From contig JAMWBK010000005.1 of NCBI GenBank assembly GCA_029953675.1, positions 3,123,198 through 3,187,197 on the forward strand: a stretch of 64,000 nt of DNA, given 5' to 3'. The notes beneath the pieces are model-generated. The model was not told the DNA's origin. It was given only the letters and a program-made list of their open reading frames with translations, and made no database searches. This document shows, one piece after another, positions 1 through 64,000 of this stretch (the stretch's first letter is position 1; every line of letters starts with the position of its first letter). Origin of the DNA: Rhodosorus marinus CCMP1338 (Eukaryota > Plantae > Rhodophyta). The position numbers were made by a program, and so were the translations under genes.

Positions 1-851
1 CACAACCAATATATAGAATTCGTCCATTATTTTTTGTACTGGAGCCAATTCAAGACCTCCAACTTTGACTGGCCTAGAACCCCCCTTTCCCCCCCCCAGG
101 GTGCGAGTAGTTGAAACGGTGGGTGATGTATGATGGTCCAGTTATTTCGTTTGAAAACCCAGCTAGCTCATGGTTTTAGTCCATTTCTCACTTTGATGGG
201 AAGATTTGCCAGGGGTAAGAGATTCCCTTTTGGGATACGAAAAATTCAACGGACTTTAGGGGTGAAACTTTCCTGGAAAGCAGTCGTCAATCGGAAAAGC
301 TGTACTCTTTTTTCAAGAATATGTATCAGTAACTCGACGTGTATTTTATGCCTATGAGGGGTGCGTGGGCTTGGTGTCACTGGACCACACCGTTGAAAGG
401 TCACCCTTAGATAACACTCCAAAAACAATCTCTAAACAATAACTGGAGACCCCGTGCCAGCAAGAAAAACCGTTCCTTTTGGTGAGAGCGTAGATGATGT
501 TCTTTTGTTTATTATATATTCTATGATTTGGAAGGTTTTCGTGTAAGTCGAGCAGACAGACTTTTGTCGGACGTTTTTATTTGTTTGGCATTTGGCAAGC
601 TGAAAACTCCGTAATTGCTTCCGCAATTCGCGAAGAAAAATCATCGCAACTCACTAACTGGCGCAGGGCTCCAATCAAGCCCGCAAACGAGTATATTTGG
701 CCATAGGTTGTTAACCCATACAGCATATAGCAGCTCCTGCGGCATCATAAGAAGGGCATTGCATCAGAAGGGCGTTGCAAGATGAAGGTTGGATTACCTG
801 CATATATGGAGGTGTAGGAGTGAGGGAAGGAAAGACTGAGGGGGTGTTTGG

Positions 852-1163
852 GTGGTGCTGGACGAGCACGCCGGGTGGAAGCTAAGGATGGGAGTGCACT
901 TCCAGACAAGGGCTCTTTGGGTCAGCGGGTTGGTTTTCGTGGTGCTTGGATGGACTTGTTATACGGCGAGTTTGCATTACAGGTGGATGTTCCTGCCGCC
1001 ACTTGCGTTTGCCTTCCTTATTCTTGGGGTACCCCTGCTCTCCGTGGGTCTGAGTGGAATGAACCAGGAAGCTTTGTTTGAGGATGCCGTGGAGCAGCTG
1101 CGGGCGGAGTTTGTTGAGCAGCGGCGGAGCCCTTCAGTCGCGAGAAAACAGTTGAGCGTTTAA
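852..1163 (+). CDS. Possible small two-helix membrane protein or terminal exon (uncertain)
   Basis: 103-codon ORF with two hydrophobic stretches (ALWVSGLVFVVLGW; MFLPPLAFAFLILGVPLL) and a charged tail. Non-ATG start and no recognised homology. Confidence 0.2.
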   Translation: MVLDEHAGWKLRMGVHFQTRALWVSGLVFVVLGWTCYTASLHYRWMFLPPLAFAFLILGVPLLSVGLSGMNQEALFEDAVEQLRAEFVEQRRSPSVARKQLSV

Positions 1164-2882
1164 TTCCAAGTCCGCGACGAACAGCAGAGGTGCTGCGGCT
1201 GTAACACTAGAGTGTCGTTTAATTATGTTTATGTATAGGTTCGCTCTCAATGATGCGCTAAATGTAATAAAAAGGTATTATTGTTTCTGAGAAGTGATGT
1301 TGCGCATGAGAAATGGGCCGAAGAGCATGTTTCAGGTCCTCATACTGTTTCGCTACGGAACCAGGGGCTACCGGGAACCATCAACCGTTCGTCGGTTGCT
1401 GCCTCCCTCACATCGTTAGACTGAGAGCCACGCTGCGCCGTGCAAATGCACACGAATCTGGTGAAGGTTGGGGTTCTATTATGGATCGGCAGGGTGACTG
1501 AGGGGGAGATAGGATGTTTGGCTATACAGCTAAGGCCTTCGTCAACAGAACCACAATGGCGCATCTGTGCTCGATCGGTCGCACAAACTCTCCTACTTGG
1601 AATCGTGCCGTCGCCAATGACATGCTACCCAATCCATATGAATATTTGTTCACTCAAAATGATGTGGTACGCATTCTTGGAATTCCTTGGCCGATAACAT
1701 GCGCGTGGCATTCCACGGCTAACTGCACAGCTCGAACGGGTAAAAACCAAGATAATTTTCACGAGAGGCACATGGATGGTGGAAGTGGCTCTATTTTGAT
1801 TTTGGGGTAATGCTGGGAGAAGCATTGAGCTCCACTTGACGCACCAGAAAGCAGACGGGTTTTGAAAGATTTAGAACATCTGGTCCTTCGAATGGACCTC
1901 GGCTAAAACGAACCCAGCCGCTGGGCGGAGATAGTTCAGTCGGGAAGGTCTTACCACGAGAGCTTAATCGCAACGCCCCTATGAAGTTGGTAGCTTCTCG
2001 CGGTTGGAATCGTATGCATCATCGTGACCGCTTCCGATCAATGGCAGGAGCTGGATTTACGGTCTGCCCATGATCTCCACTCGATCGGACAAAGAAAGCT
2101 CAGTGGCAACGCGAGACCATCGGTGGGTGTAGCAAACTGGGTGGACCCCTTATTCTGGTCTTGCAGAATTGGCTGACACCAAGGTGCGCCAATTGCTGAT
2201 AGTCTGTCTGTATCCTCGCGGGTTAAAACATTTCTATCAATGGTCGTACCATGGCTGGAGTTCTGCATATTTAGCACGGGAAACCAGTTTTGCGATTTGA
2301 ACGGCCTCGGCACGTGACTCCGCAAATGGAGGTTGACGGGCACAAGTCTACTGCGGCAATTGCAATCCTCAGGCCGATCACGTCATCATGGATTCGCGAG
2401 CACGAGTAGTAACTTGCCCTCGACGGCGGTTTCGTCGTTGCCAAAACAAGCACTTCCGCAGGCGTTATCATGCGGAGACCACTCTCCTCATGGATATACA
2501 GCAGTCCATGGTAAATGCTGGAAACATTTTACACCAGTGTGAAACTGATGGGAAGAGAACGAGACATACCCCAAATTCTTCCGAATTGCAGTGATCGGGA
2601 GGGTTATTTCAGGGACATCTGCTCGAAGGAGAGGACCAACTCCCTAAACAGTTTGTATTTATCTAGCAAAGATCCGGTCGACCTTGAGTGCTTTTCCCGC
2701 GCAATATACCCCGCACCACAAACAAACAAAGGTTCTGTCCTGACCTATTCTGATGCGACTCGAATCTTGACGTCCTTCCACAATAGCCATCGCTCGGTTT
2801 CAATATTGACGCGAACGATGTAGTCACCAGGGAAGGGATAAGTTATGGTTATGGAGCTCTTACGTCGCGAAGTGCTTATGAC

Positions 2883-2892
2883 GTCTGGGGTT
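2883..2892 (+). repeat. Telomere-like 10-mer GTCTGGGGTT at the 5' junction of the interstitial TelCRE-1 copy
   Basis: Exact 10-nt match to the terminal 16-mer repeat; the same 10-mer recurs at 3903-3912. Confidence 0.75.
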
Positions 2893-3892
2893 AACAACCG
2901 CGAGAAACATCTCTTCGAAGCGCCCCGGGCGAGACTGCAGCTTGGAATAATGGTTCAATACAACAAACCCTCTCTCGAGAAGCACACCATTGCGCATTCC
3001 AAAAGCTGGTCACCAACCCACGAATCTCCCCTGAAAACCGAGCTCGAATACGGTCTGCCGCGGGATCCGGGTCGGGAGTCTGGCTACGTGAAATACCAAC
3101 GCTGACACCGAAAAAATTGAGTGCGGTTGAGATGCAGGTAAACGTTCGACAACTGCTGGGTCTGCCAATTCCGGGATTGCGGACCACCGAGAAGTGCACT
3201 AGTTGCCGGAGTAAACACGGAAGGACTGGGGTACAACGGTTTCATCACTGCCCAACATCAACTGGACTGTGGCAACGTAGGCATGACGAAATCTGCAGAG
3301 AGCTGGCACGGTGGCTAAGGCGATGGAACTTCATGGACGTAGAGCAAGAACCTGAGGGGTACTTCGAGAACTACGGACTGCGACCTGATATCGTTGCTAG
3401 GCATCCGAGGACCAAACAAAGGTATGCGCTGGATGTGACGGTGGTGTCACCATTACAGGGAAAATATTTGCGGCGGAGCCAAGATGATAGCGGATACGCG
3501 GCGAGAGCTGCGGAGAAGTGGAAAATCGCTCACTACAAAGAAGCGATGGTGATCGAGAAACCGGATGATAAGTTCATCCCGATAGCAATAGAGACGTTTG
3601 GGCGTACGGGGCAAATGGCACAGGAGTTCCTCCGGGACAGCTGCAAGCACTTACTGCACAGGAGTGAGGAGCTGAGAGACGTGAGATCCCAGATCAACCG
3701 GCAACTATGGCGAGGTAACGCAGAGATAGCATTAGGCGCTTTGCGCGTGGACCAGCTGGAGAATCCGCTGGTACCTGTTTTTTCTTTTGAACGTAGCATG
3801 AGACCCCGGTAGCGGGGTTCCAGTAAGTTTTTCCCTAGATAGGATTAGACGTAGTGTTGCGCTGCAGTAGGCAGCTGCCCAGTAAAGCTTAC
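2893..3892 (+). mobile_element. TelCRE-1, 5'-truncated interstitial copy (end of ORF2 plus 3' UTR)
   Basis: 2893-3137 matches 57248-57492 of the telomeric TelCRE-1. It encodes a CCHC-type finger and REL endonuclease and ends ...CCCAGTAAAGCTTAC followed by GGTTACGTTAGTCTGGGGTT. Confidence 0.92.
2895..3812 (+). CDS. TelCRE-1 ORF2 C-terminal fragment: Zn finger plus restriction-like endonuclease (REL)
   Basis: Open frame containing CTSC..HHC, RHDEI, RPDI, DVTVVSP, AEKWK..HY and FIPIAIETFG, the hallmark motifs of R2/CRE-type REL domains. Confidence 0.88.
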   Translation, partial: QPRETSLRSAPGETAAWNNGSIQQTLSREAHHCAFQKLVTNPRISPENRARIRSAAGSGSGVWLREIPTLTPKKLSAVEMQVNVRQLLGLPIPGLRTTEKCTSCRSKHGRTGVQRFHHCPTSTGLWQRRHDEICRELARWLRRWNFMDVEQEPEGYFENYGLRPDIVARHPRTKQRYALDVTVVSPLQGKYLRRSQDDSGYAARAAEKWKIAHYKEAMVIEKPDDKFIPIAIETFGRTGQMAQEFLRDSCKHLLHRSEELRDVRSQINRQLWRGNAEIALGALRVDQLENPLVPVFSFERSMRPR

Positions 3893-3912
3893 GGTTACGT
3901 TAGTCTGGGGTT
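3893..3912 (+). repeat. Interstitial telomeric repeat (1.25 units)
   Basis: GGTTACGTTAGTCTGGGGTT, identical to the terminal array. Confidence 0.9.
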
Positions 3913-4618
3913 GGTCCATATACCTCGGAAATTCGCTGCGTCAACACGTACTGGTATAAAAGTTTCCCAGCAGTAACTAACACGTTCGCCTTGTATGCTG
4001 GACCCTGTAGCCTCAACTGTGACCCGGGAGCCTGGGGTCGTGCTCAACTTGTTCTCCATTACGGCTAGTTCTAGTCGTAGAGGATTTGGGGCTCGCTCTT
4101 TTGGGTGATTTGGTGGAATATTATCCTTGTTCCATTCTCTCCAGTCCTTGAGCATCCTTGCTGTCTTAATCGGATAAACGTCTGTGCGACATTCGTCTTC
4201 TCCCCAACATCGGTCTGCAAGTCGGATAAATGCTTTATTTGACGAATTGACCAGTGGTTAGACCGTCCAGACTTCAGTCCAGATTCATCAATTTGTTCTT
4301 TGATTTTGTTTTTGGAGGAATCGGGGTAGAGTCTAGCGGGTTGTCCCCATCTCTCGTGACTGCGAGTTTCCAACGGCCCCAACATGTTTTTAATTCTTGC
4401 CCTATGGGTGTGTTGTTTTTGTTTATAAAATAGACTATTTTGACGTGCACTCGTATTATGGAGAGAACTCATCCATATAATGAATTATTCAACTAAACTT
4501 CACGATACCATATACCTAGACCTACCTAATTCTGAAAAGCTTGGAGGAGAAATCTGAGGAGAAAAGGTAGGGGGACAAGTTTTGAGGAGAAATTCACCGA
4601 AGATACACTTCCCCTATA

Positions 4619-4650
4619 GGTAGTTAGTCTCTGAATAAACGGATGATGAT
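4619..4650 (+). mobile_element. CRE-C 3' terminus remnant with (GAT)n tail
   Basis: GGTAGTTAGTCTCTGAATAAACGGATGATGAT matches the CRE-C end at 38342-38373. Confidence 0.7.
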
Positions 4651-4917
4651 TGTTGGAATTTTCAAGGATTCGTGACCTTGACCTCAGTTTCATCCTCCAA
4701 ACTTCGGTACCTTCTTTATTGTTCCACTGACTAATGGGCCGATATATTCCATTTAAGTACTCTAGTATACTGTGAAGATGATCGATATCTTGTACTGTTC
4801 AAACTGTTTCCTCCATTTGAAACCGTAACGGTATGATTCCGCATCCACCCATCGTATGCCATGTGCGTATCGGTCTTACCGTATGTATCACGATGTGTGA
4901 ATGCCCTTCTACGAACA
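4651..4917 (-). repeat. Copia-1 3' LTR (267 bp, TG...CA)
   Basis: TGTTGGAA...ACGAACA, abutting the polypurine tract; the first 123 bp recur at 8788-8910. Confidence 0.9.
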
Positions 4918-4930
4918 CTCCCCCTCGCTC

Positions 4931-6578
4931 TCATGTACCACAGTAGAGAGTCGATCTACAATACCCAGCCCGGACCTCAATATCTCCGTCCTCTCCTTCA
5001 TCAGAGGCTTGGTGAGCAACCATCTCGTCGGTGCTGAGGTACTTCAGCTGTACCTCTTCGGACGCACACCTCTCGCGTGCGTACTGAAGTTTGACAGATA
5101 CGTGGCGCGACATCCTGCTATCCCCGGATGTCGCCCACCGCAGAGACGACGTGTTGTCCGTGTATGCAACTAAGGGCATACTAACGTCCTTGCCAGTCTC
5201 GACGATGAACTCCTGTACCCACCTCTGGGTCGTCATCATGTCCCCCAGCGCCTGGTACTCCGCTTCCGCCGTCGATTGGGCCACCGACCGTTGCTTCCAT
5301 GATCGGTAAGCCACTGGCGCTCCATCGACTGTCACCAACAAACCTGAAGTACTCCTACTGTCTTCGTGACTGGCCCATCTCGCATCAGAGTATCCGGTTA
5401 CTTGATATCTGATTTGCCTCTGCTCACCATCGTCTGAGGAGTTACCAATAGCTGGATCCGTTTTTGATTTACCACCCAATTTCATTACTTTTCCCTGCGT
5501 TCCCGCCAAATATCGCAGGGGCTGCCGCGCCTTTTCGAAATCTCCGAGTCGATAATCTGCCGTTTTTTGCGCGATCAAGCCGACTGCATAACTTATATCA
5601 GGTCGCGTTCTAGTGCTTAAGTAGAGGAGAGATCCAGTTAGCTCCTGAAACGGTGATGAGGTCATTTCCATCGAAGTCTCTTTCGTAGAGGGTGCGATGG
5701 AAATTGGTGTGGGTAACGGGGGACATCCCTTCAAACCGTACGCGAGGGTAAGTGTGCGAATATAATCTGCCTGCGAGAGGTAGATTTCTGTTTTCCTCCG
5801 GTCTCGCACTATTCTCACACCGAGGAAATCTCGTGCCGCTCCTAGATGTTTGATGTCGTAAAGGTTTGACAACACGTTCTTCGTTATCTCAACGCCAACC
5901 CGGCTCCCAACGATAAGCATATCATCTACGTAGACCGCGATGATGCACTTCTCCTTCCGGTACACGCAGCTTTCTGTTCTCAGCTGCTGAAAACCTTGCG
6001 CAAGGAAATCGTTGCTTAGTTTCCGGTGCCACTCTCTTCCCGCTTGTTTTAGGCCGTACAAGCTCTTCCGTAGGCGCGAGACGTGCTCCGCCTTTCCCGG
6101 TTCCTCCATGCCGCGGGGCTGCATCATGTAGATCTCTTCCTGCAGGCTCGCATTCAGGTACGCAGTCTTCACATCAGCTTGCTCCACTTCGAGAGCTTCC
6201 ATCGCTGCTATGGTCAGGAGTACTCGAACGTTGGCGAACTCCACCTTTGGCGCGAAGACCTCCTCGTAGTCAATGCCATGTCTCTGGGCAAATCCTTGAG
6301 CTACGAGTCGCGCGTTGAACCGTTGAACTGATCCATCTGCATTTTTCTTGACTTTTTAGGATAAGTCGTGACCCAAGAACCTGGCTCCGAGGGACAAGTT
6401 CCCATGTCCGGTTCGCCGGTAACGATCCGAGCTCTTCGGCAGCAGCTCGTCTCCAGTCTTCAGCGTAAGCGCCGTTGATCGCTTCATTCCAGGACTCCGG
6501 GCTCGGTACGTCGTACAAGTAGTCCCCCTTCTGCAGGAGGTTCACTGAAACCTCCCTTCCTCGGGGTCTTGAAGTCAT
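4931..6578 (-). pseudogene. pol: Copia-1 reverse transcriptase / RNase H (frameshifted)
   Basis: DVKTAYLN, LYGLKQAGREW, VYVDDML, GYSDA.WA, RSTSG and STAEAEY motifs. Confidence 0.93.
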
Positions 6579-6618
6579 TCGTTTTTGCAGATTAATTTCT
6601 TTCGCCGGGAAGACGTCT

Positions 6619-8775
6619 TCAGAAACGCGCCTGATCGCGATTATAGGACCTGTCAGTTGTCGGATCCCAGATCCTCGCCACTTGTGAGTCCGCTACGAAC
6701 ATGAGGATTCCTGTACTGGACCTGCTATCCAGTTTACCCTGTTTCCCCGGTTCGTACCGCTTGTATGTGATCTCACACCCAAACGGATATGCGTTTCCCA
6801 GATCCATCTTGCTGCCCCTAACCGTCTCCTCTGGACATTTCCCTTTCAGGAACTTCTGTGGGGTTCGGTTGATGTTGGCGACGACTACCTTTAGTGCTTC
6901 CGGCCACATGTCGTCTGTCACTCCGCTGTCGAACATGGTGGCACGCAGAATTTCTGAGACTTTTCTCACCATTCGCTCCGCTATCCCGTTGCTGGAGGGA
7001 GTATACGGGGCGCTCGGGTCCCGCGTGATACCCAGGTCACGTAGTAGGGGTTTCATGCTACTATGCTCAAGTGCGTTGTCACTTTTGAGTCTTTTTACAT
7101 TTGCCCCATGTTGCGCTTTCATTACCATGACATGCTCCCTAAAGGCTTCATCAATGAGACTTCTGTGTTCAAGGGCATGCGCTCCCAGCATCCCTGTTGC
7201 CTCATCCACGAAGACTCCTATATCTTTCTCTCCATGTCTTCCTGCACGGAACGGTCCGGCGATGTCAGTATGTATGCACTCGCCGAACGTCTCTGCCTTC
7301 CTGAGAGGTCCACTTCCACCCATCGCGGTCATCTTTGCTTTCTCGCAGCTGGAGCATTCGAACTTGTCAGGTACTTTGTCGCCCATGCGGATAACACCGT
7401 CCTTTTCTAGTTGTTTCACAGCTCCAGCACCCGGATGTACGAGCCTCCTGTGCCATCCCATGGCATCCGTATCTTCGTTGCTACGTACTACTGCTACCGC
7501 TGCTGTTTGTGTTCTGCTATTGCCGCTAATCTCCAAGTCAGTATAAAGGAGACCAGACTTTGCAATAGCTTTAATCACTTCCCTCCCATCCTTTTCTACG
7601 ACTAATGTCTTTCCCTCTAAAGATCTAATGGAGAAACCGTTTTCCATCAATCTACTTAGACTGACTACATTCAATGAGCCGCCTGGAAGGTAGATAGTGT
7701 CCTTCAGCGACAATATATCTCCTTTTCGCGTCCTTAGCTCGACCGTACCCATCTTGCCGAGGGTCTTCGTTGTCCCGTCCCCGAATATGATGTCAGTGTC
7801 AACCGTCCTTGTGGGGCCCGAGAATGCACTCTCAGAGGTGCATATATGGTCCGTTGCTCCAGAGTCCAGCACGAACCTTGCTGGAGCTCTGACCGCCGTC
7901 ATTCCTGCGTGGAATCTTCGCGTTTCCGGCCTGGTTTCCTCCTTGTCCTGCTCCTCAGGACAGTTGGCTACGGCGTGTCCGGGTTTCTTGCACCCATAAC
8001 ACAGAAATCCCCTGGGGATCTTCCTCTTCTTCTTCTTCTGCACCGTTGTGACGTGGTTCGTGCTGGAATCCGTTTTGGACTTGATTTGTTTGGACCCTCG
8101 AAGTCGGTCCAGCTCCTCAAAGTCGTTACAGAAACCTGTCCAGACTGGACTTTTGTCCTTCGCGGCGCAGAACAGGAACTCCGCGTACTCGTCGCCCCTC
8201 TCCTCCAAAATCTTCCGGATGACAAGACGTTTTTCTTCATCTGTGGGCGCCACGCCCGTTGTCTCCCTGATCTCTGCAAACTGGGTTTGTAGCCAGTTCA
8301 CCAGAGAGCGTGGCGACTAGTTGGTGTGCATCTCGCGCCGATACACCTTGCCCCACACGCTGTCCGCCGTCTCGCGGGAGGAGGGCTCATATCTAGCCCG
8401 AAGCGCCGCCCATACCTGCTCTGGCGCTGCCTCTCTCGAAGAGGCAAACGCAGTGTCCAGCGCCGGCCCATCCAGCACTCTGGAGAACACCGCAGAGATA
8501 TACTGTCTCTCCGCTTCCGTCGCGTCTATCGGGTTGTCGATTACATCCCTAAGATCTTTGACGGTCAGGTAGCACTCTACCTGGTGTCTCCAATTCCGGA
8601 AGGATCGGAACGAATCCTGATCCCCGGTGAACACTGACGGTAGCGCGAAATCCTTCAAGCGCGCGTCATGTTCTGCAACACTTCCCCTCGTCCTCGCCGC
8701 CATTCTGAGGCAACACCACGCACAATCCCTATTCCCGTAAAAAAGCACCAAGCAGCTCTTACAAAATCGCACCAA
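6619..8775 (-). pseudogene. gag-pol: Copia-1 gag-protease-integrase (in-frame TAG at 8317-8319)
   Basis: CYGCKKPGHAVANC knuckle, LDSGATDHI protease, WHRRLVHPG/CSSC and HTDIAGP...SDN...NGIAER integrase. ORFs 8317-8775 and 6619-8301 are in the same frame. Confidence 0.92.
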
Positions 8776-8787
8776 GCGATGAGACTA
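8776..8787 (-). other. Copia-1 primer-binding site TAGTCTCATCGC
   Basis: Directly internal to the 5' LTR; 11/12 identical to the Gypsy PBS at 25002-25013. Confidence 0.75.
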
Positions 8788-8910
8788 TGTTGGAATTTTC
8801 AAGGATTCGTGACCTTGACCTCAGTTTCATCCTCCAAACTTCGGTACCTTCTTTATTGTTCCACTGACTAATGTGCCGATATATTCCACTTAAGTACTCT
8901 AATATACTGT
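8788..8910 (-). repeat. Copia-1 5' LTR, truncated
   Basis: Near-identical to 4651-4773 and ends where CRE-D begins. Confidence 0.88.
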
Positions 8911-8919
8911 AAGAAAAAA

Positions 8920-11030
8920 ATAGGGGTGGGATTTTCCGGGGGTTGCGAACTAATCACCCATACGATCGAGCTCGAGCGAGCCAGTAGGCCTGATTGGGTC
9001 GTTTTGGTAGTTGAATTCCGTAACGCGTTGAACAGCGTCTCGCGGACGCATGCTTTGGAGGTGATTCGCAGGTTATTCCCGGAGGCGTGGCCGTTCCTAT
9101 CCGGTATTTACGGAGGGGGGAGCCTCCCTTACTTGACAGCGCAGGGCTCTGTTTTTGCAGCACGTACTGGCGTTCAACAGGGTGATCCTTGTGGGCCGGT
9201 ACTTCACGCCTGTGCCTACCATGACGACGTGACGTTGCTGGGCACTCCTGAGCACATGGCTCGGGGACTGACCCAGATCGAAGCAATCGCGCGTGGAGTA
9301 GATCTAACCGTGGAACCCGAAAAATGCCGTTTTCTCGGCCCGCGTGAAGTTTCGAGGGGCTCCCTGCCACCTAGTCTCCGGGCCCTTGGTGAACATGCGG
9401 GGCTCGAGCACCATGGCGTCGGTTTCGGGAGTGACAACTTTGTCCAAGACTCTTGCGAACAAGTTTTAGCGCGCCATAAGCAGCTCACCGAGGCCATTGA
9501 GCGCCTACCGGATAGCATGCTCCAATCGGCCTGCCTGCTCTCCCGCTTTTGTGCCTGCCCCCGACTGAATTACTGGCTGCGAAGCCTTCCACCGCACTGG
9601 GGCTCGTGGATGGCAGCCAAGGCGGACGAGGCGACGCTGAAGCACTGGGGAACGCTCCTGGATGAACCCCTGGATGTGGAAGCGGCTCCTGACAGGGACC
9701 TAATTCGTGGCCAGATTGCCCTACCTTTGCGATTAGGCGGATTTGGAGTGGCCGACCGTGGACTCGTATGCTCGGCAGCGGCGGTCGCCTCCTGGGCTAC
9801 CGCGCTTCGCACCTTGGTGAGTTTTCGGATGCGAAGTGCTTGCCTTTTGGATAGAGCACTGACTAGCGAAGACCCCGTGACCCTTCCGCCGCCGCTTTTG
9901 AGTATCTATGATGCTCTGCAACAGGCGTTCAGCAAGCGCAACGCCGTGCCGGACGAGAGCCGATCCAGATTTCCCTCCTGGAAGGAGCTGTTATGGGGAC
10001 GAACTGAGGCGCTCGAGGACTCTCCCATCGACAGAGTACTCGCCGACGAGGGGGAAGCTAGCCCCGGGTCACCGGTTGCCGATTATCCGGGTCTGAGCCG
10101 ATTGTGGAGCTCGCGCACTGATGTGATACAACATAGCCTCACCTGGGGCCAACACAGTGCCGCTCACGCAATCTTGCTCAACTCTCCACTCACGCCGCCT
10201 AACACCGCCGCTCGCCTCCGCCGTATGGGAGGCCATCTTTCACATTCGTGGTTAACGACCCTGCCGTCATCACTGGGTCACCGTCTGGATGCCTTCCAGT
10301 TTCGCTCTGCCGCACGGATTTACCTGGGTTTGCCACAAGCTCCGCGGCACTCTAATCGGCCGTCTTTCTGTCAGGGATGTGAGAGTCGGATCGATGCTTG
10401 TGGTTACCATTTCTTAGGTTCATGCGAACTGTTGAGAGGTCTTCGTACGAGGCGTCACACTCGCTTCAAGTACATTCTCAGCGAATGTCTGACTCGGGTA
10501 GGGCATACGGTTGAGGTGGAATCGGAACTACCCAGATCGGTCTCGGACAGGGCACCGCCCCGCTGTATCGCAGATCTCCTCGTCTCCGATGCTGCCGCCA
10601 GACGTTCAGCATATGTTGACCTCGCGATTACATGCCCTATGGCAAGCGCCCTTCTCACGGCTGCCGCCCGCGGCCGGGGAGCAGCTGCTTCGGCCCTTCG
10701 CCGCGTGAAGGAACGACGGTATGCTGAGAGTATGGCCAGCCTGCCTCGCGCTGAGGGTCGCTCCCACCGGTTCCAGCCTTTCATTGTGGAAAGCTTTGCT
10801 CACGTGGAGAAGTCGGGTTTGGAGTGGTTGCGGAAATGTTTCACTGAGCATCCTGTTGAATACTTGGAATTTTTGCGGCGCTTAAGTGTCTCTCTGTGGC
10901 GATATTCGAGCAGCATGCTTGCCGAGGCGCGCCATCGGCGCCTGGGTTTGCACGCTTCCCTACCTAGTTCTTAGTTCCTTTTCGCGGTTTGCGTAGCGTT
11001 GTAGGCTATGCTAATAAAGCCAGTAAAGCC
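8920..11030 (+). mobile_element. CRE-D non-LTR retrotransposon, 5'-truncated copy 1 (RT plus REL; ORF 8926-10974)
   Basis: RTGVQQGDPCGP, YHDD, LPLRLGGFG, CQGC..YHFLGSC, RHTR, ADL..D and FQPFIVESF motifs. 3' hairpin GCGTAGC/GCTATGC followed by AATAAAG/AGTAAAG repeats. Confidence 0.9.
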
Positions 11031-13110
11031 AATGTACGAGATCGGGTTTCCGTCCAGGTATGCGACAGTGCCGGTTACGGATTTTCGGTCCTTTGGTGAT
11101 GACCATGACGCGTCTACGTAAAGTGTGATCTCCTCCTGTTCTTGACAAGGAGAGAAGACTAGTGATGCGTTGATTGTGCCTCGCAAGTACCTTAATATTC
11201 GCCTTCCAGCTGACCAGTAGTCGTCGTTGAAGCGTAGCGCCTTTTGTGGCTAGTAGCGTAACTGGCGTGATGTCGGCTCTGGTTCTTGTAGAAATGTACA
11301 GTAGAGCCCCGATGAGTTCTCGGTGAGGGAACTCTTCTTGCCTTCCGGACTTGTCCGTTGGTATATAGTCCCTTGTCATCGGCGTTGGTACTGGTTTGCT
11401 CTCGCTCATTCTAAAGTCTTCAGTATTTTCTCGATGTACTTCTTCCGCCCCAAGGAGATGGATGATGTTTGGGGTCTCTCGCGATTTCGATGCCAAAGTA
11501 TTCTCTCGCTGCGTTGAGGTCTTTCAGATCGTACATTGTGTGTAGCTGCTCCTTAACTTCTGCCACCCGTTGTTTGCTTCCGATGATTAAGAAGTCATCG
11601 ACGTATACCACTACGACTAGGTAGACACGTTCCTTTACGAAAACGCACGGGTATGTAGTTGTTGCTTTAAAGCCATGACCTTGTAGGCCTTTCCTTAGCT
11701 TCTCGTACCATACTTTCAGGTACAGCTTTAAACTATAGAGTTTAGCCTGCAGACCCAACCATTGTCTTATGTGCCCAGGGGGTATCTCCTCATCGAGTTC
11801 GCCATTAAGGTAGGCCGTCGATACGTCAATTTGTTGCACGTCGTAGTTACGTTGGGCTGCCACTGAGAGCATTACTCTGATGCTGTTGAAACTGACCTTC
11901 GGGAAGTACACTTCTGTAAAGTCTTGCTGCTGGAAACCGCTTGCGACTAGCCGTGCTTTGAATTTCAGAGGCTCCCCGCTCCCGTTCCGTTTCAGTTTGA
12001 AAACGAATTTGTTGCTTGACTCTTGCTTATCCTTTGGTCTGTCCACCAGCGACCAGGTCTGATTCTTGCTCAGACTTTCGAGCTCGTCCGCGATTGCTTC
12101 CTCCAAATACTTCTCGTGGGGTCCATCCCGCGCGAAGTATTGCCAGCAAGGGCTTCCTCGATGGTTTGAGGGTCCTTGATTATTCTCAAGCTGTTCAATG
12201 TGGGTTTGGATGTCGTGCTTGATCTTATCTGTCGCGGTAAATTTGTGACTTCTCTTCTTTCGTTGTTTGTTCGTTATTCTCACGATCTTCGAGGCTGTTG
12301 TCAGGTTTCACATCCTCGATGTGAGGTCTAAGGTGGGTTTTACGAACTGGTGTTTCTAGTTCATCTTCGCAGCTCGATTGGTCCGGATTCTGACTGATGT
12401 AGTCTTTCGCTTTGGCGTAGTCGATGGCTTCTTGGATGTCCGGTGTAAGTGCGGCTTGGGGATCCTTCAGAGGGAAGGTTTCCTCCTGTACTACTATGTG
12501 TTTTGTCTATCTTTTGCGACCATCTCCGAGTTGGATCAGTCAGGTGCCTGCCGCTTCGCTCACAACGGAGTATAATCCCACGCATCGTTGGCGAGTTTGT
12601 CACGTCGCATATAACCATCTTCCTTTGGTTCTGCGCGATCGCTAGGCAGGGGAAAGAATACATGTTGCGGAAGTACTCTTTCGTGCAGGTAACCATTTCC
12701 CAAGGGCTTTTGTTGTTCCCTCGCCTTGGTCTTCCGTTTAGGATCCTTTCGATGATTTGGAGGATCTCTGTATAGGAGTTCTTCCCTATGCCCGATTGGT
12801 ACAGGAATACCCTAATGAGCATCAGGATACTCCGGCTGGTTCGCTCCGAGATCCCGTTTGCTTCCGCGCTGTACGGGGGCGTTGTGTCTAGGGTGATCCC
12901 TAGCTTTTCGAATTTTTCTTGCATCCCTAGGGGTATTCATTCGCCTCCCCCCCGTCTGAGCGGACGGTTATTATCCTCTGACCCGATAAGCACTCGAAAT
13001 ACACACATATTCATCGAATACCTGGGAGGCGTCGGTTTTTTTCTGTATCGGATATATTTTTGGAAATCTCGGTACCTCGACTGTGAAGGTGACCTAATAT
13101 TCTGCTCCTT
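11030..13110 (-). mobile_element. Second Copia element (Copia-2) fragment: integrase-RT-RNase H, decayed
   Basis: TPPYSAEANGISER, FKARLVA.G, DVSTAYLNG, VYVDDFL and YVDASW..RKSVTG motifs across broken ORFs. Confidence 0.88.
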
Positions 13111-13175
13111 TTGATACGAACGAATGGTTTTTTTCCCCTCGAGGCTGAAAAAAAAACCCCGAGGGGAAAAAAAGA

Positions 13176-16100
13176 CTAAGCGCGGCGAAGTACTCGCGCC
13201 TCCAACATCAAAGCGGCATTCATGCGCCACAGCAGGAAACTTAAGCGGGTAAACAACGATTGAAGACGGTCAGGGCGTTCGCGGAACAACTCCCGAAGCC
13301 AGCGAGAACCAACAGAGTCCATGAACCCAAAGCACTCAATGATCAGGGGTACCAAGCGATGTGCTAGTGCCGAAGCACGAACACCAGGGGAAGACAAAGC
13401 CCCCGCGTATTTGATCTCTTTGCGGCGTCTCATGCTGGCGGCGGCAGATCCACGGCGCTCCCCCGCAGCCGGGAGATAACGACTAGCTTGAGGGTTAGGA
13501 ACAGCAAGATCAACGTATGTGGTACGGCGGCTGTCGTCACAGGTGATCACCAGGTCGGCTACACGGCGTTCATCATTTTGAAAGTCCGCGACGGGTAAAG
13601 GTTTCTCACGTTCGATTTCCAGACCGGCTTGCCGGACTATAGGCCGAAGTTCCCGGTATAACAGGTTCAAGATCCGTGTGTGGCGGCGGGTTCGAGCACC
13701 TTTCACCGCCGGGCAACTAGCGAGCAGGTGGGCGCCAAAATCTGCGTTGTCTTCAGTCTGAGAGCAGAGAGGGCACGACGAACCCATCTCGTACGGCCAA
13801 GGGGGCTGATGTAAGCCGAGGTATAAGCGCAGTGAAGTACGCACTTCGAAATCCGACAGTGTGAGTGGCGGAAAGGCTGGTACGGTCATGAGCCACTGAG
13901 AGCTAAGAACCCCTCCAAGACTACGTAGGCGGGCGCGAGCGCGAGAAGATGAGACCATCTGCGCGAGGAGTCGGCCATATGCAGCACGGTGCAAGTCCCA
14001 AGAAAGGATATTTTGCAGCGCATCCGTGCGTGCTTGAGCTCGGCTCCCAGCGCGCTGGGAATCATCAGGAGGATCAACTGGAACTTCTTCTTCTGCGGCA
14101 ACCACTGGGTCAATCTCCCCTAGAACAGGTTCAGGCGCAGGACGAATCCCCGGGGCGGAGCCTCGAGAGCGGTCAAATACAGCTCGCCAGTCAGGAAGAC
14201 GGGGTTGAACGGTTTCGGGGAGACTAGTACAGGAATTCAGGGCGGTTTGGAGCTCCAGAAACAAGTCTTGGGCGCTTTCCGGTACGCTGGGAAGCAAGAC
14301 ACCCCGCGAGAGGCTCGCCATCAAATTGCGGAACTTCGAGATACCCAAGCTGCTCAAAGTGGGAAGTGCGGTTCCCCAGGCCCCTACTGCGGCTGCAGGT
14401 TGGACCACAACACGATTGCAGAGGCCCAGTCCCCCAATCGCAATGGGAGGCCTACCTGGGGGCGCACAACATCACAGGTGGGTCGCGGCAGAGCGCTCAG
14501 CTCTTCATCGAGAAAATACCCCAGGTCACGGAAACTTTCAGCATCCGCACGAGTGGCCAACCGCCGGCCCCAATGAGTTGGAAGTGAGCGAAGCCAATAG
14601 GTTAACCGCTGACTGCAACAATACCGAAACAGCAACAACGAGCACTGGAGAAAGCCCGGAGGTAGCCGTCGAAGCTCTGCAACCAGCTGTCTGTGCTTAC
14701 CGAGGAGCTGCAGCAACTCGCCTTCAACGAAGGACGGCGACCCGTAGGGGATGCCTAAGTGGACAAAACCATCCGGTCTCCAAATATCCTGGAACGACGC
14801 AGGTACCTGCTGCTCTTGTGCAGCTACACCTCCCCAGTAGAACGATTTGTGATGATTAACCTCCAGGTCAACCCGCGAAGCCAAGGAGCGGAGACGATCA
14901 TAAGCGAGTGCTAGAGTATCAGGGGGCCCCAGGAGGCACACGTCGTCGTGGTATGCAACCGTACGAACCTGCGGGAATTCGGAGCGAAGACAAAGCAAGA
15001 CGAGTTGTAGTCCACAGGCATGTAGGAAAGGGGACCAGGGATCACCCTGTTGTACCCCTGTGCGCGCCGCAAACGTGTGTGAGGAAGCGCCAAGGGTGTC
15101 ATAGGTAGCCCCACGACCAAGCGGAGAATAAAGTCTACTAACAAAGGGAAAGCCTACGGGGAAGACTTCGCGCACCACGTGCATGAGAGCCGGACGAGAG
15201 ACGCGGTTGAACGCATTGGTAAAATCTACAGAGAGGAGCCCAGAATCTGGGGAGTACGCCATTTCCGAACGGATTAAAACAGACAACAACTCACAGCCAC
15301 CACGATAGCCCACGCCTAACTGCACGTGCCCAAAGAAACGGCGGGATTCGGGAACCAGGATTTTCACTAACCATCGCGCCGCCAATTTGCGGACCACCTC
15401 AACCAGGCCAATAGGGCGAATAGCAGGGCTCGAGGCCGTGTGGCCGGGCTTCGAAAGCAGACACAACTGCGAACGCCCGACCAAGAACCACGCACACTCA
15501 CACAGGGGATCACCATTCACAAGCGCTTCGACCACCCACGCCAACGCCTCAAACCTTCATCACTTAAGAAACGGAGATATTCCACCCGCAGCCCCGAGGG
15601 CCCTGGGGAACGGCCCTTCGGAGCATCATGAACCAACTCACGCACCGCCTCCAGATTGACCACTAACCGCGCACTGGGATGTGGCGCGGCGCGGTACTCT
15701 TCCAACACTGATTCAAACGAGGAGTCCCAAGGGGAGCCTTCCGAGGGAAAGAGCAAACGGAGCGGTGAAGAAAGATCATCGGAGTATGGAACCACAGGTT
15801 GCCGCTGCTGCAGGATCCCGGCTGCCCGCCGCAGATCACCGCCTGCCACCGCGTGACGCGCCCGATTCTGTCGAGAAGACCTAAAAGCTGAGGAAGCACT
15901 AGGAGAAAAGGAAGAGAGAGAAGCGAAATAAAGACGTTCGAGGTCCTCAAAGTCGCCGGAAAGGAACATTTGCAGTTTTCGGCGAGGGTGGACCCGGCGA
16001 GGATGTGGGTTGAGGGGGACGGTAGAGGATGTGAGCACGAGGCGGGGAAAAAAAAAGAACAAGAGTTCCCAGCGAAGAGAGCAGTGAGGGTTCGCGGCGA

Positions 16101-16320
16101 CCTGCTGCCAGAGAAAATCCAACACCAATCCTAGGGGCTTATGAAGTCGACGAGGGAGCCGTACGGCCGTGCTCTGACGACAAAGGGGAAGGGAACCGTC
16201 CGGGTAGGAGGCGACAAGGTGCGAAAACCACGAGAGAACACGCTCATGCCAGGCTGAGCGGTCACTGGTAAACAGGGGTAACCGGGACGACACGCACGCG
16301 GAGGAGGAAGACTCAGACAT
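13176..16320 (-). pseudogene. CRE-B copy 1 ORF2 (RT plus REL), two frameshifts (~15551 and 14431-14435)
   Basis: RPIGLVEV.RK, VDFTNAFN, GVQQGDP, YHDD, CPLC..HLLASC, RHTR, ADL..D and LIIECFG motifs. Confidence 0.9.
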
Positions 16321-17725
16321 CGGGCCTCCCCTCAGTCGGGAAGGCAGATCGAATATCCGGAGGAGGTGCCTCGGAGGGAGGCTCAGGAGCCGCACGACGC
16401 TTACGTGGAGGGCGCACGAAGGAACTAAAAGACCTGAAGAAAGTAGACACAGGGTTTTCAGCAGCGGAGTCTTGACTGAGGGTGTCCAGAGCCAGCGGAT
16501 TCGGAGAGGCCGATGGTGCTTCTGCCATGTCGGTGTCACGAGCCTCGGAGACAGGGCGAGGGGAGGAAGGGTGCTCAAGAGTCGGCGGCAGAAGGTCAAA
16601 CGCAGGGTGGGCTTCCAGCAGGGTGGCCTCAGTGGAGAGGAAGGCCTCTAGCGCGGTGCGGAGGACCCCGCGAGGAGGAAAACGCGCGAAGAGGCTCGCC
16701 TGTATGCGCGAGAGCCGCGCCGCATGAGTGTGTAGCGCGACAACCGAAGCCTGCGAGGCATCCAGGTTTTGCAAGGCCGACGGAGGAACCCAGCCGGCGT
16801 CAAAACGATCGAACTCGACAAACAAAGAGACATGAGGACGAGTCAGTATCATGTTGGCCAGAGCAGAGCGCTGGGGCGCGGGGGTGGTTACAAGCGATTG
16901 AAGGAACTGGTAAGCCGAGTCAGTAACAAGAAAACAGGCATGAGGGCCCGTGAAGTCCACATATAGGAATTCAGACGGGGCGACCCCAAGGGAGGAAGCC
17001 ATGGTGTCGCGAAAATCGCGGTAGTGGACGGGCGCGCGGCCCCGACCACGAGAGGGGGTCTGGGGACGCACGTTCGTCATCCAAACAAAGTGGAACGGAG
17101 ATAGTTGGCGAGAAGAGTCAATAGGGATGTGTTGTGGCATCACACGCACCATTGCCGTCGTGCGTTGTTCAGAAGAGCCCCTGCGTAGGACCTGCGAATA
17201 GGTCGCACGTGGGGCACTGGAGGGAGCAGGATTCGGGCCCGACGCGGGCCCAGGAGGCGTCTGTCCTTGAATAGGGGTAGGCCAGTCGGAATCAGGAATG
17301 ACCGGAGCGGAGCGCTCGGGTCGGGTGGAGGCAGGCCCCGCTGTACCGTGCGGATCCGCGGGGACGGGCACCGGGGGGTATGGGGCAGGCGCGGAGGCGG
17401 AGAAGCGCTCCAAATAGGCGATCAGCAGGGGCAGGCGGTGTTCCTGGGAAGCAGTCACAAGAAGACTCGTCAGTTTCGAGCAGATCCCATGGGCTAACTC
17501 GTCAGCGCAGTCCGTGAGGGTGGCCGCGGTACTAAACCCGCCCACGCAGAGCTCCACGCGCGCTGAGAGAACGGCTCCGTCCGCCGGAATGGGTGGGGAA
17601 ACCCCAACCATAACGATTGGAAGGTGTGAAAAACCGATTCCCCCACGAAACCCCCAAAAAGAGAACTTGTTCCCAACGTTTGCAACCAAAGAAAAACCAC
17701 CACGACCTCCAAGGGGCGCTAGCAA
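16313..17725 (-). CDS. CRE-B copy 1 ORF1 (true start uncertain)
   Basis: 470-codon ORF identical in translation to 30148-31560; overlaps ORF2 via ATGTCTGA. Confidence 0.8.
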   Translation of the reverse strand: MLAPLGGRGGFSLVANVGNKFSFWGFRGGIGFSHLPIVMVGVSPPIPADGAVLSARVELCVGGFSTAATLTDCADELAHGICSKLTSLLVTASQEHRLPLLIAYLERFSASAPAPYPPVPVPADPHGTAGPASTRPERSAPVIPDSDWPTPIQGQTPPGPASGPNPAPSSAPRATYSQVLRRGSSEQRTTAMVRVMPQHIPIDSSRQLSPFHFVWMTNVRPQTPSRGRGRAPVHYRDFRDTMASSLGVAPSEFLYVDFTGPHACFLVTDSAYQFLQSLVTTPAPQRSALANMILTRPHVSLFVEFDRFDAGWVPPSALQNLDASQASVVALHTHAARLSRIQASLFARFPPRGVLRTALEAFLSTEATLLEAHPAFDLLPPTLEHPSSPRPVSEARDTDMAEAPSASPNPLALDTLSQDSAAENPVSTFFRSFSSFVRPPRKRRAAPEPPSEAPPPDIRSAFPTEGRPDV

Positions 17726-17859
17726 CCCCCAGCACGCACCACACCACTAGAAGATGCGGGGGAAAGGCTGCAGAAAGAAGCGCCTCCCACCGAAGAACAC
17801 AATTGCGACTCAAAACCACCAAAAGCCAGCACCATACACCCTCACGAAACCAAAAACTG

Positions 17860-18150
17860 CTTCTTTGGGCGGGAAACGTTGTCAGCTTTGCGCATGCAGC
17901 CATTGCGCCTCTTTTTTTTGTAGAATTTACAACCCTTGTCGAAGTTGACGTTGTATGTAACCTTTCTTCATGATCGCAGGCACAGAGAAGTAGTTTCCCT
18001 CGATGGCAGGTGGGTATAAAACGTCCTCGATCGTTATTAGTTGTCGCCTATTGCCGACTGCCGTTGCGATGACCACTGTTCCTCTTTGATTTCCGCTGAT
18101 CGTTCGTTGGTCTGCGAGAGTTACAGTATTGATCTTGGTGGTTCTACTAA
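17860..18150 (-). pseudogene. Copia protease remnant, probably the upstream part of Copia-2 split by CRE-B
   Basis: Minus strand reads VTLADQRTISGNQRGTV...IEDVLYPPAIEGNYFSVPAIMKKGY, typical of the Copia protease C-terminal region. Confidence 0.6.
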
Positions 18151-18164
18151 CATAGATGCGCTAC

Positions 18165-18840
18165 GCAAGACGAAAAGGAAGCTAGGGACTAGGGAGAAGA
18201 GCGTGTAAGCCTAGGCGGCGGTGGAGCGCCTCGGCGAGCATGTTGCTAGAGTACCGCCAGAGAGCGACACTTAAACGGCTTAGGAGCACCAGAGATTCTT
18301 CAGGATGTTCGGTAAAACATTTACGCAGCCATTCCAAGCTTGAATTTTCCAGATGCAGAAAGTTTTCAAAATATTGATCTTGGATTCGTTGATTGTCGCG
18401 AACAGACTTCGTTCGCCGGACATCATCATCAGGTTTATTCAGAGCGGGTCGCACGCCCGTTCACTACCGTAATTTCTTCTTCACGTTTATTAAGAGGCTA
18501 ACTACCCCGAGAAGCGTAGACAAGACACCGATGACGCGCCTCTACAAACAAAGCAACATTTGAGCGCCACAGGGTCAAAGAAAGCTCCGTGAGCAGACTA
18601 TCTAGCGCCCTGGGTCGTTGCGAAAGATACATCGCAGCCAGCGAGAACCTACACTATCTATCAAGCCAAAGCATTCAATAATGAGGGGGACAAACCGGTA
18701 TGTCACCGCCGAATCGCGAAAAGTAGGGTTTGACATCGCAGCCGCGTACTGTGATTTTTCACATGCCGCATGGACCGAGCTGCAGCTCCTCAACGCCGAG
18801 CGGACACAGGCAGGTACCTGGTCGCCTGAGGACAAGGGAA
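18165..18840 (-). mobile_element. Cluster of CRE-D-like and CRE-C 3' fragments
   Basis: LEWLRKCFTEHPE..RLSVALWRYSS (CRE-D end) and YRFVPLIIECFGLIDSVGSRW (CRE-C end). CTGAATAAAC+(TGA)n and CTTAATAAAC termini at ~18421-18510. Confidence 0.8.
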
Positions 18841-18849
18841 CATGTGGGA

Positions 18850-19450
18850 CGTTGCTCCTGAGTCAATGACTATGTCGTTTGGATTTGCACTGAAGCCCAG
18901 TGCAAATAGAGTTTCTTGCAGTAACTGCGTTTACATGTCAGCTCTTCCACGGTGCGGTGTAGTAGAGCAGCATTGGCTCTCAAGGTGCACAGATAGCACA
19001 CGCCTTAATACTTTCAGAGCCTCCGGTTCCTTGTTGCTGTGGAAATTCTTCCTCCGGCACTCCTTTTGGAAGAGTCCATATCGGTTGCGCTTGTGGCATT
19101 TTATCGATGCTCTGCATTGGACCGTCTTCTGGTTGTTCCGAACATATTTCTCGCATTTCAGATTAGGCCCCTTGAACCGCATGTGCATAATCGCGTGCTC
19201 GTTGGGTTTTGATGTTGGCATTGTCCTTCGGCCACCTCCCAGGCGCGCTCTAATGGTTTCCCAGTCAAGTTTCTCCTTGGAGATGTTTTTCAGGCCTTCG
19301 ATGGTTGATCTCAAACGCGTTTATCGTTCAGGATCAGCAGATGTGGCCCAAGCGCTTTTTCTAGAACGTAAAACTGGGCTCAAACCTGTTGGCAAATATG
19401 TGTTTTATGCGTTTTCTCTTATGTCTCTTCTTAGTTTATCTTAGATTCTC
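18850..19450 (-). pseudogene. Decayed retroelement gag with two degenerate CCHC knuckles
   Basis: KCEKYVRNNQKTVQC and KCHKRNRYGLFQKEC follow C-x2-C-x4-H-x4-C spacing with substituted ligands. Confidence 0.55.
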
Positions 19451-19462
19451 CCCCACTAGCAT

Positions 19463-19770
19463 GTCATCAGGTTTATTCAGAGGCTAACTACCCAGAGAAG
19501 CGAGATAAAAGACGCTGATGACGCGCGTCTACAAACAAAGCCGCATTTTAGTCCCACAGGGTCAAAGAAAGCTCCGTGAGCAGACTATCTAGACGCCCTG
19601 GGTCGTTGCGAAAACGTACATCGCAGCCAACGAGAACCTACAATATCTATCAAGCCAAAGCATTCAACAATGAGGCGGACAAACCGGTATGTCACCGCCG
19701 AATCGCGAAAAGTAGGGTTTGACATCGTTCTGCGATTCTTTAACATGCCGCATGGGCCGAGCTGCAGTAT
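19463..19770 (-). mobile_element. CRE-C 3' fragment
   Basis: Reverse complement of the 38100-38370 type sequence, including TAGTTAGCCTCTGAATAAAC. Confidence 0.8.
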
Positions 19771-19859
19771 GTCAATGAGCTTGAGTCATATAAGCATCAA
19801 GCTTGGTTAACCCCAACGCTTCTAAGTCACTTCATGGTCTACACTTGCGTGTCTCGATT

Positions 19860-20051
19860 CAACACGTTAGTTTCCATTCTAGAGCCTGCACGCTCATTTC
19901 ACCATTTACACGTTTCAGGGCCGTGTGATGGGACGCCAACTGTATCAGCAGCATTTTCAACACGTTGGTTTCCATTCTAGAGCCGTACGCTCATTTTAAC
20001 CATCTACGCGTTTCAGGGCCATGTGATGGAACCGCAACTGTATCAGCAGCA
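19860..20051. repeat. Tandem duplication, two ~95-bp units
   Basis: CAACACGTT(A/G)GTTTCCATTCTAGAGCC...AACTGTATCAGCAGCA occurs twice. Confidence 0.75.
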
Positions 20052-20679
20052 ACTATGACAAAGTCTTCATGGTGGTGGGACGTCCTTCGATTGACGTTTG
20101 ACTATTAACAGTAATAGCTGTTCTAATTATAGCATAAAGCGTCTCTAGCACGTAAAATACTACTTCATACAGTTCAACTTTTTGAGTTTGTTGGCGCATT
20201 GCGCCACAACAGTTTATCCAATGAATTACGGTATATACGGTATATATGCGTATTAGCCAATCATTGAATTGCCCACCAATTCTAAGTGCGACCGTAAAAT
20301 TTAAACCATTCATTCAAAAGTACTGGACTATATAGAAAATCAAGCCGTAGGTAACGTGTGTTCGACGTGAAAGTTCTCACAGTGGACTGGCGTCTTACAG
20401 AGCTATAGAGACCCGCGGAGGCGCATACACCGTTCGTTACCTTTTACTCGAGCAACCTCTCTGATCGCAGAATGGCTAGCATATTTATCCCGTTCTGGAA
20501 TGGGGTGGGCAGTAAGCGCCTGGGCGGCCCAATCGCCCGGTTCGCGGAGTTTTAGATTTTACGCAGCGTGGGCCAATGCGAACTACTTGCTCTCCCCATA
20601 TTCCACATCAGTTTATTCAGCGCCGAACTACCCTAAGAAGCGAGAAACCATATTCCCATAGCCGGGCTGGGCAAATTCA

Positions 20680-22056
20680 CTTCCTGCACAAGCCTAGGTG
20701 AAAGGGTGATGGGAAATGAGTATTGGACTGAAATGGCTATGAATGAATTTGTTTATGGTTATAAAGGTAGATCGGACGCATTGTTGAGGAAGGGGGGGGG
20801 AGAGAGGAATGGGATTAGGTTGGTCTGGGGATATTGAGAGGGTAAGGGACTCGTTGTTCAGATACGAGGCAGCTTTTTAATGTTGAAGATAAGGCGATAG
20901 ATTCTGGAGTATAGATGGCGGAGAAAGATGTGAACCTGACCGGGGTTCCGGAGACGATGCTTTGGACGCTTCACAATCGAGCCGATGAGGCGCGGAGAAC
21001 TGATGGGTTCGTAAAGGATGATCTGTGTTTGAGTATCTATGAATCAATAGACTATGACTATGGGAGAAGCTTTGGACGACCGGATTCTTCCCACGGATGG
21101 AGGTCGAGCCTGCTGGATAAGCGGTTAAGCGAATGGATCGACCGAAACGACGGGGGAGTTGTCATAGAACTTGGCGCTGGGCTGGAGACGCAGTTCTACA
21201 GGGTAATGGATGATCGAATTCGCTGGTATGCGGTCGATGTTCAGGAAGCTATGGCCGTGAGAGAAAGGTATATTCCGGCGCACGAAAGGCTTGTAAATAT
21301 AGGGAAAAGCGCGCTGGACTATACCTGGCTCGACGATGTTCCAGAGGGAAAGGACGGCAAGGCATTTGTCAGCATGCAAGGATTGCTGATGTACTTCCGC
21401 GAAGAGGACGTCAGGCAACTAATTCCGACAATCTTGGCCAAGTACCCCAACGCCACTCTAGTTTTCGATGTGATTTCGAGATGGTTTTCTGATATGACTG
21501 TGAAAGGATTGTCAAAAACAAAGCATTACATGTTTCCGCCGATGCCGTGGGGAATATCACGAAAAGAGATCGAACCCTTTATGGCGGAAGTGTTCCCGGG
21601 TGCTCAGATAACCGTTATGCCGTACAAATTCAGGCCCGAGTGGGGGGGCATGTATGGGCTTTTCCAGCTCTTGGGTTCCTTTGGTTTTACTGATGCGCCT
21701 TTAATCCTTGCCCTCTCCAAGGACGGAGATCGATAGAGTGGCTTTGGTCCCCAAGCCGAGCACGATCGGCGTGTACGAGATGATACGATGCTCGCGACCT
21801 AACTCGTCAACATTTTATTTTCCCACACACCGGGAATGTACTCTGCCGAGCGTGGGGAAATCCGAAAAATATTTACCACCTATATTCCTCCGTCCATATC
21901 TGGCTACGAAAACCCGACCAGACGTAGGTAATGCAGCAAGCTTATTAGCTCAGCACTCTGCAAATCTAGACATAATCACTGGCAGCTAAAACGAGTCCCA
22001 CGCAGTAAAGCATACTCAAAACCTAACAGTGTGAAAGATGCTTCAGTCCTTTTGAA
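20680..22056 (+). repeat. Segmental duplication unit 1 (paralogous to ~40077-41484)
   Basis: Similarity extends beyond the methyltransferase CDS on both sides, e.g. GCTTCAG(T/C)CCTTTTGAAGA at the right edge. Confidence 0.75.
20915..21736 (+). CDS. Class I SAM-dependent methyltransferase, LCM/TcmP-like O-methyltransferase family, paralog 1
   Basis: LTGVPETMLWTLHNRA, VIELGAGLETQFYR (motif I), WYAVD..E, SALD..W.D, QGLLMYF and LVFD motifs. Intact, intronless, 273 aa. Confidence 0.9.
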   Translation: MAEKDVNLTGVPETMLWTLHNRADEARRTDGFVKDDLCLSIYESIDYDYGRSFGRPDSSHGWRSSLLDKRLSEWIDRNDGGVVIELGAGLETQFYRVMDDRIRWYAVDVQEAMAVRERYIPAHERLVNIGKSALDYTWLDDVPEGKDGKAFVSMQGLLMYFREEDVRQLIPTILAKYPNATLVFDVISRWFSDMTVKGLSKTKHYMFPPMPWGISRKEIEPFMAEVFPGAQITVMPYKFRPEWGGMYGLFQLLGSFGFTDAPLILALSKDGDR

Positions 22057-22345
22057 GAATGAATGAATACCAATCTCCCCGTCTCCCCCCCTCCACCAAA
22101 AAAACACACCTCTCTCTTGGGGGAAACCCCTGCATCCGTTCTTTGCCTTACATCGTTTCCAGATGGTATTGTTGTCCTGGGAAAGGAGGGCCTGTAGGGA
22201 TTCCGCAATAGCAGCCGGTCGGGGTCACTCCTCGGATTCCCGAATATTACTTCGAAACTTCGCCAGGGCAACCCAGTAACCTTTATTCGGCAACTACCCG
22301 CCGCAGCGCAACCCAAACCCTCTCATGGCGGAGACGAAGTTGGCG

Positions 22346-23140
22346 ATCCGTTTATTCAGAGCCTAACTACCCTGACGAAGTTCGTGAAGAGAAAACTTGA
22401 TACGTAGATGGTGGTGGTTTACTGGTTTTTATTGGGCTTTTTTTTAGCAGAGCCTGAAGCGCTACGCAAGGCGTGGACTGTAACTCAGGAGAGAAACATG
22501 CAAACCCAAGCGCCGATGGCGCGCCGATGGCGCGCCTCGGCAAGAATGCTGCTGGCATATCGCCACAGGGCGACACTGAAACGGCGTAAGCGTTCCAAGT
22601 ATTCCATAGGGTGCTCAGCAAAACATTTCCGCAACCACTCCAAACCCGACCCGACCACGTGGCCAAAGGTTTCCACAACGAAAGGCTGCAACCATGTGAG
22701 AACGACCTCAGCGCAAGGCAGACTGGCCATACTATCAGCATACCGTCGTTCATTCACTCGGCGAAGGGCCGAAGCGGCTGCTCCTCGGCGACGGGCGGCA
22801 GACCTGAGATGATCGCTTGCCACAGGGTATGTGATCGCAAGGTCCACATATGCTGAGCGTCCGGCGGTAGTGTCAGAGACGAGGAGATCTGCGATGCAGC
22901 GAGGCGGTGCCGTGTCCGAGACCGATCTGGGCAGCTCCGATTCCATCTCAACCGAAGGCCCTACCCGAGTCAAACTTTCGCGGAGAATGTACTTGAGGCG
23001 AGTGTGACGCCCCGTACGAAGACCTCTCAACTGTCCGCATGAACCTAAGAAGTGTTAACCACACGCGTCAATCCGAGTCTCACATCCCCGACAGAAAGAC
23101 GGCCGATTAGAGTACAACACGGAGCTTGTGGCTAACCCAC
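22346..23140 (-). mobile_element. CRE-C 3' tail plus CRE-D 3' fragment (REL region)
   Basis: ORF 22485-23030 is homologous to the CRE-D C-terminus (RHTRLKYIL..CIADLLVSD..QPFVVETFG). Confidence 0.85.
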
Positions 23141-23249
23141 GTAGACCCCCCCCTGTTCTCACAAACGTTTCGTTATCTGACGCCGAGGAGTCCACGAGCG
23201 ACGTGTCGGGCTACGCACTTCCTGAGTCTCCCGAAGCTACCACCTCTTT

Positions 23250-23985
23250 CCGTTTATTCAGAGCCTAACTACCCTGAGAAGCGAGAGACAAGACGCTGAT
23301 GACGCGCGTCTACAAACAAAGCAGCATTTGAGCGCCACAGGATCAAAGAAAGCTCCGTGAGGGGACTATCTAGACGCCCTGGGTCGTTGCGAAAGATACC
23401 TCGAACCCAGCGGGAACCTACACTATCTATCATGCCAAAGCACTCAATAACGAGGTGGAAAAACCGGTATGTCACCGCCGAATCGCGAGGGGTAGGGTTT
23501 GACGTCGCTGCCGCGTACTGCGATGCTTTCACATGCCGCATGGACCAAGCTTCAGCTCCTAGACGCCGAGCGGACGCAGGCAGGTACCTGGTCGCCTGAG
23601 GACAAGGGATGGAGAGGTCAATGTACTCACTGCGACGCGCATTTAGGTCAGTCACACGAGATCCTCCACCCGCTGTACCGCTGGGACGTCACTCTCGTCA
23701 GCAATTTCCGATACCACCGCCAGAGGGACCTCATACTCCACTACTCGATCCGTACCGAGCGATTGAGAGGTAGCGGAAAAGCAAGCAGTTGAGCCGCGTA
23801 TGGCGTCTGGTCCAGGCCCCTTGAACCTCCGCACAAGGCGCCAACCAATGCGCACCATAATCACCCCGCGGCACATTGGCCCCGCACAGTGCACATCTAG
23901 AATCCCGCTCAACGGGCCCGCGGGAGTTGCGGCAACCCCAGGTACAGTCGTAAGCTTACACGAACTTCGAGATCGGTAAGCGCCA
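23250..23985 (-). mobile_element. CRE-C 3' fragment (REL region)
   Basis: DLNARRSEYIDLSIPCPQATRYLP..VIECFG, near-identical to 37330-38370. Confidence 0.85.
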
Positions 23986-24760
23986 AAACGCTGGTTTTTT
24001 GTTGGCTGGGTTGGGCGCGATTGAGTTTGTTCGCGATCCTCGTGTGGGCTGCCTTCTTTCTGCGACTGTTCCTCGCCTTTCCCGGCGTCTCCGGGTCGTC
24101 CGCGAAGGTTTTTTTGGGCGGTTTTGGTCTGGGAAGGTGGTTACGGTAGGGGATTGGTTTAATTTTGGTGTTGGTGTTTTGTGCGGCGATATTTCGGTCA
24201 CAAGTACACCTGCACCACTCTTCCCCGGCGTCCCTCTGAATCTCCGCTTCAGATGGTTCCGTCAACTGCCTCTCCGCAGTCAGTGGAGCTAAGACCCGGG
24301 GGATTCGGCACACTAGCTGAGCTGCCAGGTTGCACCAAGGCTACTGCGGAAGCCTTAGTTGTCCAAATTGCTCGCGCAGTTGCTGTTGCTGCTGAAGCCA
24401 ACCGCCTCGCGGAACTGACTTCCACCCTCACTGCTTTTGCCGATGGCCCGTGCCCCGGCGCGACGACGGCGGCCGCGGATGTCCCACTTCGCGTGTCCCA
24501 TCTGGGACAAACGAGGTTGAGACAGCTGTTCATGAGACAGCTGTCCTCCCGAGTCGATCTCTTCTGGCAGACTCTTCTGTGTCTGGTCCCGTGCCCCCTG
24601 CCGCCGCTACTCGCCCGCCGCGGCCTTCCTATTCCCAAGTCCTCCGTCGCGGGTCCGCCGAGGCCCGCGCGGAGGCCCTGGTACGTACATTCCCTGCCGA
24701 GCCTGCCGTTGACTCTGTTCAACGGACCATATCCTCAGCGTTGATTTTTCGGGACCCATG

Positions 24761-25000
24761 TGTTAGAACTTGCCCTGACAGCTGTGTAATCTATGTAAGA
24801 CACTCCCTACTTTAGTGTAAGATCTCCCTACTTTAGTGTAAGATCCCTACTTTAGTGTAAGACGCTAATGTGCTAGTATTTCTACTTTACTGTCAGGCAC
24901 CTCTTAGTTTACAGTTACCAAGACTATATAAGACCTAGCATTGCTAGATCTTGAGACCTAGAATGGAGTAAAGGACAAGTTGGTTAGAAGAGTTCTAACA
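24761..25000 (+). repeat. Gypsy 5' LTR
   Basis: TGTTAG...CTAACA, with an internal 3x CCCTACTTTAGTGTAAGA repeat. Confidence 0.95.
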
Positions 25001-25001
25001 G

Positions 25002-25013
25002 TGGTCTCATCGC
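25002..25013 (+). other. Gypsy primer-binding site TGGTCTCATCGC
   Basis: Starts with TGG one base after the 5' LTR, as expected for pairing with a tRNA CCA end. Confidence 0.85.
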
Positions 25014-25089
25014 TCAAAGGTTTAAGAGGATACGAACGGAGGGAGGGGCGATCTAGCGGAAGCAGGAGGACTCGAGTAGCCAACTTCAA

Positions 25090-25821
25090 ATGACTACGTT
25101 TACCATACCCCCGCCCGAGGCTTACGACGGCAAGCGGGATTTCGTCAAAATTCAGACGTTCGTAGCCTCACTGCGTGGCTACCTGAACTTCCATCACGTA
25201 GCAGACTCCGGCCGCCAGTCAGTCCACTACGCGGGGCTGTTTTTGAGAGCCCAGGCCCAGGTCTGGTACCAGGGTCTTCGACAAGCGGCGGATGGCATCC
25301 CGGAGGCACTGGCCTCCCTCAAAGACTTCGAACAGGCCCTGCGAGGACAGTTCGAGCCTCACGACCATATCGAGCGAGTCCGGGCCAAACTGCGCAGCGC
25401 TCGACAACGCGGCCCTGATGTCACCCGTTATGTCGACTATCTGGATGAACTTTTCATGCAATTGGGAGAGTTCATCAGCGACTCTGAAAAGCTGGAGCGC
25501 TTTAAGGCGGGCTTGACTGGTCGTGAGCGAGACTTCGTCTACTATGGTCGACCCAAGACCTATGAAGAAGCGAAAGCCATCGCATTGAGCCTGGCGGGTG
25601 CCCACGAGATGCCGAAGGAAGTGACGAAGGGATCCTCGAATCCACCAAGAAGCAAACCCCGCACAACGTCACCGCGCCGGCCCCACACGCGCAGCATGGG
25701 GTCACCGCCAACCTGCTACCAGTGTCAAGAGGTAGGACACTTTAAACGAGACTGCCCCCGGCGACTGGCGTATTTGCAGGCGGAGGTGACACGCTTATCG
25801 AGCCTACAGCAGGAAAAATAA
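25090..25821 (+). CDS. gag: Gypsy Gag
   Basis: PPEAYDGKRD capsid start and CYQCQEVGHFKRDC zinc knuckle. Confidence 0.93.
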   Translation: MTTFTIPPPEAYDGKRDFVKIQTFVASLRGYLNFHHVADSGRQSVHYAGLFLRAQAQVWYQGLRQAADGIPEALASLKDFEQALRGQFEPHDHIERVRAKLRSARQRGPDVTRYVDYLDELFMQLGEFISDSEKLERFKAGLTGRERDFVYYGRPKTYEEAKAIALSLAGAHEMPKEVTKGSSNPPRSKPRTTSPRRPHTRSMGSPPTCYQCQEVGHFKRDCPRRLAYLQAEVTRLSSLQQEK

Positions 25822-25838
25822 CGGACTCCGGACGAGGG

Positions 25839-28800
25839 ATGCCGTCCGAGAGTCCAACGACCAGCATCCCAACCGTTGGGTTACAGCAACGGGGTAATGC
25901 AGGCCTAACTGCAATAGGCGTGGTAGCGGCGGAACCGGTGGAATGTCTCATCGACACCGGTGCGGTGACGTCAATTAGAGAGGACGTTGCGAAAGCCGCC
26001 AACCTACCGAGGTACGACGAGCCACGGACATACGGGTTGGCTGTCGGTGAGGAGACCGTGATCAGCCCCGGAGTGACGGAGACAACGATCACACTCCAGG
26101 GACGACAATTCAAGACGAAGCTGCGAATATTCAAGCATCTAAGCCACGATGTATACTTAGGTCTCGATTTCTTGAGGCAACATCGAATAACTGTCGATTG
26201 TAGCGCGGAACCCCCACAGCTGGTACTGGGAGCGGAAGACACCAGCATGCGGGGGATCACAAGTATGGAGACGGAGGAAGAAATAGGGGAGAGGTCTGGC
26301 GCGGTCATCCGGGAAGAGAAAGGCGGAAAGGACCAGGTTGCCGACCCAGGAGAGAAGTTTGGTGCCGTCATCCGGAAAGAGTTTCCCCAAGTTTTCCAAG
26401 ATACACTGCCGTTGCCACCGAAGAACCGGCAATTATATGCACTCAAAATCGAATTGGAACCAGGGGCGAGTACACCAGCTCAACGCGCATATTCGATGTC
26501 ACGGGTCGACCGAGACCGGCTACAAGGAGAGTTGCACGACTTGGAAGAGCAAGGATTTATCTCACGGAGCAGAAGTCCGTATGCTGCACCTGTGTTGTAC
26601 GTGGACAAAAAGGACGGTGGGCGACGCCTCTGCATCGACTATCGCCGGTTGAACCAGATCACCGTGCGAGAAAGAACGACCCCGCCTAGAGTGGAGGAAC
26701 TATTGGATACCCTGAGCAGCGCGCGGGTTTTCACAACGTTAGACCTCCGCTCGGGATATTGGCAGTTGCCAATTGAACAGGCATCACGCGAGAAGACGGC
26801 CTTTGTCACGTGCTTCGGACAATACCAGTGGAATGTCATGCCGTTTGGGTTGAAGAATGCGCCCTCGGCATTCATCCGCTACTTGACGGATGTATTATAT
26901 GATCTTCTCAACCAGTGCGTTGTGTTATACGTTGACGACATTCTGGTATATTCCCCAGATGACACACAACACCGGGACGATGTTCGAAAGGTGCTACGAC
27001 GCCTCGAGCAGCATCAGCTGATCGTCAAATATTCGAAGTGCGGTTTTGGATTACGCCAAGTTTGCTACCTAGGCCAAATCTTGGCGGGAGGCACTCGACG
27101 TCCCAATCCGGAAAAGGTCAAAGCAGTTCAGAATTGGAAGACGCCAACGACGGTTAAGGAGCTACGGGCCTTCATGGGTTTCGCGAACTTCTTGCGCCCC
27201 TTTGTACCACACTTTGCCCAGGTAGCGGCGCCCCTCCACAGGCTAACGAAGAAAGACCAAAAGTGGGGTTGGCACGCGGACGAACAACAAGCCTTTGATG
27301 GGTTAAAGTCCGCCATATCAGCAACCACCATGCTGTACATGGTTGATCCGATCCTCCCCTTCATCGTGCAGACGGACGCAAGCGACACCGGGGTGGGTGC
27401 TGTCCTATTCCAGACCCGCCAGGATCAGGAGGTGCCCGTGGCGTATATGTCCCGATCCTTCAATAGCACCGAGAAACGCTACAGTACGTACGAGAAAGAA
27501 CTCTACGCTATCGTCCTGGCCATCCGCAGGTGGTCCGTGTATCTTGATGGGCAACAGTTCACTGTGCGTACGGACCATAACCCGCTACGCTTCTTGCAAA
27601 CACAGACGACATTAACTCGTCGGCAGGCGCGGTACGTGAACATATTACTACCCTACTCCTTTGAGGTTCAATACGTACGCGGCAAGATAAACGTCGCGGA
27701 TGCACTGAGTCGCGACGCATTACGAGCCACCCGCGTCACGATGGAAGCCGATTGGACTCCAGAGTACCAAGCTGATCCAGAATTCTGCACGCAATTTCGC
27801 AGCCCGGACCAGTTTGAGGGTTTCCAACGAAAAAAGGGTCTATTATTCCTCCATGCACGACTTTGCGTACCCGAACGCCGTGTTAATGAGGTCATCGATG
27901 GGCACCACCAGTCTCTAACGTCAGGCCATTTTGGCGCACAAGCTACTTACCGTGTGGTGCGACGACGCTATTGCTGGCCCAGCATGAGGAAGGACATCTT
28001 CACGCGCGTCCAGCAATGCTCGGTTTGTGCACGAGAACAACCGCTGCGTCGGCATCAAGGGGAACTACAACCCCTCCCGATACCGGAACAGCGGGCCTCT
28101 GATTGGTCGATGGATTTCATCACTGCATTTCCCAACGTCGAGGGCTATGATGCCATTCTGGTGGTCGTTGACCGGCTTACGAAGTATGCCGTGTTCATCC
28201 CCACAACGAAGACGGTGACTGCAGAAGAGGTGGCAGCGCTAATCGTGAAGAATATTATCACGTGGTTCGGACTACCACGAAGCTTCGTCACTGATCGTGA
28301 TAAGGTCTTTACCGCCACATTCTGGCGCCACCTAATGCGAATAATGGGGATTGACCACCTCTGTCGACGGCATATCACCCTGAAACGGATGGGCAAACAG
28401 AGCGCGTCAATCAGACCCTCCAGATCATGCTGAGATGCTGTTGTACGAGCCACACTTGGGTACAGAGTTTACCCCTGCTTCAACTGGCGTATAATAATCA
28501 TACTTCAGCGAGTACCGGGTATTCACCATATTTCTTGTTAACAGGAGGGCACCCGCGGCTCAATTTGGACACCTCAACCCCTACTACTACGATTCATAAT
28601 CTGGCCGATGCTGTTACTGCCTTTTCGCAACGTCAAGAACGAATCCTCGCTGACGCACGGAAATCTATGGCCCTGGCGCAAAAGTTATACACGGAACAAG
28701 CAAATTCACGACGTCATGCCAAAATCTTCAATATCGGAGACAACGTTTATTTGTCAACGCGGAATCTCTTACTGGAGGGCCCAACCCGCTTCCAACCTCG

Positions 28801-29179
28801 ATGGTTGGGCCCGTTTCCCGTGATCGAGAAACACTCTGATGTGGCATACACTCTGCAGTTACCGGATGAAATACGGATACATCCGACATTTCACGTTTCT
28901 TTGCTAAAAGGTGCCCCTACGTGTCCTCCGAATTCTCCGATACGGAGTATCCCTCTCCAATCGGATCTCTATTCAACGTTACCGATCCTGTCGGTATTGG
29001 GAGTCCGCCATGCGGCTACCGGTGTCCGACAGTTCCTATGTTATCGCGAAAACGAATCCTGGACTGATGCCACTTGGATACCCGAGCCGGACTACCCCAC
29101 CGATCTACAATCTCGACGACGCTTACGACACTACCTCAATTATCGCAAGGCGCTTGACGCGCTACCTTCAACTTCTTGA
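25839..29179 (+). pseudogene. pol: Gypsy Pol (PR-RT-RNase H-IN with degenerate chromodomain-like tail); one frameshift near 28360
   Basis: LIDTGA, LCIDYRRLN, LDLRSGYWQ, YVDD, TDASDTGVG, WSMDFIT motifs; STAYHPETDGQTER lies in the shifted frame. Pol is in the -1 frame relative to gag. Confidence 0.93.
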
Positions 29180-29206
29180 GTTTGTCCCCAAACTCGGCGG
29201 GAGGAA

Positions 29207-29446
29207 TGTTAGAACTTGCCCTGACAGCTGTGTAATCTATGTAAGACACTCCCTACTTTAGTGTAAGATCTCACTACTTTAGTGTAAGATCCCTACTTTA
29301 GTGTAAGACGCTAGTGTGCTAGTATTTCTACTTTACTGTCAGGCACGTCTTAGTTTACAGTTACCAAGACTATATAAGACCTAGCATTGCTAGATCTTGA
29401 GACCTAGAATGGAGTAAAGGACAAGTTGGTTAGAAGAGTTATAACA
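29207..29446 (+). repeat. Gypsy 3' LTR
   Basis: Copy of 24761-25000. Confidence 0.95.
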
Positions 29447-30147
29447 CCATGCTTGCTTCTTGGTTATATGGATACTGCGTACCAAGTCCTATCTACTTTG
29501 TTGAAAACGCCTCCTGCGCAGAGATATGTTTTAGCGAATAAGGTCTTGACACGCGCCCGCGTTTCTTTAATGCTTGATTTTGACCGTTTCTCTTTCCAAT
29601 CCCTCGCCCCTTCGGATCTCCTTGATCGGTTTCGGCCCATTTTGAGCGGCTTTCAACGGTTCAGAAAAACCCGCTAGATCGGCTCCCAAATAGGGGTTTT
29701 CTCCATGCTCCTGTCCAAGATTTGCCTTGCCTCGGAAACTTCGCTTTTGGAGAATCATCCTGACTTTCCTCGGGTGTTTCCGCTGGGCGTCTTTCTGTCG
29801 GTGCGGAGCCCCGTGACGACGTGGGGAAGCCACCCTCTATGGATGTACATGTCGACCCTGAGGTGGACCCGCTCGCCATTGAGCCGAGCACCCCTTCGCG
29901 CTTTGGCTCAGGGGAGGGTCTCCGGCTCATTAGGGGCTATCTGTGCCTCCCTCTCCTCTTTGCGTGCCCCTAAGCTCAAGCGTCCTCTCTTGGCGCCAGT
30001 TGCGGCAGGCCCCTAGTTTTTGGTTTCGTGAGGGTGTATGGTGCTGGCTTTTGGTGGTTTTGAGTCGCTATTGTGTTCTTCGGTGGGAGGCGCTTCTTTC
30101 TGCAGCCTTTCCCCCGCATCTTCTAGTGGTGTGGTGCGTGCTGGGGG

Positions 30148-31560
30148 TTGCTAGCGCCCCTTGGAGGTCGTGGTGGTTTTTCTTTGGTTGCAAACGTTGG
30201 GAACAAGTTTTCTTTTTGGGGGTTTCGTGGGGGAATCGGTTTTTCACACCTTCCAATCGTTATGGTTGGGGTTTCCCCACCCATTCCGGCGGACGGAGCC
30301 GTTCTCTCAGCGCGCGTGGAGCTCTGCGTGGGCGGGTTTAGTACCGCGGCCACCCTCACGGACTGCGCTGACGAGTTAGCCCATGGGATCTGCTCGAAAC
30401 TGACGAGTCTTCTTGTGACTGCTTCCCAGGAACACCGCCTGCCCCTGCTGATCGCCTATTTGGAGCGCTTCTCCGCCTCCGCGCCTGCCCCATACCCCCC
30501 GGTGCCCGTCCCCGCGGATCCGCACGGTACAGCGGGGCCTGCCTCCACCCGACCCGAGCGCTCCGCTCCGGTCATTCCTGATTCCGACTGGCCTACCCCT
30601 ATTCAAGGACAGACGCCTCCTGGGCCCGCGTCGGGCCCGAATCCTGCTCCCTCCAGTGCCCCACGTGCGACCTATTCGCAGGTCCTACGCAGGGGCTCTT
30701 CTGAACAACGCACGACGGCAATGGTGCGTGTGATGCCACAACACATCCCTATTGACTCTTCTCGCCAACTATCTCCGTTCCACTTTGTTTGGATGACGAA
30801 CGTGCGTCCCCAGACCCCCTCTCGTGGTCGGGGCCGCGCGCCCGTCCACTACCGCGATTTTCGCGACACCATGGCTTCCTCCCTTGGGGTCGCCCCGTCT
30901 GAATTCCTATATGTGGACTTCACGGGCCCTCATGCCTGTTTTCTTGTTACTGACTCGGCTTACCAGTTCCTTCAATCGCTTGTAACCACCCCCGCGCCCC
31001 AGCGCTCTGCTCTGGCCAACATGATACTGACTCGTCCTCATGTCTCTTTGTTTGTCGAGTTCGATCGTTTTGACGCCGGCTGGGTTCCTCCGTCGGCCTT
31101 GCAAAACCTGGATGCCTCGCAGGCTTCGGTTGTCGCGCTACACACTCATGCGGCGCGGCTCTCGCGCATACAGGCGAGCCTCTTCGCGCGTTTTCCTCCT
31201 CGCGGGGTCCTCCGCACCGCGCTAGAGGCCTTCCTCTCCACTGAGGCCACCCTGCTGGAAGCTCACCCTGCGTTTGACCTTCTGCCGCCGACTCTTGAGC
31301 ACCCTTCCTCCCCTCGCCCTGTCTCCGAGGCTCGTGACACCGACATGGCAGAAGCACCATCGGCCTCTCCGAATCCGCTGGCTCTGGACACCCTCAGTCA
31401 AGACTCCGCTGCTGAAAACCCTGTGTCTACTTTCTTCAGGTCTTTTAGTTCCTTCGTGCGCCCTCCACGTAAGCGTCGTGCGGCTCCTGAGCCTCCCTCC
31501 GAGGCACCTCCTCCGGATATTCGATCTGCCTTCCCGACTGAGGGGAGGCCCGATGTCTGA
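30148..31560 (+). CDS. CRE-B copy 2 ORF1 (true start uncertain)
   Basis: TYSQVLRR and NVRP...VDFTGPHACFL motifs, homologous to TelCRE-1 ORF1. Confidence 0.8.
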   Translation: MLAPLGGRGGFSLVANVGNKFSFWGFRGGIGFSHLPIVMVGVSPPIPADGAVLSARVELCVGGFSTAATLTDCADELAHGICSKLTSLLVTASQEHRLPLLIAYLERFSASAPAPYPPVPVPADPHGTAGPASTRPERSAPVIPDSDWPTPIQGQTPPGPASGPNPAPSSAPRATYSQVLRRGSSEQRTTAMVRVMPQHIPIDSSRQLSPFHFVWMTNVRPQTPSRGRGRAPVHYRDFRDTMASSLGVAPSEFLYVDFTGPHACFLVTDSAYQFLQSLVTTPAPQRSALANMILTRPHVSLFVEFDRFDAGWVPPSALQNLDASQASVVALHTHAARLSRIQASLFARFPPRGVLRTALEAFLSTEATLLEAHPAFDLLPPTLEHPSSPRPVSEARDTDMAEAPSASPNPLALDTLSQDSAAENPVSTFFRSFSSFVRPPRKRRAAPEPPSEAPPPDIRSAFPTEGRPDV

Positions 31561-34500
31561 GTCTTCCTCCTCCGCGTGCGTGTCGTCCTGGTTACCCTTG
31601 TTTACCAGTGACCGCTCAGCCTGGCATGAGCGTGTTCTCTCGTGGTTTTCGCACCTTGTCGCCTCCTACCCGGACGGTTCCCTTCCCCTTTGTCGTCAGA
31701 GCACGGCCGTACGGCTCCCTCGTCGACTTCATAAGCCCCTAGGATTGGTGTTGGATTTTCTCTGGCAGCAGGTCGCCGCGAACCCTCACTGCTCTCTTCG
31801 CTGGGAACTCTTGTTCTTTTTTCCCCGCCTCGTGCTCACCTCCTCTACCGTCCCCCTCAACCCACATCCTCGCCGGGTCCACCCTCGCCGAAAACTGCAA
31901 ATGTTCCTTTCCGGCGACTTTGAGGACCTCGAACGTCTTTATTTCGCTTCTCTCTCTTCCTTTTCTCCTAGTGCTCCCTCAGCTTTTAGGTCTTCTCGAC
32001 AGAATCGGGCGCGTCACGCGGTGGCAGGTGGTGATCTGCGGCGGGCAGCCGGGATCCTCCAGCAGCGGCAACCTGTGGTTCCATACTCCGATGATCTTTC
32101 TTCACCGCTCCGTTTGCTCTTTCCCTCGGAAGGCTCCCCTTGGGACTCCTCGTTTGAATCAGTGTTGGAAGAGTACCGCGCCGCGCCACATCCCAGTGCG
32201 CGGTTAGTGGTCAATCTGGAGGCGGTGCGTGAGTTGGTTCATGATGCTCCGAATGGCCGTTCCCCAGGGCCCTCGGGGCTGCGGGTGGAATATCTCCGTT
32301 TCTTAAGTGATGAAGGTTTGAAGGCGTTGGCGTGGGTGGTCGAAGCGCTCGTGAATGGTGATCCCCTGTGTGAGTGTGCGTGGTTCTTGGTCGGGCGTTC
32401 GCAGTTGTGTCTGCTTTCGAAGCCCGGCCACACGGCCTCGAGCCCTGCTATTCGCCCTATTGGCCTGGTTGAGGTGGTCCGCAAATTGGCGGCGCGATGG
32501 TTAGTGAAAATCCTGGTTCCCGAATCCCGCCGTTTCTTTGGGCACGTGCAGTTAGGCGTGGGCTATCGTGGTGGCTGTGAGTTGTTATCTGTTTTACTCC
32601 GTTCGGAAATGGCGTACTCCCCAGATTCTGGGCTCCTCTCTGTAGATTTTACCAATGCGTTCAACCGCGTCTCTCGTCCGGCTCTCATGCACGTGGTGCG
32701 CGAAGTCTTCCCTGTAGGCTTTCCCTTTGTTAGTAGACTTTATTCTCCGCTTGGTCGTGGGGCTACCTATGACACCCTTGGCGCTTCCTCACACACGTTT
32801 GCGGCGCGCACAGGGGTACAACAGGGTGATCCCTTGTCCCCTTTCCTACATGCCTGTGGACTACAAGTCGTCTTGCTTTGTCTTCGCTCCGAATTCCCGC
32901 AGGTTCGTACGGTTGCATACCACGACGACGTGTGCCTCCTGGGGCCCCCTGATACTCTAGCACTCGCTTATGATCGTCTCCGCTCCTTGGCTTCGCGGGT
33001 TGACCTGGAGGTTAATCATCACAAATCGTTCTACTGGGGAGGTGTAGCTGCACAAGAGCAGCAGGTACCTGCGTCGTTCCAGGATATTTGGAGACCGGAT
33101 GGTTTTGTCCACTTAGGCATCCCCTACGGGTCGCCGTCCTTCGTTGAAGGCGAGTTGCTGCAGCTCCTCGGTAAGCACAGACAGCTGGTTGCAGAGCTTC
33201 GACGGCTACCTCCGGGCTTTCTCCAGTGCTCGTTGTTGCTGTTTCGGTATTGTTGCAGTCAGCGGTTAACCTATTGGCTTCGCTCACTTCCAACTCATTG
33301 GGGCCGGTGGTTGGCCACTCGTGCGGATGCTGAAAGTTTCCGTGACCTGGGGTATTTTCTCGATGAAGAGCTGAGCGCTCTGCCGCGACCCACCTGTGAT
33401 GTTGTGCGCGCCCAGGTAGGCCTCCCATTGCGATTGGGGGACTGGGCCTCTGCAATCGTGTTGTGGTCCAACCCGCAGCCGCAGTAGGGGCCTGGGGAAC
33501 CGCACTTCCCACTTTGAGCAGCTTGGGTATCTCGAAGTTCCGCAATTTGATGGCGAGCCTCTCGCGGGGTGTCTTGCTTCCCAGCGTACCGGAAAGCGCC
33601 CAAGACTTGTTTCTGGAGCTCCAAACCGCCCTGAATTCCTGTACTAGTCTCCCCGAAACCGTTCAACCCCGTCTTCCTGACTGGCGAGCTGTATTTGACC
33701 GCTCTCGAGGCTCCGCCCCGGGGATTCGTCCTGCGCCTGAACCTGTTCTAGGGGAGATTGACCCAGTGGTTGCCGCAGAAGAAGAAGTTCCAGTTGATCC
33801 TCCTGATGATTCCCAGCGCGCTGGGAGCCGAGCTCAAGCACGCACGGATGCGCTGCAAAATATCCTTATCCTTTCTTGGGACTTGCACCGTGCTGCATAT
33901 GGCCGACTCCTCGCGCAGATGGTCTCATCTTCTCGCGCTCGCGCCCGCCTACGTAGTCTTGGAGGGGTTCTTAGCTCTCAGTGGCTCATGACCGTACCAG
34001 CCTTTCCGCCACTCACACTGTCGGATTTCGAAGTGCGTACTTCACTGCGCTTATACCTCGGCTTACATCAGCCCCCTTGGCCGTACGAGATGGGTTCGTC
34101 GTGCCCTCTCTGCTCTCAGACTGAAGACAACGCAGATTTTGGCGCCCACCTGCTCGCTAGTTGCCCGGCGGTGAAAGGTGCTCGAACCCGCCGCCACACA
34201 CGGATCTTGAACCTGTTATACCGGGAACTTCGGCCTATAGTCCGGCAAGCCGGTCTGGAAATCGAACGTGAGAAACCTTTACCCGTCGCGGACTTTCAAA
34301 ATGATGAACGCCGTGTAGCCGACCTGGTGATCACCTGTGACGACAGCCGCCGTACCACATACGTTGATCTTGCTGTTCCTAACCCTCAAGCTAGTCGTTA
34401 TCTCCCGGCTGCGGGGGAGCGCCGTGGATCTGCCGCCGCCAGCATGAGACGCCGCAAAGAGATCAAATACGCGGGGGCTTTGTCTTCCCCTGGTGTTCGT

Positions 34501-34701
34501 GCTTCGGCACTAGCACATCGCTTGGTACCCCTGATCATTGAGTGCTTTGGGTTCATGGACTCTGTTGGTTCTCGCTGGCTTCGGGAGTTGTTCCGCGAAC
34601 GCCCTGACCGTCTTCAATCGTTGTTTACCCGCTTAAGTTTCCTGCTGTGGCGCATGAATGCCGCTTTGATGTTGGAGGCGCGAGTACTTCGCCGCGCTTA
34701 G
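31553..34701 (+). pseudogene. CRE-B copy 2 ORF2 (RT plus REL), one frameshift at G-run 33436-33440
   Basis: ORFs 31274-33487 and 33463-34701 join as RLGGLGLCNRVVVQPAAAVG if one G is added. Confidence 0.9.
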
Positions 34702-34836
34702 TCTTTTTTTCCCCTCGGGGTTTTTTTTTTCAGCCTCCGATTAAACCATTCATTCATTCAGTTGCGGGGGGAAATCCTTCTGATTCCGTTGCGGATTCGC
34801 ATCCCGTAGACGCTTCCTCCGTGGTGAGGGAGCAGG

Positions 34837-37800
34837 ATGTCTGAGTCTTTTAGGGAACATTGCGAGCTTCCTGCTTTCTTTTCGAGCCCAGGTAGCTTTG
34901 AAGACTGGCGTTCTCGCCTTTTCTCTTGGTTCGAAGGGTTCGTTGGGCGTTTTCCTTCTGGGGATATCCCTCTTTGCCATCGTTCGCCCCCAGTCTCTCT
35001 CCCTCATCGCTTGCGCGGCAGGGTTTCTTTTTTTTTTTTTGGATTTCCTGCTTATGGAGGTGGCCGACCATCCTCAAGCAGCACTTGGTTGGGAGCTTTT
35101 GTTTGTTTTTCCTCCGCTAGTGCTCACGGTCCCCCAGGGGCGCCATGCATGTCCAATTAGACGCAAAGTTCAGTCTTTTCTGGCGGGGAACTTTGCTTTC
35201 TTGGAATTTTTACACCTTGCTAGTGTTTCTTCTTCCTCTTCGTGCGGCACTTCACCTTCTTCTCGTTCCCGTAGGCAGGTACGGGCAAAGGCAGCAGTGT
35301 GCTGCCTTGGCACAGGGGGAATATCGGACGGCCATCCTTCAGCAAGGCGCTTCAGTCGAGCCTTATCGGACTGACCTGGCTGATCCAGTCGCCGTGTTGT
35401 TCCCAGCGCGACGTGAGTTGGAATTCTGAGTTCCAGCGTGTCTTAGATCCTTTTGTCGATTCCTCACTCGGTAGGGCTCGGTTGCTTGTCCCGCCTGATG
35501 AGGTTCTGGCTCTGCTTAGGTCCGCTCCGAAAGGTCGTGCACCTGGTCCACTCAAGACTCCGGATCGAACTTTTTCACTGGTTGGGTGAAGAGGGGCTGG
35601 ACGCCCTCGCGCGGGTACTGGAGGGTCTTGTCAAGGGGGGCGATTTTTGCGCAGAGGCCTGGGCACTATTGTCGCGCTCCCAAGTGGTCCTCTTGCCCAA
35701 GGCTGGACATTCAGACCAGACGCCTTCCTTTCGCCCAATCGGGATGTGCGAAGCATTGCGGAAGCTGGCGAGCCGCTTTCTATCCCGTCAGCTCACTAGG
35801 GAGGCCAGGTTTTTTTTTGGGTTGACCCAGGTCGGTGTCGGCTATTCAGGAGGCTGTGAACTGGTGACGCGCATCCTGCAACTGGACGGTCTCCGCGATG
35901 AGCCCTTGCGCACGCTTTCGGTGAATTTCGGCAACGCGTTTAACAGTGTGTCGCAAGCACACGCGCTTGAGGTAGTTCGTTAGCTCTTCCCCTCTGGCTT
36001 CCAGTTCCTACGTCGCGTATATGGTGAAGCGCCAAGCGGGCCCCGATTTGTCACCTTAGGTGCCGAGAGCCACAACTTTGCGGCTCATACGGGTGTGCAG
36101 CAGGTCGATCCCTTAGGGCCGTTCCTGCACGCCTGTGGATTGCAACTGGTGCTGTTGCGGATGAAACATCAGTTCCCGCGGGTCCGTGCAGACGCCTTCC
36201 ATGACGATGTGACGCTCCTTGGCACCCCTGACGATGTGGTGCCGGCCTACGATTTTCTTGGCGAGGTGGCTTCCTTGGTGGGGCTGCGTATAAACCATGC
36301 CAAGTGCGATTTTGGGCGGGATCTCACTGCACCGCGGACGCGGTTCCATCCAGGTTTCGAGACATTTGGTCCGCTGAGGGCTTCCTCCTGTTCGGTGTCC
36401 CCGTGGGCACCCCGATATTTGTCGAACGCACCCTCTCCGCGCTACTGAGTCATCACGATGAGCTCCTGACTGAGCTTTGCAGTCTCCCAGAAGGGTATCT
36501 CCAGACCGCTCTGCTCATCTTCCGCTTCAGCGCGTGTCAGAGGCTGACCGATTTTTTGCGGCAGCTACCATCCGAGTGGGGGTCTTGGCTGCCGCTCCGC
36601 GCAGACCAACGAGCGAGGGATGTGCTAGGCATTCTGATGGATGCTGAGCTGTCTGTATTGGGGGATGTAGAAAAGGACCTGCTTCACCGACAGATCACAT
36701 TGCCCGTGCGGTTGGGCGGCCTGGCCGTGGCATCCTACCCGGCGATCCAGCCGGCCGCTGTGGTGAGTTCGTGGGCGAATGCGCTTAATACGTGGTCTAC
36801 GGAGCGTGATCCGCATGTGAGTGGTTTCTTGAGAGGGCTTCGGGTTGGGAGGCTGGATGCGACTCTCGCCTTGCCCTGCGGCTCGGTTTTTTTTTTTGCG
36901 GAACTGGAAGCGGCTTCTCAACGATGTACTGCCCTACCGATTGGTACCCAGGCTCGTTGCAATTCCTGGGGGGCAAATTCTTGACTCACTCAACGGCCAG
37001 CATTCGGGAGTTTCTGCTGCAGCGCCGTGTGTTGTAAATGGTGTAGAAACTGACGAGGATATGGACGCGGTGGCTGTGCCGTCGAGAACCCCTGAGGAGG
37101 GCGTTCCCCGGTCGGGTCCGGCCCCTTCGAGGACCGATGTAATCCAAAAAACCCCTTCGTGGGACATACATTGGGACTCGTATGCCCCCCTTCTGAGTTC
37201 ACCTTCCTGCTCGGCTTCGACTTTAGCTCGACTGCGCGGTTTGGGGGGGAGTCTCAGCTCCTGCTTCTTCACGGTCATACCTGCGTATCCGCGGTTAGCG
37301 CTCGCCGATCTCGAACTTCGTGTAAGCTTACGACGGCACCTGGGGTTGCCGCAACCCCCTTGGCCTGTTGCGCGGGATTCTAGATTTGCATGGGTCGGGG
37401 CAAATGGGCTTTGGGGTGATTATGGTGCGCACTTGTTGGCGTCTTGTGCGGAGGTTCAAGGGGCCCGGACCAGACGCCATATGCGGCTCAACCGCTTGAT
37501 TTTCCGCTACCTTCGTTCTCAATCGCTCGGTACGGACCGAGAAGTGGAGTATGAGGTCCCTCTGGCGGTGGCATCGGAAATTGCGGACGAGAGTGACGCC
37601 TCAGCGGTACAGCGGGTGGCGGATCTCGTTGTGTCTGATCTAAATGCGCGTCGCAGTGAGTACATTGACATATACATCCCTTGTCCTCAGGCGAGCAGGG
37701 ACCGAGACGTGGGGTATGAGGTCCCTCTGGCGGTGGCATCGGAAATTGCTGATGAGAGTGACGCCCCAGCGGTCCAGCGGGTAGCGGATCTCGTTGTGTC

Positions 37801-38346
37801 TGACCTAAATGCGCGTCGCAGTGAGTACATTGACATATACATCCCTTGTCCTCAGGCGAGCAGGGACCGAGACGTGGGGTATGAGGTCCCTCTGGCGGTG
37901 GCATCGGAAATTGCTGATGAGAGTGACGCCCCAGCGGTCCAGCGGGTAGCGGATCTCGTTGTGTCTGACCTAAATGCGCGTCGCAGTGAGTACATTGACC
38001 TCTCCATCCCTTGTACTCAGGCGACCAGGTACCTGCCTGCGTCCGCTCGGCGTCGAGGAGCTGCAGCTCGGTCCATGCGGCGTGTGAAAGAATCGCAGAA
38101 TGCGGCAGCGATGTCAAACCCTACCTTTCTCGATTCGGCGGTGACATACCGGTTTGTCCCCTTCATTATTGAATGCTTTGGCTTGATAGATAGTGTAGGT
38201 TCTCGCTGGCGCGAGATATCTTTCGCAACGACCCAGGGCGTCTAGATAGTCTGCTCACGGAGCTTTCTTTGACCCTGCGGCGGTCAAATACTGCTTTGTT
38301 TGTAGACAGTCGTCATCTCCGCGTTGTCCCTCGCTTCTCAGGGTAG
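34837..38346 (+). pseudogene. CRE-C ORF2 (RT plus REL), decayed
   Basis: RPIGMCEALRK, VNFGNAFN, QQVDPLGP, FHDD, LPVRLGG, HLLASC, RHMR, VADL and FIIECFG motifs across several frames. Confidence 0.88.
37534..38024 (+). repeat. In-frame 165-bp (55-aa) tandem triplication inside the CRE-C endonuclease
   Basis: Units start at 37534, 37699 and 37864, each encoding ..YEVPLAVASEIADESDA.AVQRVADLVVSDLNARRSEYID... Confidence 0.93.
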
Positions 38347-38379
38347 TTAGCCTCTGAATAAACGTGATGATGATTATCC

Positions 38380-39185
38380 CTTCGCGGAAGCAGCAACAAT
38401 CCTCTTACGCCGCCAACAGAATCAATACTCTTTGGCTAAGGCCAATTTACTTTACGCCCACGAACGACAACGATTCTACTATGATCGAGGCAAGAAGGAT
38501 GTGCAGTTTCAGGCGGGCAACTATGTTCTCTTATCCGCACAAAACCTACAAATACCCGGTTCTAAAGTTTTCAGACCTCGCTTCATAGGACCGTTTACAA
38601 TTTTACGGAAAATTGGCAACCTCGCATAGAAGCTGGAGTTTCCGGGAGGTTCTCACATGCTTGATGTTTTTCATGTATCGTTATTACGGAAATTCAATGG
38701 ACCAGAGCCTGAGACTTCTCAAGTAGTTACTGCCTTACTACCAACCGTACCTCAGCGGGAAGTGAAGTCAGTTTTGGAATCGTCCAGGTGAAAAGAACCT
38801 GAGTGAGTACGATGTCTACTTGGGAGGTGAAACCATAGATGACTCGCGCTGGCTGCCCAGGCTCGCAACACCAAGCAGCAGATTCCATACTACTGTAATT
38901 TCCAAAAGGTAACTTCTTCTTCATCAGCCCGGAAGTTTTCTCCTGCGGTGGGAGGAGATGTCACGTCCTGAAGAAACAACCCGTTAGCATGGCCAGAGGG
39001 CTAAACTTAGCATGGTTGGAGTGCTAAACATAGCATGCACGGAGGTCTAAACTGGCGCAACTGGAGAAAGATATCCTATAAATACGGAAGTTACGACGTC
39101 CCAGCACGGTTCTAGAGTGAGAGAGAAGGTGTCCAAGATACATGGAAGAAAAAAAAAACTTAAAAAGGTATTTGGATCTTGAACA
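38380..39185 (+). mobile_element. Second Gypsy 3' fragment (integrase C-terminus, PPT, start of LTR)
   Basis: RPRFIGPFTILRKIG and DVFHVSLLRK motifs; GGTGGGAGGAGA followed by TGTCACG at 38959. Confidence 0.75.
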
Positions 39186-39316
39186 TGCGTCTAGATAGTC
39201 TGCTCACGGAGCTTTCTTTGACCCTGCGGTGCTCAAATGCTGCCTTGTTTGTAGACGCGCGTCATCAGCGTCTTGTCTCTCGCTTCTCACGGTAGTTAGG
39301 CTCTGAATAAACGGAT
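39186..39316 (+). mobile_element. CRE-C 3' terminal fragment
   Basis: GCGTCTAGATAGTCTGCTCACGG...GGTAGTTAGGCTCTGAATAAACGGA. Confidence 0.82.
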
Positions 39317-40308
39317 CATCAACACGCGTTCTACGCAGAAAGTGATATTATGCAAAAACCAAATGACAGCCTGTCTCTAAATGAATAGCCTTCTAGAAGC
39401 TAAACTTATTAGATTTAGGATATACTCTCGCATTTGCTCAGCCGGAGAAAGGGTAAACAAATACCGTAGATACGACTTCAGTATTGGTTTAGCGAGAAAG
39501 AAGAGGACACAGCAAGGTTAATTGGGGAATAGATTAAAGGTTGTCGTCTAGAGCTAGACTAATTAATTGAGAAGAGAAAGCAAGAGAAAGTGTGGTGGTA
39601 TTGGACATAGGGTCCTATACTCTAAGACCCCAGGTATAGTGTATACTCTAGAGGTGAGTGAATGAGGACCGTCCATCGTAGTCCGAGACTACTAAAGTTA
39701 GAGTACTTAGAATTCATTGTTCATGGGGTCAGATACACAAATAAAGGAAGGTGCTACCGCTGTTTGGGAAAAGGTTACTAACAGAGGCAATTTTCTACAT
39801 GGTCTCATCGCTAGTGCGATCACAAATACCTTTGTGCGATGGAAACCAGAGTCAGTTTGGCTGAGAGGGATCACCGAGTTTATCAAGGGTGGGTATCGGT
39901 GTCCTGTTGTTGATGAGGCGGGAAGTAAACGCCTCACGACCCCCTCCCCCCCCACCCCCGACCCACCGCGGTTCTCGCCCAAAGCTGTATATACTACGCA
40001 GCGAGGCGCGGGCAAGTGCAAAATATTTTTTTAACCCTATGGTTGCTTTGCCCGGTGGTGGGGGGTAATTAGTTGATTTCCTGCCCAAGCGTAGTAGATG
40101 AAGGAAAGTGGGAAACAACTATTGTCACGAAATGGGTATGAAGGGAGGTCGGATGGATGGTCGCGCGGAGGGGGGGAGAGGGGGAACTGGGATTATGCTA
40201 GTCTTGGGATTGAGATGGTAAGGGCTTACCATCTCAACTGGATTGGTTGTTGAGGCATGAGGCTGTTTTTAAAGTTGAAGATATGATGATAGAGATTCTG
40301 GAGTAAGG

Positions 40309-41133
40309 ATGGCGGGGGAAGATGTGGTGAACCTGACCGGGGTTCCGGAGACGATGCTTTGGACGCTTCACAATCGAGCTGATGAGGCGCGGAGAACTGA
40401 TGGGTTCGTAAAGGATGATTTGTGTTTGAATATCTATGAATCAATAGACTATGACTACGTGAGAAGCTTCGGACGACCGGATTCCTCGCACGGATGGAGG
40501 TCGAGTCAATTGGACGAGTGGTTAAGGAAATGGATCGACCGAAACGACGGGGGAATTGTCATAGAACTTGGCGCTGGGCTGGAGACGCAGTTCTACAGGG
40601 TAATGGATGATCGAATTCGCTGGTATGCGGTCGATGTTCCCGAGGCTATGGCCGTGAGAGAAAAGTATATTCCGGCACACGAAAGGCTTGTAAATATAGG
40701 GAAAAGCGCGCTGGACTATACCTGGCTCGACGATGTTCCAGAGGGAAAGGACGGCAAGGCATTTGTCAGCATGCAAGGATTGCTGATGTACTTCCGCGAA
40801 GAGGACGTCAGGCAACTATTTCCGACGGTCTTGGCCAAGTACCCCAATGCCACTCTAGTTTTCGATGTGATTCCGAGATGGTTTTCTGATATGACGGTGA
40901 AAGGATTGTCAAAAACCAAGCACTACATGGTTCCGCCGATGCCATGGGGAATCTCACGAAAAGAGATCGAGCCTTTTATGGAAGAATTGTTCCCAGGAGC
41001 TCAGATCTCCTTCATGGCGTACAAGATTCGGTTCCAGTGGGGGGGAATGTATTTACTTTTCCAGCTCTTGGCTTCCCTCCGGTTTATTGACGTGCCTTTA
41101 ATCCTTGCCCTTTCAAAGGACGGAGATCGATAG
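40309..41133 (+). CDS. Class I SAM-dependent methyltransferase, LCM/TcmP-like, paralog 2
   Basis: 274 aa, intact, closely similar to 20915-21736. Confidence 0.9.
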   Translation: MAGEDVVNLTGVPETMLWTLHNRADEARRTDGFVKDDLCLNIYESIDYDYVRSFGRPDSSHGWRSSQLDEWLRKWIDRNDGGIVIELGAGLETQFYRVMDDRIRWYAVDVPEAMAVREKYIPAHERLVNIGKSALDYTWLDDVPEGKDGKAFVSMQGLLMYFREEDVRQLFPTVLAKYPNATLVFDVIPRWFSDMTVKGLSKTKHYMVPPMPWGISRKEIEPFMEELFPGAQISFMAYKIRFQWGGMYLLFQLLASLRFIDVPLILALSKDGDR

Positions 41134-42104
41134 AGTGGCTTTGGTCCCGAACCCAAACACGATCGGTGTGTACGAGGCTAGGCGACCAAACTCGTCAGCT
41201 TTTTATTGTTCCCGCACACCGGGCTTCCACCTCCCGGTTAGGGGAAACGTTGAATTCTCTACCGAGCGTGGTAAAATCCGAAATATTCCCCACCTTTAAT
41301 ATTCCCCCGCATACATCTGGCTACGAAAACCCGAGCGGACCTAAATATAAAATGCAGTAAGCTTATTAGCTCAGCTGTCCTCAAATTCGGACATCATCAC
41401 TGGACAGCATTAAAACGAGTCGCTCGGTATTTAAAGCATACTCAATTGCGAACAGTGTTAAAATAGCTTCAGCCCTTTTGAAGATTTTCACTGCCTTTAT
41501 TATCTAGCGTAGGGGCAGACTTGGGCATCATGGCTAGACCACTTTTATCTGTTGTTTGCTTACACTCCATCTTTTGCAGAGCGTGTTGTTGTCCCGGGAA
41601 GATCGGGAGCACCCCTCGAGCTCCGGAACATTCCTTGGAAATCTCGACCCAATAGCCTTTATACGGCAGCTCTCTGCTGAAGTACAACTCTTTCGTGGGG
41701 TGCTGCGACCGAGGCAGGAAATCTGCAATGCAAAGAGGGGTTTACGTTAGTGGTGGCAGAGGTTGGTCGGGCAGTTCCTATTCGACGTCGATTGTTTAGC
41801 CATCCCTGACCCAGTGTTCGGGGTGTACTTCAGACGGGTGTCCGGCATTGGAAGACGTCCAGACGCTGGCTATCTGAAGGGGGGAGAGATGCTAGCTACA
41901 GATGGGGATGTGGTGGGATGGGAATATAGATGCAGCAGTTGCCCGATTAAGAGCTAACGCAGTAGGTGCTTTTACTATTGATGTTTCAAGGAAAGTTCTA
42001 CGTAGGGTTGAGCTGCTTTTCAGAAGCTTAGGCGACCTAAAATCACATACGAGCCAACGTAGGTGGATTCATAGTGCGCGTCAAGGACAGACGTGATAGG
42101 TCGC

Positions 42105-43745
42105 CTAAGATTCTGGGGCGAGCTTTTCAATCACATACGTGCCGACGGGAATGCCTTCAAAGTGCTCGTCCAGAAGAGACGTGATAGGGCGCCTTTCTCC
42201 TGGTGCATAGGGCATATTTCCAGACGTAAATGAATCACCCGCGTCTGTCCCAGCGTCGTAAGCGCCTAGCGAACCCTCAAGGCGGTCGACAAATTCTCCC
42301 GCGACGACATCGCAAGCGTTGATCTTGGAAAACCCGCTGAACCAGTCCGGGCTCGGCGCGAGCATCGCTATACCCGATAGGTAGGATCGAGTGGTGTGGA
42401 CCTCCAGGGCGTAAATCCTCGTCTCCGTCCCACTTGAACCTGAGGGATCCACAGCCCTCTGGAAAACATTGCGGTAGTTTTCCGCCTTGAGCTCATTCAC
42501 CAAAGCGGATGTAGCCCCAGTCTCAGCGACCATCTGCACACCCTCCGACGCGTACCCAAGCTCCGCCCACAATGTGTATTCAAGACCGTGACTAACGAGA
42601 GCGAAGGGTGATATGTTTCCGCCCGGAGGATAGGAGTTTGGATGAGTTGCCGAACTCCAGCTCCAGGTCAGGGTCACCTTGTAGGTAACCTTACCCTTAC
42701 ACGGGAATCGGAGGAACACAGGCGAACGCGACGATGATGCGTCGCATACGCCTTCGGCTGCCTCTAAAGCATTAATGGCGGAAGGTGGAAGGCAGTCTTT
42801 CCCAAGGTCTCCAAGACACTCTGAGTAGTTGCCTATCTCGTTGCAACAGGTCTCGATCACCGCTTCGTCACCTGCAAGGACGGCAGCTAGGCAGGTTGGG
42901 CGGATGAACACGCCGCAGTCGGCTACAATCTCACAGCTTGTTGGTTCCGGAGTCGGCTTGGCCTCGCAGATACTCTGCCCAAGCGTCAATATCTCAAGAT
43001 TCGCTTGATACGCGGCCTCTACGATCGGATTCTCACACTCTACCTCGTTGAATTCCAGGCAGGAGAGCGTTGAAGCAACCTCGTTGCAGCATGGTAAGAG
43101 CCCTTCAATCTCTTGATCAATAATCGCTTCCAGTGCCGCACTGTAACATTGAGGCCTTATGAATGATGCACAATTAGCGATGACTTCAAGGCAGTTATCG
43201 TCCGGCGTCGGGAACGGCGATGGTACTGCGGTAGGAATACCTACACACTTCTCAAGACCGGCAGCGACAGAGTTGAATGCCGTGTCGGGAAGACACTGCT
43301 CAGTAAGATCTATACCGATACAGTCTACCATGTCAATCAGCTCCTGGCAGCAGCCCTCAACTTCGTCCGGATTTCCCGCTTCCAACGTCTCTTCACATCT
43401 AGATGTGATGAGAGTCCCACAGCTAAGGACTGGAACGAAGCAAGACTTGATCTCAAGAGCGTTACAGAAAGTTTCACCCTCCAGAACAGGTGCGGCGAAC
43501 TCCCCAACAACCTCAAGAAGGCATTTCTCTGCAGAATCACCGAGGCACGTGAAAATTTTTTTGGTCTGATCGCAGCAGGGTATGATGCCTTCCTCGTTAC
43601 CCTCCACAAGCTCAGCCATACACTCCTCCGTGATGAACGGGAGACAATCCTTCACGATCCCACACTCTTCGCTAACGTTGCCAGGGTCGCCAATCACAAA
43701 GCTTACGAGCAGCAGAGCTGCCATAATACTAACTTTCACCGCCAT
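42105..43745 (-). CDS. Secreted protein: signal peptide, four 8-Cys repeats and a C-terminal Spondin_N domain
   Basis: Hydrophobic N-terminus; repeats of the form C-x5/7-C-x7-C-xn-CC-x9-C-xn-C-xn-C; Spondin_N motifs H...Y.LW..LGYASEGVQMVAETG, MLAPSPDWFSG and AYDAGTD. Confidence 0.88.
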   Translation of the reverse strand: MAVKVSIMAALLLVSFVIGDPGNVSEECGIVKDCLPFITEECMAELVEGNEEGIIPCCDQTKKIFTCLGDSAEKCLLEVVGEFAAPVLEGETFCNALEIKSCFVPVLSCGTLITSRCEETLEAGNPDEVEGCCQELIDMVDCIGIDLTEQCLPDTAFNSVAAGLEKCVGIPTAVPSPFPTPDDNCLEVIANCASFIRPQCYSAALEAIIDQEIEGLLPCCNEVASTLSCLEFNEVECENPIVEAAYQANLEILTLGQSICEAKPTPEPTSCEIVADCGVFIRPTCLAAVLAGDEAVIETCCNEIGNYSECLGDLGKDCLPPSAINALEAAEGVCDASSSRSPVFLRFPCKGKVTYKVTLTWSWSSATHPNSYPPGGNISPFALVSHGLEYTLWAELGYASEGVQMVAETGATSALVNELKAENYRNVFQRAVDPSGSSGTETRIYALEVHTTRSYLSGIAMLAPSPDWFSGFSKINACDVVAGEFVDRLEGSLGAYDAGTDAGDSFTSGNMPYAPGERRPITSLLDEHFEGIPVGTYVIEKLAPES

Positions 43746-45735
43746 GATTTACTCAGTGTACATTCCTATCTAGATCGACTTCAGCGCGCGACTAAACTTG
43801 AATGAGCTTCAGTTGAGCGCGCATTTTATACCAAGTCAGGTAGTAAGAAGACTCAATTCCAGATCAGTGTGTCTCCCCTATGGAGGGTGTTGCTTCCGTG
43901 AGTGACATGCGGAATTCACGAGATACCGGCCGCCATCGGAAGTAGACGGACCAAAACGAACTGATTTGAGTGTGTGATCTGATCTCCTGGGTTATTGCCG
44001 GACTCGCAAAGACGGTGTGTCCGTAGAGCAGGTTGATGATCTGGTGGTTAATGACCTCATTTCTATTGCCGCGTAGGGACCCAAAAATCCCGGGCAGTAG
44101 CGCAGATCTCGCGGTTGGAACTATAAACACTCCAAACTGAGAACTGTCATTGTCAACCACATATGGTGCCGCTGCTCGGAAGAGCTAAAATAGAGCGGTA
44201 AACGGGAAGAGCCTCGATCTTTTCGCTCCAGGCCACCGTGGTTGGAGGCCGACCGCCGTGTATTTTGATTCGCATGGCTTCCGACGATAACTCACCCCCG
44301 AATTGCAACTGCTATGGCAGTTGCAATTCTACGGCATATCATCAACCATTTTGCGGATTTGCTGAGTGGAGAGCCTAGGCAGGTAGGACCTTCCAACGGG
44401 GTCTGAAAGCAATGAAACCTTCCGTTACCTGAGCTTGTGAACGGCTTGCTGGCTTCTTACGCAGCTTCCTATTGTCCTCGCCGTGATCGAGGTAAAAGCC
44501 CCATCGGGTAAACCAGAAAAACCACCAGCTCGACAAGAACAAAGAGGCGCAGGACACACAACAAGTGCACCATTGTTAATAATAATATTATTATTAACAC
44601 GTTTTTCAGAACCCGATTAAGTTAAATAACCAGACATGGTATGCCCTATTCACCGCACGGACGATTTTGGATGTATAAGAGAAAAAAATAGATAGAAACA
44701 TTGATTATACGATCCTGAGATCCCTGAAATGAACTATCGAATTTTTCGTCTATTGAGGAGAATTGCGATGCTGCCAGCCTGATGTCCTTTGCCAAGTCCA
44801 CATGCTAGGATCGTTGCCGTTGTTCGGGGTGCTGACCCGGCCTCGTCAGGCTATTTTGGGAATGATCTAGGTGCTCGTACCGAACTTCAAGCCCCCGTGA
44901 GGAGCAAATGTTGAGGAAGCGACACGAGAGAACGAGCACAACACACGGCGAGGCAACCGTCCAAATGACCCACGTGTAAACAGAGAATAAAACCGCATAC
45001 CGAATGCACTGGGTTGACCCGAGGATGGTAGACACTCGTGGTGTGACTTCCGCAGGTCGTCGTGCGAGATACTGCCATTTGAATGAATCTACCGAAGCGC
45101 GTACGGCACAACTATCACGAAGGAGAGATCCAATCCGGTCTACCAGTCAACACCACCAAAAACCGTCCCGGCAAACGATCCCCCCGTCGTTGGCCGTGAC
45201 GGTAGTCTTGGAGACGAATCGAACCTTTCAACGAAGTGCCCACCAACCAGCACTGAGCCCAACCTCTCTCTCTCGCTCGGTTCGCTTATCCGTTGACACT
45301 TAACCGCGGGTGGATGTCGGTAGGAAAGCACACGAACCCGTTCCGGACTGAGGTGGTCTCCGGCCCGGGTCGTGCACGGAATTTTTCGAAGTTTTTCCTT
45401 TTGACGTGATGGGGTTTCATGACATAAACGAATCATTTCGTTCGGAGATTCACACAAAAACACTGCTGAAGACATAAACGGACGTAGTTCACATAGTGAA
45501 TTAGCCGGCTTTAATAGCATGTATTTTATTACATGCTAATAAAGCCAATTAGCCGGAGGTAGCGCCTGTCCCCGGGTGCTCAGGGAAACTGAGAATTTTG
45601 GGTTTGAAGATCCCGTTGGATTTCCGGAGTATTCCGTGAGCATCCCAACCTTGCCTCCTCACCGTTTACTCGTTTGAGTCTCTTATTGTGGCCTTATGAA
45701 AGAATGAATTTGTTCAATCGCCGCTTGTGTTCAGT

Positions 45736-46293
45736 GGCATTCTTCCCTTTCACCCCTGTTTTTTTTTCAATATCCGAGTAGACACATTCGCATCGCTGCA
45801 GACAGTCCCACGTATATCTGTAAGGTTGGGTGGGAAACTCATGTCCCGACGTGGGGAGGAGAATGTAGAGATGGAGAATATTTCTCTTTTTCCCATACGC
45901 GAAGAACGAACAATTTCGACAAACCTTAAGGTGGAATTCGTTTACCCTCCACCACGCCAAAAACGGGTGTCCCCAGCATTCTGCGGAATCGCCTATGGAC
46001 TGGTAAATAATACCCACCAGCCCAGCGTCGAACCCGGCTTTCGACTTGGTGGGAACTCAGTGATTGGCAAGTACGTGTATATGCGATCATTGATTGGATA
46101 AACTGGAATGGAATTTGTTCAATACTATGATTAATTAATCAACACCTGGAAATATTCTCCGTCTCTACATTCCCGTGCCCACGTGGGGACATGAGTTTCC
46201 CACCCAACCTTACCGATATACGTGGGACTGAGTGAGCGATGCATGTGTCTATCTGGATATTGAAAAAAAACAGGGGCGAAAAGGAGGAATGCC
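45736..46293. repeat. Diverged inverted repeat (arms 45736-45884 and 46149-46293)
   Basis: e.g. TAAGGTTGGGTGGGAAACTCATGTCC versus GGACATGAGTTTCCCACCCAACCTTA. Confidence 0.8.
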
Positions 46294-46414
46294 ATTTACA
46301 TACCAAGTTTCTTCGTTTAGTCATATTTCTCTCACCGTTCTGTTTCCCTACGTATATCGAAATATTCCAGTATATTCCTATCGGCTGAACGGGCTGATTT
46401 CTAAGGTGGTAATG

Positions 46415-46510
46415 AAGGAATTAATTTGTTCAATCGGAAACTAGAAGAGAAAACCCCGAGGAGAAAAAACACTAAGCAGATCGCGCGCCTCTAACATTAA
46501 AGCAGCGGTC
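46415..46510 (-). mobile_element. Old CRE-B-like 3' terminus remnant
   Basis: AAAACCCCGAGGAGAAAAAACACTAAGC..CGCGCCTCTAACATTAAAGC resembles 13150-13215. Confidence 0.65.
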
Positions 46511-47127
46511 ACACGCACAAAACCCGACCTACTTAGCACAAACCTGGTACTAGGTTTTTTGGGGGTAGTATTGAATGTGTGGTATTGAATGAATGAATTC
46601 AGGGCCAGTTATACCGTAAATTCCAATTACCTACAGGAGCAATACAAAACCTTAATTTATTTAGTATTAGTATTGGATCTTGTCGTCCAAGAAACCCCCT
46701 CACGAAGAGTTGCTTGATAAGTCCAAAAAAATTTTCCCCCTGGCTTCTGTTTAGTAAGCCCTATCATATTCTACTCCGTCCTAGCCTATTTATACCCTCA
46801 GACTAGGCCTCTACGTTTCTCTCATCTAGACACAGTGCTATTTTTGGTAGCCATCTATGTTCTATTTTTGGTGTCGCAGTTGGCTACAGTTACCCCTTGC
46901 TCTCGCCTGGCCTGACGTCTCCCTGGCTTTCTCCGTTGTCAGCCAGGCCCTGATGGTGTCGTTCTGTTCGGCTACAACCGTGCGCCAACATTAGGGTTGT
47001 ACAATCGGCAGGTAATTGGAATTTACGGTATAAACCGGCAAACATGAAAAGGAACTCAATTTCGAGGGATTTTCCGGTAATTAGCGGTAATATCTGTAAT
47101 TGAATGAATTTTGTTTGGATGGATGGA

Positions 47128-49290
47128 TTTACTGGTGGTTCTACTAAGATGGGTTTTATTGGGTTTTACTGGGTTTAATGACTTGACTTTACTGGACTTT
47201 GGACTTTACGAGCATAGCCTGAAGCGCTACGCAAGGCGTGAAGATGAACTAATAACTAGGGAGGGAAGTATGCAACCCCAGGCGCCGATGGCGCGCCTCG
47301 GAAAGCATGTCGCTGGATTATCGCCAAAGGGAGACACTTAAACGCCTCAAGAGCGCCAAATATTCAGTAGGATGCTCAGCAAAACATTTCCGCAACCACT
47401 CTAAACCCGACTTATCGACGTGACCAAAGCTTTTCACAATGAATGGCTGGAACCGGTGAGAGCGACCCTCAGCGCAAGGCAGACTGGCCATGCTCTCAGC
47501 ATACCGTCGTTCCTTAACTCTTCGAAGGGCTGAAGCCGCGGCCCCCCGGCGGCGGGCGGCTGCGGTGAGGTGGGCGCTGGCCACGGGGCAGGTAATCGCA
47601 AGGTCCACATATGTTGAGCATCTGGCAGCAGCGTCAGAGACGAGGAGATCGGCTATACAACGGGGCGGTGCAGAGTCCGAGATTGATCTGGGCAGTTCCG
47701 ACTCAACCTCAACCGTATGCCCTATCCGAGTCAAAAATTCGCTGAGGATGTACCTGAGGCGAGTGTGACGCCTCGTACGGAGACCTCGCAACAGTCCGCA
47801 GGAACCCAGGAAGTGGTAGCCACAAGCGTCAATCCGGCTCTCACATCCCTGACAGAAAGACGGCCGATTAGAGTGCCACGGAGCCTGTGGCAAACCGAGA
47901 TAGATCCGTGCGGCAGAACGGAACTGGAAAGCATCGAGACGATGACTCAATGACGACGGTAGAGTGGTTAACCACAAGTGCGAGAGGTGGCCTCCCATGC
48001 CGCGGAGACGAGCGGCAGTGGTAGGCGGCGTGAGAGGAGAATTGAGCATGACTGTGTGAGCGGCACTGTGTTGGCCCCAGGTGAGGCTATGTTGAATCAC
48101 ATCAGTGCGGGAGCTCCACAATCGGCTCAAACCCGGGTAGTCTGCAACAGGGGACCCGGGGCTAGCCTCTCCGTCATCGGCAAGAACTCGGTCGAGGGGA
48201 CAATCCTCAATCGCTTCAGCTCGTCCCCATAACAGCTCCCTCCAGGAACGAAAGCGGGACCGATTTGCGTCCAGCACGGCGTTGCACCTCCTGAACGCGT
48301 GTTGAAGACCATCATAAATTGTCAAAAGCGGGGGCGGCAGGCTCACTGGATCCTCGTTGGTCAAAGCTCGAGCCAAGAGGCAGGCACTTCGCATCTGGAA
48401 GGTCACCAACGTTCGCAGCGCGGTAGCCCAGGAGGCAACCGCCGCTGGCGAGCATACCAGCCCACGGTCTGCGACGCCGAATCCCCCTAATCGCAACGGT
48501 AGAGCGATCTGTGCACGGATAAAGTCCCTGTCGGGAGCAGCTTCAAGATCGAGGGGCTCATCCAAGAGCGTTCCCCAGTGTTGCAGGGTCATTTCGTCGG
48601 CTTTAGCCGCGATCCACGAGCCCCAAGCTGGAGGCAGGCTGCGCAACCAGTAGTTGAGTCTGGGACCGGCACAAAAGCGGGAAAGCAAGCGGGCCGATTG
48701 CAGCATGCTGTCGGGTAGGTGCTCAATGGCGTCGGTGAGTTGCTTGTGCCGTGCCAAAACTCGCTCGCAGGATGCTTGGACAAAGTTGTCAGTCCCCAAT
48801 CCGACGCCGTGGTGTTCGAACCCTTCACGTTCGCTGATTAGTCGCAGAGTGGGTGGCAGAGAGTTTAGCGACACGTCCCTCGCGGGGAGAAAGCGACATT
48901 TTTCTGTTTCCACAGTCAAACCGACGCGACGTGCAATCGCTTCGATCGCGGTCAGTCCCCTAGCCAGGGTGCAGGGGGTGCCCAGCAATGTTACGTCATC
49001 GTGGTACGCGCAGATTCGAAGATCCGAGACCTCAGTCGAAAGACGTAAAAGTACGAGCTGTAGGGCACAGGCATGAAGAAGAGGTCCGCAAGGGTCGCCT
49101 TGTTGGACGCCAGTATGTGCTTGAAAAACAGTGCCCTCCGTTGTCAAGTAGGGGAGGCTCTCCCCTCCGTAAATACCCGATAGAAACGGCCACGCCTCCG
49201 GAAACACACGTCGGAGCACCTCTAGCGCATGCGTCCGCGACACGCTGTTGAATGCGTTCCGGAAATCAACCACCAAGACTCCCCACTCCG
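47128..49290 (-). mobile_element. CRE-D 5'-truncated copy 2 (ORF 47318-49276, RT plus REL)
   Basis: Close homolog of 8926-10974; repeated AGTAAAGTC-type tail. A further CRE-D 3' end lies head-to-tail at ~49298-49395. Confidence 0.9.
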
Positions 49291-49474
49291 GCCTACTAAC
49301 TGGACTTTACTAGCATAGCCTGAAGCGCTACGCAAGGCGTGAAGATGAACTAATAACTAGGGAGGGATCCATGCAACCCCAGGCGCCGATGGCGCGCCTC
49401 GGAAAGCATGTCGCCGTTAATTACTAGCATGGTTGCCCTCGAAACCGTAATCACCCGTATCGCCCTAAGCCATG

Positions 49475-50866
49475 TCATCCTACATATATGTTGTCGATAA
49501 CATCACTACCTGGGCCGCCATCCAAAACGTCGGAGCCCGCACCGCTACTAATTGTGTCGTCCCCATCACCGCCATAAATTGCGTCATTCCCACTACCGCC
49601 GACAAGTGCGTCATTCCCATCTTCGCCTTTGATCAAGTCATCACCAGCTTGGCCGTTGATAAAGTCGCTACCATAACCACCAAACATTGAGTCGTTCCCA
49701 AGACCGCCATAAACGACGTCATCCCCAGCACCGGCGAAGATCTCGTCATCTCCACCCAAGCCGTAAATAATGTCTCTGCCACCGTACCCGTAGATTAGAT
49801 CGGGCCCGTCCGAACCACGTATGAATTCCCCTTCAGCGGTTCCTCTGATTATACATGTACACGAGCCATTGCGCACTTCAGCCTGGAATGGTTCGAGCGA
49901 GGTTGGAGCATTCACAAGAGGTGAGTCATCGATATACCCACTCCCTGTCCCAGTAAACAATACAGGTAATTACTCACCGCCTGACAGGTGTCTGCAAGTT
50001 TTATGCATTCCCCGCCGATGAGACAGTTTGGCTCGGCACCCGGGCAACCACAAGTGCAAACTCTTGTTTCTGGGTCCGCGAACTGAACGGGGAAAATCGT
50101 TAAGGTAACAATCGCTTTCAGAACGCGGTTCGACGGGGTACTGTGCCGAATAAAGGCTACGGGGTGGGAAGGGCAAGCTCCTTACCACGACATTGCCGAG
50201 ACAATTTCCCATGGCCGGATAATCGTCCTTGCGAATGCAAACCGGTTCGTTTGCGGTTTCTAGCAAGCAAAATGCGATAGGATCGCAGCCGCACGCAACC
50301 GGAAGCTCACATACCGGAATGTCGGGTCCATTGGCGACTCTGAGCTCGCACGTACCGTCTGCAGTGACCTCTGCCCTGAACTCTTCGCCGCCTGCTCCCC
50401 TAAGGATGGCGTGGCCAACCCAAAACAGAGAAGAATTTTCACAACAACCCATCTCATCCGCCACCATCTCGTCCTGACATATGACCAGGCTCAACCTGTT
50501 CAACAAAGTGCCCGCTGGCTCGCCTCTCTTTGTCACGACCTTGACAGCATTCCTCCGGTTGCGGTATTTCACCGGTTCAGGGATGAGCTCCTTCTTCGTA
50601 AAGATCCCCCCTCTGATGCTCACCAAGGAGAACGGGTCAGCCGCTTCGAATATCATCCGCACGCACAGCGGTTCCTGCTTGGGTTGAACCAGAACTGTGA
50701 GAGTGCCGACCGCTTCCCCTTTGAAAAAGAGGTCTTTGACTACCTCTTCCACGCTCTCAAGAGCTAAGCCGATCACGGGGGCATCCGCGCATGTCGCGGC
50801 GTCCTTGATATTCGCAGAAACTGCGCAGATAAACAGTACCGCACAGTACCAAACCACGGCCTTCAT
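49475..50866 (-). CDS. 3-exon secreted Cys-rich protein with C-terminal RTX/hemolysin-type Ca-binding repeats (exons 50866-50186, 50082-49978, 49882-49475; 397 aa)
   Basis: Signal peptide MKAVVWYCAVLFICAVSA. Phase-0 introns GTAAGG...TTCAG (50185-50083) and GTGAGT...TCCAG (49977-49883) join the frames as GNVV|FADPETRVCTCGC...CQA|AEVRNGSC. About 9 GGxGxD-type nonapeptides follow. Confidence 0.8.
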
Positions 50867-51954
50867 CTCTTCAACGAGCCGAAAAAGAAAAAACAGGTCC
50901 TACAGACCGATAAAACTGATGACACCAGGCAAGAATAGAAATCAAACCCAAACCCCTCGCTCACAGCTTTATAGATGAACTCTCCACCTCTCCAACATTC
51001 CCCCCCTCGCTCCCAGCTTTATGGATGAACTCTCCACCTCTCCAACATTCCCCCCCTCACCATTGGGCCAACACCGGTAGTTGGAACTTTTGGTACACTC
51101 CTTAAACATCATCACTGCAAGACAAATTCTTGCTCTCTCAAGTCATTTTGTTTTTCAAGTGTCTACCGCAGCGAAAGAGGATGTTAGATATGAGACCGCC
51201 CTCAAGATTTGAAGAGATTTGTGAGTGATGATAGTGGAGACAATTGAAATTACTTGTCTCCACTATCATCAGTTCCTTGTTGCTCACTGAGCTATTTTGC
51301 TGTTCAAGTCTTTGCGAAGTGGGGGGTAGGTATGAGACTGAGTTAAGGCTTGACGAGATGTGTGAGAGATGATAGTGAAGACCAATAAACATCAGCGTCT
51401 ATCACCTACCCCCTTTTACTGTTATAGATGAAGTTTTCAGAACAGAGGGTCGGATCCGATCCCCCCGTCCGATAAAGTTCTCCGATAAATCGTCAAGTAC
51501 TCAATCAACGTTAGCTATATTCGATTCCACCCATCGACTTGTGATTCCCTTTTTGCTATAAGAAGCTCTTTCCCAATGATCAGGATTACTTCTTGCTTTG
51601 AGAAGCTCTCTCTCCCACAAAATAGAGGATTACAACTGCTTCTGAAATTCCCGGAACCTTCAACTCTCTTCTCTCTCCTCCCCTTCTCCCCCTTCCCCGC
51701 GGCCATCAACAAACAGATGCTTTTCGTTTTCTCTCGCAAACGGTTTTTCCTAGACAATCTTTTTTGTTGTTTTGAAGATTTTTAGCATAAACCCTGATAC
51801 TGTTTTGTAATTGAAACATAAAGGCATAAATGTTAAAGACCCTTATCGGTTTCTCAAGTAAATGAATGCATTTCCTTACAACTATAAAGGTTTCCGGAGG
51901 TTCCTGCCTTTCCTCCCCCCCCTATATATATAGCTGTAAGCGGAAACAAGTACT

Positions 51955-52200
51955 CAATGAACGAATGAATGGGTTTAATGAGTGAATGTGAGACTGCAAT
52001 CAACGGTTGGGAAAAGGGGCTACGATCGGCGAAGATCGCGGGCCTCCAACATCGAAAGCAGCGTCTATATGCACGACAGCAGGAAACTTTGACAGGTAAA
52101 CAGCGTTGGAAAAGGCGGTCAGGGAGAGTGTTCCCGGGAACAACCCTTTTGGAAGCCAACGAGAGCCAACGGAATCCATAAAAACCAGACCTATACTTGA
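51955..52200 (-). mobile_element. Degraded CRE-B-like 3' end with (ATTC)-like tail
   Basis: 52028-52195 aligns by eye to 13186-13335; tail TTAAACCCATTCATTCGTTCA. Confidence 0.7.
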
Positions 52201-52204
52201 GTAT

Positions 52205-52455
52205 GAGCTGGACCAGTCGACGATGAGCCAAGCCCGAACTTCGAATTCCTGGAGACGAAAACAAATACTACCGGAAAATTCGGCATTATAAGCTGGACCA
52301 GGCGACGATGAGCTAAAAGCCCAAACCTCGAAATTCCTGGAGACGAAAACAAATACCACCGGAACCTTCGGCTCCCCCTCCCTCCCCCCCCCCCTTTGGC
52401 GACGATGAGCCAAGTCCGAACCTCGAAATTCCTGGAGACGAAAACAAACACCACC
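52205..52455. repeat. Three degenerate copies of a ~60-90-bp subtelomeric repeat
   Basis: CGACGATGAGC..AAG.CC.AAC.TCGAAATTCCTGGAGACGAAAACAAA occurs three times. Confidence 0.75.
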
Positions 52456-52552
52456 CTACCACTAACCTTCTGCTCCTCCTCCGTCCCCCCCCTTCTTTAC
52501 CTTGACCGGCGATCGACCAACACGAACAGATTTTATTATCTCCCACGGCTTT

Positions 52553-52691
52553 AACGGCTTTTTTCTCCCCAACGGCTTTTTTCTCCCCAACGGCTTTTTT
52601 CTCCCCAACGGCTTTTTTCTCCCCAACGGCTTTTTTCTCCCCAACGGCTTTTTTCTCCCCAACGGCTTTTTTCTTCCCAACGGCTTTTTTT
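52553..52691. repeat. 18-bp minisatellite (AACGGCTTTTTTCTCCCC) x7.7
   Basis: Units start at 52553, 52571, 52589, 52607, 52625, 52643, 52661 and 52679. Confidence 0.95.
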
Positions 52692-52777
52692 CAGGCCAAC
52701 GTACTGTGTGTTTTTTCCCCTTTTTTTGGAGAACGATAGTGCTGTGCTTCCCATCGTACGTCTGAGAGTGAATCTGT

Positions 52778-52823
52778 GGTTACGGCTGGACTTTTGGTGT
52801 TACGGGGTTACGTTAGTCTGGGG
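52778..52823 (+). repeat. Most proximal telomeric tract of the distal array (degenerate, then exact)
   Basis: GGTTACGGCTGGACTTTTGGTGTTAC followed by GGGGTTACGTTAGTCTGGGG (52804-52823). Confidence 0.85.
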
Positions 52824-52824
52824 A

Positions 52825-52970
52825 CACGTCGTGTCGACGAAGCAGACTATGACATCGTCCCTATCTTAGAACGTAGCCACACAACCCATTAGGGGTTTCT
52901 TTGCTGACCAATAGGATCCTTATTGCTTCTTAATGGGCTCCAATAGGGAGTTCTTCAGTAAAGTGTACGC
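52825..52970 (+). mobile_element. TelCRE-2 5'-truncated copy (146 bp)
   Basis: Matches 63580-63725; followed by telomeric tract 52971-53004. Confidence 0.93.
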
Positions 52971-53004
52971 GGTTACGTTAGTCTGGGGTTACGTTAGTCT
53001 GGGG

Positions 53005-53247
53005 ACTATACACCTGGATCAGCGGGCAACGCAAGTAAGTGAGGCTCGGGCGATCTTGAACCGCACTTTGTGGAAAGGAAACGCTATCCTTGCCACCCAG
53101 GCACGTCGTGTCGACGAAGCAGACTATGACATCGTCCCTATCTTAGAACGTAGCCACACAACCCATTAGGGGTTTCTTTGCTGACCAATAGGATCCTTAT
53201 TGCTTCTTAATGGGCTCCAATAGGGAGTTCTTCAGTAAAGTGTACGC
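53005..53247 (+). mobile_element. TelCRE-2 5'-truncated copy (243 bp)
   Basis: Matches 63483-63725; followed by telomeric tract 53248-53266. Confidence 0.93.
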
Positions 53248-53266
53248 GGTTACGTTAGTCTGGGGT

Positions 53267-53340
53267 AATGTAAGTAATTCTCTAGTTAGTGATAGACTCA
53301 GTGTTACGCCGCATTAGGCGGCTGCCCAATAAAGCTTACA
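53267..53340 (+). mobile_element. TelCRE-3: 74-bp 3' end of a third telomeric family
   Basis: ...GCCGCATTAGGCGGCTGCCCAATAAAGCTTACA resembles but differs from the TelCRE-1 end; followed by telomeric and degenerate repeats at 53341-53384. Confidence 0.7.
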
Positions 53341-53384
53341 GTTACGTTAGTCTGGGGTTATGGGGTTACGTTAGTATGGCGTTT

Positions 53385-56300
53385 GGACGGCTTTGTTTGT
53401 GAAAAACGACGGAAAAAGGTGATAAAAAGTTACAAGTATGATTGTGAAGGAGGTACGCGGGCCGTACCCCGAGCCTCTTGTGATCGCGGGCCCACACACC
53501 TCGGGTACCCGCGAAATGGAGAGGGCGAAAGAGCTGCTACAAGAGCAGCAGCAGCAGCAGCAGCAACAGCACCAGTATAGGGGAGCAGAACAGGAGGCAG
53601 AGAGGAATGCAGAACAGGGTGCCGCGGAGCAGGCCACAGCAGACCCAGCTGTCGCCTTTCTCCACCAACTGCAGAGCTACGACCACTGCTATACCGCCCT
53701 GGGAATCGGCCAGTCGGACATCGCCGACTTCTACCAGGCCGCCTTCAACCTCTATTCCCGCATCAACTGCTCAAAAGAACTTCAATCAGTGACAGGACGT
53801 CTGAATGAGCTCGCCAAAAAACCGCATATGTGGCAAGACGGACGAGCCACTACGACCCCGCCTCAACCCCCGCAGCAGCACCCGCGGACGGCGGCGGTCA
53901 ATCAACATGCGGCAGAACCCATCATCAATCAACTTGCGGAGGGGACAGGTGTCCTTGCCTCACTGGACTATGCCACGGCCTTCCCGGTTGCCGGTATCAG
54001 CAGCACACGGCCAACGTACGCTCAGAGGACTGCCCAAAGTACTCCAGCTCGAGAATCAGAGGCTCAACTCCGACCAGCCGGGCGCCCGGGCCCACAGAGC
54101 CAGCAGGCAGCGCTACGACAGTTGCACGCCACTGTGGGAGGGTCCTCCTGGGGACCTGAGACCAAGCCGGTACTGGCGACCCTGAGGAATGTAAGACCGC
54201 CACGGATGGACGAGGTAGCCCCATCGGATTTCACCACGGTCCTTTGCAGAGCCTTGGGGATTCCGAGCTCTTTTGTGGCGCACGTGGACTTCATCGCTTC
54301 CCATGCGTGCTTACTCTGCCATCCGGACGCGATTCCGATTCTACAAAGCGCCATCTCTCGGGGCGTTTTCAGGACGGGCATCTTCGGTTCGTTCACCCAG
54401 AGACACCCCGATCGGCAAGTGACTCTCTACACGGGCCAGGCACTGGATACAGACAACCTGTTGGGCTACAATGAACGTCAGCTCATTGCCCCAGCGAATA
54501 TCGGGGCTCAGACCCTGAAACGGGCGATTGAACAGACTATCCGGATCCGCGCGAGACTCCGCAGAAGGCAACTCTCGTTCAACACACTCGCAGCGATACA
54601 CGAGTACCTGGAGAGCAGACTCGGAGCCCTACAAGCCACACAACGTACTCCAACGGTACCCGGGGAGAGCGCGGAACCCCCAGCGCCTGCAGCCGCCACG
54701 AACGCAGACCCTGAAGCCTCGTCCCTTCCAGGGGATGTACAGGCAGACCGTGGGAGAGTTGACGCCTCGGTTGAGACCAGTGCGACTTCCCAAGTACCTG
54801 AGAACGCAGCACACGAAGACAATCCCCATGCGGAGCTCCTCTGCAACCTTCCGGAGCCACCTCAACAGAAGCGCTCGCGAGTGGCCGCCGATGGCACCGG
54901 ACCGGATACTGAGATGACTCCGGCAGCCGTGGAGACTCCACAGGATACCACTGGGACACAGGTTGCCGTTGACGGCAACCATCACGCGATGGACACGCAG
55001 GAGAGCCAGGAAAACCCAGCGCAATAATGCCGAGCAGACGTAGGGGAATCAAACGACGCCGCGAAGAGCCTCTTTTCTTCTCGGATCGTCAAGACTGGAT
55101 CAGGCGGTGGAGCGTCTTCGTCGACGACGTCACGGAAGGAGGCAGGCAGTGGACGCGCCTTACACACTGCCCGGTTCCCACACGGCGATTTGTGCCACGC
55201 GCCCAGGTTCACACATGGAGCTGCCTCTTCCGTGCTGCATTAGAGCTCTCTATGGACAGCACCGCACCAGCAAACGCCAGCCTGCTTCTTGTCGGACTTC
55301 CAGGCCTTGTCCTCGGACACTCTGCACTTGATGTTGGCATTCAGGTATCGCATGTGCTTGAAGGAGAATTCTCTACGGTCTGGAGCGCTCTAGAGGACAA
55401 GGCGTCTATGCTGTCGCGTACTACCGCACCGCAAGGAGCTGAAGCGGTTCGACGCAAACATCTCGGGCGCCACAAGCGAGCGCTGAAACTAGCACACCTT
55501 GGCCGCCTTTCAGATGCAGCTCGGAGCCTACAGGCCACCGAAATGGCACCTTTTACCGCGGCTACGTGGAGACAACTACAAGCGCTCTTTCCCAACCCGG
55601 CAGAAGGTGACTTACCAGACGAGATTGCACACGCACTGCAATCTTTGCTCGCTCTGAATACCGAAACACTAAAGCGGCGGTGGGATTCAAGAAAAGCGGC
55701 CGACGAGGGCCTCATGTCGATCGTGGCACGTCTTCCTCAGGGCAAGAGCCCAGGTCCTAGCGGTCTCCGAGCGGAACACCTCCAAGGTGCAACCCAACAG
55801 ACGCAAGTGGCGTTGATTCGTGTATTGCGACAACTGGCGACCGCTCCTGAGAAATTTTCCCCGGCTCTGACCCGCGCCCTTCGCAGTAGTCGACTCCTGC
55901 CGTTCACGAAGCCTAACAAGGGTTCAGTGCCGCAGGAGCATCCCGGAGTTCGCCCTATCGGAGTGCCAGAAGTTTTGCGCAAGGTAGCAACGCAATGGAC
56001 TCTTCACGCGGTTATGGACAGGGTGCATGAGCTCCTGGTGCCCTTACAACTGGGTATAGGAGTAAGTGGCGGGTGCGAACGCTCGCTTCACGCGATCCAG
56101 GCCCATTTGTCATGCGAACCCGATTCGGTGGTCCTTCGCTTAGACCTTGAGAATGCCTTTAATCGCATCGACCGACGCCTTGCCAAGCAACTGGTGGACG
56201 AACACTTGCCGGAGCTTGCACCAGTGTATAGACTTGGCTATGGAAGCGACAACGCGGACTCACCGACGCTCTGTGGCTGGCGATCTTCCCCTGGACAGAA

Positions 56301-57492
56301 CGAAACCGACACCTCTCGCCTGACTCTCCAAGCAACTACAGGAGTCCAACAGGGAGATCCACTGGGGCCGGTGCTACATGCACTATCCCTGGCGCCCTTT
56401 CTACGAGCGTTGCGAGCCAAGTTCCCCAACGAAACCATTGTTGCTATCCACGACGATATCACGATTGTCGGGTCGCTACAAGCCGTGAAGGCGTCCCTGG
56501 CATGGGCAAAAACTGTGCTCCCCTCTCTTGGAGCACGCCTGCAACTCGGCAAGTGCACTGTGTACGGGCGAACACTGACTACCACGCGAGTGGTCAACCA
56601 TGAGATTCCTGGAGTGCAAGTGACCAGAGACGGAGTCACCATCCACTCGATACCGATAGGCAGCCGAGAATATATCGAACAGGAGTGCCGGGGGTTGCAA
56701 AATAAGCATGAGAAACTCTTTGAGGAAATTGCCAAGCTCCCACAACCGGAGCTTACGACGCAAATTGCCCTCTTCAGGTTCTGTGCAGAAACGCGACTAG
56801 ACTATGTGCTACGATGCCTCGCATACGAGTTTGGAAGAAATCTGGCACGCGAGGCCGACGTGATGACCAGATATCACCTTGAAATTCTATTCGGAGGCCT
56901 CGCTACGACAGCTGTAGAGGACGATGAGTACGCAGAGCTGATCTCGGACCAAATCGCTCTGCCCTGCCGCTGGGGAGGTTTGGGTTTCGCTACTCGAAAG
57001 CGCGTCCAACCCATCGCGTTTTACTCGTCATGGAGAAACACCTTCCGGAACAATGAAGATGAATGGCCGTACCTGACTGAACTAGAGCGGGAGGTTACGG
57101 CAGAACGCTCACCAGACACATACGAGCCGATGGATCAACGATGGTCGACTGCACAGCTGGCGGACCAGATCTGTGCATCGTCGCGAGCAATACAACGGAG
57201 GCTCGGACCAGAAACCCCGCCGCGGATCTTGGCACTGACTACCCTGCAACAACCGCGAGAAACATCTCTTCGAAGCGCCCCGGGCGAGACTGCAGCTTGG
57301 AATAATGGTTCAATACAACAAACCCTCTCTCGAGAAGCACACCATTGCGCATTCCAAAAGCTGGTCACCAACCCACGAATCTCCCCTGAAAACCGAGCTC
57401 GAATACGGTCTGCCGCGGGATCCGGGTCGGGAGTCTGGCTACGTGAAATACCAACGCTGACACCGAAAAAATTGAGTGCGGTTGAGATGCAG
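53385..57492 (+). mobile_element. TelCRE-1, 5'-intact copy whose 3' ~750 bp is replaced by an inversion
   Basis: Begins GGAC right after telomeric repeats; ORF1 plus RT; diverges from the 2.9-kb copy at 57493. Confidence 0.92.
53438..55027 (+). CDS. TelCRE-1 ORF1 (529 aa, polyQ, no CCHC knuckle)
   Basis: Intact ORF with TYAQR and NVRP...VDF...HAC motifs; stop overlaps the ORF2 start (TAATG). Confidence 0.85.
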   Translation: MIVKEVRGPYPEPLVIAGPHTSGTREMERAKELLQEQQQQQQQQHQYRGAEQEAERNAEQGAAEQATADPAVAFLHQLQSYDHCYTALGIGQSDIADFYQAAFNLYSRINCSKELQSVTGRLNELAKKPHMWQDGRATTTPPQPPQQHPRTAAVNQHAAEPIINQLAEGTGVLASLDYATAFPVAGISSTRPTYAQRTAQSTPARESEAQLRPAGRPGPQSQQAALRQLHATVGGSSWGPETKPVLATLRNVRPPRMDEVAPSDFTTVLCRALGIPSSFVAHVDFIASHACLLCHPDAIPILQSAISRGVFRTGIFGSFTQRHPDRQVTLYTGQALDTDNLLGYNERQLIAPANIGAQTLKRAIEQTIRIRARLRRRQLSFNTLAAIHEYLESRLGALQATQRTPTVPGESAEPPAPAAATNADPEASSLPGDVQADRGRVDASVETSATSQVPENAAHEDNPHAELLCNLPEPPQQKRSRVAADGTGPDTEMTPAAVETPQDTTGTQVAVDGNHHAMDTQESQENPAQ

Positions 57493-57534
57493 TGTGGGTT
57501 CGAAGGCCCCTGCGTTGGTAGCGTCGCGGAGTAG
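55027..57534 (+). CDS. TelCRE-1 ORF2 reverse transcriptase (CRE-like), truncated before the REL domain
   Basis: KSPGPSGLR, RPIGVPEVLRK, LDLENAFN, GVQQGDPLGP, IHDD and LPCRWGGLG motifs. The last 13 codons come from inverted DNA. Confidence 0.92.
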   Translation: MPSRRRGIKRRREEPLFFSDRQDWIRRWSVFVDDVTEGGRQWTRLTHCPVPTRRFVPRAQVHTWSCLFRAALELSMDSTAPANASLLLVGLPGLVLGHSALDVGIQVSHVLEGEFSTVWSALEDKASMLSRTTAPQGAEAVRRKHLGRHKRALKLAHLGRLSDAARSLQATEMAPFTAATWRQLQALFPNPAEGDLPDEIAHALQSLLALNTETLKRRWDSRKAADEGLMSIVARLPQGKSPGPSGLRAEHLQGATQQTQVALIRVLRQLATAPEKFSPALTRALRSSRLLPFTKPNKGSVPQEHPGVRPIGVPEVLRKVATQWTLHAVMDRVHELLVPLQLGIGVSGGCERSLHAIQAHLSCEPDSVVLRLDLENAFNRIDRRLAKQLVDEHLPELAPVYRLGYGSDNADSPTLCGWRSSPGQNETDTSRLTLQATTGVQQGDPLGPVLHALSLAPFLRALRAKFPNETIVAIHDDITIVGSLQAVKASLAWAKTVLPSLGARLQLGKCTVYGRTLTTTRVVNHEIPGVQVTRDGVTIHSIPIGSREYIEQECRGLQNKHEKLFEEIAKLPQPELTTQIALFRFCAETRLDYVLRCLAYEFGRNLAREADVMTRYHLEILFGGLATTAVEDDEYAELISDQIALPCRWGGLGFATRKRVQPIAFYSSWRNTFRNNEDEWPYLTELEREVTAERSPDTYEPMDQRWSTAQLADQICASSRAIQRRLGPETPPRILALTTLQQPRETSLRSAPGETAAWNNGSIQQTLSREAHHCAFQKLVTNPRISPENRARIRSAAGSGSGVWLREIPTLTPKKLSAVEMQCGFEGPCVGSVAE

Positions 57535-58382
57535 TTGGAAGGCGGTATGATGAGCGATGACGTGTACATGATGATCAAAGTAGTCCAGCTGGAGCAGCGA
57601 ATTTTTCTGAAGGCCGGCTAGGCGCTCGATATCCCAAGCATGATGGGCCTTGCTTCTGGTGGAGTCCCGAGGTCGAGCATTGAGTAGCACAAATGCATCA
57701 ATGTCCTTCTGGCTCTGGTACTGCAGCCCATGAATGCTCGCGAAAAACGAGCGATTGGCAGCTGCTGGGGTCTGGTTGGCGCGGACACGTGTCGTCCAGC
57801 TCATTGGTTGAGGTTGAGCTCGAGTCCTTGTCCGTGCTTGCTCATTGGCCGTTGCGAGATCTGGGAATGCATTGGAATCGAGATCACGTGTCTCGGGAGA
57901 TCGCGGGCGGGCTGCTGCAGTGGCGTAGTTTGCTGGTTCGTAGACAGGGAGGGGGCGTTGTGCCCTCGGGGCAGCTTTTTGTGGCGTCGTAGTCAGATTG
58001 TGAAGGAGTTGAGCCTCGGTGCCATTGGCGTGTGCCTGGGCTAAGAGACCCATAAACCGCAGCATAAGCCCATTGTAGAGCGGGGTCTTATGCTTGGGCG
58101 CGTCGAGATGCAGCTTCAGCGCTCCGCAGCTCAGGTCAATAGCCAAGGGAGTAGGTACGTCGTTGTCAAGTGCAGATGCAGTTGTAGGCTCAGAAACAGG
58201 TACGGGCAGAGGCTCGGGTCCGTCTGCCCTCAGGCTAACGGCCGGGAGGTCTTCCATCGTTGCGTCTGTGCAAAAGCCCCCCCCATCCGGAGGCACGGGC
58301 TCGAGAGTAGTCATATCACTCGATAAGCGTTCGTAGAAAGAATGAAAGTGTAACTTTATCACCACGATAAACTCCAAAGTCC
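57494..58382 (-). mobile_element. Inverted TelCRE-2 5' end (UTR plus N-terminal ORF1)
   Basis: Reverse complement of 58911-59799 with at least three substitutions. Confidence 0.93.
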
Positions 58383-58423
58383 AACCCCAAATCCCAGACT
58401 TTTTACCCCAGACTAACGTAACC
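58383..58423 (-). repeat. Inverted (C-rich on +) telomeric tract between a TelCRE-1 3' end and a TelCRE-2 5' end
   Basis: Contains ACCCCAGACTAACGTAACC. Confidence 0.88.
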
Positions 58424-58723
58424 GTAAGCTTTACTGGGCAGCTGCCTACTGCAGCGCAACACTACGTCTAATCCTATCTAGGGAAAAACTTACTGGAACC
58501 CCGCTACCGGGGTCTCATGCTACGTTCAAAAGAAAAAACAGGTACCAGCGGATTCTCCAGCTGGTCCACGCGCAAAGCGCCTAATGCTATCTCTGTGTTA
58601 CCTCGCCATAGTTGCCGGTTTATCTGGGATCTCACGTCTCTCAGCTCCTCACTCCTGTGCAGTAAGTGCTTGCAGCTGTCCCGGAGGAACTCCTGTGCCC
58701 CAGTCCTTCCGTGTTTACTCCGG
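58424..58723 (-). mobile_element. Inverted TelCRE-1 3' end with an internal deletion
   Basis: 58424-58699 corresponds to 3617-3892 and 58698-58723 corresponds to 3206-3231. Confidence 0.88.
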
Positions 58724-58910
58724 GGTTACGTTAGTCTGGGGTGGCGCAGGCCTAGCGATGAGAACACGAATACAACCCCTCGCCTTCTTCAGCAGTTGGC
58801 GACAGACTCTGAAGCTCAATTGGACTGGATCTAGCCACCTAGGAGCGCTACTCGATGCCTGCACATCTGGGGTTAGTCTGGGGGTCTGGGGTTGACGTTA
58901 GTCTGGGGTT
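58722..58910 (+). repeat. Telomeric and degenerate repeats enclosing a 131-bp internal TelCRE-2 ORF2 fragment (58737-58867 = 62460-62590)
   Basis: Direct sequence identity; TGGGGT and TC microhomologies at the two joins. Confidence 0.88.
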
Positions 58911-58978
58911 GGACTTTGGAGTTTATCGTGGTGATAAAGTTACACTTTCATTCTTTCCACGAACGCTTATCGAGTGAT

Positions 58979-60499
58979 ATGACTACTCTCGAGCCCGTGC
59001 CTCCGGATGGGGGGGGCTTTTGCACAGACGCAACGATGGAAGACCTCCCGGCCGTTAGCCTGAGGGCAGACGGACCCGAGCCTCTGCCCGTACCTGTTTC
59101 TGAGCCTACAACTGCATCTGCACTTGACAACGACGTACCTACTCCCTTGGCTATTGACCTGAGCTGCGGAGCGCTGAAGCTGCATCTCGACGCGCCCAAG
59201 CATAAGACCCCGCTCTACAATGGGCTTATGCTGCGGTTTATGGGTCTCTTAGCCCAGGCACACGCCAATGGCACCGAGGCTCAACTCCTTCACAATCTGA
59301 CTACGACGCCACACAAAGCTGCCCCGAGGGCACAACGCCCCCTCCCTGTCTACGAACCAGCAAACTACGCCACTGCAGCAGCCCGCCCGCGATCTCCCGA
59401 GACACGTGATCTCGATTCCAATGCATTCCCAGATCTCGCAACGGCCAATGAGCAAGCACGGACAAGGACTCGAGCTCAACCTCAACCAATGAGCTGGACG
59501 ACACGTGTCCGCGCCAACCAGACCCCAGCAGCTGCCAATCGCTCGTTTTTCGCGAGCATTCATGGGCTGCAGTACCAGAGCCAGAAGGACGTTGATGCAT
59601 TTGTGCTACTCAATGCTCGACCTCGGGACTCCACCAGAAGCAAGGCCCATCATGCTTGGGATATCGAGCGCCTAGCCGGCCTTCAGAAAAATTCGCTGCT
59701 CCAGCTGGACTACTTTGATCATCATGTACACGTCATCGCTCATCATACCGCCTTCCAACTACTCCGCGACGCTACCAACGCAGGGGCCTTCGAACCCACC
59801 AGAGGAGCACACCTGCCTCCTGATCAACGTATCCAAGCTGTCAAGCTCTCTCCAACGTCACACGAATACCTGAGCATGAGGGAAAAGCTCCGTCACCAAC
59901 CGGCAGACTATCCCCGCGCTGCACTGATCCACAACCTGCTCCGCTACCGACGGATCCAGCGGATTGTTACAAATCGCAGGAGTCTCCCACCCAACAACCG
60001 AGAGGCACTCCTGGGCCACGTCAGGGCCGAGCTCGATCGCACCCTGGCCAGCCTCCACGCTCACGCTCAACGAGCACCCGACAGTTGCCTGCGCGTGCCA
60101 TTCTCCGACCCTGAGCTTCCAGAGCACTCGACAACAACCGAGCGCAGAGAGCCACGCTCTCTGGACCGAACCCGGGTAGCTGACCCTCAACCGGCGGCAC
60201 TGGAGAGGGAGAGTGCGGAACCCCTCGCAGCGACTACGCATAGCGCTGATTCTGCCCAAGTCCCAGCCGCTCGGGAGGACAACACGCCTGAGACGCCTGC
60301 CGCGACAGCCCGTGATCCACTAGACTCGGAGCCTGACCCCTCCACCACTAGCGATCAACCAGTGACCCCTGCAGAGCCGATGCAAGGACTTTCGACGGCC
60401 CAAGACAAGAGACAAGTGGCTCCACCCACTAAGCGCCCTAAGCCTGCCAACGCCGTCGACGACCTCACGCCCGACTCCCTCTCGTCGACTCAATCATGA
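58979..60499 (+). CDS. TelCRE-2 ORF1 (MTTLEPVPP..., ~506 aa)
   Basis: Intact ORF; ATGA overlap with ORF2. Confidence 0.85.
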   Translation: MTTLEPVPPDGGGFCTDATMEDLPAVSLRADGPEPLPVPVSEPTTASALDNDVPTPLAIDLSCGALKLHLDAPKHKTPLYNGLMLRFMGLLAQAHANGTEAQLLHNLTTTPHKAAPRAQRPLPVYEPANYATAAARPRSPETRDLDSNAFPDLATANEQARTRTRAQPQPMSWTTRVRANQTPAAANRSFFASIHGLQYQSQKDVDAFVLLNARPRDSTRSKAHHAWDIERLAGLQKNSLLQLDYFDHHVHVIAHHTAFQLLRDATNAGAFEPTRGAHLPPDQRIQAVKLSPTSHEYLSMREKLRHQPADYPRAALIHNLLRYRRIQRIVTNRRSLPPNNREALLGHVRAELDRTLASLHAHAQRAPDSCLRVPFSDPELPEHSTTTERREPRSLDRTRVADPQPAALERESAEPLAATTHSADSAQVPAAREDNTPETPAATARDPLDSEPDPSTTSDQPVTPAEPMQGLSTAQDKRQVAPPTKRPKPANAVDDLTPDSLSSTQS

Positions 60500-63400
60500 G
60501 CAGCTCCTCAGACGAATATACTCCGAACCGCTCTCGCTCATCCCGCCGTGCTCGTGCTCGTCGCCAACGACCTCCCACTTCGACGCAGTCACTCTTCGAG
60601 ACCGACTCGAACGCCTGGCTCTCGTCTCTGCACGACTTCACTCTCAACGTAACCGATAATGGCAACCGCTGGTGGCAGCTGACTCAGGCTCCGACGCCTA
60701 CTCGCCAATTCGTCCCCGATAACCTGAAAACACGCTGGAACCATCTCATGTCGAAAGCCCTGGAACTTGCCCTTGATACGTCAGCGCCGAACCTGTCACG
60801 CCTGTTCATCTTCGCTCTCCCCAGTCTCGCACTCGGCTACACAGGCGACCTGGCCCCTTCTGCGCAGATGCTCGCCGTTATGGACGGAAGGTTCTCCACG
60901 GTGTGGGAACACCTTACTGCTCACAGCAAAACCCTTGACACCAAGTGTATCGTACCTCCGCCGCCTCAGACCCGCCACCGACAGAAACGAGCCCTACAAC
61001 TCGCCAAAGCTCAACGTATGTCCCAGTCTAGCCAACTCCTACTGGCCACCGATCTTGCCTCGAAGACTCCTGCCACCTGGCGCGTTCTGACTACGCTCTT
61101 CCCTGAGTACGAGGCCGCAACGCTCTCCTCGGAGCTTGAAGACGCCCTACAGGCAAAGCTCAACGGACTGCAACGCAATATATGGGACCCGACTTTGGCC
61201 TCTGACGAGAGCCTCCTGTCAACGCTGGAACACCTACCGTACGCCACAGCCCCCGGGCCGAGTGGACTCAAAGCCGAACATCTGCGAAGTCTCACCATGA
61301 CAACGCAACCGGTACTTGTACGCTTCCTTCGCAAGCTTGCCACCACTCCGGAGAGCTTCCCTGACGTGTTTCTCGAAGCCATGCGCAGCAACCGACTCCT
61401 CGCGAAAGACAAGCGAACGTCTGCCGAAGCTAGACAAGGGTACCCTCTTCGCCTACGCCCGCTAGGGATTCCTGAGGTACTGCGGAAGGCCGTCACCCAA
61501 TGGACACTTCGCGCTGTCGCCACGCCCTTCGCGACTTTCTGCTCCCGGAACAACTCGGCATCTCGGTCAGCGGCGGCTGCGAACACGCCATCCACCTCGC
61601 GGAAGCCCACCTCGCAGCGCGCCCGAATGACGTGCTCCTCAAACTTGATCTCGCAAACGCGTTCAACAGAATCGACCGACGCCTCGCAAACCGTATCATC
61701 GAGCTAGCTTTCCCCGAATTGAAGTCGCTTATGACAATGAGCTACGGACCACGAGGCGAGAGCGCCCCACGCCAATTCGGATGGCGAGACAGCGATGTCG
61801 ATGACTGGCTCCAGCTCCGAGCCTGGACTGGAGTCCAACAAGGCGATCCGTTGGGACCTGCTTTACACGCGCTCGCCCTTTCCCCACTCCTACGAGCACT
61901 ACGAGACCGGTTTCCGAGGATCACCCTTAGCGCAATCCACGACGACCTCACCTTACTTGGCCCTCTGAAGGACGTGAAAGAAGCGCTACACTGGAGCGAG
62001 CACCACCTCCCCGAAATAGGCGCACAACTTCAAAGGACGAAATGCGAGCTTTTTGGACTCCAACTGCCGACGACCAGACTCGTCAACAGGGAAATTCCCG
62101 ACGTACATGTCACCCGGGACGGAATCCAACTTTATTCCATCCCTATTGGCACACGGACCTACGTCCAAGACGCGAACAGGAAGCTACAACGAGAACATGA
62201 AAAACTCGTCCAAGAGGTCATCCGTCTACCGACCACTGAGCTACCAATTAAACTGTGCCTATTCCGCTACTGCGCAGGACCGCGTCTAGACTTTGCTCTA
62301 CGCACGCTCGCCCTACAATACGGAGCCAATCTCGCACGCGAAGCCGATCGCATCTCGCTCCTGGAACTCGACAAACTGTGCGGCTCGCTCCTCGAAGGCC
62401 AGGGCCTCACAGGACCCGCAAAAGACGTGGTCGAAGCGCAGATCCAGCTCCCTTGCCGATGGGGTGGCGCAGGCCTAGCGATGAGAACACGAATACAACC
62501 CCTCGCCTTCTTCAGCAGTTGGCGACAGACTCTGAAGCTCAATTGGACTGGATCTAGCCACCTAGGAGCGCTACTCGATGCCTGCACATCGACGAACCTG
62601 ACCGAGCACCATCACATTCGACCCCTGCTCCACTCGACGGATCAACTTGGAGCACAACTAATCGAAGCGAGCCTCCACTCAAAACGCTGCCTGGCACGAG
62701 GAACACCGGCCCCCATACTCCGCCTAACAGAATGGCAATCGTTGGAGAGCCAAGAACAAGCAGAGAACCCGCACACACCACCCGACAGGCCCTTGATCGG
62801 TTCAACCCAAAAACTCCTCTCCAACTGGAGTCACCGACGGGCATTCGAGGAAATGGTGGAGAACGCGGAGATCAGCGAGACGGCACGTGCGCGAATACGC
62901 TCCTGCAAGGGATCAGGAGGGGGTACTTGGCTGCGAGACTTGCCAAGGAAACACGGACGCGGCCTAAGTAGCGGAGAACTGAACCTGAGCCTTCGACAAC
63001 TGTTGGGATTACCCCTGCCGGGTGTACGAATACTTGGTACGTGTACGATATGTTCCCAACCACACGACGCTGCAGGCATTCAACGCCTTCACCACTGCAC
63101 CAGCTCTACCGGCAGTTGGACAATTCGGCATAACATGGTCAGGGACGCCCTGGCGACAGTGCTGAGACAATGGCGACTAGAAGTGACAATAGAACCGACC
63201 GGACACTACCAAGGCAGTCGGCTTCGGCCTGACATTCTAGCCCGACACCCACGAACAGGCAAGCTCTACGTGATCGATGTGAAGGTGACCTCGCCTTTGC
63301 AAAGAACACACCTCCACAAAGCGTCTTGGGAGACCGGGTATGCGGCACGGAAAGCGGAAAAGTTTAAAGAGTCCAAATACCGTGACAGTATCGGAGAACA

Positions 63401-63647
63401 TAACGACGACATCTTCGTCCCCTTCTGCCTGGAAACATTTGGGCAGATGGGACAACAAGCGAGTGAGTTCCTCAAGGAAGCGACTATACACCTGGATCAG
63501 CGGGCAACGCAAGTAAGTGAGGCTCGGGCGATCTTGAACCGCACTTTGTGGAAAGGAAACGCTATCCTTGCCACCCAGGCACGTCGTGTCGACGAAGCAG
63601 ACTATGACATCGTCCCTATCTTAGAACGTAGCCACACAACCCATTAG
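60496..63647 (+). CDS. TelCRE-2 ORF2 (RT plus Zn finger plus REL, ~1050 aa) with a single 1-nt frameshift near 61518
   Basis: RPLGIPEVLRK, LDLANAFN, GVQQGDPLGP, IHDD, CTIC..HHC, RHNMV, RPDI, DVKVTSP, AEKFK..KY and FVPFCLETFG motifs. Adding one base at ~61518 restores colinearity with TelCRE-1. Confidence 0.9.
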
Positions 63648-63725
63648 GGGTTTCTTTGCTGACCAATAGGATCCTTATTGCTTCTTAATGGGCTCCAATA
63701 GGGAGTTCTTCAGTAAAGTGTACGC

Positions 63726-64000
63726 GGTTACGTTAGTCTGGGGTTACGTTAGTCTGGGGTTACGTTAGTCTGGGGTTACGTTAGTCTGGGGTTACGTTAG
63801 TCTGGGGTTACGGGTTACGTTAGTCTGGGGTTACGTTAGTCTGGGGTTACGGGTTACGTTAGTCTGGGGTTACGTTAGTCTGGGGTTACGTTAGTCTGGG
63901 GTTACGTTAGTCTGGGGTTACGTTAGTCTGGGGTTACGTTAGTCTGGGGTTACGTTAGTCTGGGGTTACGTTAGTCTGGGGTTTACGTTAGTCTGGGGTT
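63726..64000 (+). repeat. Terminal telomeric array (GGGGTTACGTTAGTCT)n, 16-nt unit
   Basis: About 16 units running off the window end, G-rich strand 5'->3' toward the end. Variants: extra GGGTTAC at 63812 and 63851, and GGGGTTT near 63982. Confidence 0.92.

Follow-up and report, generated by a model that had tools for sequence, protein, structure and literature searches.

The terminal 11.2 kb of a 64-kb window (the whole stretch of DNA that was analysed) from Rhodosorus marinus is a mosaic of a 16-nt repeat, GGGGTTACGTTAGTCT, and non-LTR retrotransposons, here termed ‘TelCRE’ elements; the stretch very probably closes on a natural chromosome end, for which the 16-mer serves as telomere repeat and the retrotransposons’ target. 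Self-BLAST, combined with sequence reading, assigns each base between 52778 and 64000 to one or the other: 508 bp of telomere repeat against 10,715 bp of elements, the latter making up ~95% of the terminal 11.2 kb. A preliminary description of this DNA had recognized only 16-mer and TelCRE sequence from 52.8 kb to the end, and had proposed that the elements build much of the end of this algal chromosome; the first point is confirmed base by base, the second agrees with the proportion just given, and the host is indeed an alga, of the red lineage. Two chromosome ends were inspected, that of the window and that of JAMWBK010000007.1 (contig 7; locus L002), the latter up to its last 1.9 kb, both from a Nanopore-based assembly of reads that had been size-selected at 6 kb.

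Arrangement of the element copies

The features of the window are collected in Table 1. Two families with two ORFs each, famA and famC (44% identical in ORF2), are represented by long copies, whereas the third family of the preliminary description, famB, is present only as a 74-bp fragment. The copy described as full-length (famC 58911-63723) does run from end to end, with a 3' UTR that closes on ...AGTAAAGTGTAC, but as assembled its ORF2 is split by a 1-nt homopolymer frameshift (the C-run at 61522-61525 is shorter by 1 nt); in a 99.6% identical famC copy at the second chromosome end, ORF2 reads through this run. The one 5'-intact copy (famA 53378-57492) is as previously described; its ORF2 starts at 55027, in a TAATG stop/start overlap, and includes the RT, without the restriction-like endonuclease (RLE) part. 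Because the full-length famC is frameshifted as assembled and this famA copy is truncated, the window contains no demonstrably intact element.

Table 1. Elements and telomere-repeat tracts in the 64-kb window
Feature	Position	Strand	Remarks
Internal non-telomeric famA copy, 5'-truncated, ~1010 bp	2893-3902	+	60 kb inside the chromosome; beyond the region treated in the preliminary description
Proximal boundary tract	52778-52824	+	degenerate, then perfect units; abuts unique subtelomeric DNA (GGTTACGGCTGGACTTTTGGTGTTACGGGGTTACGTTAGTCTGGGG)
famC 3' fragment, 5'-truncated, 144 bp	52825-52968	+	100% identical to 63580-63723
Telomere tract between insertions	52969-53003	+	GCGG unit, one perfect unit, GGG
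famC 3' fragment, 5'-truncated, 242 bp	53004-53245	+	98.9% identical
Telomere tract	53246-53265	+	GCGGTTACGTTAGTCTGGGG
famB (third family) 3' tail, 74 bp	53266-53339	+	83% identical to famA 3' end
Telomere tract, variant units	53340-53377	+	AGTTACGTTAGTCT GGGGTTAT GGGGTTACGTTAGTAT
famA, 5'-intact	53378-57492	+	cut at 57492 by inverted block
famA ORF1, 529 aa	53438-55027	+	
Inverted block	57493-58721	-	
Inverted first 896 bp of famC	57493-58389	-	99.7% identical; fused head-on to famA ORF2
Telomere tract, degenerate, inverted	58390-58417	-	
Inverted famA 3' fragment, 5'-truncated	58418-58721	-	~385 bp internal deletion relative to 2893-3902
Telomere unit + GGGG	58722-58741	+	
Internal famC piece, both ends missing	58742-58867	+	corresponds to 62465-62590, 100% identical
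Irregular telomere units	58868-58910	+	TGGGGTTAGTCT GGGGGTCT GGGGTTGACGTTAGTCT GGGGTT
famC, full-length, 4813 bp	58911-63723	+	joined directly to terminal array
famC 5' UTR	58911-58978	+	
famC ORF1, 506 aa	58979-60499	+	
famC ORF2, ~1051 aa	60496-63647	+	overlaps ORF1 stop as ATGA
famC ORF2 C-terminal half (linker + restriction-like endonuclease)	62000-63647	+	motif ~63040-63290
Terminal telomere array, 277 bp	63724-64000	+	G-rich strand 5' to 3' toward window end

Except in the inverted block, each element reads in the G-strand sense and points its 3' end toward the window end, and the last is joined straight onto the terminal array at 63724, both as had been reported. The 5' truncations of the preliminary description likewise stand, with lengths of 74, 144 and 242 bp in place of 74, 146 and 243 bp, but simple 5' truncation does not describe every fragment: the famC piece at 58742-58867 has a broken 3' end, directly followed by irregular repeats, and the inverted famA fragment is marked by its internal deletion. 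Copies are 98.9-100% identical, and an MMETSP transcript matches famA ORF2 at 81% identity, which together suggest recent activity.

Near-identical copies and noisy long reads raise the question of whether the 11 kb, or the inverted block (57493-58721) at the least, owes its order to an assembly collage. This is improbable, in spite of the Nanopore reads with their 6-kb size selection, the 99-100% identity between copies, the one homopolymer-length frameshift, and the junction at 57492/57493, which displays neither a telomere unit nor microhomology: all other junctions follow a common phase rule (see below), the fragments carry private variants (the ~385 bp deletion, degenerate units, differing points of truncation), and the independent chromosome end repeats the organization of the window with its pieces in a different order. 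The mosaic of 16-mers and retrotransposons is confirmed in the assembled sequence; the inverted block could be an artefact of it.

The subtelomere is also crowded with other retroelements (copia, gypsy, and LINE families X and Y), and family Y occurs inside the telomeric zone of the second chromosome end as well. In the window, family Y LINEs carry terminal (AGTAAAGYC)n tails, and (AACGGCTTTTTTCTCCCC)x7.7 comes after an X-like 3' end.

The 16-nt telomere repeat

At one mismatch or fewer, GGGGTTACGTTAGTCT occurs 22 times in the window, always on the + strand and always at or beyond position 52804, against 0.01 occurrences in shuffled sequences. TRF finds 16.2 copies in the terminal array, which it places at 63726-64000; read unit by unit, the array comprises 12 perfect units, a GCGG first unit, a unit with an additional T, two 23-mers (GGGGTTAC+GGGTTACGTTAGTCT) and, where the window closes (presumably the end of the contig as well), an incomplete unit. 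Repeat with its G-rich strand directed 3' outward is found at more than one chromosome end: the 277-bp array reaches the end of the window, and in JAMWBK010000007.1 the 16-mer again lies near the contig end, 1.4-1.9 kb before the examined locus stops. A reading of the repeat units reveals partial-unit variants, as well as irregular units on broken elements, both of them indirect hints of synthesis by telomerase; the irregular units at 58868-58910 may reflect de novo capping after the end had eroded. TRAP assays published for other red algae, with known types of repeat, gave negative results (PMC3622300).

The tandem tails of other LINEs in this subtelomere invite a different reading, in which the 16-mer is the elements’ own 3' tail, made by reverse transcriptase, rather than a telomere made by telomerase, and the contig merely stops in the last such tail. 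Family-specific tandem tails (those of family Y and of the X-like end) do exist here, most 16-mer tracts immediately follow the 3' end of an element, the tail of the internal famA copy is a 10-nt stretch of the repeat, and the paper on the genome states no telomere sequence. Such an origin is nevertheless very unlikely, because, at two chromosome ends, degenerate units that have no element 3' end upstream of them meet unique DNA proximally (at 52778 in the window and at ~8600 in the second locus, where the boundary adjoins the genes for V-ATPase C and 2-oxoacid dehydrogenase). Repeats also come after elements that are broken in ORF1 or ORF2 and lack their 3' ends (at 58867/58868 in the window, and at 20869 and 21416 in the second locus), for which an RT-made 3' tail cannot account; the orientation is strictly G-out, with the longest array at the extreme end; and the 10-bp duplication described below implies a target that was already repeat-like.

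The ORF2 protein and its clade

Each element consists of an orphan ORF1 and an ORF2 with an N-terminal extension, RT, linker, CCHC knuckle and PD-(D/E)XK restriction-like endonuclease. The RT is of LINE type by its Pfam RVT_1 matches (E 1.7e-9 and 2.7e-11). When a 28-sequence profile was compared with the PDB, it matched R2 from the RT through the RLE (E 1.2e-42) and L1 ORF2p over the RT only (1e-17); an AF2 model (pLDDT 80.6, pTM 0.79) found R2Tg and R2Bm as its best Foldseek matches (3.6e-15 to 1.5e-11, ~740 columns). The RLE domain is covered by both the profile and the Foldseek alignments to R2. The endonuclease motif reads CTIC...HHC, x9, RHN, ..IEP.., RPD, x14, D(VK) in famC and CTSC...HHC, x9, RHD, ..RPD..D(VT) in the famA copy at 2893-3902; in order and spacing both fit the published consensus (C-x1-3-C ... 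H-x3-4-C, x9-10, RHD/N, E, R/KPD, x12-14, D/E; PMC12857005), with the histidine spacing of the CCHC slightly off (HH directly before the last C). The N-terminal 258-342 aa of ORF2 have no Pfam match at E values up to 10, and thus no APE endonuclease; this region also has no zinc finger or Myb, Pfam revealed no DNA-binding domain that would explain target recognition, and the elements have no terminal direct repeats, and hence no LTRs.

In a distance-based RT tree (neighbor joining, 200 bootstraps, 277 columns, with a few references taken from Table S6 of PMC10088271), TelCRE forms a clade with 100% bootstrap support, which joins R. marinus family X, CRE-3_CCri, CRE-2_NV, MoTeR1, GilM and GilT in a group at 81% that excludes R2, R4, NeSL, Hero and all APE clades. 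Membership of the R2 clade was considered and rejected, on the grounds of two ORFs, an ORF2 N-terminus free of zinc-finger and Myb motifs, and the position of the R2 references outside the group. Profile, structural matches and tree together support a placement among RLE-type, CRE-group non-LTR retrotransposons, in keeping with the CRE-type RT and endonuclease originally read from ORF2; the phylogeny suggested at that time has been realized for MoTeR1, which shares the 81% group, with a reference set that leaves out CRE1, SLACS and CZAR. RepeatMasker, in the R. marinus genome paper, attributes 9% of the genome to LINE/CRE and gives the CRE label to 98% of the LINE content, which is indirect support for a relationship to the type elements CRE1, CRE2, SLACS and CZAR; with CRE LINEs at 9% of the genome, most CRE copies are not telomeric.

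Junction phase and target site

The 3' junctions (seven in the window and one at the second chromosome end) share the reading ...TAC + (none, A or GC) + (G)GTTACGTTAGTCTGGGG, and consequently all eight are in one phase of the repeat. The upstream flanks all end within the GG...GGTT part of the unit, mostly as ...GTCTGGGG + 0-2 nt (famA: GTATGG; 242-bp fragment: GTCTGGG). Phase and orientation are therefore both fixed, as in telomere-repeat-specific elements, all copies but those of the one inverted block being in the G-strand sense. Copies of 74, 144, 242 and ~1010 bp that are truncated at the 5' end and intact at the 3' end, together with a 10-bp duplication, are signatures of target-primed reverse transcription, which had already been invoked on the basis of 5' truncation and fixed 3' ends.

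This duplication belongs to the only TelCRE copy in the first 52.7 kb of the window, famA 2893-3902, which includes the RLE-bearing 3' end of ORF2 together with the 3' UTR and, as a tail, 10 nt derived from the telomere, GGTTACGTTA. The copy is flanked by perfect 10-bp repeats of GTCTGGGGTT (2883-2892 and 3903-3912), a piece of the telomere unit that is found outside the telomere zone (52.7 kb) at these two flanks only, with 0.1 occurrences expected in the rest of the window; its duplication implies that repeat-like sequence pre-existed in the target, and also indicates the probable nick sites. TelCRE copies were thus seen at two chromosome ends and, in the 64-kb window, at one non-telomeric position with a telomere-like 10-mer, and within that compass the sequences suggest insertion solely into the 16-mer telomere repeat. 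The co-adaptation of several families to the repeat, as earlier proposed, is borne out insofar as they share target and phase; co-evolution may underlie this.

That elements lacking any sequence-specific target built up passively, through tolerance at chromosome ends and subtelomeric recombination, is extremely unlikely, even in a subtelomere packed with copia, gypsy and LINEs X and Y and with family Y reaching into a telomeric zone, given the single phase of 8/8 junctions (random chance ~(1/16)^7), the telomere-like duplication around the internal copy, and the different, non-telomeric flanks of families X and Y.

A model for insertion and turnover

Stop/start coupling (UAAUG in famA, AUGA in famC) would give translation of both ORF1 and ORF2 on a single RNA. 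The endonuclease is proposed to nick the C-rich telomere strand between the complements of A12 and G13, leaving 5'-...AACCCCAGAC-3'OH; the nicked end would then pair with telomere sequence forming the 3' terminus of the element RNA, as a putative read-through tail (...UAC-GGUUACGUUA-GUCUGGGGUU), and prime reverse transcription. The G strand would be cut 10 nt further on, after GTCTGGGGTT, and incomplete reverse transcription would generate the 5'-truncated copies. Since the elements share the sense of the G strand, each points its 3' end at the chromosome tip, and terminal erosion would consume elements from the 3' side; an eroded end could be re-capped with 16-mers (presumably by telomerase) and re-inserted into, eventually producing a mosaic. 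The 3'-truncated elements capped by irregular repeats suggest such cycles of erosion, re-capping and re-insertion.

Since TelCRE RNAs would carry the repeat at their 3' ends, the RT could also add or regenerate 16-mer tracts by priming on the C strand. It is doubtful, and indeed distinctly unlikely, that the repeat is for this reason not the work of telomerase alone, with a unit shaped by or derived from the tails; if true, the repeat and the resident retrotransposons of one telomere would be mechanistically coupled.

Relation to known elements

Telomere-targeting elements are a kind known from insects, fungi and Giardia, and the addition of a member from R. marinus is well supported. The open literature yielded no description of the 16-mer or of telomere-repeat targeting by these elements, and no telomere-targeting element from a red alga or with a telomere unit of such length as its target. 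To that extent the earlier statement that nothing of the sort had been described in algae stands, but it has to be set beside the green-algal LINE Zepp (see below), the LINE/CRE fraction of the R. marinus genome, and the previous naming of red-algal CRE elements (CRE-3_CCri, with its RT domain in Table S6 of PMC10088271).

MoTeR1 and MoTeR2 (Magnaporthe/Pyricularia oryzae), the FoTeRs (Fusarium oxysporum) and Cnl1 (Cryptococcus) are also of the CRE group, with an RT and a C-terminal RLE, and resemble the elements here in fixed-orientation insertion within telomere tracts, truncated copies and unstable ends (PMC12857005, PMC7367193); MoTeR1 is the one placed in the common 81% group of the RT tree. 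In the fungi, the elements consist of one large ORF, target TTAGGG-type 6-mers and direct their 5' end to the tip (PMC12857005), in contrast to the two ORFs, 16-mer target and tip-facing 3' end of those in R. marinus. The endonuclease motif is R-P-D in R. marinus versus R-A-D in MoTeR and FoTeR, and a target-site duplication can be read here from the off-telomere copy, which the FoTeR authors state is not possible for theirs.

SART1 and TRAS1 (Bombyx mori; R1 clade) are likewise telomere-repeat-specific and phase-specific, with two ORFs, and telomere sequence at their 3' ends takes part in priming (PMC7265360). They differ in having an N-terminal APE endonuclease, poly(A) tails and a 5-mer target, and the R1 clade is far from the R. 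marinus elements in the RT tree. SART1 runs in the G-strand sense and has a UAAUG stop/start overlap, as in famA. The type members of CRE (CRE1/CRE2, SLACS and CZAR of trypanosomatids), compared here by description rather than by sequence, have an RT and RLE with the same order of motifs and are strictly site-specific, for the spliced-leader gene and not the telomere; SLACS and CZAR have two ORFs.

The telomeric LINEs GilM and GilT (Genie) of the protist Giardia intestinalis are CRE-like, carry an RLE and occur as arrays at its chromosome ends (PMC10088271, Fig. S12 legend). Both belong to the common 81% group, but their RT is distant from that of the R. marinus elements, and they have a single ORF, unlike the two-ORF elements here. 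Their arrays are tandem and capped by telomere repeats, rather than scattered inside the repeat tract.

Zepp, of Chlorella vulgaris, is a telomere-associated LINE whose copies have likewise built up at algal chromosome ends (PMC10088271, citing Higashiyama 1997), in this case those of a green alga; in the RT tree it falls with the APE-type, L1-like clades, and there is no report of its phase-specific insertion into a telomere unit. The closest solved structures are those of R2 (Bombyx mori and Taeniopygia guttata), which has zinc-finger and Myb DNA-binding domains at its N-terminus, consists of one ORF, targets 28S rDNA and stands apart in the RT tree, but shares the ORF2 fold of RT, linker, CCHC and RLE.

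Composition of the telomere zone

By a combination of sequence reading, self-BLAST and the listing of junctions, the zone from position 52778 to the window end could be assigned in full, either to telomere-type repeat (508 bp, in eight tracts) or to retrotransposon (10,715 bp), in agreement with the preliminary description, which had seen nothing else there. Its list of copies (one full-length, one with an intact 5' end and several short 3' fragments) proved essentially right when checked by sequence reading and self-BLAST, as did its statement that the last element directly abuts the terminal array. The 16-mer itself, GGGGTTACGTTAGTCT, occurs 22 times (with at most one mismatch) on the plus strand only and never before 52804, as compared with 0.01 occurrences in shuffled sequences. 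The terminal 16-nt array (63726-64000; 16.2 copies according to TRF) reaches the last base of the window; unit by unit it contains 12 perfect copies, a GCGG first unit, one unit lengthened by a T, an incomplete final unit and two 23-mers, each consisting of a partial unit (GGGGTTAC) and a restart (GGGTTACGTTAGTCT).

Three tandem units of the 16-mer found no match in prokaryote genome contigs, as expected for a eukaryote repeat, and 1.5 units found none in metagenome contigs. The exact 16-mer is absent from the searchable literature, including the R. marinus genome paper. Rfam and tRNA scans of the window likewise gave no match.

Coordinates of the retrotransposons and repeats in the window, at the second chromosome end (L002) and in the contig of a Rhodosorus relative (L001)
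Feature	Locus	Position	Remarks
famC full-length element	window	58911-63723	joined directly to terminal array
famA 5'-intact element	window	53378-57492	ORF2 cut at 57492 by inverted block
Short 3' fragments	window		74, 144 and 242 bp, within telomere zone
Inverted block	window	57493-58721	in its own sense: 5'-truncated famA tail, degenerate telomere tract, first 896 bp of famC
famA-type 3' UTR hairpin	window	3833-3892, 53280-53339	
famA-type 3' UTR hairpin	L002	8661-8720	
famA-type 3' UTR hairpin	L001	4059-4118	
LINE family Y	window	8914-11019 (+), 22440-23148, 47204-49414 (-)	
LINE family Y	L002	11556-19743	
LINE family X	window	13141-17858 (-), 30015-34737 (+)	two 4.7-kb copies, 99.4% identical
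Rest of subtelomere	window	4931-8301 (-), 24761-29446 (+), 37534-38033, 42105-43745 (-)	
Series 1: degenerate 16-mer units	L002	from ~8600	after genes
Series 2: 73-bp famA-like tail	L002		then AGTTACGTTAGTCTGGGGT
Series 3: 5'-truncated famA-like element	L002		family Y LINE inserted within
Series 4: additional Y copies	L002		
Series 5: telomere tract	L002		
Series 6: 5' end of another famA-like element	L002		broken in ORF1, then TAGTCTGGGGTTACGTTAGTCTGGGGT
Series 7: truncated famC copy	L002		towards contig end

Coding capacity of the TelCRE families

Where three two-ORF families of these telomere-resident elements (TelCREs) had originally been described, two with ORFs (famA and famC) are present in the window; the third, famB, is a 74-bp 3' tail that is 83% identical to the famA tail by self-BLAST. 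The ORF2 products of famA and famC are only 44% identical over ~1040 aa, and the two are therefore distinct families. ORF1 comprises 529 aa in famA, where the start of ORF2 overlaps its stop codon as TAATG (55025-55029), and 506 aa in famC (ATG at 58979), where the start of ORF2 lies in an ATGA overlap (60496-60499). Both are arrangements associated with termination-reinitiation, and UAAUG is used by SART1 of Bombyx.

As assembled, ORF2 of famC is divided into reading frames of 403 and 715 aa by a one-base difference in a C run (CCC at 61522-61525). On another R. marinus contig, a famC copy with 99.6% identity has CCCC and an uninterrupted ORF2, which leaves two explanations for the frameshift: a mutation private to the window's copy, or an error of the Nanopore-based assembly in a homopolymer. 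A programmed frameshift was rejected on account of its absence from that copy and its location in a C homopolymer.

The assignment of a reverse transcriptase (RT) and a restriction-like endonuclease (RLE, or REL) to ORF2 is borne out by a sequence profile, by structural comparison and by motif order. Pfam matched ORF2 to RVT_1 only and detected no APE, zinc finger or Myb domain in its N-terminal part, and searches of the PDB with single ORF2 sequences gave marginal R2 matches only. A profile of 28 ORF2 homologues aligned with R2 proteins of the PDB from the RT fingers through the end of the RLE (E = 1.2e-42), the alignment of human L1 ORF2p with that profile being confined to the RT. An AlphaFold (AF2) model of the famC 715-aa frame (pLDDT 80.6, pTM 0.79) found the cryo-EM structures of R2Tg, R2Pm and R2Bm as its best Foldseek matches (3.6e-15 to 1.5e-11, ~740 aligned columns). 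The C-terminal motifs of famC (C-x2-C...HHC, x9, RHN, ...E..., RPD, x14, D-V-K) fit the published REL-ENDO consensus quoted in PMC12857005.

ORF1 is an orphan, with no Pfam match even at E values up to 10 and a single relative, an R. marinus gene in L002, in a database of 5.8 billion clusters; the ORF1s of famA and famC can barely be aligned with each other. Its AF2 model is poor (pLDDT 41) and displays a long N-terminal helix and a beta-alpha-beta-beta-alpha-beta unit, for which Foldseek gave no significant match (the best, at E = 0.03, being RRM proteins). This model offers a hint, amounting to a guess, that ORF1 might be an RNA-binding ORF1p-like protein. An exact-product look-up of four window ORFs and of protein P0003 returned no record.

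The famA-type 3' UTR carries a 5-bp hairpin (GCUGC-AGUAG-GCAGC) ~17 nt from the 3' end, which in famB (GCCGC/GCGGC) differs by one compensatory pair and is followed by a conserved UGCCCA(A/G)UAAAG. It is a candidate RT recognition element, represented by few sequences.

Clade placement

The RT domains were placed in a bootstrapped neighbor-joining tree with named references from Table S6 of PMC10088271. The clade of famA, famC and two transcript-derived relatives (100% bootstrap) lies within a group (81%) that further contains another R. marinus LINE family, CRE-3_CCri of Chondrus crispus, CRE-2_NV, MoTeR1 and GilM/GilT; R2, R4/Dong, NeSL, Hero and all APE-type clades fall outside it. This distance-based tree, drawn from elements other than the type elements CRE1, SLACS and CZAR, supports the CRE-type affinity that had been proposed from a first reading. 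The RepeatMasker table of the R. marinus genome paper assigns 2.82 of 2.89 Mb of LINE sequence to CRE/SLACS, or 9% of the genome.

Target site and proposed mechanism of insertion

Every 3' junction in the window (seven), like the one that can be seen in L002, consists of ...TAC and (G)GTTACGTTAGTCTGGGG, either adjoining or separated by A or GC; all eight share a single phase of the 16-nt unit. Each upstream flank terminates in the GG...GGTT portion of the unit, in most cases as ...GTCTGGGG plus 0-2 nt, with variants at famA (GTATGG) and at the 242-bp fragment (GTCTGGG). Repeat-specific insertion would predict copies followed by (G)GTTACGTTAGTCT, or lying at GTCTGGGG-like sites. The sense of the elements is that of the G-strand; therefore the natural 3' G-overhang cannot act as primer, which argues for an endonuclease-dependent insertion and fits the conservation of the RLE.

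The most informative copy, a 5'-truncated famA at 2893-3902, lies beyond the coordinates of the preliminary description, 60 kb from the end and in otherwise unique DNA. Where it overlaps telomeric famA (245 bp), the two are 100% identical. It carries GGTTACGTTA at the 3' end and GTCTGGGGTT on both flanks, as a 10-bp duplication. Elsewhere in the 52.7 kb that precede the telomere zone this 10-mer is absent, against an expectation of 0.1 occurrences. This copy exposes a target-site duplication, and hence the probable nick sites, that is normally hidden inside repeat arrays. The pre-insertion site (internal-site sequence ATGACGTCTGGGGTTGGTCC) would have contained a chance 10-nt piece of the telomere unit. 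The 3' end of the element RNA would have supplied more telomere sequence, and both pieces combined would restore 1.25 units in phase.

Target-primed reverse transcription at such a site might proceed in three steps. A first nick on the C-strand would create ...AACCCCAGAC-3'OH; this 3' end would pair with the telomeric read-through tail of the RNA (a telomere-type tail on the 3' UTR, GGUUACGUUAGUCUGGGG) and prime cDNA synthesis; and a second nick would follow on the G-strand, 10 nt downstream. The predicted cuts of the RLE lie after ...CCCCAGAC on the C-strand and after GTCTGGGGTT on the G-strand.

The two other LINE families in the window, X and Y, have non-telomeric flanks and tail repeats of their own, which points to telomere targeting as a property of the famA/B/C lineage and not of every CRE element in R. 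marinus.

A second chromosome end and the probable origin of the repeat

L002, the locus of the closest named protein (from Rhodosorus marinus), represents the terminal 24 kb of contig JAMWBK010000007.1 of GCA_029953675.1, apart from its final 1.9 kb, and is a different R. marinus chromosome end from that of the window. Beyond genes for V-ATPase subunit C and a 2-oxoacid dehydrogenase E2 it carries the 16-mer, a 5'-truncated famC copy (99.6% identical to that of the window), a famA-like element (81%) and family Y copies (98%). These matches identify the window as R. marinus DNA. The 1917 bp that remain of the contig would correspond, by inference, to the rest of famC (1408 bp) and an array of ~0.5 kb. 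The common arrangement at the two ends argues against a one-off misassembly.

The 16-mer might have been made by the elements themselves, as a 3' tail added by their RT. Three elements with broken 3' ends, however, run directly into repeats that are often irregular (window 58867/58868, L002 20869 and L002 21416; at the first of these TGGGGTTAGTCT GGGGGTCT GGGGTTGACGTTAGTCT...), and an RT-made tail cannot produce such caps. Terminal erosion followed by de novo repeat addition would yield exactly such pieces, because the 3' ends of the elements face the tip. At both chromosome ends, moreover, degenerate units adjoin unique DNA with no element end upstream, the G-rich strand runs outward and the longest array is terminal. 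On these grounds the 16-mer is favoured as a putative telomerase product, and the mosaic may be read as the record of an algal chromosome end that was repeatedly eroded, re-capped and hit by new insertions. A telomere unit of 16 nt is unusually long outside yeasts.

The inverted block joins famA ORF2 head-on, with no telomere unit in between, and its famA tail has an internal deletion of ~385 bp; fold-back repair, a template switch and an assembly error are all possible origins.

Relation to known systems

Non-LTR elements specific for telomere repeats are well known (PMC10088271, PMC12857005): TRAS and SART (APE type) in insects; MoTeR, FoTeR and Cnl1 (CRE group) in fungi; GilM and GilT in Giardia; and Tx1-1_ACar in a lizard, while Zepp accumulates at the chromosome ends of Chlorella. 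The TelCREs are additions to this class, in a host phylum that is new for it, and extend the range of telomere-specific CRE-group LINEs from fungi and Giardia to Archaeplastida. They combine a CRE-group RT and an RLE, two ORFs that overlap at their stop and start codons, a target of 16 nt, outward 3' ends (MoTeR and FoTeR, by contrast, turn their 5' ends to the tip) and a readable target-site duplication. The searchable literature holds no description of the TelCREs. An RLE enzyme with a recognition site of 10-16 nt may, like R2 at present, attract interest as a tool for site-specific insertion.

In three classes of red algae, broad surveys detected neither known repeat types nor telomerase products (PMC3622300), and the telomere sequence of mesophilic red algae has since been an open question; the 16-nt unit, found at two ends, is a concrete candidate in Stylonematophyceae.

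Relatives elsewhere and other subtelomeric elements

At the 5' junction of the truncated famC copy in L002 (21415-21448) an inverted 10-mer, GTCTGGGGT-A-ACCCCAGAC, forms a perfect palindrome of target sequence and complement, possibly left behind by snap-back or second-strand priming. L001 (JGI 3300016967, a 4187-nt transcript-type contig) holds a fourth, 5'-truncated TelCRE-like family, with an ORF2 ~50% identical to that of famC, embedded in antisense family Y sequence (1-113, 4095-4187) and with the final five nucleotides of the telomere unit (AGTCT) on both sides. It might represent another off-telomere insertion into telomere-like sequence, or else result from chimeric assembly; as evidence for a transcribed telomeric copy it was rejected, its flanks being family Y LINE and not telomere. 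In another red alga, Pyropia vietnamensis (L003, BAAFKR010000030.1:390766-407162), a CRE-like LINE encoding P0124, 33% identical to famA ORF2, is arranged head-to-tail with a period of ~8 kb, with no telomere-type repeats at the tandem junctions.

Family Y encodes an RT and an RLE that are 26-27% identical to the TelCRE ORF2s; its RLE has R-x-A-D, like MoTeR and FoTeR, where that of TelCRE has R-P-D. Its flanks are non-telomeric and its 3' tails read (AGTAAAGYC)n, directly adjoined at head-to-tail junctions by a further 5' end; in L002 a TelCRE-like element contains an insertion of this family. The family X copies, with a 3' end of ...CCCCTCGGGGTTTTTTTTTCAGCCTC, are inverted relative to each other, and between them lie about 12 kb with a gypsy element and other repeats. 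Further subtelomeric features are a copia-type element, a gypsy-type element whose 240-bp LTRs are 98.3% identical, three tandem copies of a 165-bp repeat and an intron-less ORF with a Spondin_N domain.

Some 90 bp proximal to the first telomere unit lies a tandem 18-mer, (AACGGCTTTTTTCTCCCC)x7.7 (52553-52690), adjoined by a degenerate family X-like 3' end (52009-52182, 72% identical); the 18-mer may be the tail of a LINE that expanded and now marks the old subtelomere. Within the proximal degenerate telomere tract, CTGGACTTTTGGTG (52786-52799) resembles the first 11 nt of famC (TGGACTTTGGAG) and may be an element that was eroded to its first bases and then re-capped.
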